IMG/VR virus record: IMGVR_UViG_3300044737_000122
Coordinates: 1-50,517 of that record
Direction: 5' to 3' (one strand)
Source of the DNA: a virus
Lineage: Duplodnaviria > Caudoviricetes
DNA length: 50,517 nt
A program made the position numbers and the translations under genes. How positions within the stretch are numbered: the first letter of the stretch is position 1; the number at the start of each line of letters is the position of its first letter. The notes beneath the pieces are model-generated. The model searched no databases. It had not been told where the DNA came from and was given only the letters and a program-made list of their open reading frames with translations. Shown here piece after piece: positions 1 through 50,517 of this stretch.

Positions 1-255
1 TCACGAATCCAGCTGAAATTCCATCTGCCGCTCGCGCTCGGCCTCGGCCTTGTTCGCTTCGGGATTTTCCTGCGGATCCGCCCGGCACGGCTTTATTTCG
101 TAATCCTGATCCAGCACCGGCCGCGGATGCGGCTTTTCCTCATCAGAGACCACGTCGACCACCAGCCCGCTGCGCTGGGCGAGCTTCCAGACGTCGGCCT
201 CGGTCGGATAGGCCTTGCTCAGCTTGGCCTCATTGCAGAACAGCGCATAGGGCAT
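1..255 (-). CDS. small hypothetical host protein (MPYALFCNEAKLSKAYPTEADVW...), 84 aa
   Basis: ATG at 255 within the 1..501 ORF; codon usage and composition look protein-like; stop at 1-3. Confidence 0.65.
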   Translation of the reverse strand: MPYALFCNEAKLSKAYPTEADVWKLAQRSGLVVDVVSDEEKPHPRPVLDQDYEIKPCRADPQENPEANKAEAERERQMEFQLDS

Positions 256-421
256 CGGATCGCTCCGCCAAAAGAGCTTAACGCGGAAGGTGGGTTTGGG
301 TTTCAAGGCGGGGCCGCCGGCAGTTCGGGGCAGTGGGCCCTGAGTCGTAAACGAGGTGTGAATCCCGCAAAAAATATCGTGCGAGACTCTTTTGCTAGAA
401 TCGCCCGATGTTTTGCGGGCC

Positions 422-529
422 ATGAGAACGACCCTCACAACCCCCGGCGACCGGGTGCACCTCGCGCTCACCGTCGCGCTGCTGGCGGCCTGCGCGGCCA
501 ATCTGCTGCTGGTCTGCGCGTGGCTTTAG
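422..529 (+). CDS. small hydrophobic peptide (MRTTLTTPGDRVHLALTVALLAACAANLLLVCAWL)
   Basis: 35-aa ORF with one TM-like stretch; read manually. Confidence 0.35.
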   Translation: MRTTLTTPGDRVHLALTVALLAACAANLLLVCAWL

Positions 530-642
530 CGGGTTAGATAACCCGCGATCCCGCAGATGAGGAGGATCGGGACGGCTGTCGTCAGCAGCCGCCAAATCAT
601 CCGGTCATACTTGGCCAGCGGCTCGGGCGTCTGCCCGGTCAT
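526..642 (-). CDS. small membrane peptide (MTGQTPEPLAKYDRMIWRLLTTAVPILLICGIAGYLTR)
   Basis: 38-aa ORF with C-terminal TM; convergent stop overlap with the previous ORF. Confidence 0.35.
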   Translation of the reverse strand: MTGQTPEPLAKYDRMIWRLLTTAVPILLICGIAGYLTR

Positions 643-1087
643 GAATTCATGGAGTAGGTGAGACACGGCAGCCCTCCGTGGTGAGGAGGCCAATAGAATC
701 TGCTTCGCGATTCGCCGTCAAGAGTCCCGTCGCTATCTCGTCAGGATGATGCGAGGGCGATTTCTCTAATTATCTAACCGAAAAAGCGCTCTTGGTTTTG
801 AGCGCCGCGACGCGGCCGGCTTGCTCAGAGAATTCGCCGCGCTGCAGGCGCGGCGTAGCGGGCTTAAGAATTTCAGTACGCCACGATGCTTTCCAATTCT
901 CGCCGTATTACTATTCGATCCTTGAACCGTCGATATTCGCCGAGTGGGGACTCAAATCAAAGCGAATACTCGTCGTGGGGTGTTCCGCGTAAAAAATCAG
1001 TCAGCCATCAGGCCTTCGCAGGCAACGATGACTCATGCCCACAGCTTGGATGCCCAGATTTTGGGAAACAGGTCTCGGGAGAGGACG

Positions 1088-1189
1088 ATGAAGGATGCCA
1101 CCAAAAAGGCAGCCTCGGGTGCGCTCGCGCAAATTCTGGCGGTGATGGCCATGCTCGTCATCGCCGGCGTTGTGTTTTACGCGCGGTGA
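1088..1189 (+). CDS. small membrane peptide (MKDATKKAASGALAQILAVMAMLVIAGVVFYAR)
   Basis: GAGAGG SD before ATG; single TM segment. Confidence 0.45.
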   Translation: MKDATKKAASGALAQILAVMAMLVIAGVVFYAR

Positions 1190-2154
1190 GTGACGACCGT
1201 CAGACTGCGGGGTGGCTTAAGCCCGCGCAGGACGCGTTAGAGCCTCTTGGCGCGCGGCACCACAACGGGCTTCTCCTTCTGTTTTGCTCGTCGTGCGCCT
1301 TGCAAGGGTCGCTGTGATGTCTCTGCCGCGCGCGGCGCCCAGAACAGATCTTCGATATTTGAAGAGCGTGCCGATCCGCAAAGGCTTGCAGATCGATTCC
1401 ATCCAGCAGGTTTTGCGGTAAGACGACGCCCACCTTGAGGTCGCTCAACTTGACGGCGACGGCCTCAAGCTCGTCTTGCCAAGTGCGAAGCGCTTCGACA
1501 GGGAGTCGTCCCTGCGCGCCTCGTGCAATTCGCCGTCCCCGTTCTCCACCAGTTTGTAGAGGTTGGTCAGCTTCCGCTCGATCTGGCCTTTGTAGCCGAC
1601 GAGCACTTGCCGTTCCTGTGATTGGCGCGCCGAGAGAGTGTCGACGTTTCACCGACAATCAGCAAGGATCTCCGCGACGCGGCTCGCCGTAAGCACGTTC
1701 TCCACAACGGTTTCGAGCTCCATGCCAACCGTCAGTTCCGGACCGGCGAGCGGGTGACGCTGACGGCGCTCGCGACGGCCACCGGGGTGAACCGAGTCAC
1801 TAAGCTGATCAGCTGATCAGTAATCTACACAAAAAATAGTAGTATACATCTCTATCGTAGCATGTTACTACCTATGCTTGTATTAGCTATTTTGTCGGCT
1901 CTTCATTGGCGATGTCGGGTTTGCGATGCGCCGGCCTCAGGACTCGAGAGGAGAGAGCGATAGCAAAAGAGAATAGCACTCGTTCCACTCCGAAGCGGGG
2001 TGCCTTCCCGACCCCTAGAAGCGTAGTGGCCGACGCTACACCCTACGAGCCCGAAAAACCCGACCAATCCGGCTTTGCGGCCGACCAGCCGAGATCGGAA
2101 TCATACTCTCCGGAAGAAGCTGGCCGTTCAGGTACTGGGACAGGAGGAATAGCT

Positions 2155-2568
2155 ATGAGTGATGCAGGTTCGGCGGGCTATGTGGGAATCGCCGGTACGC
2201 CACCGCCGCCCTCGGGCACTGCCGCCGGCTCGCAGGCCGGCGCCGGCAAGGTGGAGACCGCCGGTACGCCACCGCCGCCCTCGGGCACTGCCGCCGGCTC
2301 CCATGCCGGCGCGAGCAAGGTGGGAACCGCCGGTACGCCACCGCCGCCCTCGGGCGCCACCGCCGCGGGCTCGCAGGCCGGCGCGGGCTATGTGGGAACC
2401 GCCGGTACGCCACCGCCGCCGTCGGGCGCCACCGCCGCCGGCTCGCGGGCCGGCGCGGGCAAGGTGGGAACCGCCGATACGCCACCGCCGCCCTCGGGCG
2501 CCACCGCCGCCGGCTCGCAGGCCGGCCCGGGCTATGTGGGAACCGCCGGTACGCCACCGCCCAAGTGA
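2155..2568 (+). CDS. Pro/Gly/Ala-rich protein with six 23-24 aa repeats (G[YK]VGTAGTPPPPSG.TAAGSQAG); an in-frame N-terminal extension to 1906/1960 is possible
   Basis: strong AGGAGG SD at 2142-2147 before ATG 2155; six TPPP cores. Confidence 0.7.
   Translation: MSDAGSAGYVGIAGTPPPPSGTAAGSQAGAGKVETAGTPPPPSGTAAGSHAGASKVGTAGTPPPPSGATAAGSQAGAGYVGTAGTPPPPSGATAAGSRAGAGKVGTADTPPPPSGATAAGSQAGPGYVGTAGTPPPK
2174..2562 (+). repeat. six imperfect 69-72 bp coding tandem repeats
   Basis: recurring GTGGGAACCGCCGGTACGCCACCGCCGCCCTCGGGC. Confidence 0.9.
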
Positions 2569-2677
2569 GATCTGTCGAAATAAATGATCGAGCGGCCTGA
2601 TCCCGGGAGCGGGAAGGGGGCCCCTCGAGATGTAGATGGCTCAGCTTTCGCCTGATTGTCAAAAGGAGTAAGACGCG

Positions 2678-4372
2678 ATGCCAGATACGATTGACGCTCC
2701 GAAACGCGGTGCCTTGCCCACCCCGCGGTCCGTATTGGCGGCGGCGAGACCTCATGTCGCCGATGCCCTATTGGGTGCACCGGCCGAATACATCGTCATC
2801 CCACCGCAGCCCTCGATGTGGGGCAACGACGTGCACAGCGACTGCGTGACGGCGGAGGAAGCCTTTGCGAAGGCCTGCTATCAGCCGGAGATTTTCATCA
2901 CCGACGTCGAGGTCATCAACTGGGCGACGCGCCACGGGGTCCTTGAAGGCGCCTATATCAACCAGGTGCTCGACTGGATGGTGCATGACGGCTTTCATCA
3001 GGACGGCCAGACCTACAACGATGGCGGCAAGCTATCGGTCAATTGGACCAATGCCAGCATCCTCAAGGATGCGATTTCGCGAGGGCCAGTGAAGCTCGGC
3101 ATCGCCGCCGATCAGGTTCAGACTGCTTACCGGCGACATAATGGCTGGTTCGGGACGGGATTTCACGCCGACGCCAATGAGGATCACAGCGTCGCGCTCT
3201 GCGGCTACGGCAGCATGTCCTGGCTGGCGCGGCAGCTCGGCGTCTCGGTACCGTCCGGGGTGAATGGCAACGCGCAGGGCTATGCCCTGTTCACCTGGGA
3301 CACGATCGGCATCATCGACGAGCCGTCGATGCGGGCGATCACGCACGAGGCGTGGCTCAGGGTGCCGACAACGGTCATCGTGGCCGCGCAGGGTGTCCGC
3401 ATCCATGTCTGCGCCCGTGGCGGCGACGGTGCCGTGTGGCACAGGTGGCAGACGGCTCCCAACAATGGCTGGAGCAATTGGTATTCGCTGGGCGGCTGGG
3501 TCGACTTGATCAAGGTCGCGACGAACCAGGACGGGCGCCTCGAGATCTTCGCGCGCGGCGGCGACGGCGCCGTCTGGCACAATTGGGAAGTGAGCCCCGG
3601 CGGCGGCTGGAGCGGCTGGTACTCGATGGGCGGCTGGATCGACCGGCTGGACGTGGTCAAGAACGCCGATGGCCGCCTCGAGATCTTCGCGCGCGGCGGT
3701 GATGGCGCCCTCTGGCATATGTGGCAGACCGCTCCCAACAACGGCTGGAGCGGCTGGTACTCGCTCGGCGGCTGGATCGATATGCTTGACGTGGCCCGAA
3801 ACGCCGACGGCCGGCTCGAGATCTTCGCGCGCGGCGGCGACGGCGCTGTCTGGCATATGTGGCAGACGGCTCCGAACAACGGCTGGAGCGGCTGGTACTC
3901 GCTCGGCGGCTGGATCGATATGCTTGACATGGCCCGCAACGCCGATGGCCGTCTCGAGATCTTCGCGCGCGGCGGCGACGGTGCGCTCTGGCACATGTGG
4001 CAGACCGCTCCCAACAATGGCTGGAGCGGCTGGTACTCGATGGGCGGCTGGATCGATATGCTGGACCTCGGCAGAAATGCGGATGGCCGCCTCGAGATCT
4101 TCGCGCGGGGCGGCGATGGTGCCGTCTGGCATATATGGCAGACCGCACCCAGCAACGGCTGGAGCGGCTGGTACTCACTCGGCGGCTGGATCGACCTGCT
4201 CAAGGTCTCTTCGAACGACGATGGCCGCATGGAGATCTTCGCGCGCGGCGGCGACGGCGCCGTCTGGAATATGTGGCAGACGGCTCCCAGCAATGGCTGG
4301 AGCGGGTGGAACTCGCTCGGCGGCTGGATCGATATTCTGGAGGTATGGCCCGAGGCCCCCGGGAATCCGTAA
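2678..4372 (+). CDS. papain-like (C1-type) cysteine peptidase domain fused to a 7-bladed PLL/fucose-lectin-like beta-propeller
   Basis: WGNDVHSDCVTA (Cys) and HSVALCGYG (His) motifs; seven 46-aa repeats RLEIFARGGDGAVWH.WQTAPNNGWSGWYSLGGWID; AAGGAG SD. Confidence 0.8.
   Translation: MPDTIDAPKRGALPTPRSVLAAARPHVADALLGAPAEYIVIPPQPSMWGNDVHSDCVTAEEAFAKACYQPEIFITDVEVINWATRHGVLEGAYINQVLDWMVHDGFHQDGQTYNDGGKLSVNWTNASILKDAISRGPVKLGIAADQVQTAYRRHNGWFGTGFHADANEDHSVALCGYGSMSWLARQLGVSVPSGVNGNAQGYALFTWDTIGIIDEPSMRAITHEAWLRVPTTVIVAAQGVRIHVCARGGDGAVWHRWQTAPNNGWSNWYSLGGWVDLIKVATNQDGRLEIFARGGDGAVWHNWEVSPGGGWSGWYSMGGWIDRLDVVKNADGRLEIFARGGDGALWHMWQTAPNNGWSGWYSLGGWIDMLDVARNADGRLEIFARGGDGAVWHMWQTAPNNGWSGWYSLGGWIDMLDMARNADGRLEIFARGGDGALWHMWQTAPNNGWSGWYSMGGWIDMLDLGRNADGRLEIFARGGDGAVWHIWQTAPSNGWSGWYSLGGWIDLLKVSSNDDGRMEIFARGGDGAVWNMWQTAPSNGWSGWNSLGGWIDILEVWPEAPGNP
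3400..4345 (+). repeat. seven ~138-bp coding repeats (propeller blades)
   Basis: CGAGATCTTCGCGCGCGGCGG recurs at 138-bp spacing (3541, 3679, ...). Confidence 0.9.
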
Positions 4373-4516
4373 GCCGAAGGCGGGCAGAGAACATTGGCCG
4401 CGCGGCTATCAATTACAGGCGCGCTGCACTCACATAGCATCTAATTGCGTTGTTGGCATCGTTTGGTCGCAGGACGACAAGCGCTCGGCTTGAGACGTTA
4501 GCTCCGCATCGCGACA

Positions 4517-4603
4517 CGGATCGACGTGGTCGAACTGATCGAGCTTGGCAAGGCCATCGGATTTGACGCCGCCGACATGGTACGCAAGTTGTCCCGGCGC
4601 TGA
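4517..4603 (+). pseudogene. C-terminal remnant of an XRE-family HTH regulator (RIDVVELIELGKAIGFDAADMVRKL)
   Basis: matches the RRIDVVE...AIGFD C-terminus of XRE proteins; no start or N-terminus. Confidence 0.5.
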
Positions 4604-4619
4604 TTGCGCGGATGATAGC

Positions 4620-4694
4620 TGGTGCCGGTTGAGAGGATTGAACTCCCGACCTTCGGTTTACAAAACCGCTGCTCTACCGCTGAGCTAAACCGGC
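4620..4694 (-). tRNA. trnT: tRNA-Thr(TGT), CCA-encoded; probable att site
   Basis: GCCGGTTTAGCTCAGCGGTAGAGCAGCGGTTTTGTAAACCGAAGGTCGGGAGTTCAATCCTCTCAACCGGCACCA; perfect acceptor stem, anticodon UGU, TTCAA T-loop. Confidence 0.97.
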
Positions 4695-4733
4695 AAACTC
4701 AATGTTTTCAATCGGTTGATTGAGAACAAAAAG

Positions 4734-4755
4734 TTTTTGTCTCTTTTTTGTCTCT
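4734..4755. repeat. tandem 11-bp direct repeat TTTTTGTCTCT x2, candidate integrase arm-type sites
   Basis: 40 bp inside the element from the tRNA; the integrase has an N-terminal arm-binding domain. Confidence 0.55.
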
Positions 4756-4778
4756 GGTGCGCGTGGCCCCGCTATAAC

Positions 4779-4806
4779 AAAAGAACCCTCCCCGGTGAAG
4801 GGGAGG
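4779..4806 (-). terminator. intrinsic terminator
   Basis: CCTCCCC/GGGGAGG stem followed by a U-rich tract on the minus strand. Confidence 0.6.
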
Positions 4807-4863
4807 TAGTGGGCCGAGGACGGGAGGAGTCCGCGGGAAAGCATGTGGCGCGACTTGTCGTTC

Positions 4864-5070
4864 CTAAGCGCTCGTGACGCGATCGGGAGGCTTGAGGAGA
4901 ACAGGGTCAAGCTCGTCCGGTGGCTTGGAATAGAGGAAGTTGCGGAGCACGGCCAAGCGGTCAAGCCACGCATCAACGCACCTCTGGCTACAGAACGCAT
5001 GGCCCTTACAGTGGCGACGGGTGAGGCCGAACGGACCTTTGCAGGCCGGGTTGTAACAACGTAGCTTCAT
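4864..5070 (-). CDS. small Cys-rich (Zn-finger-like) hypothetical protein
   Basis: C-x4-C...FCSxxC pattern; GAGG SD. Confidence 0.6.
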   Translation of the reverse strand: MKLRCYNPACKGPFGLTRRHCKGHAFCSQRCVDAWLDRLAVLRNFLYSKPPDELDPVLLKPPDRVTSA

Positions 5071-5138
5071 GGCGAACCTCCTTGTAAGAACGGGTTCGCT
5101 CCTTATTTTACCACGCGCTCCTTCACCTAGATTTCAGG

Positions 5139-5507
5139 TTATCCACTCTGGTCGGCAATGGCCGTCACGACGCCTACAATCGTGTTGCGTAGCCGCTTGT
5201 TCGTTATCTTCTGAAACGACTGCACGAGGCGCAGGGCATCGCGCTCGGCAATCAGCATGAGCGGGGAGAGCTTCCCGGTGTGCGGCTTGGTGTCGGTGTA
5301 GAACGCGGTAATGGGTACTTTGAGCGTGTGGGCGATCTTGAGGAGACGGCCCGCGCCCACGCGGTTCGCGCCCTTCTCGTACTTCTGAATCTGCTGGAAC
5401 GTGACGCCGAGCTTCTCGCCTAGCTGCGTCTGCGACATGTTGGCGGCGATGCGATGCAAGCGGATACTCGCGCCAACTATTAAGTCGTCAGGGTCGATGC
5501 GCTTCAT
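5139..5507 (-). CDS. XRE-family HTH transcriptional regulator
   Basis: MSQTQLGEKLGVTFQQIQKYEKGANRV motif; GGAGG SD before ATG 5507. Confidence 0.9.
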   Translation of the reverse strand: MKRIDPDDLIVGASIRLHRIAANMSQTQLGEKLGVTFQQIQKYEKGANRVGAGRLLKIAHTLKVPITAFYTDTKPHTGKLSPLMLIAERDALRLVQSFQKITNKRLRNTIVGVVTAIADQSG

Positions 5508-5720
5508 GTCTGCAACCTCCGTGGAGTCCCGGAGGTACAACATAATTCTTGAGTTGTGTTGCGCCTATAAAGCCTTGTATTTGCTAAGGATTTGATAAAC
5601 TACCTGTGTGAGTTCCCGCGCCACCCTACAACCCGTTTTATGGCGTAACGACGCGGTATTCCCGCAATTCGCGCATCGAGAACGCATCCCCCTTGCAAAT
5701 ATCAAGAATTTTGTCTGCGT

Positions 5721-6368
5721 ATGAACGTCTACGGATACGCCCGCGTGAGCACCACCGGGCAAGAACTCGATGGCCAGCTAGTGCAGCTGCAAGAGGCCGG
5801 ATGCGTCCGTATCTTCCAAGAGAAGGTTAGCGGGGCCAAAAGCGATAGGGCCGAATTAAGAAGGCTCCTGCGCGTTCTGCGTGAGGGGGACTTGGTGGTG
5901 GTGACGCGGCTCGACCGTCTGGCGCGCTCCACGCTGGATCTTCTGCGCTTCCTGGCGGCGGTCAATGACAAGCGTGCTGCATTCCGCTCAATCAACGAAG
6001 CCTGGGCCGATACCACTACCGCCTTCGGCCGCTTCCTTGTCGTCGTCCTAGGCGGGGTAGCGGAGTTTGAACGCGAGCTAATCCTGGCGCGTACCGCTGA
6101 AGGCAGGCGGCTTGCGGTGGCTCGTGGGGTGCGCCTAGGGCGTAAGCCCAAGCTCGATGCAGAGCAGCGCCGGGACGCCTGCACACGCAAGCTCGCTGGC
6201 GAGGATGTCGCGTCTATTGCGCGGTCATACAACGTCTGCGGCGCTACGATTTCGAGGATTCAATGTTGTAACTCTCTCAGCGAGTCCGCGCGGCTCGTTG
6301 TACCTGCGGCTCCTTTGGAAGATGAAACACAAGCGCGACGCGGCGTGACCCGCAGCGCGGGCATTTGA
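5721..6368 (+). CDS. serine resolvase/invertase (Pin/Hin family) with C-terminal HTH
   Basis: YGYARVST, VVVTRLDRLARS, AEFERELILART, GVRLGRKPKL. Confidence 0.93.
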   Translation: MNVYGYARVSTTGQELDGQLVQLQEAGCVRIFQEKVSGAKSDRAELRRLLRVLREGDLVVVTRLDRLARSTLDLLRFLAAVNDKRAAFRSINEAWADTTTAFGRFLVVVLGGVAEFERELILARTAEGRRLAVARGVRLGRKPKLDAEQRRDACTRKLAGEDVASIARSYNVCGATISRIQCCNSLSESARLVVPAAPLEDETQARRGVTRSAGI

Positions 6369-6549
6369 GACGAGAGGCCAGATCGCTAAGAGGGAACGGT
6401 GCTCCTGGCGTCCAGACCAGCGTTCTCAAGTCTAGGTCGTATTGGTAGACGCATGCGCGGATCGAGCGCATGCCGTCGTTGTTTCCGAACGCGCACCGCG
6501 CCGTGATCCGCCAGCCGAGCTGCCAAGCCTCGCCGATCGTCTCCACCAT
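6277..6549 (-). CDS. Zn-ribbon hypothetical protein, probably SOS-regulated
   Basis: RLKCPRCGSR motif; LexA box 10 bp upstream. Confidence 0.7.
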   Translation of the reverse strand: MVETIGEAWQLGWRITARCAFGNNDGMRSIRACVYQYDLDLRTLVWTPGAPFPLSDLASRLKCPRCGSRRVALVFHLPKEPQVQRAARTR

Positions 6550-6558
6550 GGCAAACGA

Positions 6559-6573
6559 GAACATTTAGAGAAC
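6559..6573. promoter_or_regulatory. alphaproteobacterial LexA (SOS) box
   Basis: GAAC-ATTTAGA-GAAC, matching GAAC-N7-GAAC/GTTC-N7-GTTC. Confidence 0.75.
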
Positions 6574-6677
6574 ATTCGGTCAAGGGTAAAGCACGTGAGA
6601 ATATCAAAAGACCTTTGACATGCGGTTATGATGCGAGTATCGCTATTTACTCCACTTAAGCCGCGAAGGAGGCGAAC

Positions 6678-7082
6678 ATGCGCATTACGGTACGCGGCTG
6701 GGGCCGCGATCTCGGCGAGACCGTCATTCTTTCTGAGGATTTGGAGAGCGCCGATGAGGCTCCCGGAACATACAGCAAGGGCAAGCTGTACAAGAAGGTG
6801 TTGGAACCCGAAAACAAGCGCAGAACCAAGGTGCGGATTTCGTCCGGGATCGAAGTCCGGCTCGGCGGCAGTTACTTGATGCATGTGGAGCTCTCGAGAC
6901 GGGAGATTTCGCGCCTCTTCTTCGAGACGCACAATGGCGCGATGGTTCGCATGATTAATTCGTTCATCGACGAAGAGGATCGCGAGGACGAACTACGCAG
7001 GCTGCAAGAGCGTATCGAGCGGCGCAAGCGCTTCGCCGAGGCGATCGCCGCCGCGAACGCGGAGGCGGGCGATCCGTCCTAG
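6678..7082 (+). CDS. hypothetical protein
   Basis: AAGGAGG SD; 134-aa ORF. Confidence 0.75.
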   Translation: MRITVRGWGRDLGETVILSEDLESADEAPGTYSKGKLYKKVLEPENKRRTKVRISSGIEVRLGGSYLMHVELSRREISRLFFETHNGAMVRMINSFIDEEDREDELRRLQERIERRKRFAEAIAAANAEAGDPS

Positions 7083-7187
7083 GTGCGCAAGGACCTGCCG
7101 TATGAAAGCGGCCGCTCGAAGCGGTGGATCAAGATCAAGAATCCCGATAGCCCGGCGATGAAGCGCGTTGAGGACGGCACATTCTAG
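7083..7187 (+). pseudogene. C-terminal remnant of an ATP-dependent DNA ligase
   Basis: RKDLPYESGRSKRWIKIKNPDSPAMKR, the ligase motif V C-terminus; the rest is missing. Confidence 0.7.
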
Positions 7188-7199
7188 GACTGTGACGCA

Positions 7200-7391
7200 A
7201 TGTATTACTGGATAGCAATTCTCGAAGAATCCAAAGAAAAACCAGATCACATTAGTCGAATGACGTTGGATGAGGTGCTAGCTCTCGGCCGGCAGGCAAT
7301 CGCCGACGGGCACCAAGTGTTGGAAGTGAGTGGGCCGAACGGTCGGGTTTGGACCGGGCAGGAGCTCACGGACCTGCTTGCGCGAAGCTAA
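7200..7391 (+). CDS. hypothetical protein
   Basis: 63-aa ORF. Confidence 0.5.
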   Translation: MYYWIAILEESKEKPDHISRMTLDEVLALGRQAIADGHQVLEVSGPNGRVWTGQELTDLLARS

Positions 7392-7543
7392 TCGTTCTTG
7401 CACGGGCAGGTGCGCGTCCATCCGAAGACGTTGTAGCTATAGCCTCTTCCCTGGCAGCCAGAGCAATCCTTCTCAGGATCGCCGTTGAACGCACCATTGA
7501 GGTGCGTTCTCTGCTCGGGGCCGTTATTCGAGTCGATGCGCAT
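7388..7543 (-). CDS. 51-aa Zn-ribbon peptide (CSGCQGRG...CPC) adjacent to the origin-like region
   Basis: read manually: MRIDSNNGPEQRTHLNGAFNGDPEKDCSGCQGRGYSYNVFGWTRTCPCKND. Confidence 0.5.
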   Translation of the reverse strand: MRIDSNNGPEQRTHLNGAFNGDPEKDCSGCQGRGYSYNVFGWTRTCPCKND

Positions 7544-7790
7544 ATCTTCTATCTATAAAACTATTACTATTATTAGGACCTGTGGATATGGGGAAAACTG
7601 AATTCCGCGTGAACCTGTAACGTCGCCTTGTTCGACCACGTGGTGGGGATAGCACTCGAACAAGAAGTGAGTAGCGAGATTGTGCGACGCTTCCTGGCGG
7701 CTACTCCCAATTTGTCCCCGCGCTATCCCCAACTACTATCCCCACCTGCCTCTCTCTACAGAGCCTCCGCTATCCCCATGTTATCCCCAC
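7542..7790 (-). other. oriC-like replication origin (DnaA boxes, DnaA-trios, AT-rich unwinding tract)
   Basis: minus strand TTTTCCCC[A]TATCCACA-GGTCC-TAATAATAGTAATAG-TTTTATAGATAG; further YTATCCCCA boxes at 7643, 7723, 7736, 7770, 7781. Confidence 0.65.
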
Positions 7791-7865
7791 CTCGAAGGCA
7801 GGTATCTTTCTTGTAGTGTCGCGATATGTTCAGCGGGAACCTACTCAAGGGATGGAGGGCTGAAA

Positions 7866-8276
7866 ATGGTTGATACCGGCATCGGCGAAAAGGAGCGCGT
7901 GCAAATCCTTCTCGCCGAATACACCAGTTTGCGTTCCGAGATCAACGCGAGGATGACCAGCGTTTACACCGTTGCGTCGTTCACTGCTGGAATCGTGATC
8001 TGGCTACTGCAGCAGCAAGCAGGGAGCCTCTATCTCGGGCTCGCTGCGGCAGGTATCGGACTAACGCTTTGTGCATGGGCGCTCATGAGGGATTTGGTCC
8101 GAACGGCGCTGCGGGTCCGAGAAATAGAAGCAGAAGTGAATCGGCGGGCGGGCGAGCGCCTTTTGGTTTGGGAAACCGAATGGGGTGGACAAACCAGCTC
8201 CCTTTGGGGTGGTCGGCTTCTGAGAAAGGCGCTTCACTTGAATCGTCCGCCCTACACAGGTGAAGTCTCGAAGTGA
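7866..8276 (+). CDS. two-TM membrane protein (moron)
   Basis: GGAGG SD; LLAEYTSLRSEI motif followed by two hydrophobic helices. Confidence 0.65.
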   Translation: MVDTGIGEKERVQILLAEYTSLRSEINARMTSVYTVASFTAGIVIWLLQQQAGSLYLGLAAAGIGLTLCAWALMRDLVRTALRVREIEAEVNRRAGERLLVWETEWGGQTSSLWGGRLLRKALHLNRPPYTGEVSK

Positions 8277-8389
8277 GACAGTCACAAGCGATCCCCACCT
8301 TACCACCTCACGGGCAGGGTGCTGGGTCTCAAGCGTCTACAAGATAATGCCTGCTGCCCAGCGACCCGCCCACGAGATTGTGCGACGTA

Positions 8390-8620
8390 TCAGGCGTGGT
8401 CGCGCGTGTTCTCCGGCTTCCAACCCATGACCTTGAATTTCAAGAAATCCCCAACCTGCGCCGCAACCTCGCAGTTCTCCTTGTCCTTTCCGTAAGTCGT
8501 CACTTGCTCGACGCCTCCGCGACCAACACGGCGGGCAATAATGATAACCTGGTCGTACCCATATTTGTGAGCCACTAGCTCGGCCGCTTCTACTGGAATT
8601 GGTTTTGTCTCCATATGCAT
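8390..8620 (-). CDS. phage hypothetical protein
   Basis: last ORF of the leftward early operon. Confidence 0.65.
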   Translation of the reverse strand: MHMETKPIPVEAAELVAHKYGYDQVIIIARRVGRGGVEQVTTYGKDKENCEVAAQVGDFLKFKVMGWKPENTRDHA

Positions 8621-8630
8621 TGTGTGAGGC

Positions 8631-8795
8631 TTAGCTAGTAGGCTTCTTGGGTCTTATCGGCTCCATGGTGTCGGGGTCTACGCCCAGCAGGACGAGGCCG
8701 ATACGGTGCGTGACCACTTCGCGGTGCTCCTCGGAGCAAAAGCCGCCGATATAGGTCTGAATGGTGTCCTGCTTTTCACATCCGATGATGCACAT
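8631..8795 (-). CDS. 54-aa Cys-containing hypothetical protein (MCIIGCEKQDTIQTYIGGFCSEEH...)
   Basis: fills the gap in the operon; read manually. Confidence 0.45.
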   Translation of the reverse strand: MCIIGCEKQDTIQTYIGGFCSEEHREVVTHRIGLVLLGVDPDTMEPIRPKKPTS

Positions 8796-8835
8796 AAGTG
8801 TTCGTCAATGGGTCGCGCAACCGATTGTGCGGCCG

Positions 8836-10431
8836 TTAGATGAATAAGAAGTCGGCGGCCTTCCATGACCCGTCCTCATGGACGATCAGTCCCTTTGATC
8901 GAGCCATACTCTTGGCTTTGATGTAGCCGGAGCTGAGTGGTGAGTACTGGCTTTTCTCTGCGAGCGTGATGTCATCGAGACTGGCTGTCTCCAGGAGCGG
9001 GCCTAGCACTCGCTGCTCGGGGCCGGAAAGAACACTCAGAATGAACCGATGTAGCTGCTCTTGCGTGAGCACCTCAGGTGCAGTGTTAGCCCTTGATCGA
9101 CCAGAAGGGGTAAGCTCCAGGCCATCCACGTAACCGGCGGTGCGACACATACTTAGCGCCTTGATGAACCCGGATGATTTGACACTGTATTTTGCACATG
9201 CAGCGACGAGGGGAAGCTCTCTAGGTACATTCGCGTACTCAAGCATCGCGATGGCGTCGATGATGCGCATTTCTGGGCCGGTGATGTTATCAGAGGCGAC
9301 GGGGTTTACCTCAGGCGCAGCGCGCGGCTGCGGAGAAGGCCTCGCCGGCGCGGCGACCTTTTGTGCAATTCGCACTGGTTGCTGGCGAAGTGCTGAAATG
9401 GCGCTGGTGATGGGCGCCAAGGCCTGCTCAAGTCGGGCTAGCTGCCCTTCTTTGAGGACCGGCACTTCAACAGTCTTGATCTTCTCTTGCGGGATTTTCT
9501 GGATCGGGCGGTTTCTGAGTTGTGTCGTAAGGTCTTTTACTTGCTGCTTCAATTCAGCAACGGTCCTAGCCTCTTGCTCGGCTTCTGCGGGAAGGTCCGC
9601 CAGTTCCCCAAGAACGCGCTTGATGGCGCTTGTTGGTGGTACGGTCCGCGTGAGCGCGCGGGAGCCGGCTTTGGGATGCGTGGTGGCGACTGGTCCGATC
9701 GTCACGCGGGTGACTTCGTCAGAGATAGCCGGCCCGAACGCATAGAATTCCCCAGGCTTGAGGGCGCGCAAGGAAAGCATCTGCTCGCGGGACATAAAGC
9801 CAAGCTCATCGCCTGCGCGCTTCATGTCGATGTCCTGTGTGGCTCGGCCGATCAGTTTGTTGTTGCACTCTGCGGCAGCATCCTTGTTGAGCTTCGAGAT
9901 ACGTTGAGTGGCAAGCACAGCACAGTAGCCCCGCTTCCTGCCGAGCGCAGCTAAACCGATCACCGCATCCATCGCCTCGCTCTGTCCTTTCTCGGGCGCG
10001 TAGGTGTGGGCCTCGTCGATCACGACGATGCAGGGGTGCCAAAGCTCCTTAGGTGCGTTAATTAAGGCGTCGAGGAACAGCCGCACGAAACGCTTACGCT
10101 CCTGCGGGTGCAGCTCGTATAGGTCGATGATCGCCGACACCTTAAGCTCCAGCAATTTCCGGGCGAGTAGGGCGGCGCTGCGTGGCTCCGCGGGCGTGTC
10201 GCCGTCTTTGCCGGCGAGTATGAAGTCGTGCTTCTCCCGTAGCGTCGAGAACTCGCCCTCAGAGTCGATAACGATCTGCTGCACCTTGCCGTGAGTCTGC
10301 TCGAGGAGCCGGCGGAGCGCCCAAGATTTGCCGCCGCCGGAGTTGGCCTGGACGAGCAAGCGGCTCTCGATGAGCTTTGACAAGTCGATACTGGTGTTGT
10401 CGTTCAGCTTTATTTTTGTGTCGTCCGCCAT
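8836..10431 (-). CDS. HerA/DUF87-like P-loop ATPase with coiled coil and C-terminal wHTH-like region
   Basis: ANSGGGKS Walker A, IVVIDEAH Walker B, LATQR motif. Confidence 0.85.
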   Translation of the reverse strand: MADDTKIKLNDNTSIDLSKLIESRLLVQANSGGGKSWALRRLLEQTHGKVQQIVIDSEGEFSTLREKHDFILAGKDGDTPAEPRSAALLARKLLELKVSAIIDLYELHPQERKRFVRLFLDALINAPKELWHPCIVVIDEAHTYAPEKGQSEAMDAVIGLAALGRKRGYCAVLATQRISKLNKDAAAECNNKLIGRATQDIDMKRAGDELGFMSREQMLSLRALKPGEFYAFGPAISDEVTRVTIGPVATTHPKAGSRALTRTVPPTSAIKRVLGELADLPAEAEQEARTVAELKQQVKDLTTQLRNRPIQKIPQEKIKTVEVPVLKEGQLARLEQALAPITSAISALRQQPVRIAQKVAAPARPSPQPRAAPEVNPVASDNITGPEMRIIDAIAMLEYANVPRELPLVAACAKYSVKSSGFIKALSMCRTAGYVDGLELTPSGRSRANTAPEVLTQEQLHRFILSVLSGPEQRVLGPLLETASLDDITLAEKSQYSPLSSGYIKAKSMARSKGLIVHEDGSWKAADFLFI

Positions 10432-10434
10432 ACG

Positions 10435-10911
10435 CTAGAAGGGAATGTCGTCGGGATTGATGTCCTCTTCCGGGTAGGGGATAGGCGCTGCGCTCGCTGT
10501 GGGCTCGCCAGAACCGCGTTCGGACGGGGGGCGCTGGTCTGTATCATCCTCGGGCGCAACGTCCTTTGTAGGCCCGTTTACGGTGCCTGGGCGTGGGCCA
10601 AACTGGACGCGATCGGCGATGATCTCCGTGCGGTATTGCTTGCCCTTCTCCGTGGTTTCCCACGAGCGCGTCTGAATACGCCCTTCGATGTGGGCGATGC
10701 TGCCTTTCTTCAAATATTGGGCGCAGCTCTCGGCCTGCTTACCGTAGACGACGATGTTGTGATACTCGGGCACATCCACCTTCTTGTCGTCTTTTTTAAC
10801 GGTGCGGTTGGTAGCGATGCCGAAGGTTGCCACTGAGCCGCCGCTGGTAAGAGCCTTGAGCTCAGGATCGCGAGTAAGGTTGCCGAGCAAGAGAACTTTG
10901 TTGAGATTCAT
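10435..10911 (-). CDS. ssb: single-stranded DNA-binding protein
   Basis: MNLNKVLLLGNLTRDPEL...EGRIQTRSW...DDIPF acidic tail. Confidence 0.97.
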   Translation of the reverse strand: MNLNKVLLLGNLTRDPELKALTSGGSVATFGIATNRTVKKDDKKVDVPEYHNIVVYGKQAESCAQYLKKGSIAHIEGRIQTRSWETTEKGKQYRTEIIADRVQFGPRPGTVNGPTKDVAPEDDTDQRPPSERGSGEPTASAAPIPYPEEDINPDDIPF

Positions 10912-10914
10912 AAA

Positions 10915-11319
10915 TTATTGATTAGCTAGTAGCTCCGGGTTCTCGTAGATGTTGCCGATGACTTCCATGCGCCACTTCTCTCCTTGGTCGTTTACCATCC
11001 AACCGTAGTCCCACTTATTTGACTTGTCGTTTGGGTTTGTAAACCACCAAGTACCATCCTCGTACTCGACCAACCAAACCTGCTCGTCGCGTGGCTCCTT
11101 GCATATATCCCCCTCATATATCTCCTTGCCGTTCTTGTCCTTGAGGCCGGACCACTCGCCCCAGTGGGTGAGTTGAGAGTAAAGACGCGGGTCTGATACC
11201 GTCCCAAACAATCCAATATGGTCCGCTCTCTCGGCTCCTTCTTCGCTGGGGTGCAGCGTAAACAGCCACCACTGCTGACGCTCTACATCCCACGCTCTGA
11301 TTTTGATTTGTCGCATCAT
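10915..11319 (-). CDS. YopX-family protein
   Basis: IKIRAWD...GLKDKNGKEIYEGDI...EVIGNIYENPELL. Confidence 0.9.
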   Translation of the reverse strand: MMRQIKIRAWDVERQQWWLFTLHPSEEGAERADHIGLFGTVSDPRLYSQLTHWGEWSGLKDKNGKEIYEGDICKEPRDEQVWLVEYEDGTWWFTNPNDKSNKWDYGWMVNDQGEKWRMEVIGNIYENPELLANQ

Positions 11320-11672
11320 GCCGTCTTGCGCTTAGCTAATAATTCCGGGTTTTCGAACACATTCCCGATGATCTCGTAGAGCGTCTTCTTCGGGAGTTGC
11401 GGATGCCAGCGGTAGTCCTGCCACTGCACTACAGCGCGCGCGTTTCCGTTGATGGCGACGATGTGGCCCTCGAAGACCTCGCGGCGCTTCTTGTCCCGAA
11501 ATCCGGTGAACTGGACTAGCGCTTGCGGCACACGCTGCACGCCTTCGCCGTCGAGGATGCGGAATACCTCGCCCTTATCGGTAAAGCTGATCGCGCGGAC
11601 CTCGCGCATCTTGTCGTCGGCCCAAGCGCGGAATTTTATCGGGCGGTCACTATTCTTCATAACCGGGTGCAC
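11316..11672 (-). CDS. YopX-family protein
   Basis: IKFRAW...QFTGFRDK..EVFEG.I...EIIGNVFENPELL. Confidence 0.88.
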   Translation of the reverse strand: MHPVMKNSDRPIKFRAWADDKMREVRAISFTDKGEVFRILDGEGVQRVPQALVQFTGFRDKKRREVFEGHIVAINGNARAVVQWQDYRWHPQLPKKTLYEIIGNVFENPELLAKRKTA

Positions 11673-12666
11673 CTTGAGCGGCTAAAGCGGCTTCCTCCTC
11701 GGCTGTGAGCTCGCCGGTTGACGGATCGGCGGGTTTAGGGTCGGCAGCGGGAGCCGGCGCGGCTGCCTTGGGCGGCATCGCCTTCACCTGCTCCTCTAGG
11801 CGAGCGAGGATCGCGTCAGCATTCTCCACCTTGGCACCGTCCAGCTGAGTGCGGCCGATGATGCTCTTGCGAATGGCCTCTTGCGTCGTCACGTCGGCCC
11901 CGAGCAGCTTGAGGCAGTGGAGTATCTTCGCCTTCTTGCGATTGATCTCTTCGGGCGGCGCCTCCTTGCCTGAGTTGAGCCACGCGAGTATGCGCTCGCC
12001 CACCTTTTCGTCCGGCGTAAATATCTCGTCCTTGAAGAGGTTGGTGCGGTCCTTGCTGGCGCGCGCGTTGTGCGCCTGGTCGATGTCGAAGAAGATCGTA
12101 AACTCGTACTCCATGCCTTCCCGTTGGACCGGAGCCATGCCGAGCTTGACGGGGCGGGACTTTCTGTTGCCCCTGCTGTCGGTGTACTCCTCGAGCTCAT
12201 ACTGCTGCTTGCTGCGCGTGGTGGCGATGATGTGCGCAGGGGAGTTGAGCATCGCTCCCACAAGCATGCGGTGCTGTGGCGTAAGGTCGGCCCAGACCGT
12301 GTAGGAGTTCTTCGCCGACTTGCCGAGCTTGTCGGCCTGATCGAGGATGCCGCCTTCGTCGCTCCATGCGTGGCTCAAGCTGTCGATGATGATGGTATCG
12401 TAGCCGGCCTCCTCGGCGGCATGGATCGCCTCGACATACCGCTCGGGCTTGTACGGCGGCTGAAGCGATATGATGTCGTACTCAAAAAGGTCCGCATAGA
12501 GATCGCCCGAGCCCCGCTCGGTGTCGATCATTACTATGCGGCCGGTGGGGGTTATGCCCTTGGCGAGCTTCAGCGAGCTCATTGTCTTGCCAGCGCCCGA
12601 TGGGCCGGCGAGTCCGAGACGCAGCTTAGCTTTCGTGCGCTCGGCCTTCCGAATTTCTACAGTCAT
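11650..12666 (-). CDS. Sak4-like AAA_24 ATPase (phage ssDNA-annealing recombinase)
   Basis: GPSGAGKT, IDTERGS, IIDSLSHAW, QREGMEYEF; linked to ssb. Confidence 0.88.
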   Translation of the reverse strand: MTVEIRKAERTKAKLRLGLAGPSGAGKTMSSLKLAKGITPTGRIVMIDTERGSGDLYADLFEYDIISLQPPYKPERYVEAIHAAEEAGYDTIIIDSLSHAWSDEGGILDQADKLGKSAKNSYTVWADLTPQHRMLVGAMLNSPAHIIATTRSKQQYELEEYTDSRGNRKSRPVKLGMAPVQREGMEYEFTIFFDIDQAHNARASKDRTNLFKDEIFTPDEKVGERILAWLNSGKEAPPEEINRKKAKILHCLKLLGADVTTQEAIRKSIIGRTQLDGAKVENADAILARLEEQVKAMPPKAAAPAPAADPKPADPSTGELTAEEEAALAAQGAPGYEE

Positions 12667-12846
12667 ACATGATTGCGGCCCCTGCTATGGATTAAAGAGG
12701 TCGCGGCTAAAACGATAATGTGTGGCACCCCAAATCTCCGGCTCCAGGCGCTTAACTTCCTTAGGTGGAGGGGGACTAGTCTCCCTGATCACTACCTGGA
12801 GGCGCGGAGGCTTGAGGAACCACGAAACCCTGTCGAACTACCGTTC

Positions 12847-12890
12847 ATCATACCATGACGAGCGGTCGTCAACTAACCCGGTGTGGATAG
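12847..12890 (-). promoter_or_regulatory. leftward promoter/operator module of the Sak4 operon
   Basis: CTATCCACAC-N8-TTGACGACCGCTCGT-CATGG-TATGAT on the minus strand. Confidence 0.6.
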
Positions 12891-12966
12891 TGGCCGGGCC
12901 GGAGCACTGTCCAAAACTGCATTGGAGTGATAGTTAGCGGGGACAACTGCGGCGGCAGACAAGAGG

Positions 12967-13845
12967 TTGATGATGTCCCGAAAAGCTCCGAGCGACGAAG
13001 AGCAAAAGACCAAGGCGAAGTTGCTTAAAGAATACCGGAAGCTCCTCGATGCTTCTGGTGCGAACGAGATGTCGATCAAACCTTTTCTCGATGCCAATCC
13101 TAGCTTCATACCGACTCCATGGCTTTTAAATCACCATCTTCACTTCGGCGTGATCCTTCCGCAGTTCCAAATTTCTGCGGGCATCACAACCGACTATGTG
13201 TACCTGACGAAGAGTTCAACCACTTGGTGGTGCGTTTTCGTGGAGTTCGAAAGCCCTACTGGACGCTTTTTTACAAACAGCAACACTGTGACTACTCATA
13301 GCGATCTGACTCGGGGGCTGAACCAAATCGACACCTGGCGCGATTATTTGAAAAAGCACAAGGAGGCGTTCCTTAGTCAGCTAGACCCCCTGCGCGTACC
13401 TATGAACAACAATCCGGTCGACTTCCGTTATGTGCTGGTTATGGGTCGGCGCGCGGAGTTCGAGAATTCGCCGAAGAAGGTCGCTCGCTATTCCGACTAT
13501 GAGACCGGCGTAAAGCATGCCGATGTTAGAGTGATGACTTATGACGCTGTGGCGTCGGATTTCGAGTCTCTTCCGCTAGAGAAGCGACATACGATGAAGC
13601 GGGTAGGAAACATGCTTGCCTTCGAACGGTACGATCCTGAGCAGAACGGCGAGAATCTATGGGACTATCTTACTAAGGATCAATTGAAATTATCGCCTTC
13701 GCAGATCGACGCTGCGCGAGCTAGTGGCGTTCTCATCGATGATTGGCTGGAAGGAAAGAAGCTTACGAATTGGGGCCGAGACGTAGCGGGGAGTAGAAGG
13801 AGTATCCGCTCGATCCTCAAGTCGGTAAAGAAACCTCATCCCTAG
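12967..13845 (+). CDS. sduA: Shedu (DUF4263) anti-phage nuclease
   Basis: VEFESP, GLNQIDTW, YVLVMGRR, VMTYD motifs of the PD-(D/E)XK DUF4263 core. Confidence 0.8.
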   Translation: MMMSRKAPSDEEQKTKAKLLKEYRKLLDASGANEMSIKPFLDANPSFIPTPWLLNHHLHFGVILPQFQISAGITTDYVYLTKSSTTWWCVFVEFESPTGRFFTNSNTVTTHSDLTRGLNQIDTWRDYLKKHKEAFLSQLDPLRVPMNNNPVDFRYVLVMGRRAEFENSPKKVARYSDYETGVKHADVRVMTYDAVASDFESLPLEKRHTMKRVGNMLAFERYDPEQNGENLWDYLTKDQLKLSPSQIDAARASGVLIDDWLEGKKLTNWGRDVAGSRRSIRSILKSVKKPHP

Positions 13846-13973
13846 CGGGTGACTTTTTTCCCGGCGCGTACCTGGCGCATGTGCTCCTTCAGCGCCTCCT
13901 TGGAGCCGAGTTTCCTGCGGAGGTTTTTAGCGCGCTTCTTGCCGAGCGCCACGGCGCCTGGGTCTTTGTGCAT
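13842..13973 (-). CDS. 43-aa basic peptide (MHKDPGAVALGKKRAKNLRRKLG...)
   Basis: read manually; K(N/D)PxAVALG motif. Confidence 0.5.
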   Translation of the reverse strand: MHKDPGAVALGKKRAKNLRRKLGSKEALKEHMRQVRAGKKVTR

Positions 13974-13982
13974 ATCGAAATG

Positions 13983-15440
13983 TTAGCACGAGTTTTGGCT
14001 GGCATCTTCGTTTAGGATCGGCCGGTTCTTGTACGTAGGCGTCCGGTTGTTCCCGCTCCAAGAGAGTAGTTTCAGAAGCATCCGCTCAACAATCGTCTCC
14101 AGTCGACGTATTTCGCAGATAACCTTTTCGATCGGCACCTCGCCTCTTCTGTGAGTAAGGTGGTTTCGTACGCCAACCATGCTGCTGAGACCCGTCGCGC
14201 CACCAATATCGGTCACATCGATCTCCAGAGCACTGAGGTGTCGCGTGATGCGGTACATTAGCGGGACTCTCTGAAGTTCGCTCCGCTTTGCAAGAACCAA
14301 ATCGATCTGGGCCGGAGTCTTGCCCATCTCTTCCAATGCCGGGCGCATAACCTCCCAGAGCTTGCTCAGTTCGGAACGAGTAAGCGGTTGATCCTCGGGA
14401 TTGCGCTCGTCGAGTGAGGACAGAAGCTTCTCAAGTGTAAAGAAGAGTGTCGTAAACCTGTCCTCAACGAACCGGCTTGATTGCGCCCATATGTAGTACA
14501 GCATCGGAAGACGTAGATCGAAACCCTCAGCGGTCCGGCTGTTGTAGCCGGTCAACGCTTCATTCAGGAAGGCGCGGATATCCCTAGGGCTGAGTACTAA
14601 ATCTTCCCAGTCCGGAGCTTCATCGTCGCCGGTTCGGACCTGACGATAAGATTGGAGGACTTCCTCACCGTCTGAGTAGGCGCACGTGAACCAGCTGATG
14701 TAGGTCTTCGACAGGAAGCTCATCAAGAGGCATAACTTATCAACGAGGGCAGTGGAATCTTCGAGGAATGCGACTCCGTCACGTTCCGTTTCAAAGGCAT
14801 CCAGTACCCCGATCGAGAATAGTTGCGCTTGGGCTGTCTCCCGGGGAGCGTAGGCCTTGGCCCGCGGATAGTCCCCGTACACGAAATGCGGCACTGTAGA
14901 AACCTGATCGCGCGTTGCATCCAGGGGCAGGGCGGGATCGGGATGCCAGACCGATATCTCTCCCGTGTATCTAAGCGTCTGCGAGGCATGAACCAGCCAA
15001 AGGTCCGATGGTCCTGTGAGCAGGAATGTTACCTCTCGTCTTTTCACCGTGGCAGGCGAATTGAACTTTGTTCTGATATCGACGCGGTCGATTGAGAAGC
15101 GACCAAGCACCTGCTGAATTGTCGACTGTTCGTCCTTGGCGAACATACGCTCGGTAATCCGATGGAGCCGGACGCCTTCGCAAGTTATTGTTTCGCGCTC
15201 CTTGGAGGCATTACGGAGGCTACATGCGCCCCGCTCGGCCCGAAAGAACGCCTCGAGGGCGCGATACTCGGCGCTCGTCCCGCGTATTATTCCAGCAGGC
15301 GGATGATCATTTATCAGCGAATAGGTAACCTCAATCGAGAGTGGGGGTGTCTCACGATCCCCAGCTCGGAAAATACCTGCAAACGTACTCGTTTTAGAGT
15401 ACGGCGTGGAAGGTAAAAGGTCTCTATCGTCTGTCGGCAT
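13983..15440 (-). CDS. ApeA-like HEPN-domain protein (putative abortive-infection RNase)
   Basis: C-terminal LFFTLEKL...VRNHLTH (Rx4H) HEPN signature after a long beta-rich N-terminus. Confidence 0.65.
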   Translation of the reverse strand: MPTDDRDLLPSTPYSKTSTFAGIFRAGDRETPPLSIEVTYSLINDHPPAGIIRGTSAEYRALEAFFRAERGACSLRNASKERETITCEGVRLHRITERMFAKDEQSTIQQVLGRFSIDRVDIRTKFNSPATVKRREVTFLLTGPSDLWLVHASQTLRYTGEISVWHPDPALPLDATRDQVSTVPHFVYGDYPRAKAYAPRETAQAQLFSIGVLDAFETERDGVAFLEDSTALVDKLCLLMSFLSKTYISWFTCAYSDGEEVLQSYRQVRTGDDEAPDWEDLVLSPRDIRAFLNEALTGYNSRTAEGFDLRLPMLYYIWAQSSRFVEDRFTTLFFTLEKLLSSLDERNPEDQPLTRSELSKLWEVMRPALEEMGKTPAQIDLVLAKRSELQRVPLMYRITRHLSALEIDVTDIGGATGLSSMVGVRNHLTHRRGEVPIEKVICEIRRLETIVERMLLKLLSWSGNNRTPTYKNRPILNEDASQNSC

Positions 15441-15476
15441 CTTCGCCTCTAGCGAATCGGCCCGAGGATAATACCG

Positions 15477-15767
15477 CTATTCTCCAATGTTTGCGGCCTT
15501 CCTGCGCTTCCAAAACAGCGTGTAGCTGCCGTGCGCCAACAGGAACGCGACGAACGTCTCGACGAGCGTCTGAAGGATGCTCGAGACAACATTCGGATCG
15601 ACCGGGGAGCCGGTCGTGGCGCTGACGGCGATGACGCCAGCAAGCGAGAAGAGCGCTAGGACGACGCGCTTAGACGAGGTGCTCTCCATCGGTGAGAGCC
15701 ACTTGACCACGGCCATGACCAAGTTGAGAACGAACGGCGAGAGGGCTAGCAAAATTGCTGTAAGCAT
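15477..15767 (-). CDS. putative holin (3 TM)
   Basis: hydrophobic helices, basic C-terminus, next to the endolysin. Confidence 0.6.
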   Translation of the reverse strand: MLTAILLALSPFVLNLVMAVVKWLSPMESTSSKRVVLALFSLAGVIAVSATTGSPVDPNVVSSILQTLVETFVAFLLAHGSYTLFWKRRKAANIGE

Positions 15768-15831
15768 AGGTGTGTATTTTATGAATAACTGTGCGGCGCC
15801 CGGGGCAGCCGCCCTTAAAGCGTAGCACGGC

Positions 15832-16434
15832 CTAGAGGCCGGTCAGGTAGTACCTGGCAAGCCGAACGGCATTGGAAATAAGCAGCGGCAGGCCCGCTTG
15901 TTCGATCGCGTACTCCCAGCTGTAGCAGAGCGCGGGATTGTAGCTGCCGGTCGCGTCGTTTTGGTCGAGCTTCCTACCCTGAGCGTCGATGCGATACAGG
16001 CCGATGTGGGTGTGCGGCCCGGTCGAGAAGCCCGTATTGTCCGCGATCATGAGCACCTGGCCGCGCTGTAGGGGCGCGTTCTCTTTCACGAGGATCTTCT
16101 TGGCATGGCACAGGAAGATGCGCGCGTGGCAGACCTTGTCCCCAACCAGCACGGGGTCGTCGGAGACGAGGCTTATCTGGTTGCCGCCGCCGTTGGCCTC
16201 GTAAGATATGCCCTCGACGTGGAAGCCTTCAACCGGGCAGTAGACCGGGAAGGTGGTCTGGTATGCGATATCGCCCGCGCGGCCGACATTGGCGTCAACG
16301 CCATTGTGGCACTTGAAGTTGGGATCATTGAACTGAGCCGAGTAGGCGGGGTTCGAGTTGCCCCATTGCTGCGTAACGACGAAGGGCTTGAATGGGAACG
16401 ATATCCGTAGCGGCTTGGGCGCGGGTTTGTACAT
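15832..16434 (-). CDS. M23-family peptidase, putative endolysin
   Basis: HNGVD and TGFSTGPHTH zinc-binding motifs. Confidence 0.85.
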   Translation of the reverse strand: MYKPAPKPLRISFPFKPFVVTQQWGNSNPAYSAQFNDPNFKCHNGVDANVGRAGDIAYQTTFPVYCPVEGFHVEGISYEANGGGNQISLVSDDPVLVGDKVCHARIFLCHAKKILVKENAPLQRGQVLMIADNTGFSTGPHTHIGLYRIDAQGRKLDQNDATGSYNPALCYSWEYAIEQAGLPLLISNAVRLARYYLTGL

Positions 16435-16435
16435 C

Positions 16436-16714
16436 TTAGTGAAAGAAAGCCAATAAAATTCCGATAATCGTCAAGCCCAAGCCCACGACGCTGAAAGCGA
16501 TGCTGATGGCAAAGCGCCACGTCCGGGCGGAAGACTGCATGTCGCCCGTCGTCGTCTCGAGAAGGCGGATGCGCTTCTCATGGTCCTCGTTTTTGATCTG
16601 AGCGGCCTCGGTCAGTTTGCCAATGTCCTTGCTGACGTTGCTCATACGCTCATTGAGCGTGACTAGAAGGTCATGGTCAGTCTGGTACTGATCTAGCTCT
16701 CGCGGCTCGGACAT
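16436..16714 (-). CDS. coiled-coil + C-terminal TM protein (XhlA/holin-like)
   Basis: DHEKRIRLLE coiled coil and C-terminal TM; in the lysis cassette. Confidence 0.6.
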   Translation of the reverse strand: MSEPRELDQYQTDHDLLVTLNERMSNVSKDIGKLTEAAQIKNEDHEKRIRLLETTTGDMQSSARTWRFAISIAFSVVGLGLTIIGILLAFFH

Positions 16715-16765
16715 ATATGCCTAGATTGTACCACCCGGTGAAAACGGGCTTCATTCAATCCACAG

Positions 16766-17362
16766 CTAGCGGTCGATGATGCGGGTATAGATCGTGTTGG
16801 TGAAGCTGCCGATCGAGACTACGTCGTCCGGCTCTGCCTGAATGGTCGTGGAGATGTCATCCGCCGAGACGCTCGAGTACAAAGACGTGCCGTTAATCGT
16901 CACGCTGCCTTGGTTGGTTGAGAATCCCTGGATCAGCTGCGGCGCATAGCAGGTCGTAGTCGAGAAAGCGCGTGAGATGAGCCCGGATACGAGCGCGCCG
17001 TTCTTGGGCCGCCAGATGCGGGTCGTGCTCGTGGCGATGCCGATCTTGCGCGATATCGTGCCGGCCGATGTGGAGATAGCTCCGTTGGTGTCGCTCAGGT
17101 AATAGGTCGCGCCGGAGGTGAGCCCGGTCTTCTCCGAAATAATATGCGAGACGTTCACTTCGATGGGATTGTTGAGGGTCGAGGCACCTATGGCGAATCC
17201 GATGAAGTTGATGCGGTAGGCCCATGCGGAGGCCGACGCCTTCATCACCTTGCCCGTCGAGAGGTCGAGGGCCACCGCGTCGCCTGCGCTTATGGTCTCG
17301 CCCGCGGTGAGGCTCGGGGTAAACTCGTCGGCTTTGATGTCGGAGCCGGTGGTGATGGACAT
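16766..17362 (-). CDS. tail-tip/fibre-associated structural protein
   Basis: AGETISAGDAV...GLTSGATYYLS...G.ISTSAG virion-protein motif; position after the tail genes. Confidence 0.6.
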   Translation of the reverse strand: MSITTGSDIKADEFTPSLTAGETISAGDAVALDLSTGKVMKASASAWAYRINFIGFAIGASTLNNPIEVNVSHIISEKTGLTSGATYYLSDTNGAISTSAGTISRKIGIATSTTRIWRPKNGALVSGLISRAFSTTTCYAPQLIQGFSTNQGSVTINGTSLYSSVSADDISTTIQAEPDDVVSIGSFTNTIYTRIIDR

Positions 17363-17365
17363 ACG

Positions 17366-17941
17366 CTAGGAGGCATTGACGTTAATGGTAATGGAGACGG
17401 TCATCGCTTCGCTGCTGCTCTTCGTCCATCCGCCCGTCAGCGCCCGGTTGAAGAGCTGTCCGGAGTTGGCGACGGACGTGCCGTCGATAAAGAGGCCGAA
17501 CTCGTTGTACGTGCCGCTGGTGTCGGCCTTGCTGAAAAAGAAGTCGAGGCCGGCCTGGTTGCTGCTGTGCGTGCGCCGGGCATAAAGCTTTCGCTTTACC
17601 TCCGTGCCCAGCTGGGTGTCGGACGAGGCGGGAGCCGCGCTGCCGCTCCCTAGCGCGCCGTAATTGATGGCTCCGGTGTAGGTCGTCTCGCCGATCAGCA
17701 ATCCGGCAAGCACCGAGCGGCCGGTCAGGACGACTAGATTATGTGTCAAGAACTGCCGCACGGGGCAGAGCGTTTCGAGCTCCTCCAGCAAGGAAGCATA
17801 TAGCGGCTCGGGCACGTCGTGGGCCGTTCCCAGGACGTCGTTTATCTCGCGCGCGCGGTCGCTGGACAGCTCAAAATTGCGGAAGAGAAGAGAGCCCCTG
17901 AGCGCGCAATCGTCGGCGAGTGGCTGGGTAGCTGCTTGCAT
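17366..17941 (-). CDS. tail/baseplate structural protein (tail-collar-like)
   Basis: HNLVV..GR...ALGSG..APASSDTQLGTE...EFGLF motif. Confidence 0.6.
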   Translation of the reverse strand: MQAATQPLADDCALRGSLLFRNFELSSDRAREINDVLGTAHDVPEPLYASLLEELETLCPVRQFLTHNLVVLTGRSVLAGLLIGETTYTGAINYGALGSGSAAPASSDTQLGTEVKRKLYARRTHSSNQAGLDFFFSKADTSGTYNEFGLFIDGTSVANSGQLFNRALTGGWTKSSSEAMTVSITINVNAS

Positions 17942-17965
17942 ACACGCCTAATGGTAGCACGGGCG

Positions 17966-19447
17966 CTAGGCCCACTCGCTCATGTTCCACACGCCGGTGG
18001 GGCTGCCCGAGGTGTACTTGAAGGGGGGCGTGTAGTTGGTCTTCGTAGGTGCATTGTCGAGCGTCACGCACAGGTCGCTGAAGCCCTCTATGGTGTAGAT
18101 CACGTCCGTGTCCGATACCTCGCCCTCGTCGCTCGCCAGCGACTCCAGGAACTCCTGCACGCCGGCAAGCCTCCCGCCGAAGCGCACCTCGTAGCCGTAC
18201 TCGGTCGAGCCGGTCCCGGCATCCTCTGTCAGCGATATGTTGACCTCCTGGACAAGGAACGTCGTCGCGCTCGCAATGCCATGGGTTGCCAGCGTCACTG
18301 TCAGCACCTGGCCGGGTTCAAAGACCGAGCCCGCGGTCAGGAGCGACGTGCGCGTCACGAAGACGCCGTTGACCAGCGGGTCCGCAAATTCCTCGAGCTC
18401 CCGCACGGCGCGCGTCCACGCCTCGTCCTTGGTGGTGATGCTCGTGTCCTTGATCGTGTACTCGTAGGTGCCGTCCCCGCCGTCGAGCGCGGCAAAGAAG
18501 GCGATCGACGGCGTGTCGGTCGCCTTTGTGATAATGGGGACGCGGCCGTAGTAGACGATGACGATGCTGTCGGGCGTGCCGCCGCCAACCGGCGTCGATT
18601 GGGAGCTGGTCAACCGGAACGACTGTCCCGTGAACGAATAGACGAATACGTCCGTGTCGCGCTCGTTAACGTCGAGCGAGAACTGCTTTGATACGCCGTT
18701 TATGGATATCGAGACGACCTCGGACGGCTTGAGCCCGAGCTCCCAGGAGCGCGTCGCCCCGTCGCCCGTAAAGGTCTCGGTGGTCGTGTTGGCGTCCTGC
18801 TCGCCATCGCCATTGCCGATCACGATGACGGAGTTGCGGACCTGTGCGGTGTCGTAGGAGATGTTGACTGCCTCATAGTTGCGCGAGCTCTCGGTGATCG
18901 CCTCCGGCGCCGCGGTCGCGGTAGTTGACGTAAAGAAGAGGTTCTTCTGGTAGTCGACGTACCAGACGTAGCCCGTGAGCTTCTGGAGCTTTTCAAAGCA
19001 CTTGCGCAGGGAGATGTGATCGAAGGTGATGGAGTCGATGGTCGGGCCGGTGGCCACGTTCGAGACGGTAAAGCCGTAGGCGGCGTCGAGGTACGTGCCG
19101 GCGAGGTCCGCCACGATGTCATGGAGCGTCTGGTTCGCGTACGCCCGGCGCGCGATCTTGTTGTTGAATATCCAGCTATAGTCCGAGGCCTCCACGTCGT
19201 AGACGAAGAGCTGGCCGGCGCCCACCTCGGTCGACTGGACGCGGGTGATGTAGCCGCCGAAGAGGAACCGGCTGCCGTCCTTGAAGACGATCTCCGCTCC
19301 CTCCTGCGGCGCGGCGCCGCCGGGCAGGGAGGTAAGCTGGAGGTTCATTACGCTCGATTTGTTCTGCACGAGCTCGCGTATGCGCGCCGAGTTCGTCTTG
19401 TAGCGCGGCAGATAGTTGGTCCCCGCTATGGTGAGGGTCTTTGACAT
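17966..19447 (-). CDS. tail tip/hub protein
   Basis: directly after the TMP; FLFGGYIT, WYVDYQKNLFF, VRNSVIVIG hub-like motifs. Confidence 0.7.
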   Translation of the reverse strand: MSKTLTIAGTNYLPRYKTNSARIRELVQNKSSVMNLQLTSLPGGAAPQEGAEIVFKDGSRFLFGGYITRVQSTEVGAGQLFVYDVEASDYSWIFNNKIARRAYANQTLHDIVADLAGTYLDAAYGFTVSNVATGPTIDSITFDHISLRKCFEKLQKLTGYVWYVDYQKNLFFTSTTATAAPEAITESSRNYEAVNISYDTAQVRNSVIVIGNGDGEQDANTTTETFTGDGATRSWELGLKPSEVVSISINGVSKQFSLDVNERDTDVFVYSFTGQSFRLTSSQSTPVGGGTPDSIVIVYYGRVPIITKATDTPSIAFFAALDGGDGTYEYTIKDTSITTKDEAWTRAVRELEEFADPLVNGVFVTRTSLLTAGSVFEPGQVLTVTLATHGIASATTFLVQEVNISLTEDAGTGSTEYGYEVRFGGRLAGVQEFLESLASDEGEVSDTDVIYTIEGFSDLCVTLDNAPTKTNYTPPFKYTSGSPTGVWNMSEWA

Positions 19448-19449
19448 GG

Positions 19450-20916
19450 TTAGACGGTGGCGAGCTTATGCCCGCGGCTCACATCGCGGAGCGCCTCCTC
19501 TATCTGCCGGCGCAGATAGTTGGCGTCCTCGCGGTTGCGTACGGTCGGGTTATTGATGACGACGGAGTAGGTGGTCTGGCCGCCCGCGCTCCGGCCCGCC
19601 GGCACGATGCGCTCCCCGCCGTGCGCCAGTATGGGCACCGCGGTTCCTATGGCGCCCGGCACGATGCCCCCATGCTCGAAGCGCGGGAGCTTGACCTCGG
19701 CGGCCAGCGGGATGTTGATGCCGAAGCTCTTGCCGCCTACGCCGGGTGCCCAGTCGGGTATCGAGAAATGTATCTTGTTAAGGGCGCCCAAAATGACGTT
19801 GACCGCCTTTACCCAGCTGTTCGCCCATGCCTCCGCGATCCCGATGAGGAAGTTCACCCCGGCTGCGAAGACGCCCTTGATGCCCTCCCAGATGGCCCCG
19901 AGCTTTTCCTTTACGAGCGCCCAGTTGTTCACCACCCACAGGATGCCGGCCACCATGCCGCCGATGATCGCGCCGCCTATGATGTAGGGCGCCAGCGCCA
20001 CGGCGAGGGCAAAGAAGGCCGGAATCACGGTAGTGAAGATCGTGACGGCCAACCCGATGAGCGCCGGCGTGAGCGCGCCCGCTATCGCCCCCGCGACTAT
20101 GTAAAGGACGGCCTGGTGCTGCTGTAGCCATCCCACAAGGTTGGCGGTGTTTTCCGACCACTCGATCACCTTCTCGATTACCGGGAGCATGGCCGCGATA
20201 AACTGGGTCAGGAGCGGCAAGAGCTTGGTGCCCACCGTTTCCAGCAGGTTCTGGAACGTGACGTGGAAGGCCGCCATCTGCCCTTGGAACGTCTGCGAGA
20301 AGCCTTGCGCCTGGCCGGCCACCTTCGTTTGCAGCTCGTCGAGCGCCTGCATGGGCGTCAGGGTGTCGCTGATCTCGATGCCGTAAAGCTTCAGGGCGCG
20401 CTGGTTGCCGGACATCACGAGGCTGATGAGCTTCTGCGACTCCGAGAGCTGTATGCCCTTTGCGCGCGCGAGGTCCATCGCAAGCGTGTTGAGCTTGATG
20501 GCCTGGCTGAGGTCGCCGGTGCGCTGGAAGAGGGACGCGATCGAGTTCGCTGCCTCCTCGTCGTCAAAGCCGAGTTTCACCGCGGCTGCCGCGGCGGCAA
20601 GTATGCCAGCGCGCGCGTCCGTTCCCTTCTTTCCCATCGTGGCGAGCGTCGCACCAAAGCGCGCCATCTCGACCTCGGCACTGGAGGCGGCCTTGACCGC
20701 CATCACCCCGAACGCGCCGATAGCCGTGGCGGCCCCGGCGATACCCACGGCGATCGCGGTGGAGGCGGTCTTGGCATTGTCGAAGTTCGTCGCCATCTTG
20801 CCGACCGACGTTCCGACGTTCTTAAAAACGGCCGTAGCCTCGTCGCGGGCCTTGATGACTATCGAGAGCTCCTGGTTGTCGCCGCCGAATGAGGTCATGC
20901 CCCCATTATCACCCAT
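19450..20916 (-). CDS. tape measure protein (short; alternative start at 20898)
   Basis: LSIVIKARDEAT N-terminus, Ala-rich amphipathic body, W-spaced repeats, LPRFEHGGIV...AHGGERIVP C-terminus. Confidence 0.88.
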   Translation of the reverse strand: MGDNGGMTSFGGDNQELSIVIKARDEATAVFKNVGTSVGKMATNFDNAKTASTAIAVGIAGAATAIGAFGVMAVKAASSAEVEMARFGATLATMGKKGTDARAGILAAAAAAVKLGFDDEEAANSIASLFQRTGDLSQAIKLNTLAMDLARAKGIQLSESQKLISLVMSGNQRALKLYGIEISDTLTPMQALDELQTKVAGQAQGFSQTFQGQMAAFHVTFQNLLETVGTKLLPLLTQFIAAMLPVIEKVIEWSENTANLVGWLQQHQAVLYIVAGAIAGALTPALIGLAVTIFTTVIPAFFALAVALAPYIIGGAIIGGMVAGILWVVNNWALVKEKLGAIWEGIKGVFAAGVNFLIGIAEAWANSWVKAVNVILGALNKIHFSIPDWAPGVGGKSFGINIPLAAEVKLPRFEHGGIVPGAIGTAVPILAHGGERIVPAGRSAGGQTTYSVVINNPTVRNREDANYLRRQIEEALRDVSRGHKLATV

Positions 20917-21114
20917 GTTTCGGCTGCCTGCCCGCCCGCTCCTCGTTGCGGTGGTCTATCTCCCACTTGCGCAGAAGCGCCTCGATCACCCAGGTGGGCT
21001 GCGCCAGGTAGGTGTCGTAATCCCAATGCATCCGCTCGCACACGGCGACAATGACCATCTCGTCGCGCACTTGACCGGATGCGTAGGCGGCTACCGCGCC
21101 CGCTATTTTTTTTT
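20909..21114 (-). CDS. tail assembly chaperone gpT part, reached by -1 frameshift
   Basis: A9 slippery run 21106-21114; the -1 frame reads IAGAVAAYASG...ERMHWDYDTYLAQPTWVIEALL...KHG* and ends at the TMP start. Confidence 0.75.
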
Positions 21115-21399
21115 AGGGTCGATGAGCCCGGTAACGAGCGCGCTCAGCTCGGTAAACTCCACGATGGGCAGGTTGAGTACGGCCTCGAGGATCTTGTCGG
21201 GGTCTTCGATGTCGTCAAACTTGGTGATGACGATCTTGAACGCGGAGTTGTTCGCAGTGATCTGCTGATCAAGATCGCTCTTGCCGTCTTCCTTGCGGCC
21301 TGCAATGGCCGCTATCTGCTGCGCCTCGCGGCCTGTAATGTAGTCGTACATCACGATGGCATGGGAGCCGACGGTTACGTTCTTGGTGGGACGTTCCAT
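21103..21399 (-). CDS. tail assembly chaperone gpG
   Basis: between the tube and TMP genes; ends DPKKK*. Confidence 0.8.
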   Translation of the reverse strand: MERPTKNVTVGSHAIVMYDYITGREAQQIAAIAGRKEDGKSDLDQQITANNSAFKIVITKFDDIEDPDKILEAVLNLPIVEFTELSALVTGLIDPKKK

Positions 21400-21401
21400 A
21401 C

Positions 21402-22406
21402 TTAGGCTTTGTCGTACACGTGGGTAGAGGCGTTGTTGACGTTGTTGATGACGACCGCGGTAAGCTCCACATCGGTCGCGTCGTATTCCACGGTAAATTC
21501 CTGATTAAGCACTAGGAGGCCGTCGAGATTGTGTTCGATGGGAGGGGCGGTGAGGACCAGGCGGCCCAGCTTGAAGGTGATCGTCTCCAGCGAAGACGCG
21601 CCGATGAGGGAGCCGGTAAAGCTCACGATGAGCGCGTTCTTGGTGTTGGCGCGGTACTTGGCGAGCTCGGTCGTGTCGGAGAAGTGCAGCGAGTAGCTCC
21701 CGGTGATCTCTAAGCGTCCGTTTACGAGATTGCCCGCGGTTATCGTGTTGGCGCCCGAGAGGAATGCCTCGTCGAGCAGCACGTTGTTCTTGAGGTTGAG
21801 CTTGAACGACTTGAGCGGCGTAGCGCTGGCGCTGGCTGCGTTGGACACCGAGGTCCCGAACTTCGCCTTGTACTGGTGGTAGGCGAACTGGGTCTCCTGC
21901 GTGTAGCTCTCCGAGAGGGTATCGGTGCCCGGGAACTGGCCGATGAGGTCGAGCGTGCATTTTGCATAATCATCGCTCACCTCGAAGTTAAGCGCGTTGC
22001 ATACCGTGTTGAGGTAGGTCGCCGTCTCGATCGCGCCGGCCTTCGTGGTCAGCGTCGCGGTGCGCGGCGTCGAGTTGGTGTTATTGATGGTGAAGGTGTG
22101 GGTGTAGGCGCTGTCCGATATCGTCGAGGACGACACGCTGCCCATGGCGAGCGCGAGCGCGTACGGCATCGTCTTTACGTCGGGTACGAAGCCGATCGAC
22201 CCCTGCGCGTACTTGCGCTTTATCATCGAGTTGGAGGAAATGTTGCGGATGCCGCGCGCCGCATTGAACATCGACTTTTCCGCGATGCCCTGCATCGAGT
22301 AGTCAGTCCAGGGGAAGTAGACCGTCTCCGCGACGGACACGCCGGGCGCCGCGGCGCTCTCGATGCCCAGCCCGACCGCAACCTGCGTACCTGAAGTTTT
22401 CGCCAT
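21402..22406 (-). CDS. major tail (tube) protein
   Basis: VGLGIES..PG, AYTHTFT, LEITGSYSL motifs; Ser/Thr-rich; position. Confidence 0.8.
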   Translation of the reverse strand: MAKTSGTQVAVGLGIESAAAPGVSVAETVYFPWTDYSMQGIAEKSMFNAARGIRNISSNSMIKRKYAQGSIGFVPDVKTMPYALALAMGSVSSSTISDSAYTHTFTINNTNSTPRTATLTTKAGAIETATYLNTVCNALNFEVSDDYAKCTLDLIGQFPGTDTLSESYTQETQFAYHQYKAKFGTSVSNAASASATPLKSFKLNLKNNVLLDEAFLSGANTITAGNLVNGRLEITGSYSLHFSDTTELAKYRANTKNALIVSFTGSLIGASSLETITFKLGRLVLTAPPIEHNLDGLLVLNQEFTVEYDATDVELTAVVINNVNNASTHVYDKA

Positions 22407-22412
22407 ATAAAA

Positions 22413-22589
22413 TTAGTTAGTAGGTAACTGCCTGCCTCCTTTCCTCTCCGGCACCATCGAAATCTCCGGCTCCTGCAATATGCGCGCCTGTGCCTCCGTG
22501 TCTTCGGGCAGCTCGCGCGCCTCGCCGGCACTGATCCCCCAGTTGAGACTGGGGAAGCTGATTGACTTGGAAGATATCACCTGGGCCAT
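22413..22589 (-). CDS. 58-aa hypothetical protein (MAQVISSKSISFPSLNWGISAGEARELP...)
   Basis: read manually; fills the operon gap. Confidence 0.6.
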   Translation of the reverse strand: MAQVISSKSISFPSLNWGISAGEARELPEDTEAQARILQEPEISMVPERKGGRQLPTN

Positions 22590-22600
22590 ATGCGCTTATT

Positions 22601-23101
22601 CTACCGCACTTGCGAGAACGTGCAGACAAAGTCCACCCGCGCCTCGATCGTCCACTCCTCTGGCGTTCGCCCTTTAAGCGTGGTCCCGTAGTCGACGCGC
22701 GTGACGCTGCCCAAGTCGGTGCGCAGGTTCTTGGCCTCGTCCAGGACGATATTAGAGCGCAGAATGCCCAGAATTGACTCGTCCTTGAGTGTGTAGTCGG
22801 CATTGCGGCCCTCCACGATGTCGTACAGGGTGGAGACCCCCGCGACGGCCTTGGCGATGTTCTCCTCTGTGGATAAGTCCTTGCGCACATCGGTGATTAT
22901 TGTGATCGACATGCCTATCGCGTGCTGGTCCTCAGCGTTGGTCATCGCGCTCGCGCGCGTGTCCCGCTTGGAGATTATCGCGCACGGCAGGCTGCTGCCC
23001 GGCACGCGCAAGGGCTCGCCCTGGTAGTACGTCTGGATCGCCGATGTGTTCGCCTTCAGCAGGTCGATGTATTTCTGGATGACCGGGTCGATGTATTTCA
23101 T
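22601..23101 (-). CDS. putative tail terminator
   Basis: position and size; LPCAII motif. Confidence 0.6.
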   Translation of the reverse strand: MKYIDPVIQKYIDLLKANTSAIQTYYQGEPLRVPGSSLPCAIISKRDTRASAMTNAEDQHAIGMSITIITDVRKDLSTEENIAKAVAGVSTLYDIVEGRNADYTLKDESILGILRSNIVLDEAKNLRTDLGSVTRVDYGTTLKGRTPEEWTIEARVDFVCTFSQVR

Positions 23102-23104
23102 ATG

Positions 23105-23566
23105 CTAGCGGCGCATGGCCTCGCGGACAAATTCTTGGAAGTAGCGAACGATCGTCACTCTCTGGTTCTGCCCGAGAGCCATCATCACGCGACGCGGCAG
23201 GCGGAAGCTGCGCGCGCGGTTGCTCTGATGATATTTGAAGTACTCAGCCGTGTTGTACACGACCGCCTGGTCGCTCTGAACGATCGAGGCAAAGCTGTTC
23301 TGCATCCGGCCGGTGCGTATAAGCGGCCCCCCGAAAAAGCCGCGGCGCGCCTTCTCGGCGACGGTAGCCGGCGAGAGGCGTTTCCATCTCTCCCCAATCG
23401 CCGCGCCTTGGGTGGCGAACACGTCCTTGGAAAAGGTTTTCTTGAGGTAGTAGACCGAGTTCTCGAACGGCTGCCGGTAATCCTTCAAAGACGTGCCCAT
23501 ACCGATGAGCACGCGAGAGAGCTCCTTCTCGCCCTCGATGGTCCATTGCAGGTGAAAGTTCGCCAT
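23105..23566 (-). CDS. phage virion morphogenesis / tail completion protein (Mu gpG-like)
   Basis: WKRLSPAT...PLIRTGRMQNS...YFKYHQ...LPRR. Confidence 0.8.
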   Translation of the reverse strand: MANFHLQWTIEGEKELSRVLIGMGTSLKDYRQPFENSVYYLKKTFSKDVFATQGAAIGERWKRLSPATVAEKARRGFFGGPLIRTGRMQNSFASIVQSDQAVVYNTAEYFKYHQSNRARSFRLPRRVMMALGQNQRVTIVRYFQEFVREAMRR

Positions 23567-23571
23567 ACATA

Positions 23572-24474
23572 TTAAAATCTGTCATCCATCGCGAAATTGG
23601 CCGCGTCAGTGTCCTCGTCGTTGGGATAACCGGCGAGCACGTCGGTGCCGGTCTGCCGGCCGAGTTCCGTCCCATCGACGCCGATGAGGAGCTGCTTACC
23701 GTTTTGGATAGCCTTGAGGATCGCGCGGGCCTCGCCCAGCCACTTGCCGCCCTGGCCATCGGCGCCAAACTCCTCGTAGTCGATGTATCCTGCTGCCAAA
23801 AGCTCGCAGAGATGGGAGACGAGGGGAGGGACCTCACTAAGGGGCAAGGTATACCGTGAGAGGAGGGCGCTGTTGATCTCGTTTTCAGCCTGTTTGCGCT
23901 TCATCTCCATCCGAAAATCGGAGTAGAGCGAGTTGCCTGCAAGTCCGGCATGCTTGCGGATCGCCCAGAGCGAGGCGTATCGCGTCGTTTCGTCCGCCAG
24001 CGCCGCCTCCGAGTCTCCTATCGCGGTCTCCTCTGATGTCTCGGAGTTGTAGTACGTGGCCTTGAAGTACGTCGCCGTGTTGCCTGAATATTCGAATACC
24101 GTTCCCTGTGGATCGTCGACCTGGATGTCTTTCGGGCTTCCGTCGCCAGTCAACTCCACATACACGCCGCCTGCGCTGGTCGAGCCGTAGAACTTGCGCT
24201 GATTGAAGCGATACAGCGTTACGGGCTCGTCCTTCTGGTGATTGAACTTGAGCGTGCCGACGCTGATCTCCTGCGGGTCCGATACGGCATCATCGATCTG
24301 CTGGAGCTCCGCCAATTCGCTGCCTTCGCGGCCGATAACGACAAAGTCGGCCTCGGCGAAGCCGTCGCTGTTCTCGACTGAAAGCGCGACGCTCGAGCCT
24401 GCCGCGGCATCCGCCGAAAGGCGCGTCGTCTGCGTCTTTATAAACGGCTCGGTGACGGCAAGGAGTGTTCGCAT
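23572..24474 (-). CDS. head-tail adaptor (Mu gp36/DUF1320-like C-terminus) with extra N-terminal domain
   Basis: AENEINSALLSRYTLPLSEVPPLV..LC..LAA...AIQNGK motif. Confidence 0.7.
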   Translation of the reverse strand: MRTLLAVTEPFIKTQTTRLSADAAAGSSVALSVENSDGFAEADFVVIGREGSELAELQQIDDAVSDPQEISVGTLKFNHQKDEPVTLYRFNQRKFYGSTSAGGVYVELTGDGSPKDIQVDDPQGTVFEYSGNTATYFKATYYNSETSEETAIGDSEAALADETTRYASLWAIRKHAGLAGNSLYSDFRMEMKRKQAENEINSALLSRYTLPLSEVPPLVSHLCELLAAGYIDYEEFGADGQGGKWLGEARAILKAIQNGKQLLIGVDGTELGRQTGTDVLAGYPNDEDTDAANFAMDDRF

Positions 24475-24476
24475 AG

Positions 24477-25919
24477 TTAGAGGATTGTTTTAGTCTGCTC
24501 CGTCGTGAGTTTCGCGGGCTGATCCTGCTCCTTTGATTTTAGCACGGTCGCATCCGGACGCGCGCTAAGGACTGTGGACGCCGACTTCTGCACAATCGCC
24601 GCGGCGCCCTGAGCGACGGAAAGCAGGATGGTGACGCCCTTATGCACCGCGGTCTTGGCATGCGTTAGCAGGCTGTCGGCCAGCGTAATCGTCTCGTCGA
24701 GGACCTTGATGAACTGGCGGGAGAACTGGTCGGAAAGCCTCAAAACTTCGTCCAGGACGAGGGCGGCGGCCCGGGTAAGGGTATCCGCCATGCTGAGCGT
24801 TTCCGTCAGCGTGCGGCCGGCCTGGCGCGTCAGGGCGTCGGTATGAGTCAGCGTCTCGGAAAGGGCCCGGGCGGCCTGCCGGATGAGGGTATCGGCGAGG
24901 GTAAGGACCTCTGAAAAGGCGCGGGCACTCTGGCGCACCATACTGTCTGTGAAGGTCAAGGTGTCGGACAGAATCTTGCCCGGCCCCCGCGTCAGCGTAT
25001 CCGAAAGGGTGACGGCCTCGCTCAGTATCCTGGCCGCCTGATACAGGAGGGTATCGGCATAGGCGATCGTCTCGTTGAGCACCTTCGTGAGAGCGCGATC
25101 GAGCGTATCCGTGTGCGTGATGATCTCGGACAAGAGCTTGCCGGCGCCACGGACGAGCGTGTCGCTGAGATTCACGGTGTCGGAAAGCACCTTGCCCGCC
25201 TGCTTGAGGAGCGTATCGCTAAACGTCACAATCTCCGTGTAGGCCCGCGTAATCTGGCGGATGCAGGTGTCGGCGAGCGTGACCGTTTCCGCAAAGACGG
25301 CGCTGATGGCGCGCTCAATTGTGTCGCTGAGGGTCAGCACTTCCTCGAGCATCTTCTGAAAGAAGGACGAGATCGTGACGCTGTCAGTAAAAGTTACCGT
25401 CTCGACAAGGGCCGTGGCGAGAGAGCGCAGGAGCGTGTCCGTGTAGGTGATGGTCTCCAGGCAGAGCTTTCCTATGTCGCGCAGGAGCGCGTCGGTCAGC
25501 GTTATCGTCTCGGAAAGGACCTTGCCGCCCTGATTGGAGAGAGTATCGGTCCAGGTGACCGTATCGCTGAAGATCCTCGCAACCTGCGCAAGGCGCGTAT
25601 CACTAAGGATCACCGTCTCGCTGAGCGCGCGCGCAACGTCGCGGATGACCGTATCGGTATGCGTGATGATCTCCGAGCATTCGCGGCCCATGTCGCGGAG
25701 AAAAGCCTCGGAGAGTGTCACGGTCTCGGAAAGCAGCTTGCCGGCGCCGCGGATCAAAGTATCGGTATGGGTGATGGTGTCGCTGAAAATGCGCGCACTT
25801 TGCCGCAACATCGTATCGCTGAGAGTGATCGTGTCACTCAGGATTTGAGAATAGGCATAGGTCCCCCGGACGGGCCGGATGAGCGGCTTAAAATGTTGCG
25901 CTCTTCCAAGTCGGGCCAT
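24477..25919 (-). CDS. fibre-like protein with ~22 tandem 18-aa repeats
   Basis: consensus LS(E/D)T(I/V)TL(S/T)DTLxRxxx(K/R)x. Confidence 0.8.
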   Translation of the reverse strand: MARLGRAQHFKPLIRPVRGTYAYSQILSDTITLSDTMLRQSARIFSDTITHTDTLIRGAGKLLSETVTLSEAFLRDMGRECSEIITHTDTVIRDVARALSETVILSDTRLAQVARIFSDTVTWTDTLSNQGGKVLSETITLTDALLRDIGKLCLETITYTDTLLRSLATALVETVTFTDSVTISSFFQKMLEEVLTLSDTIERAISAVFAETVTLADTCIRQITRAYTEIVTFSDTLLKQAGKVLSDTVNLSDTLVRGAGKLLSEIITHTDTLDRALTKVLNETIAYADTLLYQAARILSEAVTLSDTLTRGPGKILSDTLTFTDSMVRQSARAFSEVLTLADTLIRQAARALSETLTHTDALTRQAGRTLTETLSMADTLTRAAALVLDEVLRLSDQFSRQFIKVLDETITLADSLLTHAKTAVHKGVTILLSVAQGAAAIVQKSASTVLSARPDATVLKSKEQDQPAKLTTEQTKTIL

Positions 25920-25934
25920 GGCTTCATTGTACGC

Positions 25935-26684
25935 CTAGTAAGAGCTTGCACGGTGTACCGCCTGCGGCACTCGATAGTATCTCGGGCTGAGCGACGACAC
26001 GGTGTAGGTGATCTGAACGCGGCCGGCCGCGCCATCACCTCCCTTCGTGAAAGGGGTTGCTCTGGTGCCTCCGCCTCCGCCGCCCGAACCGGGCGCGATA
26101 CCATTCGAGCCGTCTATGCTCGGATTGCCGCCAGCGCCTCCGACAGCGCCGTTCGTGGTCCCGGCCGTACCGCCAGCGCCACCCGTGGTGAGAGTGGGCG
26201 TGCCACCCGTTCCGCCGTCGGTCGTGTCACCGCCGCTACCGCCTCCGCCGCCGCCTTCCGCTCCTCCTGTCGTACCAGGCGTGCCGCCCGTTCCCCCGCT
26301 GCGCTTTACATCCCCGACGCCCGAGGCGGCTAAGCCACCAGCGCCTCCCGCCGGTCCCGAGGCAGCACCTGCATCGCCTCCGCTACCTGCCTTGGCGAGC
26401 GCAGTCGCGGCATCGATGAAATTTGAATCACCGCCGCCTCCTCCAGCGGAGGCCGCCGATGAATTTCCTCCCGCGCCAACGGTGTAAGAGTAGCTGTTGC
26501 CAGGAACGACAACGATTGTCTTCTTTGAATAACCGCCACCTCCGCCTCCGGCGCCCGCGCGCGTAGAACTGCTAGAGCCACCTCCACCTCCGCCTCCTCC
26601 CCAAAGCTCCACTACAACCGAAGTGACCCCCGCCGGAGCGATCCAGCTAGAGGTCCCCGGTGTGTTGAAGGTGTCGACGGCCAT
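25935..26684 (-). CDS. glycine-rich virion protein
   Basis: WIAPAGVTSVVVELWGGGGGGG...GAAGRVQITY glycine-rich domain. Confidence 0.8.
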   Translation of the reverse strand: MAVDTFNTPGTSSWIAPAGVTSVVVELWGGGGGGGGSSSSTRAGAGGGGGGYSKKTIVVVPGNSYSYTVGAGGNSSAASAGGGGGDSNFIDAATALAKAGSGGDAGAASGPAGGAGGLAASGVGDVKRSGGTGGTPGTTGGAEGGGGGGSGGDTTDGGTGGTPTLTTGGAGGTAGTTNGAVGGAGGNPSIDGSNGIAPGSGGGGGGTRATPFTKGGDGAAGRVQITYTVSSLSPRYYRVPQAVHRASSY

Positions 26685-26691
26685 ACATGCG

Positions 26692-27201
26692 TTAGACCTC
26701 CACGATCATGTAGCAGTAAGCGTTTACGGCGGCGCCCGCGGTCACGCGTATTCTCGCGAACTTGCTAACCTGGATGACAGGCTCGCAGCCGAGCGGGAAT
26801 TGCTTCACGTATTGGTTGGTAGGCGCGATGAGCTGCGCATCGAACATGCGCACAGCCGTTATGGAGCCTTCGCTAGAAGAGGTGTAGCCGGTCGAGGTCG
26901 TGCCTACCGGGATGAGGTTCGTTGTAGGATCACCGCCCGCGAGCGCCGCGGCATCTAGCTTGGTGATGTCGTTCGCTACAGATGCGGTCACGGTGGCGGC
27001 AACGTCAGTCTCTAGGAGCTCGCATTTAATCGGCGTCGCGGCTGCTGCACCGTCGAAGCTGATCCCCCATTCCTTGATCCTGATCGTGTTAGTCGCGCTC
27101 GCCTTTATCTGGAGAAGGGTCTTGATCGACGTGCCGGTCGTTACCACGGCCTGCGCGGCCGTGGTCGGCATCGGCCCGTTTGCGATAAGGTACTGGGCCA
27201 T
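26692..27201 (-). CDS. structural hypothetical protein
   Basis: co-oriented in the late operon; beta-rich. Confidence 0.7.
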   Translation of the reverse strand: MAQYLIANGPMPTTAAQAVVTTGTSIKTLLQIKASATNTIRIKEWGISFDGAAAATPIKCELLETDVAATVTASVANDITKLDAAALAGGDPTTNLIPVGTTSTGYTSSSEGSITAVRMFDAQLIAPTNQYVKQFPLGCEPVIQVSKFARIRVTAGAAVNAYCYMIVEV

Positions 27202-27207
27202 AGGTCA

Positions 27208-27837
27208 TTAGGCGGCCTTAATCTTCCAAGTGAGCTGAAGGGTATCGCCCGATATCACGTTGATGGCGGAGAACACCTGGCGCGCGATCATCGTGCCGTT
27301 GGTGTCGGCGTTGAAGACGCCCGACTCGGTCACGGCGATGGTGCCGGTGAACGTGATGGTGCCGACAAGCTGCGCCGTGTCGTTGGTGACGGTCGTGGTG
27401 ACGCGCGAGGCCGTGACTGAGGCGGTTGCGAGCGCATGCACGCCCGAGTCGGCCGAGCCGTCGGCGGCCTTGCCCGTCTGAAGGGCTGTGTCCGACACGC
27501 TTGCGGCGGTCGTTCCGGTGCCGATACCGATCGAGGTGAAGGCCGCCGCAGCGCCCGATCCGTTAATGCGGGAGGCGGCGCCGGCGCGGCCCGCGTCGGT
27601 GATGAGATTGCGGCCGTCCTTGGCGGCGGTCCAATAGCCGAGCAAGGGCGCGATGAGGCCGGCGTAGGGGCTGTTGATCCAGCGGGGCGAGAGCCATCCC
27701 GCCTTCATCAGCCGGACGCACAGGGCATTCTCCTGGAAGATGGGCTTAACGCGGCCGTTCGCGTCGCAGTGGACGATCTCGACGTTGGCGTCGAGCGGTA
27801 TCGAGCCCGCGAACTGCATCTTTGTTTTGGGAATCAT
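27208..27837 (-). CDS. structural protein (fibre/collar-like)
   Basis: NLITDAGRAG...IGIGTGTTAA..DTAL...AVTESGVFN. Confidence 0.7.
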   Translation of the reverse strand: MIPKTKMQFAGSIPLDANVEIVHCDANGRVKPIFQENALCVRLMKAGWLSPRWINSPYAGLIAPLLGYWTAAKDGRNLITDAGRAGAASRINGSGAAAAFTSIGIGTGTTAASVSDTALQTGKAADGSADSGVHALATASVTASRVTTTVTNDTAQLVGTITFTGTIAVTESGVFNADTNGTMIARQVFSAINVISGDTLQLTWKIKAA

Positions 27838-27848
27838 ATGTTGCGGAG

Positions 27849-28145
27849 TTAGCCAGTAATTGTCATGCCCACGATCTCCTGGATGGTTTGATCTGCCTGC
27901 GCGTCCTGCGCAGCGAACTCGGCAGAAGCCTCCTGGGTTGCCGTGTCCTTGACGAACGCTGCAAGCACGGCCGAAAGCTCGCCCTCCACCTGCTCGGGCG
28001 TCGTATCGAGCGGGAAGCCGTGGCGCTGCGTTGTGATGACCGCGCCGTCAGCGCTTTCGATATTGAACTGCACGGACAGCAGGTTCTCGCCCGTATCCTG
28101 CACAGTCAGCTTGTCCGCACTGAGAATTCTTATGGAGTAGTTCAT
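27849..28145 (-). CDS. hypothetical protein
   Basis: co-oriented in the operon. Confidence 0.6.
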   Translation of the reverse strand: MNYSIRILSADKLTVQDTGENLLSVQFNIESADGAVITTQRHGFPLDTTPEQVEGELSAVLAAFVKDTATQEASAEFAAQDAQADQTIQEIVGMTITG

Positions 28146-28156
28146 GGGTGGAATGA

Positions 28157-28609
28157 CTAGAGGTTAGCGGACGGGTCCTCGGCCGGCGCTGCATCGGCAG
28201 GCGCGCGGTTTGCCTCGATGAGGTCAACCAAGCTCGCCTTGGTGCTCGCAGCCTGGACCGCCTCCGAGGCTATGCCCTCGTTGGCAGCGATGGCTTCAAG
28301 CTCCTCGCGCGTCATGCGCTCGGACACCTTGGGCGTCACATCCACTGTCTCCGTAGGCGCGGAATCCGCACTAGGAGCGTCAATAGAGGGCTCGCCCGAG
28401 TCCTCAGTCGTCCCGCCGGCTACCGGCTCGGCTGGGGCTTCCTGAGGCGTTACAGGGGCAGGGGCCTCTGCCACCTCAGGCTTGTCGTTGCCGATTACGC
28501 CGAGCTGGAAGAGCGTCGATGCCTGCTCATCGGATAGCTCGATCCTGTCGCCGCGATGGTACTCCTTATGGTCGTGGTTGAGGTTGCTATAAACGTAGTA
28601 CTTGCTCAT
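28157..28609 (-). CDS. head-associated hypothetical protein (Rho-N/HeH-like C-terminal helix pair)
   Basis: MTREELEAIA...TKASLVDLI motif; position after the capsid genes. Confidence 0.6.
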   Translation of the reverse strand: MSKYYVYSNLNHDHKEYHRGDRIELSDEQASTLFQLGVIGNDKPEVAEAPAPVTPQEAPAEPVAGGTTEDSGEPSIDAPSADSAPTETVDVTPKVSERMTREELEAIAANEGIASEAVQAASTKASLVDLIEANRAPADAAPAEDPSANL

Positions 28610-28621
28610 AGGTCGTTGATT

Positions 28622-29158
28622 TTAGTCGGATAGAACGTACTCGACGTAGACGTTGAGCTTGCCAGCCGTGAGAGCTTCTACCGCGACCGTCGCGGTGATC
28701 TCGCGCACCGCAGTCGTCTTGATGTATGACGCCGCCTTGCGGGCCGCATCGAGGATGGCGCTGTCGCCTGCCACGGTCGCCTCGGCATACGAGCCCGGCA
28801 GGCATCCGTGCAGGCCTGCGTCCCATACGTTGCTCGCATTGCTGATGGCGATGGCGGCCGTGAGGTCCCCGGCACCCTCGATCTTCAGCGCGATGGTTGC
28901 TGCGTCGGTCGCTGACGTGAAGGTGGTCACTACGTCGACCCAGGCGTTCGTGACGATGGCCTTAGAAGGCAGGTATACGCCCAAGCCGTGCGCGGCGATG
29001 GTCGTGCTGGCGGTTCCTGAGCTGTCGGTAGTCGCAGTATCGAACGTGGCGACTGCCAGCTCCCGTACGACCGTGCCCTTGCGCTTGGTGCGCGTAATGC
29101 CGGACTTGTTCTTGATGATGAACTCAGGCGCGGTCTGCCTGACGCTTTTTATTCCCAT
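28622..29158 (-). CDS. putative capsid decoration protein
   Basis: LPSKAIV...VVTTFTS...LTAGKLNVYVEY; follows the MCP. Confidence 0.6.
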   Translation of the reverse strand: MGIKSVRQTAPEFIIKNKSGITRTKRKGTVVRELAVATFDTATTDSSGTASTTIAAHGLGVYLPSKAIVTNAWVDVVTTFTSATDAATIALKIEGAGDLTAAIAISNASNVWDAGLHGCLPGSYAEATVAGDSAILDAARKAASYIKTTAVREITATVAVEALTAGKLNVYVEYVLSD

Positions 29159-29172
29159 ATGTGGTGAGTTAT

Positions 29173-29211
29173 GCGCCGTGGGGTCCGCGGGGATTCCGCG
29201 GACCTTGGCGC
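29173..29211. other. GC-rich hairpin just downstream of the MCP gene
   Basis: GCGCC..GGTCCGCGG / CCGCGGACC..GGCGC inverted repeat. Confidence 0.6.
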
Positions 29212-29220
29212 GCTAATAAC

Positions 29221-30153
29221 TTAGGCGACTGCGTTCTTGATGAGGTATCCGGCGGCGGCGGAGACGAGCTGGAGATCGTAATAGTTATCGCCCACGCGAA
29301 CGTAGGTGCCCTTGCGATCCTCCTCATCAGAGCCGCGCAGGCGCTCTACCTTGCGGGTCTTCCACTGGTAGTTAAGGCCGAGCGTGATCATCTTTTGGCC
29401 GACGCGCGGGTTGATGTAGGCGAGGACGATGTCCTTGCCCCAGATGTAGCCCATGGCGTCGGTCTGACCCTCCTTGGCGGTGTTCTTGCCGGCGGCACCG
29501 ATGAGGACGCGGTCAACGCCTATGAGAGACGCGAGCAGGTCCTCGGTGATGACGCCCTTCTGCGAGTACTTGACGCGCTCGAGGAAGTCAGGATGGTTCT
29601 TAATCTTGTCCCACACCTGCTTGCCTATGATGGCAGTGTTCGGGCGCTGGAAGATGGAAGCGTGCACGGTCTGCATGCCGGTCTCGATAACGCCGAACGG
29701 GTCGGAGTTATCGTAGTCGCTGAACTGCGCGCTGCCCGACAGCGTGATGTTCTGGGTCATGACGCTGGTCGAGGTGAGCATCGTTGCGAGCTCCACCTCC
29801 TTGTTGATCATGTGCATCTCGGTGACGTTCTCGGTCGCATCGACGTACGGGTCGAGCGGCGGGACTGCATTGTCCGCATCCTCGTCCGTTACGAACTGCT
29901 TGAGCGAGTGGTCTTCCGCGAAGTACGGAAGGCCGGTCGTCAGCGAGAGCGTTACCTCGTTGGAAGGTGCACCCGAGGCGCGCTTGTTCTCCGGATTGCG
30001 GAAGCGGCCCTTGTCATAGATGAAGTGCTTGCCAGACTGCTTAGAGACGGGCATCGCGGGAAAGATCGAATCCGCGATGTACGTGTCGTTGCTGTAACCG
30101 ATAGAGATGTTGCTCAGTACCGGGTCGACGCCTTGATAACGATTGGTAGACAT
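29221..30153 (-). CDS. major capsid protein (HK97 fold, lambda-E-like)
   Basis: VDPVLSNISIGY, FSDYDNSDPFGVIE, RPNTAIIG, AAAGYLIKNAVA. Confidence 0.88.
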   Translation of the reverse strand: MSTNRYQGVDPVLSNISIGYSNDTYIADSIFPAMPVSKQSGKHFIYDKGRFRNPENKRASGAPSNEVTLSLTTGLPYFAEDHSLKQFVTDEDADNAVPPLDPYVDATENVTEMHMINKEVELATMLTSTSVMTQNITLSGSAQFSDYDNSDPFGVIETGMQTVHASIFQRPNTAIIGKQVWDKIKNHPDFLERVKYSQKGVITEDLLASLIGVDRVLIGAAGKNTAKEGQTDAMGYIWGKDIVLAYINPRVGQKMITLGLNYQWKTRKVERLRGSDEEDRKGTYVRVGDNYYDLQLVSAAAGYLIKNAVA

Positions 30154-30178
30154 AAAGTAATTGGATAGAAGCTAATGA

Positions 30179-30544
30179 CTAAGCAGAGAGCGTGTAGATG
30201 CCGAGCTGCACCTCGATAATGTCGCCGTCGGCCGATGCGGCCTCAAGAGCGACGCCCAGGACCGTGTGATGGTCGGTGGTGGTGGTAACAACCTTGCCGG
30301 CGGTCGTGGCGGTGACCTTCGCGCCTGCGCTGATAGCGGCCGATGCGATGGCCTTCGTGGTGCCGATAAAGCGGTAGGTGCACTGCTCGGTGGCTGCGGC
30401 AGCCATTTGAGCGACGCCCACAATGGCGTCAGAGTTGCTGGTGGCTACGTCGATGCCGGTCGACGTGATTTTGACGACCTGGTAGGCCGTGATGGCGTTG
30501 TCTGCGGTCTTCGACCTCTCGAAGTCGCGTACTGATTGAGACAT
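30179..30544 (-). CDS. capsid cement protein (DUF2190-like)
   Basis: AAISAGAKVT...GVALEAASADGDIIEV. Confidence 0.78.
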   Translation of the reverse strand: MSQSVRDFERSKTADNAITAYQVVKITSTGIDVATSNSDAIVGVAQMAAAATEQCTYRFIGTTKAIASAAISAGAKVTATTAGKVVTTTTDHHTVLGVALEAASADGDIIEVQLGIYTLSA

Positions 30545-30563
30545 AAATTAGTGTTGTTAGCGG

Positions 30564-31775
30564 TTAGTTAGATGCTGCGAGCTCTGCGTCGTACTTGGCC
30601 TTGAGTTCGGGCTTCTCGGAGAAGAGCTTCCGGACTGCGTCTGAGTACCCAAGTTTGCCATCCGAGGCGGCGATCATCGCCTTAACCGCGGTGTCAACTT
30701 CCTTCGCGACAGCATCGACGCCGGCACCCTCACTACCGCCGTCGCCGACCTCGCTAAAGATCGATGCGTCGCGCTTGGGCAGGTTGCTCATGAGGTTGAT
30801 GAACTGGTCGCGCTGCTTCTCCGAGAGCGTCTTTACGAAGCTCTCAACTGCGCCCTTCTGCTTGACGCCGAAGTGGCCGTTCTTGTTGGTATCGGAGAAG
30901 ATCATCTTGGTCACAAGCGCGTCGCGCTCGCTGGCCTCGATCTTCTGAAGTGCCTTGGCGCCGTCGTCCGCTGCCTTGCGGAGCGCGTTCACCTCGGCCT
31001 CGGACATGGTAATTACCTTGCCCTTCGGCTCGGCTGCTGCCACAGGCGCCGGGTCGGCCGCGGGTGCCGGATCGGCCGGGACCGGGTCTGCTGCGGGCGC
31101 AGGGTCTGCTGCGGGCTCCTCTATCACGCTTGCGAAAGCCGATTTTTGATCAGCATCCAATTCGTCCTTGTGCTCGCGCACAAAGCTCTTCTCGTCTGCC
31201 GTCAGGTCCTCCGCTTTCTTCGCGAGTATTTCTTTCAAATCCATAGATTGACTAAATTGATTCATAATGCCCGGCTCGCTGAACGCCAGCACGGGTGCCT
31301 CGAGCTCCTTGAAGTACGGCTTGTTGGTGAGCGCGCCGCCCACGAGGACGTTGTGGAACACCTTCCGCGTCTCCGGGTCCTCATACTCCTCGTAGAACTC
31401 GGGCGAGAAGTACTTGAAGGCGTTCTCCTGGAGGAGGCGCGCGCCTTCCTCGGTCCACTCGACGTACGCCCAGAGGCCGTTTACTCCCCGGTCGTACACC
31501 TCCCTGAACCAGCCGATGGCCGGCAGCTCCCCGCCGCTCATGCCGTTGTCGTGACCCGCGGTGATGGGGATGCTGCGGCGGACCTTGTCTTTGAAGTTTT
31601 GTACGAACTCCTTGATGTCGGCCGGCGTAATCTCCATCTCGCCGTACACCGGATGCTGCCACTTGCCCGTCGGGACAACGTGTAGATCACCCGCTTTTTC
31701 AGCAAAGGCCCGGCCCTCGGGGAGGAGGATCGGAAACGCGATTCGCTTTTTGCTATCGTGTCCCTCTTGCTTCAT
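30564..31775 (-). CDS. Mu gpI-like prohead protease/scaffold
   Basis: AIGWF, VEWTEEG, FKYFSPEF, GGALTNKPYFKEL; acidic scaffold C-terminus. Confidence 0.88.
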   Translation of the reverse strand: MKQEGHDSKKRIAFPILLPEGRAFAEKAGDLHVVPTGKWQHPVYGEMEITPADIKEFVQNFKDKVRRSIPITAGHDNGMSGGELPAIGWFREVYDRGVNGLWAYVEWTEEGARLLQENAFKYFSPEFYEEYEDPETRKVFHNVLVGGALTNKPYFKELEAPVLAFSEPGIMNQFSQSMDLKEILAKKAEDLTADEKSFVREHKDELDADQKSAFASVIEEPAADPAPAADPVPADPAPAADPAPVAAAEPKGKVITMSEAEVNALRKAADDGAKALQKIEASERDALVTKMIFSDTNKNGHFGVKQKGAVESFVKTLSEKQRDQFINLMSNLPKRDASIFSEVGDGGSEGAGVDAVAKEVDTAVKAMIAASDGKLGYSDAVRKLFSEKPELKAKYDAELAASN

Positions 31776-31861
31776 GCCTCCATCATACAGCATGTTCACC
31801 GCCGTATTGTCCGAGACCACAAACGGCAATATGGGGATAACAACGTTCGAGGGCTATTGGG

Positions 31862-32821
31862 ATGGCCGGTCAAATGGAAGGGGAGGCACCTCTGGCTGAA
31901 GAAAAGGAGCGCGTACCAACAAATGTGGACGTGGCACTCGTTAGAAAACTGATAAGCGACTTCAGAGCTGCCGACCGCGACGGCATCTCGGTCCAAAAGA
32001 TGGTATCGTTCCTGACGAGTTTCCCGTTCCTTCCTCACTGCGAGGGATTTCTATACCCCGGCACCCTCATCGGGCGCGCTCGGATTAACTCAGGACCATC
32101 GTTGTTTTGTTCGGAGAAGGAACTTTCCTATCATCCCAAGGCGGATGAATGTAAGCGTTATGGACGGGCGTCAACACCGCTACGCGCAGTCTTCTACGGC
32201 AGCATCATGGCTGGGTTGGTCGAGGATCGGGTCCTGACCCTGATGTCCGAAGTAGCGGAAGTATTCAAGAACGGCGCGGATGGCAAATACGATATGCCAT
32301 CGGAGTTCTTCCTGACGGTCGGTACTTGGTCGGTAACCGAAAAAATCACCGTAGCTGAAATGGTGTACGCGCAACGGTTCATCAACGCCTCACCGGAAAT
32401 CAGAAAAGCATTCGAACACTTCATGCGAAGCTTCGCAGGAAAGATCGGCGGCAATGAGTTAGAAGCAACAACCGCGATCTTGGAATTTATTTGCGAAGAG
32501 TTTGCCAATCCACATGTTGCTCGACACGAAGACTACGTAGTCTCGGCCGCTTACGCACAGATGTTGCTTGAAACAACACCGCGCGTACAGGGAATACTTT
32601 ATCCTAGTGTTCGTTCTGACGCCCGAGGCTTCAACGTTGCACTGTATCCATACACCGTCGAGCGGAGCCTCGTACTTATTGAGGCTGCATATTGTCGGGT
32701 CTCCGAAGCTCACACTCCGCGCCCTGTGTTTCAGGTGTTAAAGATAGCTAGCGACTTAGGACCAGTGAACTCGCGTTTCACCTGGGTCGATGTTCCAAGC
32801 AAGGGCGGCCTCCGCGCCTAG
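31862..32821 (+). CDS. RES-domain protein (putative NAD+-targeting toxin/defence moron)
   Basis: YGRAS.P...VFYGS, GILYPSVR, FNVALYP; antisense to the head operon. Confidence 0.7.
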   Translation: MAGQMEGEAPLAEEKERVPTNVDVALVRKLISDFRAADRDGISVQKMVSFLTSFPFLPHCEGFLYPGTLIGRARINSGPSLFCSEKELSYHPKADECKRYGRASTPLRAVFYGSIMAGLVEDRVLTLMSEVAEVFKNGADGKYDMPSEFFLTVGTWSVTEKITVAEMVYAQRFINASPEIRKAFEHFMRSFAGKIGGNELEATTAILEFICEEFANPHVARHEDYVVSAAYAQMLLETTPRVQGILYPSVRSDARGFNVALYPYTVERSLVLIEAAYCRVSEAHTPRPVFQVLKIASDLGPVNSRFTWVDVPSKGGLRA

Positions 32822-32841
32822 GAAGTCAAGCTAATCAGGAC

Positions 32842-35067
32842 TCATTGGCTTCTGCGCTCTTCCCGCTTGTCAGCCTCCTCGCGGGCCGGCGTGCCCTTCT
32901 TGGTTATAGGCGTCTTGGGCTGCATCAAGGCATTGACAACGTCGCCGAAGCGGTCTCGCAGCGATTTTGGAATGCCGCCGATCTTAGGCAGTTCGTCCTC
33001 GTCCTTCTTGATCGCCACCCATATGCCGCGGCAGTTGGAATGGAAGATGGTGTTTTGAGCAAACGGGTCGCTCGTCTCGACGATGCGTCCGTCGATCGAC
33101 AGGCAGTAGTTGCAGGTAGTCAGGTCCAGGAGCTCCGATCGCTGGAGCGCGTGCAGGTCGTCGCCGTTGATGTCAAACACGACGTTGCGGCCATAGTTTA
33201 TGTAGCCGGCCATGAGGATGCTGGAAGCGTCGGAGGTGAGGGCCTCGATGGCTGCGGCAGCCGCGGCGTCCGCCGCTGCAAGCGCCTGAGTGGTTGACGC
33301 GCCCTTGCTCAGCGCCTCGATGTAGGCGTTCTTGCTCTCGCTCGTTATTTGCGTGATCTGCTGGTCGGCTATCGCGGCGGCCCGTATGTCGATCTGCCGG
33401 AGCACGTCCTGCGGGTTTGCAGGCGCGTTGAGCCCGAGCTCCTTGGCGGCGTTGTTCTTGCCGTATAGGAACGCGCTCTGGGCGGCGTTCTTGATGATCC
33501 TCGCCAAGTCGTTCTGCACCTTCAGTGTCGCGTCCTTTATGCCCTCGGTGTCGCCCGCATGCGCGGCCCGGGTGAACGCGGCCATGTACTTGTCGCGGGC
33601 CTCGTGCAGGAGCGCGGCCGTCTCCTTGTCAAACTGGGCCTCCAGCTCGTCGAGCTTGTCCTGGAGGCTCTGGAAGTTGACCTTCTCCTCAGCAAACGTC
33701 AGCGACCGCGATGGCTTAAATTCGGCGAACGCGAGGTACTTTTTTTTTAGGTTACCCTCGCTCATCTCGATGTCATCGGGAGCCTTGGGGTCTTGAGGAG
33801 CAAACGGCGCGATCTTGGGAGCTGGTTTCTCGCGCTTGCCGGTCTCGTCGAACTCAGGGAGATTGAGCGCCTCGCGGAAGTAATCCTCGTCGGCTTCCTG
33901 CGGAGTGACCGCACCCGTGTCCACAAGAGTTTTGTAGGCGTCGGACAGGCCAGCCACGTCCGTACTGGTGATGCCCTCGAAATCCAGGGTCGGATATTCC
34001 TTAACGTTATCGAAGTTGAGGTCTACGAGCTCCTTGATGGCCTGCTTGTTAAAGGTGCTGGCGAAATTACGGGCCACGGCCTCAAGCGACTGCAAGAACA
34101 GGTCTGAGTGGTCCTCGGAGAGGGCGCGGCTACCCGAGGTGCCGGCGGTCGATGCGGCGCCGAGCTCAAGAAAGGCCGCGAGTACCGACTTCATAATCTC
34201 GCGGTTGTGGTGTGCGAGAGAGTTCTGCGGATCGCGCGTCTTGTCAGACTGCATGTCCTTAAAGCCGATCTCATAGTCGTTAGGCTCAACGATGTAGGCA
34301 TGCGAGTTGGCGCGCATGTTCTTGAGGATCGTCTCGGCCTTCGCGACATCGGACGCAGTCGCTTCGCTGGGCAACTTCACATACGGGACGCCCAAGCCCT
34401 GCCGCTCAAAGGCGATGGCGTCGATCTTGTAGATCGTGTTCTTGATAAACCAGTGCTTGTAGGCTGGGCGCAGTATCGACGTGCCCCACCAATTGTCGCC
34501 TTCCATCTCGTTGACGAACACGATGAGCTTGTCGCCCGGTATCTCAACCACCTTACCGGTTGAGGTGTTCTGCGTGATGCCGAACTCGCCTCCCGCAATG
34601 GCCCACTTCTGGATTGAACGCGGCATGCGCGGGGCAAGCTTGTCCCATACGATGCGCGGCGTGCCATCAACGTCGCGTACGGCGAATACCTTCTCGAAGG
34701 GCATCACGCCGAATGGAAGCGACAAGAGCGCTTGGCGCAGGAAGTCGTCGAAAGAAAAATTAGGTGCTTCAAAAAGCGCCTTCGTCACAAAATCCTTTCT
34801 CTCCTGATCGACGGCCTCTTCGCTGGCCGCTTTGACAAACCAGTTCGCCGCTCGCACGGGGAGGGTGACCGCGAGGTATGCGGCGCGCACGGTGCCATCG
34901 GACTTGCGCATCTCGTCGTAGATCGCGATGCCGCGAACGTCCTGAAGTTTGGAGTTGTACTCCTCGCTGATGACTCCATCGAGAATGCGGGTGCCGGTGT
35001 CGCCAAGCTCTACAAGCCCGTCAATTTTTTTAGCGGCTGTGGGTTTCTTGGGCTTGGCGGGTGCCAT
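32842..35067 (-). CDS. portal protein (DUF935/Mu gp29-like) fused to MuF-like minor head protein
   Basis: GTSILRPAYKHW, ERQGLGVP, GSRALSEDH; C-terminal TCNYCLSIDG...HSNCRG. Confidence 0.88.
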   Translation of the reverse strand: MAPAKPKKPTAAKKIDGLVELGDTGTRILDGVISEEYNSKLQDVRGIAIYDEMRKSDGTVRAAYLAVTLPVRAANWFVKAASEEAVDQERKDFVTKALFEAPNFSFDDFLRQALLSLPFGVMPFEKVFAVRDVDGTPRIVWDKLAPRMPRSIQKWAIAGGEFGITQNTSTGKVVEIPGDKLIVFVNEMEGDNWWGTSILRPAYKHWFIKNTIYKIDAIAFERQGLGVPYVKLPSEATASDVAKAETILKNMRANSHAYIVEPNDYEIGFKDMQSDKTRDPQNSLAHHNREIMKSVLAAFLELGAASTAGTSGSRALSEDHSDLFLQSLEAVARNFASTFNKQAIKELVDLNFDNVKEYPTLDFEGITSTDVAGLSDAYKTLVDTGAVTPQEADEDYFREALNLPEFDETGKREKPAPKIAPFAPQDPKAPDDIEMSEGNLKKKYLAFAEFKPSRSLTFAEEKVNFQSLQDKLDELEAQFDKETAALLHEARDKYMAAFTRAAHAGDTEGIKDATLKVQNDLARIIKNAAQSAFLYGKNNAAKELGLNAPANPQDVLRQIDIRAAAIADQQITQITSESKNAYIEALSKGASTTQALAAADAAAAAAIEALTSDASSILMAGYINYGRNVVFDINGDDLHALQRSELLDLTTCNYCLSIDGRIVETSDPFAQNTIFHSNCRGIWVAIKKDEDELPKIGGIPKSLRDRFGDVVNALMQPKTPITKKGTPAREEADKREERRSQ

Positions 35068-35090
35068 ATGCCGATATGATAGCACCCACT

Positions 35091-36716
35091 TTAAAACTGC
35101 TCGTCGAGCAATCCCCCGGTGAGCGTGCTCGAGCGGCGCGCGGGCGGTGGCTCAGGTGGCAGGGCGCTCGTCGATTTGCCAAGCATCCATCGGCGTTGCG
35201 CGAGCATCTTGGCGTCCGGGCAGTGGTCGTCTTCCTTGAGCGGCTTGTCGCTGCCCTTCTGGTAGCGATAGCGCTTGTGCTGCCAGATGGCCTCCTTGAA
35301 CTCCGCGGGGATGCGGTTGAGGCGCCGCGAGAAGTACGCGCGGTAGTTACCGAGCATCTCCTCCTTCTCTGTGCCGAGCCGTTTGCTCTTGTCTTTCTTT
35401 CCGTCCGTGGTGGTGTGCTGGACCGGGCGGCCGAAGGGCACCTCCACGACCGTGCAGCGGAATTGCTCCTTCTCCGGGAGCTCGCGAATGGCCTTGGCGA
35501 TCTCGGCGCGCAGGTCGGCGTTCTCGAAGGGGTGGGAGCCGTCGGCGTACAGCGTCCGCATTTTGTATTTGAGCACGTCGGCCACGATGTCCCGGATAAT
35601 GACGGCGGAGCGCACCTGCGTGTAGATGCCCATTTCGAGCTGGACCAGCACGCCGTCCTTGTGCGCCATCTCAACGTCCCAGGCCGTCATGCCCTGGAAG
35701 CCCCAGTCCAAGCCTCCCGCCACTTCAGCGCCCGGCCGATACTCGTAGCCGGTCAGGTCGGGGATGACGCAGGCATCCACGTCCTCGGGGTCGTTGACCA
35801 TACCCTCTGCCGACGGCCGCAGGCCCATGTACTCCACGTCAAACCAGTCAATCGACGACTTCTCGCGCCAAGCCTGAATGATGTTGTCGACCGGCACCCA
35901 GCCTTCGGGGTCGCCGGTGCGGCCGGTGGCGCGCTTCTTGAGGCCCGCGAGGTCCGGTATCTCGCGGTTGAGCCTCTCGTCGTCCCATATCGCCGGGTCA
36001 AACTCCTTCGTTACGTCGAAGATGTCCCAGGAGAGACGGGTGTAGCCGAGCTCGTCCGCGCGGTCCCACGTCTCCTGGAAGAAGCCGAATATCTTATGAA
36101 AGGTCGAGGTCAGCACCACGAGCGGGTTGTCTGCCGTGTCGACCATCGGGAGCGCGGAGAGGATGATCTCATCTTTGGCCTCGCACGCCTCGTCGATACA
36201 AAGGTCATCGGGGTGAGGGCCGCGTACCTGCTTCTGCGATGCCGCCACGGCGCGGAAGTAATTGCCCTGGTCCGTGCGCGTACGCAGCATGGTGGGCTCC
36301 TTGGGCAGCGCCTCCAGGATCGCGTCGCTGACGAAGATGAACTCGGTAAAGTAGCGGTACACCCCGGTGGCCTGCTCGAGCGAGCCGCCCAGGTTGACGA
36401 TGTTGCGCAGCTTGAGGAACCATCGGACGAAGCCCAATGCGCCGAGCATCTTGCTTTTGCCGCCGCCGCGGGGGCCCTTGATGATGAAGCGGTTGGCGGG
36501 CCGGCCCTGAAGATCCTGCTGGAGCCACAGGCACGCGAATATCAGCCGCAGCTTGCGCGGAAAGAGCATCGACGGGTCGATGAATTTAAGCAGCGATATG
36601 GGCTTCGTGCCGTACCGACGCCGGATGTCCTCGGGACTACTGAGGACTACCTTCTTGAATTTTCGCTGCGCCTCGGAGAGCCTCTGCCTCTGCGATAGCG
36701 GCGGTGAGGATTGCAT
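35091..36716 (-). CDS. terL: terminase large subunit
   Basis: GPRGGGKS Walker A, LCIDEA Walker B, GGLDWG and DDHCPDA RNase-H motifs. Confidence 0.9.
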   Translation of the reverse strand: MQSSPPLSQRQRLSEAQRKFKKVVLSSPEDIRRRYGTKPISLLKFIDPSMLFPRKLRLIFACLWLQQDLQGRPANRFIIKGPRGGGKSKMLGALGFVRWFLKLRNIVNLGGSLEQATGVYRYFTEFIFVSDAILEALPKEPTMLRTRTDQGNYFRAVAASQKQVRGPHPDDLCIDEACEAKDEIILSALPMVDTADNPLVVLTSTFHKIFGFFQETWDRADELGYTRLSWDIFDVTKEFDPAIWDDERLNREIPDLAGLKKRATGRTGDPEGWVPVDNIIQAWREKSSIDWFDVEYMGLRPSAEGMVNDPEDVDACVIPDLTGYEYRPGAEVAGGLDWGFQGMTAWDVEMAHKDGVLVQLEMGIYTQVRSAVIIRDIVADVLKYKMRTLYADGSHPFENADLRAEIAKAIRELPEKEQFRCTVVEVPFGRPVQHTTTDGKKDKSKRLGTEKEEMLGNYRAYFSRRLNRIPAEFKEAIWQHKRYRYQKGSDKPLKEDDHCPDAKMLAQRRWMLGKSTSALPPEPPPARRSSTLTGGLLDEQF

Positions 36717-37251
36717 ACAATTCGTCTTGCCGCTCCTGTGGGAGCGGAGAGAGCAGTTCGCGGATGTCGTCCATGGCGAAGCGCTCTGTTACGTCCTTTG
36801 TCTTGTCGACGATGCGGCCGCGCACCTTGTTGTACTCGTTGATTCCTCGGACCTTCGATTGCAGGTCGTCATCCTGCGTGATGATCTTGGCAAGCTGGCT
36901 GTCGACGATGTCGTCGCGCAGGAGCTCATTGAGCAGCGCTGTGACACGCTCCTGTATCTCAGGTTTTCTAAGAAGCTTGCCCCCTTCAGTCGCGCAGACT
37001 GCGCAGGCGCGGTCATATTCGCTCGGGAGCTTCTTGCGCTTCTTGCGCTTCTTTCCCTTACCCTCGTACTCGGGCTCACGGGACAACTCGTCGAGCTTGT
37101 ACCCGAACGCCTCCGCGTATGATCGCGTTGCGTTGCCGAACATCTCCTGGTTCTTGGTGTAGTACTGGCAGAATGCTTCGCGCTTGAGCCTGAGCTCTTC
37201 CGCCTTTTTGTCCTGTTCGGCCTTAGGAGCGGTCGTCGCTTTCTTCTCCAT
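36637..37251 (-). CDS. terS: terminase small subunit
   Basis: FCQYY...GNATRSYAEAFG...KLLRKPEIQERV. Confidence 0.8.
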   Translation of the reverse strand: MEKKATTAPKAEQDKKAEELRLKREAFCQYYTKNQEMFGNATRSYAEAFGYKLDELSREPEYEGKGKKRKKRKKLPSEYDRACAVCATEGGKLLRKPEIQERVTALLNELLRDDIVDSQLAKIITQDDDLQSKVRGINEYNKVRGRIVDKTKDVTERFAMDDIRELLSPLPQERQDELYAILTAAIAEAEALRGAAKIQEGSPQ

Positions 37252-37342
37252 GAGCTTATCGTAGCACACCGGGCCGATCTTGTTTCCCTCACGGTGATGT
37301 GCGTGCTAGTCCGGGGTATTCCGAACGACCAGAATCGCTGCG

Positions 37343-45669: not shown

Positions 45670-47715
45670 TCACCGATTTTTTTCAGTTAAGGGTAGATCG
45701 TCGTTCTCAACCGTGCGGGAAGCAGGCTTGTAGGGATGGACAAACGCGAGCCGCTCGCGCATCACAGCGTAGTCATCTCGTTCCATTTGCGGCTCGTGGT
45801 CGAATTCAAGTTTTTTCACCGGCAGGTCGAACTCTTTTTTTCGGGTCGTTATATGCACAGACCCTACATCGTGGCAGCGCGACTTGATGCCAGCTTGCTC
45901 GAGTGCCGCGACCACGCCGGGGATAAAACCGCCCGATTGCTTGAGATGGTGGTGCGCTATGGTCATGCCGATCTTGGATGAGCGGGCCTTCTCCAAGATG
46001 TCGGCAAATATCTCGTCGCGTGCGATGTAGTCCTGGGCCTCGTCTATCACTACAAACACAGGCGGGCCGGGATGGTCCGTGCGTTCGCTGGCGAGTTGGT
46101 CTATGAGCGCAATGACGAGACGGCCTAGGAGCGCGCCGGCTTCTTTGCCAAACGCGCGTCGGCTCGTGTCCACGAGAAGCACCTTTCCGCCGCGCTGTAT
46201 CTCGCGCATGTCCAGCGCGAAGCTGTCGGCATTGAGCATTTTCAGGAACGGCCCGTCGCGGAACTCCGCCAAAAAATCCATCAATCTCTGCTCGATGCCG
46301 CCGCTGGTAAGCGCCGCCACGCCCCTGCGGGTGTGCAAAAACCACTTGCGGGTTACGTCGTCCAGGCGGTCAGGATTGAGACCCGCCGGAAGCTTGTCTT
46401 TGGGCGTTAGCATCAACTCCGAGAGACTGTAGAGCGTAGGGTTAGTCATGCTGTAGGCGGCGTTCACGTAATGGCGCAGAACGCCCATTTGCAATTTGCT
46501 CGCCTCAGTCAGTCCGGCAAGCATGTACACAAGCAGCGGCACGCCTTGCGCTTTGGGCAGCTTGAACGGGTTGAGCGGAAAAATTGCATCGGCATCAATG
46601 AGGATGAGGTGGCCGTCTAGAGGTTGACCTGCGGCAAAATCCTTGAGCGTGCGCATCTCGCGGACCAGACGTTTGCTGTCTACCACGAAAAGCGAGCATT
46701 CCTCCCGAGCTACGCGGGCGAGGTCATCCTTGATGAAGTGCCTCAAAAATGTAGTTTTGCCCGAGCCGTTATCGCCCATGCACCAATGATGGGTAAAGCG
46801 CATCTCGTCGGTAAAAGGCTGGAAGGGGATGGCGATGTTAAACAGCTCTCGGAACGCTGGGATCAGATAGAGCTCCAAAACGTCCTCGCCTTTATACTGC
46901 ACGGGCCAAACTCCCGTCACGGCGTATCCGGCGCCGTATTTTTCGCGGACCGTCTTGCATAAGCCGCGTGCTTTCAGTTCTGGCGTGCAGAACGGCGCGA
47001 GCACATCAACGATAGTTTGGCCAACAGGGATAAGCTGCGAGGCCGGTACCTTCCATGGCGTCGGCTGCTCACTAGGCCGCGGTAGATGGCGGAGAAACGC
47101 GAGGATGCTCTGCGTAAGCGCCTTGGTAATGAGGTCGTAGTCGAAGAGCTGTGAAGCCAACGCAAGGGGCCGTAGGTACTCAATATCCATATCAATATTG
47201 AAACCGAGCGGGATGGGCTTGTCGGGCTCGTAGGGTTGGAGCGGTTCAGCCGGCCTGAAGTCCGGTTCCGTATCTAAGTAAAAGAACAGCGCACGAAAAC
47301 GATGGAGGGTCTCCGGGTCAAAGACGAAGCCTTCCCGTAGAATCGCGAGCTCAATATCAGGTCGCCAGTCGGCAAAGACTTCCTCCGGCATTGGCAAAGG
47401 GCGGGCCGCTATATCGTACAGACGCTTGTATTCGTCATATGTCTCTCGCGTCTGTCGGTAGATGTCGGCGATGTATGCAGCGCGCTCGTCTGCCGTTTCT
47501 TTGGCCTTCGTGTGATGAATGTAGAATGCGTATGCTATTAAACCGGCGCCTACCAATATGCCTGATACAAGCACGATCCGCATGAGGGAGCCGAAAAACA
47601 CCTCAATAGAAGCGATGTTTTTGTCGACTGCCATTGAGGCGATAGGGATCAGGATGCAGATCACCACCGCCCAGCCGAGCAGCTTCTCGCTCGCTGGTAA
47701 ATTCCCGTCGGCCAC
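45670..47715 (-). CDS. VirD4/TraD-like coupling ATPase with two N-terminal TM helices
   Basis: RFTHHWCMGDNGSGKT, VVIDEAQDY, EKARSSKIGMTIAHH. Confidence 0.78.
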   Translation of the reverse strand: MADGNLPASEKLLGWAVVICILIPIASMAVDKNIASIEVFFGSLMRIVLVSGILVGAGLIAYAFYIHHTKAKETADERAAYIADIYRQTRETYDEYKRLYDIAARPLPMPEEVFADWRPDIELAILREGFVFDPETLHRFRALFFYLDTEPDFRPAEPLQPYEPDKPIPLGFNIDMDIEYLRPLALASQLFDYDLITKALTQSILAFLRHLPRPSEQPTPWKVPASQLIPVGQTIVDVLAPFCTPELKARGLCKTVREKYGAGYAVTGVWPVQYKGEDVLELYLIPAFRELFNIAIPFQPFTDEMRFTHHWCMGDNGSGKTTFLRHFIKDDLARVAREECSLFVVDSKRLVREMRTLKDFAAGQPLDGHLILIDADAIFPLNPFKLPKAQGVPLLVYMLAGLTEASKLQMGVLRHYVNAAYSMTNPTLYSLSELMLTPKDKLPAGLNPDRLDDVTRKWFLHTRRGVAALTSGGIEQRLMDFLAEFRDGPFLKMLNADSFALDMREIQRGGKVLLVDTSRRAFGKEAGALLGRLVIALIDQLASERTDHPGPPVFVVIDEAQDYIARDEIFADILEKARSSKIGMTIAHHHLKQSGGFIPGVVAALEQAGIKSRCHDVGSVHITTRKKEFDLPVKKLEFDHEPQMERDDYAVMRERLAFVHPYKPASRTVENDDLPLTEKNR

Positions 47716-47738
47716 GCTCCCCTCCCGTTTCGCGCACT

Positions 47739-48509
47739 CTAGCTGGCCATCCTGTCCTGGACAAATTCCGTGTGGCCGATCACGCCGGGAACCAGGCCGG
47801 CGTACTGCGCTAGGACCAGCGCATCCTCATGGGAGCATCCCGCGCCCTCCTTGTGCTCAATCTGCAAGACGGCCTGCCTAAGCCGGGGCGGGAGCTCGGC
47901 CAAAAAGTTAACGGCGACGGCGAGGCGGCTCTGGCGGATGAAGAGCGTGTGTAAAGGACACAGATAAAAGCCACCGTCAGAGACAACGATTTGTCCTTTA
48001 TGCTGCTGCATCAAAAACAGAGCCAGCGCGAGCGCCTGCTTGTCTCCCAACTGGGCACGGTCAATCCGCGCTACCACCGTGCCGTCGAAATCGAATTGCC
48101 TACCACTACAGAAGATGTCCTTGAGCGTCGGAAAAAAGAGCAGGGCGTCCACTGCCGCCAACGCTTCGGCTTGAGCGGGGTCTTTGGGGTTGCCTGTGAG
48201 CTTGTCCAAGCGTGTAGTGGTAACGAGCATGCGGGCGAGGGCGCGTTTGCCGTTACGCACGGTAAGGGTGCTCTCTCCGCCCGGATCGGCAGCGTAGATG
48301 ATGTCAGCGACGGCCACGGCGCGCTCGGGCGTGATCCCGATAAGGGGATTGAAGTGGTGCTTGTGCGGGTCGAACACGCGAACCCGCTTCGTAAGAAAAA
48401 TGTCCGGCGTGTCGCCGATGTAGAGAAAAGGTGGAGCCGCGTGGTCGCGGAGCCAGTCGGTAGTGTCGGCGATGCCGAGGTGTAATGAGTTCATGCGGTC
48501 AGCGGCCAT
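47739..48509 (-). CDS. degenerate coupling-protein-like hypothetical protein
   Basis: FDPHKHHFNPL, TLTVRNGKRAL; no Walker A. Confidence 0.6.
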   Translation of the reverse strand: MAADRMNSLHLGIADTTDWLRDHAAPPFLYIGDTPDIFLTKRVRVFDPHKHHFNPLIGITPERAVAVADIIYAADPGGESTLTVRNGKRALARMLVTTTRLDKLTGNPKDPAQAEALAAVDALLFFPTLKDIFCSGRQFDFDGTVVARIDRAQLGDKQALALALFLMQQHKGQIVVSDGGFYLCPLHTLFIRQSRLAVAVNFLAELPPRLRQAVLQIEHKEGAGCSHEDALVLAQYAGLVPGVIGHTEFVQDRMAS

Positions 48510-48720
48510 GTGCCACGTCGGGCCTCGCGCTTCCAAGGGTTGGCGTGGGGACCGTGACCGCAAATAAGATCGGTCCGCTGTAATTATATCGTGGAATAGT
48601 CGCGCTCGAGCGCAACAGGCCGCCGTACTGGGCAGTAGTGGCGGCGTTGCTGTTCGTTGACGGCTGCGAAACAGCCAATATGTCGGACGGTGTACCGCTG
48701 GTCTGATTGTAGCATGCCGA

Positions 48721-48755
48721 CGCACAAGCCGCCGCGTGATGCGGCGGCTTGTGCG
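48721..48755. repeat. perfect 15-bp inverted repeat
   Basis: CGCACAAGCCGCCGC-GTGAT-GCGGCGGCTTGTGCG. Confidence 0.85.
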
Positions 48756-49055
48756 AAAAAGAAAGGCCACGAGCTCTCGATACTCACGACCACGGCAATT
48801 GTAACACAATGGCTGTAGTGGGTAATTGTGCCCGCCAACTGTCCGTCGTGAGCGTAAGCGACGACCCAATACGCTGAGGCCAAGCAAAATTTTTTGCGCC
48901 GTGCCCTTAAGCCCGCGTGTCTATTAGACCAAGGGTCAGGGTATTGGGTCGTGGCTGAGCCACGCGGACAGTTGTGCGGGAAATGTAAGCCCTGTCGCGT
49001 TTTATCGCGCAGGTATTAATCGCAACGTAGATGAGAGAGCGGATGCGACACTATA

Positions 49056-49084
49056 AACCCCGGTCTCCGTGAGGAGCCGGGGTT
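49056..49084. terminator. hairpin downstream of the xis-like gene
   Basis: AACCCCGG..CTCC/GGAG.CCGGGGTT. Confidence 0.5.
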
Positions 49085-49118
49085 CTAGTAACGGCCCACC
49101 TGGTTAGGGGGTGAGGCG

Positions 49119-49295
49119 TTAGCGGGTGGAGATAAGTCTCTCGACTTGCTCTCGCTTGTAGTAGACGCGGGACGCTCGGCCGTTTGGTTTGATAGGCGTG
49201 AGCAGTTCCGCTTTCTCCCATCGCTGGAAGGTAGTGTTGGTAACTTCGACTCCTAGCTTCCGAACATCATTTCGGGTCATCAGTTCTTTCGACAT
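49119..49295 (-). CDS. excisionase-like wHTH protein
   Basis: TTFQRWEKAELLTPIK...RVYYKREQV; next to the integrase. Confidence 0.7.
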   Translation of the reverse strand: MSKELMTRNDVRKLGVEVTNTTFQRWEKAELLTPIKPNGRASRVYYKREQVERLISTR

Positions 49296-49395
49296 CGGCA
49301 TGGCTCCATGAGTTGGAGGCAGGCCGTGTCGCAAGTTCTAGCGACGAGTGGAGGTTAGCGATGTGGTGGCGTCAGTCAATGCCACAAAGCGCACT

Positions 49396-50517
49396 CTAGG
49401 CGGCTTCCCTGAGAGCCGGCGCAACGAGCGACTGTAGGAACATCTCCCAATTCTCCATCGCCTCGCGCATTTCGGGCTGATAGGTCCACATATCGTATAC
49501 CTCCTCCATTTCGGTTCGGGAGGAAATGTGGTTGACCAAGCGCTCGGCAATGTCCGGACGGACCTTTAGGCGCCCGAGGTTGGTGCGGAACGTGCGGCGC
49601 AAGTCGTGCAGGGTCCAGGGCGCAATGCGGGCGATCTTGTCGAGCGCCTTTTTGCACTTGCTCCACCCGCTAAACGGTAACTCCGAGCCTACGGCTTGGA
49701 ACAGTAGCTCGCTGGGACGGTCCTGCCGTATCCGCCGGGCGAGTATTTCCCGCGCCATCGGTCCCACGGGGAACGTGTGTTCCAAGTGATTCTTGGTGAG
49801 TTCCCCCGGTAGGGTGACGCACTGTTGATTGTCCGAATAGTAGCGGTCGGCGAGGGCGGCGGTCTCGCCGCGCCGCTGCCCCATCAAGATCAGCAACCGG
49901 ACGATCTCGGGGAAGTCGCCCTCCATCTCAAACGTCGCCAGCCAGACCTTGCGCAGTTCCTCGTCGGTCAGGACGCGCTTGCGGCGCTTTGGTTTGGCAA
50001 GCTGGATACCCTCGAGCGGGTTGACCGCGATGTACTGCCGGCGTTTTGCCCACCGGAAAAAGGTCCGGGACACGGCCTGCGCGTGGTGAAGTTCGCTCGG
50101 CGTGCCGACCAACTCGTCAGTGATAGCGGTGAGCATATGGGTGGTGATGCCGCTCATCCGCTTGTTTGCAAGCACGGGCAGGTAATGCCGCTCCAAAATG
50201 TTTTTGTAGCCCCGCTGGGTGCTAGGCTTCTTGGTGGCGATATGGGTCTTCTTAAACGCCGTATACGCCTCCTCAAACGACACCCGGCCGCTGGACGGCT
50301 GTGGGGTCGCAAGCAGGCGTTTCGCCTCTGTACGTGCATCCTGGAGCGTCACAGCGGGATAGTGGCCGATGCTTATGAGCTGGCGATCGGCGCCCCGCAT
50401 GACGATCCAAGTGCGACGGTTCTTGCCAACTCGGATGCCGAACGCAGGCGTCGTCCGGTCAAAGTATTTGCCGGGCGCCAGTGAACGGACGGTGAGATCG
50501 GTGAGCTTCGTCTGCAA
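49396..50517 (-). CDS. int: tyrosine integrase with arm-binding domain
   Basis: KLTD..VR, IGHYPAVTLQDAR, GQRRGE, TKN..EH, HDLRRT, NH, Y; TTG start at the window edge. Confidence 0.95.
   Translation of the reverse strand: MQTKLTDLTVRSLAPGKYFDRTTPAFGIRVGKNRRTWIVMRGADRQLISIGHYPAVTLQDARTEAKRLLATPQPSSGRVSFEEAYTAFKKTHIATKKPSTQRGYKNILERHYLPVLANKRMSGITTHMLTAITDELVGTPSELHHAQAVSRTFFRWAKRRQYIAVNPLEGIQLAKPKRRKRVLTDEELRKVWLATFEMEGDFPEIVRLLILMGQRRGETAALADRYYSDNQQCVTLPGELTKNHLEHTFPVGPMAREILARRIRQDRPSELLFQAVGSELPFSGWSKCKKALDKIARIAPWTLHDLRRTFRTNLGRLKVRPDIAERLVNHISSRTEMEEVYDMWTYQPEMREAMENWEMFLQSLVAPALREAA

Follow-up and report, generated by a model that had tools for sequence, protein, structure and literature searches.

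The window analyzed here, a 50,517-nucleotide (50.5-kb) stretch of viral DNA, holds a prophage whose left flank (1-537 and a tRNA-Thr) matches chromosomes of the Nitrobacter vulgaris family and whose right end is cut off, at the integrase, by the edge of the window. The stretch is present in two soil-metagenome DNA runs (Logan contigs), and no RNA runs containing it are listed. The genes and sites considered, in order along the window, are as follows.

7388 to 7543, minus strand: small Cys-rich ORF of 51 aa, starting right after the AT-rich tract
7542 to 7572, no strand assigned: AT-rich tract, 84% AT, a candidate unwinding element (from duplex stability)
7556 to 7576, plus strand: seven DnaA-trio-like triplets, 3'-GAT TAT TAT CAT TAT CAA AAT-5'
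7577 to 7580, minus strand: GC spacer GGTC, 4 nt, from the proximal box to the first trio
7581 to 7597, minus strand: tandem DnaA-box-like 9-mers with one shared base, the A at 7589 (from reading the sequence and a box scan)
7644 to 7652, minus strand: CTATCCCCA box, oriented like the tandem pair and 47 nt upstream of it (exact match)
7675 to 7689, no strand assigned: 15-nt repeat CGAGATTGTGCGACG (plus-strand letters), kept in the N. vulgaris relative
7723 to 7789, plus strand: four YTATCCCCA boxes, at 7723-7731, 7736-7744, 7770-7778, and 7781-7789 (exact matches)
8836 to 10431, minus strand: 531-aa HerA-like ATPase, the gene preceding the box-trio element in all four loci where the element was found
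10435 to 10911, minus strand: SSB
10915 to 11672, minus strand: two YopX proteins
11650 to 12666, minus strand: AAA_24 or Sak4-like ATPase
49396 to 50517, at the end of the window: integrase with an arm-binding domain

Read on the minus strand from 7597 to 7541, the element consists of TTTTCCCCA / ATATCCACA, GGTC, CTA ATA ATA GTA ATA GTT TTA, TAGATAGAAGAT, and the ATG at 7543-7541. Compared with TTATCCACA, the box TTTTCCCCA (7597-7589) has two mismatches and ATATCCACA (7589-7581) has one. Published definitions give the DnaA-trio as 3'-[G/A]A[T/A]-5', read from the strand complementary to the boxes (PMC8287927, PMC7561715). On the plus strand from 7576 to 7556, the central A is present in all seven triplets and the consensus GAT adjoins the boxes; the full [G/A]A[T/A] form fits two of the seven, the other five starting with T or C instead of G or A. 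The published search for the basal unwinding system (BUS) asks for a box departing from the consensus at no more than 2 positions, together with another box, and, no more than 16 bp away, a run of three or more NAN trios with GAT proximal (PMC8287927). Each of these sequence features was found in the element at 7542-7597, which counts in favor of an origin.

We searched for the architecture with a strict scan that required an overlapping box pair (up to 2 mismatches over 15 specified positions), a spacer of 1-7, and six or more NTN triplets. It returned a single site in the 50.5-kb window and none in 60 first-order Markov simulations (about 3 Mb). The order of box pair, GC spacer, trios, and AT tract is real and nonrandom. 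The original prediction had described two DnaA-box-like 9-mers overlapping by one base, followed in the BUS-type order by a GC spacer, trios, and an AT tract, and had proposed a scan for DnaA-box patterns. The overlapping pair is present at 7597-7581, the scan gave the one strict match mentioned above, and the order is borne out by that scan and by duplex stability. The trios themselves had been misread: TAA TAA TAG TAA TAG lies on the wrong (box) strand and is one base out of frame, the proper plus-strand reading being the seven triplets listed.

The four plus-strand boxes, opposite in orientation to the tandem pair, form two pairs with spacings of 13 and 11 nt. Exact YTATCCCCA occurs 7 times in the whole window versus 0.39 expected (sd 0.57, largest 2; 0 of 100 shuffles reached 7), and five of the seven copies fall within 146 bp, at 7644-7789. 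With one mismatch to the 8-mer allowed there was no window-wide excess (29 versus 22.8 expected), so the signal is a local cluster. The five boxes predicted in addition to the pair all exist, four of them at the positions given, while the one placed at 7643 is one base off and starts at 7644. Their TCCCCA core had been likened to the weak Caulobacter DnaA W-box, in agreement with a review whose section on such sites calls them very weak DnaA binders (PMC4285127). Against the E. coli consensus the boxes are weak, only ATATCCACA and TTATCCCCA having at most one mismatch and the CTATCCCCA copies having two; the five clustered boxes thus range from 1 to 2 mismatches. C is found at position 7 in five of the seven boxes of 7542-7790, a point against an origin.

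The 15-nt repeat recurs exactly at 8373-8387 and in a weaker form at 8814-8831. The repeats near the element are 9-12 nt long and occur in both orientations; they are not phased direct repeats of about 17-22 nt. There were no CtrA sites (TTAA-N7-TTAA) at the element, no enrichment of GANTC, and no Rfam family match for the element.

The AT tract extends into the trios on one side and, on the other, stops 1 nt short of the ATG at 7543. For lengths of 30, 45, and 60 nt, the duplexes of lowest stability anywhere in the 50.5-kb window turned out to be 7542-7572, 7543-7588, and 7543-7603, respectively, which speaks for an origin; the 30-nt duplex has a value of -29.1 kcal/mol, compared with a window mean of -45.9 (sd 3.6). 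The same tract borders the small ORF, which has a diverged counterpart at the equivalent place in the N. vulgaris prophage and gave no family match. Since a gene on the opposite strand (7866-8276) separates this ORF from the upstream operon, it needs its own promoter, and the AT tract could therefore be a -10 region plus leader, which counts against an origin. Two more boxes lie in the late region:

31832 to 31840, minus strand: TTATCCCCA box (exact match); the head maturation protease gene has its ATG about 60 nt downstream
40926 to 40934, minus strand: TTATCCCCA box (exact match), followed 10 nt downstream by a promoter-like site, TTGACG-N17-TATACT

The 40926 box, whose promoter-like site precedes a TM2-domain gene (40503-40853), is kept in N. 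vulgaris contig C34 near 3305; the 31832 box is kept in the same contig near 9043, with two further box-like 9-mers ahead of it there. For these late-region copies, the evidence for a transcription-factor role is no weaker than that for an origin role, which counts against an origin.

The 7.5-kb region may accordingly be a regulatory region and not an origin, with DnaA or a phage regulator binding the boxes and controlling divergent promoters (at 7543 on the minus strand and for the membrane-protein gene at 7866 on the plus strand) together with the two late promoters, the AT tract being a -10 region or leader. Such an arrangement would tie phage gene expression to the replication state of the host. 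DnaA is a regulator of promoters in Caulobacter and a stimulator of lambda pR. Consistent with this, the boxes at 40926 and 31832 each closely precede a promoter-like sequence and have counterparts at the homologous N. vulgaris places, the AT tract abuts the start of a conserved small ORF, and the ATG at 7866 has boxes of the cluster 77-143 nt ahead of it. However, no sigma-70 consensus promoter was found in 6300-9000, which favors an origin, and an operator needs neither one-base-overlapping boxes nor a 4-nt GC spacer nor seven in-phase NAN triplets, an arrangement that recurs in two Acidobacteriota contigs, L036 and L043. The facing units of L043 across an AT-rich center, moreover, resemble an opening site, not an operator. 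We consider regulation in place of an origin the main rival reading, possible though rather unlikely; a regulatory function is in any case compatible with an origin role, as at chromosomal dnaA-dnaN regions.

The box-trio architecture was found at four loci in three lineages, namely, the window, the N. vulgaris prophage (L003:8258), a Thermoanaerobaculia MAG (L036:7424), and a Terriglobia MAG (L043:6636). The two MAG loci lie on phage-like contigs from a different phylum, and their DnaA boxes come close to the consensus. In all four the element lies 77-1239 nt downstream of a homologous HerA-like ATPase gene on the same strand (1.2 kb in the window), which counts for an origin, and the remaining neighbor genes vary (YqaJ; HNH and DUF5131). 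L036 has three inverted boxes beyond the AT tract; L043 has a perfect TTATCCACA box and a second unit facing the first across the AT-rich center.

Conservation in related prophages, proposed earlier as a check, was thus seen in the N. vulgaris prophage and the two Acidobacteriota contigs, but the element is rare across the ATPase family. Downstream of the gene it was present at 3 of the 80 loci taken from genomes, at 1 of 80 from viruses (the N. vulgaris contig, already among the three genome-locus matches), and at none of 80 from metagenomes, and this rarity counts against an origin. The closest ATPase relatives (45-56% identity: L004, L095-L100, L005, L006, and others) lack it within 1.8 kb downstream of the gene. 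In 159 loci, the density of DnaA boxes downstream of the ATPase gene was 0.21-0.24 per kb versus roughly 0.08-0.25 elsewhere, with no clear excess. Candidates at L060:11041 and in L016, L055, L007, L158, L052, L186, L095, L104, L107, L112, L164, L204, L211, L221, and L252 were rejected for coding periodicity, a low-GC background, or the lack of trios and an AT tract.

At the sequence level, the noncoding stretch is 78% identical to its N. vulgaris counterpart and the neighbor genes are 75-86% identical; because the former is no better than the latter, this comparison of two sequences only reveals no measurable extra constraint, which counts against an origin. Alignment of the region with L001 showed indels of 1, 4, and 12 nt and no conserved reading frame, which counts for it. 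The 261-nt region or its conserved cores had no counterpart in IMG/VR (searched by patterns), 301 family genomes, or plasmids beyond the N. vulgaris contig, and an 8-kb query spanning the region gave no match to the region among GenBank phages. The related prophage apart, 300 of the 301 family genomes had no DNA match; three further matches of 23-26 nt in family genomes (E about 0.001-0.008) we regarded as chance. Within the 4.3-Mb assembly of N. vulgaris, the box-plus-trio pattern matched the related prophage only, and a reversed control pattern matched 3 times.

We also compared the element with host chromosomes. Two chromosomal sites just downstream of dnaA, L179:4792 and L178:3636, in the MAGs holding L036 and L043, have a strand logic equal to that of the element, which speaks for an origin. 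The N. vulgaris chromosomal origin was sought near hemE and dnaA, where no box cluster was found, and the 18 exact YTATCCCCA copies in this genome are not clustered outside the prophage contig, a point against an origin. An AT-rich spot at L088:11452, tried as the N. vulgaris origin, proved to be a LysR/pirin divergent promoter, and a second Bac_DnaA match (C95), tried as hdaA, proved to be an IS21 IstB gene. Cumulative GC skew shows no switch at 7.5 kb; it tracks gene orientation and is therefore uninformative.

Among the 53 ORFs scanned with Pfam, PHROGs, or NCBIfam, none matched DnaA, DnaB, DnaC, lambda O/P, Rep, or a polymerase, which counts for an origin. The original prediction of a prophage with no recognisable initiator gene holds for these canonical families, but the prophage does encode the HerA-like winged-helix ATPase, the SSB, the Sak4-like ATPase, and a CHC2 zinc-finger protein of the DnaG type, as well as, 37 kb from the box-trio site, a Replic_Relax protein. 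No iteron-like repeats were present in 42.3-49.5 kb. The 531-aa ATPase has an N-terminal HerA/FtsK-like translocase fold, a disordered or coiled linker, and two C-terminal winged-helix-like domains. Over the N-terminal 458 residues it is 87% identical to its N. vulgaris counterpart, beyond which tblastx gave no match; some of its relatives have precomputed HTH Pfam families in the C-terminal part (PF13730, PF14947, PF13545). In tblastn against GenBank phages it had two distant matches only, both to unannotated metagenomic records.

The HerA-like ATPase is the best candidate for a phage protein that would bind the site in place of DnaA, the 9-mers then being iterons that merely resemble DnaA boxes in an origin or other cis site. 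Its two winged-helix-like domains, the HTH families of some relatives, and the position of the element after its gene in four of four loci would suit such a function. However, the C-terminal half is the most variable part of the ATPase, whereas the box region is kept, and the boxes of L043 and L036 are perfect or near-perfect DnaA consensus despite ATPases that are only 38-57% identical to that of the window. A box type common to different phyla points to the universally conserved DnaA and not to a phage-specific binder. The 9-mers, moreover, are in both orientations, unlike 17- to 22-nt phased direct repeats, and most loci with this ATPase have no such 9-mers. A phage-encoded binder is, in our view, improbable.

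Some other cis function, such as arm-type sites for the integrase at attP or a packaging site, or a functionless remnant, is highly improbable. The integrase does have an arm-binding domain, and arm sites are short repeats in both orientations; yet the attP of a prophage is split between its ends, the element is some 2.8 kb inward of the left junction, which is at the tRNA-Thr, and the N. vulgaris contig continues 3.6 kb beyond the element. The terminase genes are 28 kb away, which argues against packaging, and retention of the element through mosaic exchange of both flanks argues against a remnant.

Taking these data together, we propose that 7542-7790 is a DnaA-dependent vegetative replication origin of a temperate phage, built like the chromosomal unwinding module, and we put the probability of this sequence-based reading at about 0.5. 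Host DnaA would bind the seven boxes in 7542-7790, and an ATP-bound DnaA filament, starting from the tandem pair at 7597-7581, would grow along the plus-strand triplets (7576-7556) and separate the strands of the AT tract (7542-7572), where a host or phage helicase would then be loaded. Once the site is open, the HerA-like ATPase, SSB, and Sak4-like ATPase would serve as helicase or translocase and in recombination-dependent replication, which would yield concatemers for packaging. DnaA binding, unwinding, helicase loading, and all these roles of neighbor genes are what we infer from the sequence, as is the replication of the phage as a mini-chromosome on host DnaA alone that the original prediction envisaged. 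An origin using DnaA only would be under the once-per-cycle control of the host and poorly suited to lytic growth, which counts against this reading.

Of the known systems, the Bacillus subtilis-type BUS resembles the element in its adjacent box pair, short GC-rich spacer, at least three central-A trios on the opposite strand, proximal GAT, AT tract, and upstream boxes; the B. subtilis boxes also overlap by one base and are followed by a 4-nt spacer. The phage element differs in the C at position 7 of most boxes, in the T or C that starts five of the seven trios, and in its place on a prophage, among phage genes and not beside dnaA/dnaN. It is therefore no chromosomal oriC in the strict sense, the single origin of a bacterial chromosome, which usually adjoins dnaA/dnaN or has another conserved origin neighborhood. 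Caulobacter crescentus Cori has in common with it the TCCCCA core, that of the W-box, in five boxes and a host of the same bacterial class; the phage element differs in having neither CtrA sites nor GANTC enrichment, a core extended to a 9-mer, and the tandem pair with trios. In origins of the P1 oriR, pSC101, F, and RK2 type, DnaA boxes help a plasmid or phage Rep on 17- to 22-nt iterons. These too are mobile replicons that recruit host DnaA by boxes next to an AT-rich region, but neither a Rep gene among the 53 ORFs scanned nor such iterons were found for the phage element. The lambda ori is situated within the O gene, whose product opens it, and DnaA stimulates transcription from pR; it is alike in that a temperate phage couples replication start to host DnaA and to transcription close to the origin, and unlike in that O/P-like genes were not found among the ORFs scanned in the window. 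The oriC minichromosomes (mentioned in PMC6669920), cloned chromosomal origins replicating as plasmids, are likewise replicons with a DnaA-opened origin and no initiator of their own. Those are laboratory constructs, whereas the phage element would be natural and not a copy of the host origin.

A literature search for a phage-borne box-trio origin (phage or prophage DnaA boxes, DnaA-trio, oriC-like) found none, which is not proof of absence, and a string search for the 9-mers gave unrelated primer matches only. Descriptions of the module of DnaA boxes and DnaA-trios treat it as a chromosomal device. Were it present in phages, they would offer a natural, small, and portable test bed for DnaA opening and the loading of two helicases, a question on which the face-to-face double unit of L043 bears directly. 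A cultured strain, N. vulgaris DSM 10236, carries a related prophage, which makes the origin reading testable.

In its widest form the proposal would be that uncultured temperate phages of at least two phyla, having no initiator of their own, fire a DnaA-trio origin with host DnaA, that the HerA-like winged-helix ATPase is a new kind of replication helicase or loader acting where DnaA has opened the DNA, that the late-promoter boxes read the DnaA state of the host, and that the Terriglobia unit pair is a symmetric origin loading DnaA on both strands; as a whole, we hold this to be unlikely. If the origin reading is true, an integrated second DnaA origin and boxes at late promoters would raise the questions of how ectopic firing is prevented in lysogens and whether DnaA lets phages sense the cell cycle of the host. 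It would also represent a route by which a virus may replicate with no encoded initiator, which would matter for the annotation of phages that have no recognizable replication genes.

The window spans the entire virus record (50,517 bp). Positions 1-537 and a tRNA-Thr (4620-4694) matched chromosomes of the GTDB family containing Nitrobacter vulgaris, which marks the left edge as host DNA and places the host in that family: the tRNA was 95 to 100% identical in most of the 208 matching genomes (301 family genomes searched), and the first gene, ~69% identical to family chromosomes, adjoins tRNA-Thr in several of them. These two features are separated here by ~4 kb (540-4620), a stretch that carries a gene for an FG-GAP repeat protein and that may have been inserted separately, since the gap is only 140 to 200 bp in several related genomes. 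Genes and exact DnaA-box-like 9-mers around the element studied here, a tandem box pair with a GC spacer, DnaA-trio-like triplets, and an AT tract, are as follows.

5139-5543, minus strand: HTH regulator
5721-6368, plus strand: small serine recombinase (resolvase type)
Between the serine recombinase and the box-trio site: small ORFs
7644, minus strand: exact YTATCCCCA
7723, 7736, 7770, and 7781, plus strand: exact YTATCCCCA
7866-8276, plus strand: membrane-protein ORF
8836-10431, minus strand: 531-aa ATPase, opening a minus-strand block
10435-10911, minus strand: SSB, same block
Between SSB and the AAA_24 gene, minus strand: two YopX proteins, same block
11650-12666, minus strand: AAA_24/Sak4-like ATPase, same block
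12967-13845, plus strand: Shedu-type gene
15.4-37.3 kb, minus strand: tail and head genes, Mu-type portal, terminase
37343-39802, plus strand: DUF4238 gene (819-aa product)
Right of DUF4238, in order: TM2 protein, nuclease, ArdC, CcrM-like methyltransferase, DnaG-type CHC2 zinc-finger protein
After the CHC2 protein: Replic_Relax protein, 681-aa P-loop protein, tyrosine integrase at the right edge

The Shedu (SduA_C) and DUF4238 genes, both likely defence genes, lie on the opposite strand within the prophage. The CcrM-like adenine methyltransferase gene (42301-42948) adjoins ArdC, and GANTC sites were not enriched at the box region. The right end (43570-50517), with a tyrosine integrase carrying an arm-binding domain, a 382-aa protein, the FtsK/EccC-like 681-aa protein, Replic_Relax, and the zinc finger, resembles an integrative-element module and is either part of the phage or a second element.

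The boxes, spacer, triplets, and AT tract described in the original prediction are all present in the sequence. On the minus strand from 7597, TTTTCCCCA and ATATCCACA have one A in common and are followed by GGTC, by CTA ATA ATA GTA ATA GTT TTA, and by an AT tract ending 1 nt ahead of the ATG at 7543, where a Cys-rich ORF of 51 aa starts. Two details needed correction: the first upstream box, placed at 7643, is at 7644, and the triplets had been read on the wrong strand (that of the boxes) and in a frame off by one base. In PMC8287927 and PMC7561715, DnaA-trios are defined as 3'-[G/A]A[T/A]-5' and searched for as at least three NAN repeats at most 16 bp from a box with at most two mismatches. 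Under this definition the plus strand reads 3'-GAT TAT TAT CAT TAT CAA AAT-5', with the middle A in all 7 triplets and the consensus GAT adjoining the boxes. Exact YTATCCCCA occurs 7 times in the window against 0.39 expected (none of 100 shuffles reached 7), and a strict scan for the whole arrangement gave one match in the window versus none in 60 simulated windows. Among 30-nt duplexes in the window, 7542-7572 is the least stable, at ~4.7 standard deviations from the mean, and the AT-tract position was also the least stable at 45 and 60 nt. The most likely reading, to which we give a probability of about one half, is that this temperate phage carries a chromosome-type unwinding origin dependent on DnaA.

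Other short motifs were seen in this part of the window. A 15-nt repeat (minus strand CGTCGCACAATCTCG) is exact at 7675-7689 and 8373-8387 and degenerate at 8814-8831; every copy sits between minus-strand ORFs, and the box-region copy is kept in N. vulgaris. Near the second copy, between the membrane-protein gene and the following minus-strand ORF, lies a further degenerate box, CGATCCCCA (8289-8297; extended match CGATCCCCACCT). The motif GGCAGG..TATCTT..GTAG occurs at 7797-7825 (plus) and about 8325-8350 (minus), with a counterpart past the ATPase stop in the N. vulgaris prophage locus L001. The stretch 1815-1875, between small ORFs in the left flank, ranks second for instability among the 60-nt duplexes of the window; TTCTCCACA lies 120 nt upstream, and the trio pattern is absent there.

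No match to DnaA, DnaB, DnaC, lambda O/P, Rep families, or polymerase was found among the 53 ORFs, each scanned against at least one of Pfam, PHROGs, and NCBIfam. Near the integrase lie a DnaG-type zinc-finger protein of 211 aa and a Replic_Relax protein, the latter matched by Pfam (E 1.4e-7) and by a PHROG (E 2e-9) whose annotation is "replication initiation by nicking". The claim that the element lacks a recognisable initiator gene thus holds for the canonical proteins and is limited to them; an initiator may lie elsewhere. Iteron-like repeats were not found in 42.3-49.5 kb.

The sole close relative found, a 36-kb contig of N. vulgaris DSM 10236, has most of the phage in common at 67 to 86% nucleotide identity. 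Conservation in a related prophage, proposed as a check, was borne out: the whole 250-nt non-coding stretch is kept at 78%, tandem boxes, spacer, triplets, and AT tract included (L003:8258, on that contig), and one of its several upstream boxes reads CTATCCACA. This identity does not exceed that of the genes in common. The flanking genes differ, so the stretch came through mosaic exchange as one unit. Across the 4.3-Mb assembly of N. vulgaris, the box-plus-trio pattern matched only the related prophage (a reversed control pattern gave 3 matches), and its 18 exact YTATCCCCA formed no cluster outside that prophage. The 261-nt DNA had no significant match in the remaining 300 family genomes (301 searched) and none in plasmids, and an IMG/VR pattern search returned nothing further. 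That the motifs are other cis sites or a remnant seems very improbable. In the relative, a CAP12/Pycsar-type TIR protein directly follows the box region (L001:8530-9711), and the contig stops short of a counterpart to the right-end module. A second Bac_DnaA match in this assembly (G001:C95, L086) is an IS21-family IstB ATPase rather than an Hda or DnaA paralogue.

A site for a phage protein is an improbable alternative. The neighbouring 531-aa ATPase is not a known initiator; among phage proteins it is the best candidate partner for the site. In its structure model (mean pLDDT 81.5), the N-terminal 250 residues adopt a HerA/FtsK-like hexameric translocase fold, with HerA chains as the best PDB matches (E about 1e-10 to 1e-11) and NCBIfam in weak agreement; beyond it, a linker modelled with low confidence leads to two compact helical domains with a terminal hairpin; these domains form a repeated motif in the alignment and carry HTH Pfam families in some relatives. 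Between the window and N. vulgaris the boxes are conserved but this C-terminal half has diverged, which argues against the ATPase as box reader.

The ATPase family is very large (3,580 matches among 8,000 candidates scored), and we scanned 80 of its loci from each of three sources (genomes, viral contigs, metagenomes), in partly overlapping sets. Two distant acidobacterial loci had the same architecture directly past the ATPase gene on the same strand. In L036 (Thermoanaerobaculia MAG), beginning 77 nt past the gene, two adjacent boxes are followed by GCCCC, CTA CTA CTT CTA GTT CTA, and an AT tract, with three inverted boxes beyond. In L043 (Terriglobia MAG) there are two units (L043:6636-6753). 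The left one, beginning 162 nt past the gene, opens with a perfect TTATCCACA that overlaps a second box, then has GGAC and five triplets of the CTA type; its counterpart lies on the opposite strand and faces it across ~29 nt of AT-rich DNA. Such symmetric units could load DnaA filaments on both strands. The remaining neighbours differ (YqaJ in L036; HNH, DUF5131, and resolvase in L043). A small serine recombinase lies 1.2 to 2.3 kb past the element in both the window and L043 (9054-9719); a role in replicon-dimer resolution is speculation.

As an orientation reference, dnaA was located and its surroundings retrieved in the two MAGs. Just downstream of dnaA, both carry a box, a short spacer, CTA-type triplets on the same strand, and then AT-rich DNA (L179:4792, a perfect box, and L178:3636), with the same strand logic as the window's element. 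Since the hosts have these separate dnaA-linked sites, the L036 and L043 elements are not the chromosomal origins. Near-consensus DnaA boxes at the same gene in another phylum point to DnaA as the probable binder rather than a phage-specific protein. The B. subtilis unit has one-base-overlapping boxes and a 4-nt spacer, a likeness given no weight here.

The element is rare in the ATPase family: it was present in 3 of the 80 loci from genomes, in 1 of the 80 viral ones (again the N. vulgaris contig), and in none of the 80 from metagenomes. At a relaxed threshold, forward matches numbered 11 (including the window itself, scanned with the genome set), 7, and 3, and reversed-sequence controls gave 3, 4, and 3 weak matches, respectively. 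There was no clear excess of DnaA boxes past the ATPase gene across 159 loci, and the closest other ATPase relatives had nothing comparable. What ties the element to the ATPase is therefore its position at four loci, not a general association.

The main competitor, a purely regulatory site for DnaA or another regulator with no origin, is possible but rather unlikely. The other two exact boxes (40926 and 31832) are non-coding, and each lies a short way upstream of a minus-strand gene: the former is 10 nt upstream of a TTGACG-N17-TATACT site that precedes the TM2 gene, and the latter is ~60 nt before the head protease ATG. Both are kept at homologous places in N. vulgaris, with extra box-like 9-mers, as a transcription-factor site would be. 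The small ORF at 7543 also requires its own promoter, whose -10 would fall within the AT tract; yet no consensus sigma-70 promoter was found in 6300-9000, though alphaproteobacterial promoters can deviate from that consensus. A promoter would not account for how boxes, spacer, and trios are arranged or for the recurrence of this arrangement, most of all as the face-to-face pair of L043. The two readings are compatible, since chromosomal origins also overlap promoters.

A titles-level literature search returned no paper describing a phage-borne origin of the box-trio type.

Follow-up and report, generated by a model that had tools for sequence, protein, structure and literature searches.

The window (the whole stretch of viral DNA that was analysed, 50,517 nt) contains a gene in which a portal domain and a MuF-like domain share one reading frame, joined by a linker with a run of nine adenines. 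The locus is organised as follows.

32842..35085, minus strand: portal-MuF fusion gene, 747 aa from a GTG start (ORF list and translation)
33859..34926, minus strand: Mu-type portal domain, residues 54-409 (Pfam and PHROG matches)
33706..33858, minus strand: variable, Pro/acid-rich interdomain linker, about residues 410-460, holding the A-run (alignment)
33740..33748, minus strand: A9 homopolymer, the proposed slippage site, with T before and G after (sequence read)
33739..33745, minus strand: in-phase A_AAA_AAG heptamer, the 3' part of the A9 run (sequence read)
33716..33718, minus strand: stop TAA of the -1 frame, 7 codons after the run (sequence read)
33699..33701, minus strand: stop TGA of the +1 frame, 12-13 codons after the run (sequence read)
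32845..33738, minus strand: MuF-like ("head morphogenesis"/minor capsid) C-terminal domain, residues 450-747 (PHROG, AF2/BFVD)

The portal domain matches the Pfam family Portal_Mu (PF06074, E=1.2e-56, 193 bits against a cutoff of 23.9), as do all 35 aligned homologues, together with a second Pfam family, PF21919 (E=7.8e-22), and PHROG 113, portal protein (E=5e-81). Upstream of it, a methionine at residue 7 of the 747-aa frame is invariant across the homologues and may be the true start of the protein. The C-terminal domain is marked by an invariant motif in the homologue alignment, C-x2-C ... H-x2-C-R-G, and matches PHROG 241, head morphogenesis (E=1.3e-5); PF04233 stays below its Pfam cutoff in this protein (E=0.23, 12.6 bits, cutoff 29.6) and reaches E<=0.01 in 8 of the 35 homologues. 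The AF2 model of this domain, starting at residue 450, has a pLDDT of 89.1, with values below 50 for the first six residues past the A-run; its helices begin at model residue 15, which places the structured part from about residue 464. In BFVD the model finds 98 matches at E<=0.001, named as minor capsid or head morphogenesis proteins or as portal fusions, with top TM-scores of 0.65-0.72 when normalised to the query. Convincing relatives among solved structures were found neither by sequence profile (best E=0.059) nor by Foldseek against the PDB (best E=0.049). At the level of the predicted fold the domain thus appears to resemble MuF well, with the curated PF04233 sequence threshold missed.

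Homologous loci amounting to 553,740 nt were compared, of which the linker portion makes up 17,499 nt (3%), and they yielded 79 distinct linkers including that of the window. The comparison indicates that the portal-MuF fusion is real, because all 79 linkers are single-frame and stop-free. The best 120 protein matches listed are likewise all fused forms, of 717-923 aa, and among the 853 matches obtained by tblastn against 50,697 phage records, all of them portal-only, none covers at least 80% of the query, so that the fused family has no cultured phage in that collection. The linker itself is hypervariable in the alignment, and only K448 and K449 are conserved at 90% or more.

Read on the minus strand, the junction is ...GGT AAC CTA AAA AAA AAG TAC CTC..., encoding ...EGNLKKKYLAF..., and lies between the end of the Portal_Mu domain and the C-terminal domain. 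The -1 frame, entered when the ribosome shifts by -1 or when the mRNA carries one additional A, would give a product of about 455 aa ending in ...NLKKK-VPRVRRI, while the +1 frame, entered when an A is missing from the mRNA or two are added, has the predicted C-terminal peptide ...KK-STSRSPNLSHRGR. Since both shifted frames end so fast, slippage would cut the protein down to a free portal of about 455 aa. What the original prediction had described at this site is borne out: the codons CTA AAA AAA AAG TAC with A_AAA_AAG in phase (33739-33745 on the minus strand), the position at the portal/MuF domain junction (Portal_Mu at 54-409, C-terminal structure from about 464), VPRVRRI followed by TAA at 33718-33716, and a shift that would truncate rather than extend, with the -1 frame closing in 7 codons. 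The +1 stop TGA at 33701-33699, which comes after 12-13 codons, had gone unmentioned.

Of the 79 distinct linkers, 54 have a run of A9-A11 (longest run 9 in 34, 10 in 18 and 11 in 2), counts that do not represent independent events, because many linkers are closely related. The run occurs in every one of the 24 homologues that are at least 50% identical, in 14 of 16 at 44-50% and in 15 of 38 below 44%. Coding-strand runs of nine or more A number 62 in the 553,740 nt, and 55 of these fall within the portal-MuF linker; runs of nine or more T are absent from the same sequence. The window as such has only two tracts of at least eight A (four overlapping matches, 0.78 expected, a number reached by 4 of 100 shuffles). 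The run in the linker is, on these counts, beyond chance, and the comparative data are far stronger in this respect than the statistics of the window. With 25 of the 79 linkers lacking a run of at least nine A, a slip device is evidently not obligatory for the fusion, and unfused distant portals show no run of at least eight A at their 3' ends.

A search of sequencing runs for the window sequence matched two DNA metagenome runs and no RNA runs. The Logan assemblies of these two soil-metagenome DNA runs, possibly the source of this record, both read A9 without any indel; the check concerns assembled contigs, in which rare length variants are invisible. The agreement of both assemblies, together with the single-frame fusion in 79 of 79 linkers, indicates that the run is not an assembly artefact. 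Conservation among homologues and homopolymer length, on both of which the original prediction had let its reading depend, thus came out in its favour.

Several features suggest that selection keeps the A-run at the level of nucleotides and not of amino acids. The peptides encoded at the run differ among homologues (LKKKY, LKKN, SKKKE, VKKKP, PKKKA and others), and GC-rich relatives build it from rare codons, namely CTA, GTA or TCA followed by AAA AAA and AAx. Outside the run, lysine is encoded in these relatives by AAA 150 times versus 690 times by AAG, and CTA accounts for 54 of 910 leucine codons. As AAG is the usual lysine codon and flanking non-lysine codons are recruited to make up nine A's, it is the A's and not the lysines that are under selection. 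The run always has at least nine nucleotides in the 54 linkers, though seven are enough for the heptamer, and T precedes it in 43 of them. After the run comes G in 27 linkers, C in 20 and T in 7; as to codon phase, 27 runs are in phase 2, 21 in phase 0 and 6 in phase 1. Because following base and phase vary in this way, the exact A_AAA_AAG is not the conserved unit; the alignment points instead to a homopolymer of 9-11 A's. On this point the original prediction, which had taken a "dnaX-type" A_AAA_AAG for the key motif, is not supported as worded.

Closure of the shifted frames is also a property of the group. Over the 54 run-bearing linkers, the median distance to a stop is 5 codons in the -1 frame and 9 in the +1 frame. 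In GC-rich members the later of the two stops comes at 10-26 codons, where control positions of these genes have medians of 29-115. In AT-rich members the fraction of control positions that close as early rises to 0.3-0.8, and early shifted-frame stops are expected there by chance.

The only other A9 run of the window lies at the 3' end of a tail assembly chaperone gene, in the following setting.

21402-22406: tail protein gene (PHROG 290, E=3.7e-22)
21103..21399, minus strand: tail assembly chaperone "G" ORF, 98 aa (position between tail protein and tape measure genes)
21106..21114, minus strand: second A9 run, 3' end of the chaperone gene, ...DPKKK* (sequence read)
20909..21108, minus strand: "T" extension, 66 codons, in the -1 frame from the second A9 (conserved-sequence comparison)
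19450-20916: tape measure gene (PHROG 28, E=2.3e-20)

The T extension, 52-67 aa in the window and nine relatives and 62-67 aa in the window and five of these, has a conserved sequence in the -1 frame only; by this comparison the second A9 is the classical tail-chaperone G/GT -1 site. The window and seven relatives rated 100% complete (G001-G007, 41-51 kb) contain exactly two A9 runs each, both on the coding strand. In a further genome, G008, whose portal-MuF linker lacks the run, there is no A9 anywhere.

Taken together, the comparisons speak strongly for a functional recoding site. The reading we prefer, with a probability of roughly 0.55, is that the linker A9 is a conserved programmed slippage site yielding both free portal and portal-MuF, the slip most likely taking place during transcription. 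Without a slip, the 747-aa fusion would be made. RNA polymerase reiterating on the T9 template would produce mRNAs with 10, 11 or more (or 8) A's, from which translation would pass into either shifted frame, terminate within 7-13 codons and release a free portal, about 455-461 aa long and with the entire conserved portal core. Free portal and fusion would then co-assemble via their common portal domain, and of the 12 portal subunits only a part would bear MuF inside the head; an identical A-tract device would serve the tail-chaperone G/GT site. A length of at least nine, in any phase and followed by G, C or T, fits a rule set by the length of the polymerase hybrid and not a heptamer rule, and transcriptional slippage at runs of nine A or T is described in excerpts of PMC5009743 and PMC1088944. 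In our reading, slippage in transcription fits better than a ribosomal -1 shift on the heptamer. Of the mechanism originally predicted, the A9 transcriptional slippage raised as a secondary remark is thus, to us, the better-fitting part, and the heptamer as conserved element is the part that lacks support.

The closest known match is dnaX of Thermus thermophilus, as described in excerpts of PMC5009743 and PMC1088944: a sense-strand A9 within one long ORF, stops close by in both non-zero frames, a slipped isoform (about 50% of the product) that is truncated C-terminally and shares the N-terminal domains, and no requirement for either a heptamer phase or an RNA stimulator. The two differ in that the proteins concerned are a virion portal-MuF here and a clamp-loader subunit there, that T precedes the run in most members here, and that slippage was measured in Thermus whereas at the portal it is deduced from sequence. 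The comparison with E. coli dnaX is less complete. The in-phase heptamer of the window is identical to that of E. coli, and a -1 shift on it would soon end the protein; however, the E. coli site combines A_AAA_AAG with a Shine-Dalgarno (SD) element and a stem-loop, whereas here a 3' stem-loop is missing and is not a conserved feature of the relatives, an SD-like element is not conserved, and homologues vary the last base and the phase of the heptamer and keep a length of at least nine.

That translation, and not transcription, is the step concerned seems rather unlikely to us. A ribosomal -1 frameshift on A_AAA_AAG (A_AAA_AAA/C in relatives), or ribosome sliding on poly(A), would also produce this truncated portal, and from mRNA of uniform sequence. 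The window does combine the in-phase heptamer with an SD-like GAGGG upstream of the run at a dnaX-like distance, and since every run of nine or more A, whatever its phase, includes an in-phase A_AAA_AAA/N heptamer, ribosomal -1 frameshifting would be possible in every case. The tail-chaperone site on the same tract requires precisely the -1 frame, and the tail-chaperone -1 shift is classically a ribosomal one (Xu et al. 2004, as cited in an excerpt of PMC7302621). A heptamer, however, needs only 6-7 A's in one phase, while the 54 linkers have at least nine, in three phases and before any 3' base, and no other type of slippery heptamer takes the place of the run across hosts of 29-65% GC. Sliding on A-runs in E. 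coli, which depends on run length and leads to truncation through out-of-frame stops, is robust at A11 according to the portions of PMC4363877 that deal with it, yet most linker runs are A9-A10.

Conserved stimulators of ribosomal frameshifting are not apparent either. The 60 nt 3' of the run fold with z-scores of -2.19 to +1.29 in 16 relatives, with no common helix, and the same interval of the window has z=+1.66, 196 of 200 shuffles folding as well; on the 5' side, 50-nt folds upstream of the run show no consistent structure. SD-like 4-mers lie upstream in 10 of the 54 linkers versus 11% of control windows, which is no enrichment. The stimulators of the E. coli dnaX cassette, whose slippery heptamer the original prediction had invoked, are thus not conserved (z -2.19 to +1.66 for the stem-loop, 10/54 for the SD-like element). 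Host tRNAs bear on the same question. The closest named prophage (77% identity, A10 tract; locus L001) resides in Nitrobacter vulgaris, which carries both tRNA-Lys(CUU) and tRNA-Lys(UUU). An excerpt of PMC5009743 links the presence of both species to polymerase slippage in place of A_AAA_AAG frameshifting, and a dedicated tRNA-Lys(CUU) should, by the same source, make AAG less shift-prone in this host.

Maintenance of the A-run for a reason other than recoding is improbable. It could act as a translational pause for portal folding or oligomerisation, as a Lys-Lys protease or recognition site, or as a DNA-level signal; the conservation of K448 and K449, a head maturation protease gene adjoining the portal-MuF region (30564-31829) and the pausing of ribosomes at consecutive AAA codons, reported in an excerpt of PMC4363877, would accord with one or another of these roles. 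The codon choice in GC-rich relatives nevertheless favours A's over lysine, both shifted frames are closed early in those members, and in eight complete genomes, the window included, the other A9 sits at an established frameshift site. The remaining explanation, that the run is due to chance or to a homopolymer sequencing error falsely fusing two genes, is effectively refuted by the fused homologues among the best matches listed, the 79 of 79 in-frame linkers, the concentration of 55 of 62 runs in 3% of the sequence and the two assemblies, even though homopolymers are error-prone and a few short portal proteins (P0125, P0126 and P0130) terminate at the KK motif, possibly as natural or artefactual length variants. 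The best DNA matches for these proteins are only 63% (metagenome contigs) and 64% (viral contigs) identical.

Programmed slippage at the portal-MuF junction may be compared with other arrangements of structural genes. Like the lambda gpG/gpGT type of site, it would be a recoding site in a structural operon that sets the ratio of two proteins with a common N-terminus, and the G/GT site of this clade uses the same T-A9/A10 tract. In contrast to the portal-MuF site, where the product would be truncated and either frame would do, the G/GT shift extends into a conserved T domain and only -1 is productive. Microbacterium phages of subclusters EA3, EA5 and EA8 and of cluster EB also unite portal and MuF-like functions in one gene; these are actinobacteriophage portals, compared by description only, and the excerpt of PMC7302621 concerned describes no recoding at the junction.

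In phage Mu, portal and MuF form a separate gene pair, gp29 followed by gp30. Unlike the fusion studied here, both this pair and gp6/gp7 of SPP1 are two genes whose ratio is set by expression and binding, not by recoding. SPP1 has the same order of portal and then MuF gene, and its gp7 (MuF) is bound to the portal at 1-2 copies per capsid (excerpt of PMC5576092). Slippage at about 50% or below would leave most subunits as fusions and would not reproduce this number.

Portal-MuF fusions are annotated as single proteins, and a fusion imposes a 12:12 stoichiometry on a MuF partner of which the one well-studied phage has 1-2 copies per capsid. If real, a slip site that is conserved at the junction and truncates the protein would explain how this is tolerated; it would also join G/GT as another conserved recoding site of structural operons in tailed phages, with the free portal as an unannotated product. 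Frameshift finders would be blind to such a site, because the long ORF remains intact. A literature search by title brought up nothing on recoding in a portal gene, and such a case may stand in the 9A/9T gene lists of PMC1088944 or among the frameshift clusters of PMC3711429; the word "portal" is absent from 300,000 characters of the recoding review PMC5009743, from PMC3711429 and from PMC10274946. If the reading is correct, the linkers also offer a natural, phylogenetically broad A9-A11 set for comparing transcriptional with translational slippage. For annotation, a poly-A stretch where two domains of a phage structural gene meet should not be "corrected" as though it were an error.

It is tempting to speculate, though only tentatively and with some doubt, that an uncultured and widespread clade of Mu-portal phages generally sets the stoichiometry of virion proteins by polymerase slippage on T-A9-11 at their domain junctions. 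One "polyprotein" gene would then give a graded series of nested products (portal, portal-MuF and portal-MuF-effector), which would enter a common dodecamer and bring in defined numbers of proteins that are internal or ejected. The junctions concerned would be portal|MuF and G|T, to which some members would add MuF|C-terminal effector-like domain, with an A11 tract in loci L062 and L066. The hosts of the clade range from Alphaproteobacteria to candidate-phyla bacteria.

The A-run between the portal and MuF-like domains of the window is a candidate for programmed slippage that would give rise to a truncated isoform, an arrangement that, judged from sequence, appears to be conserved across a large family of uncultured phages. 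Slippage on A9 runs and the frameshifting of G/GT, the tail assembly chaperone pair whose T extension is read in the -1 frame, are textbook recoding, and slippage towards a truncated isoform was known before as a device; what is new here is a candidate slip site at the portal-MuF junction. In the literature searched, recoding papers included, no recoding at such a junction was found. Portal-MuF fusions as such are already published for Microbacterium phages, according to PMC7302621. The window (50,517 nt, a provirus record rated complete, GC about 59%) carries a standard head-tail operon on its minus strand:

35091-36716, minus strand, large terminase
32842-35085, minus strand, portal-MuF gene, 747 aa
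33740-33748, minus strand, A9 run in the linker of the portal-MuF gene
30564-31829, minus strand, head maturation protease
30179-30544, minus strand, scaffold/decoration protein
29221-30153, minus strand, major head protein
21402-22406, minus strand, tail protein, further down the operon
21103-21399, minus strand, 98-aa ORF between the tail protein and tape measure genes
21106-21114, minus strand, second A9 run, at the 3' end of the 98-aa ORF
19450-20916, minus strand, tape measure protein

The Mu-type portal occupies residues 54-409 of the 747-aa protein (PF06074, E=1.2e-56). The C-terminal 298 aa give a confident AF2 model (pLDDT 89.1), which has 98 BFVD structural matches at E<=0.001, to phage “minor capsid / head morphogenesis” proteins and other portal fusions, and the domain matches PHROG 241 (head morphogenesis, E=1.3e-5). 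The PF04233 (Phage_Mu_F) profile stays sub-threshold in the window protein (E=0.23), although 8 of 35 homologues match it at E<=0.01. The product can fairly be called a “portal-MuF fusion”, its assignment to MuF being supported by the predicted fold and weakly by the curated profile.

The best 120 of 420 protein matches are all fused forms (717-923 aa, 45-81% identity). The 92 homologous loci taken (12 genomes and 80 viral contigs) yielded, after removal of one incomplete locus and 13 duplicate linkers, 79 distinct linkers including that of the window, and all 79 keep the portal and MuF halves in a single frame with no stop. A9 occurs without indel in two Logan assemblies built from DNA sequencing of soil metagenomes, both of which may be the record's own source. 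The fused homologues, in-frame linkers and agreeing assemblies effectively rule out a homopolymer error joining two genes, the artefact that the original prediction had named as a possible refutation.

In an alphaproteobacterial MAG (L008:4092-4149) the portal match switches frame within the portal domain, at query residues 362-380 and away from the A-run. Misassembly or a defective gene copy could explain this; the linker of L008 retains A9. In L007 (~3949-4750) and L071 (~2343-3234) the MuF-domain match is broken by ~0.8-0.9 kb and picks up again in another frame, which suggests an element inserted in the MuF coding region; Hint-domain families (PF07591, PF13403) are precomputed for one portal homologue, P0157. 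Three proteins, P0125, P0126 and P0130, are portal-only (447-451 aa, and one of 401 aa lacking the N-terminal part; ~63% identity to the window portal half). The KK-motif position is where P0125 and P0130 terminate (...GGQKKR, ...GTIKKT), while P0126 stops a few residues earlier (...ERIL); they could come from relatives in which run length places MuF out of frame and slippage creates the fusion, or could reflect homopolymer errors.

The A9 run lies in the hypervariable, Pro/acid-rich segment that links portal and MuF-like domains, where the minus strand reads GGT AAC CTA AAA AAA AAG TAC CTC (G N L K K K Y L). The original prediction described this junction correctly, including the in-phase A_AAA_AAG heptamer and the -1 peptide VPRVRRI closed by TAA (33718-33716); the +1 frame closes at TGA (33701-33699). 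Conservation of the run, which it had proposed to check, is borne out by A9-A11 in 54 of the 79 linkers, these counts including many kin loci and not being independent events. The longest run is 9 in 34 linkers, 10 in 18 and 11 in 2; the remaining 25 have 8 (3 linkers), 7 (7), 6 (4) or fewer than 6 (11). Runs of at least nine A occur in 24/24 linkers at >=50% identity to the window, 14/16 at 44-50% and 15/38 below 44%. The 553,740 nt of homologous loci contain 62 coding-strand A9+ runs and no T9+ run, and 55 of the 62 fall within the linker, which makes up 17,499 nt.

The surroundings of the run are variable. The encoded peptides differ (LKKKY, LKKN, SKKKE, VKKKP, PKKKA, IKKK and others); among the 54 linkers the first A of the run occupies codon position 3 in 27 cases, position 1 in 21 cases and position 2 in 6 cases, and the run is followed by G (27), C (20) or T (7). 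In 17 GC-rich genes the run is composed of CTA/GTA/TCA, AAA AAA and AAC/AAG, while lysine codons outside it are AAA 150 versus AAG 690 and CTA supplies 54 of 910 leucine codons. Because peptide, phase and 3' base vary and rare codons are used, the conserved object, as read from sequence, is a tract of nine or more A's in DNA or RNA, neither a lysine motif nor a particular heptamer. The changes of phase and flanking codons show that the run persisted while the linker was repeatedly rearranged. A T directly precedes the run in 43/54 linkers (33749 in the window), and the chaperone site has this T too, both in the window and in most relatives; because the frame relation of the T varies, a stop-codon effect does not account for it. 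The AT-rich relatives G011, G013 and G014 (records behind L037, L043 and L049) have 3-6 separate A9+ tracts, on the coding strand only, one (L149) lying within a 525-codon ORF upstream of the portal, 50 codons from its start, and two with another frame open for 159-253 codons (L148, L146).

RNA polymerase slipping on the A-run would shift the frame, leading to an early stop and a truncated portal. In the run-bearing linkers, 54 in number, stops come at a median distance of 5 codons in the -1 frame and 9 in the +1 frame. The later-closing frame of GC-rich members takes 10-26 codons versus control medians of 29-115 elsewhere in the same genes; for most of these members, closure this early is seen at 4-13% of control positions. 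AT-rich members are expected to have early stops by chance. The A-run resembles Thermus thermophilus dnaX in its nine-A threshold, its indifference to phase and 3' base, and the stops that close both shifted frames; there, as stated in PMC5009743 and PMC1088944, slippage of RNA polymerase on A9 leaves about half of the product truncated, with stops nearby in both non-zero frames. PMC5009743 also ties polymerase slippage in Thermus to the possession of a separate tRNA-Lys that reads AAG. Nitrobacter vulgaris, host of the closest named prophage (L001, 77% identity, A10), has both tRNA-Lys(CUU) and tRNA-Lys(UUU). The related prophage contig of this species ends at tRNA-Thr(UGU) (G016 contig C34:36041-36113), and a tRNA-Thr(UGU) gene lies close to one window end (4620-4694, minus strand); the shared tRNA suggests integration at this gene.

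A translational route, by ribosomal frameshifting or sliding on the A-run, is a less likely alternative. Every A9 includes an in-phase A_AAA_AAA/N heptamer, and ribosome sliding on poly(A) in E. coli systems likewise rises with run length and terminates at out-of-frame stops, with robust product at A11 (PMC4363877). However, the E. coli dnaX cassette of heptamer, 3' stem-loop and 5' SD is not conserved in the linkers: folding of the 60 nt that follow the run yields z=+1.66 for the window and -2.19 to +1.29 for 16 relatives, with no shared helix, the 50 nt 5' show no consistent structure, and upstream SD-like 4-mers occur in 10/54 linkers versus 11% of control windows. Thus the predicted dnaX-type site stands as an in-phase heptamer in the window, but not as a conserved unit. 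Transcriptional slippage is favoured because of the length threshold, the independence of phase and 3' base, the closed frames, the lack of conserved dnaX stimulators and the two Nitrobacter tRNA-Lys.

The two A9 runs are the only A>=8 tracts in the window. The second ends the 98-aa ORF (...DPKKK-TAG), and from there the -1 frame stays open over 66 codons, to 20909, which is the classical tail-chaperone G/GT arrangement, its extension probably lacking annotation as a recoded gene. The -1 extension after this run (52-67 aa) has a sequence that the window and nine relatives conserve, whereas their 0 and +1 frames show no conservation. Five complete relatives (G001-G005), and likewise G006 and G007, complete with terminal repeats, each contain two A9 runs and no others, one at the portal linker and one at the chaperone end, in both cases on the coding strand; G012 has the portal run only, and G008, without a linker run, has no A9 anywhere in its genome. 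Since the same tract serves G/GT, where recoding is the accepted function, the portal tract would also be a recoding site, and this sharing is the strongest indirect argument.

A pure fusion would place 12 MuF domains beneath the portal, and SPP1 gp7, a MuF homologue, is reported in PMC5576092 to be portal-bound at 1-2 copies per capsid. Free portal and fusion could co-assemble via the portal domain, leaving fewer MuF domains, and we infer that such a mixture may be the purpose of the slip site, at a ratio not predictable from sequence. Unfused portals of distant relatives lack an A>=8 run at their 3' end, in agreement with a tract tied to the fusion. In two loci, L062 and L066, the ORF extends ~200 aa beyond the MuF domain (931 aa in L062), and an A11 lies exactly at the junction of MuF and the extra domain (L062:5133-5143, L066:5127-5137), with both shifted frames closing within 0-8 codons. 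The portal-MuF linker of L062 is without an A-run; L066 has a further A-tract at 5245-5253, and its extra domain weakly resembles RelA_SpoT (E=3.5e-5; 24.5 bits, short of the cutoff of 27).
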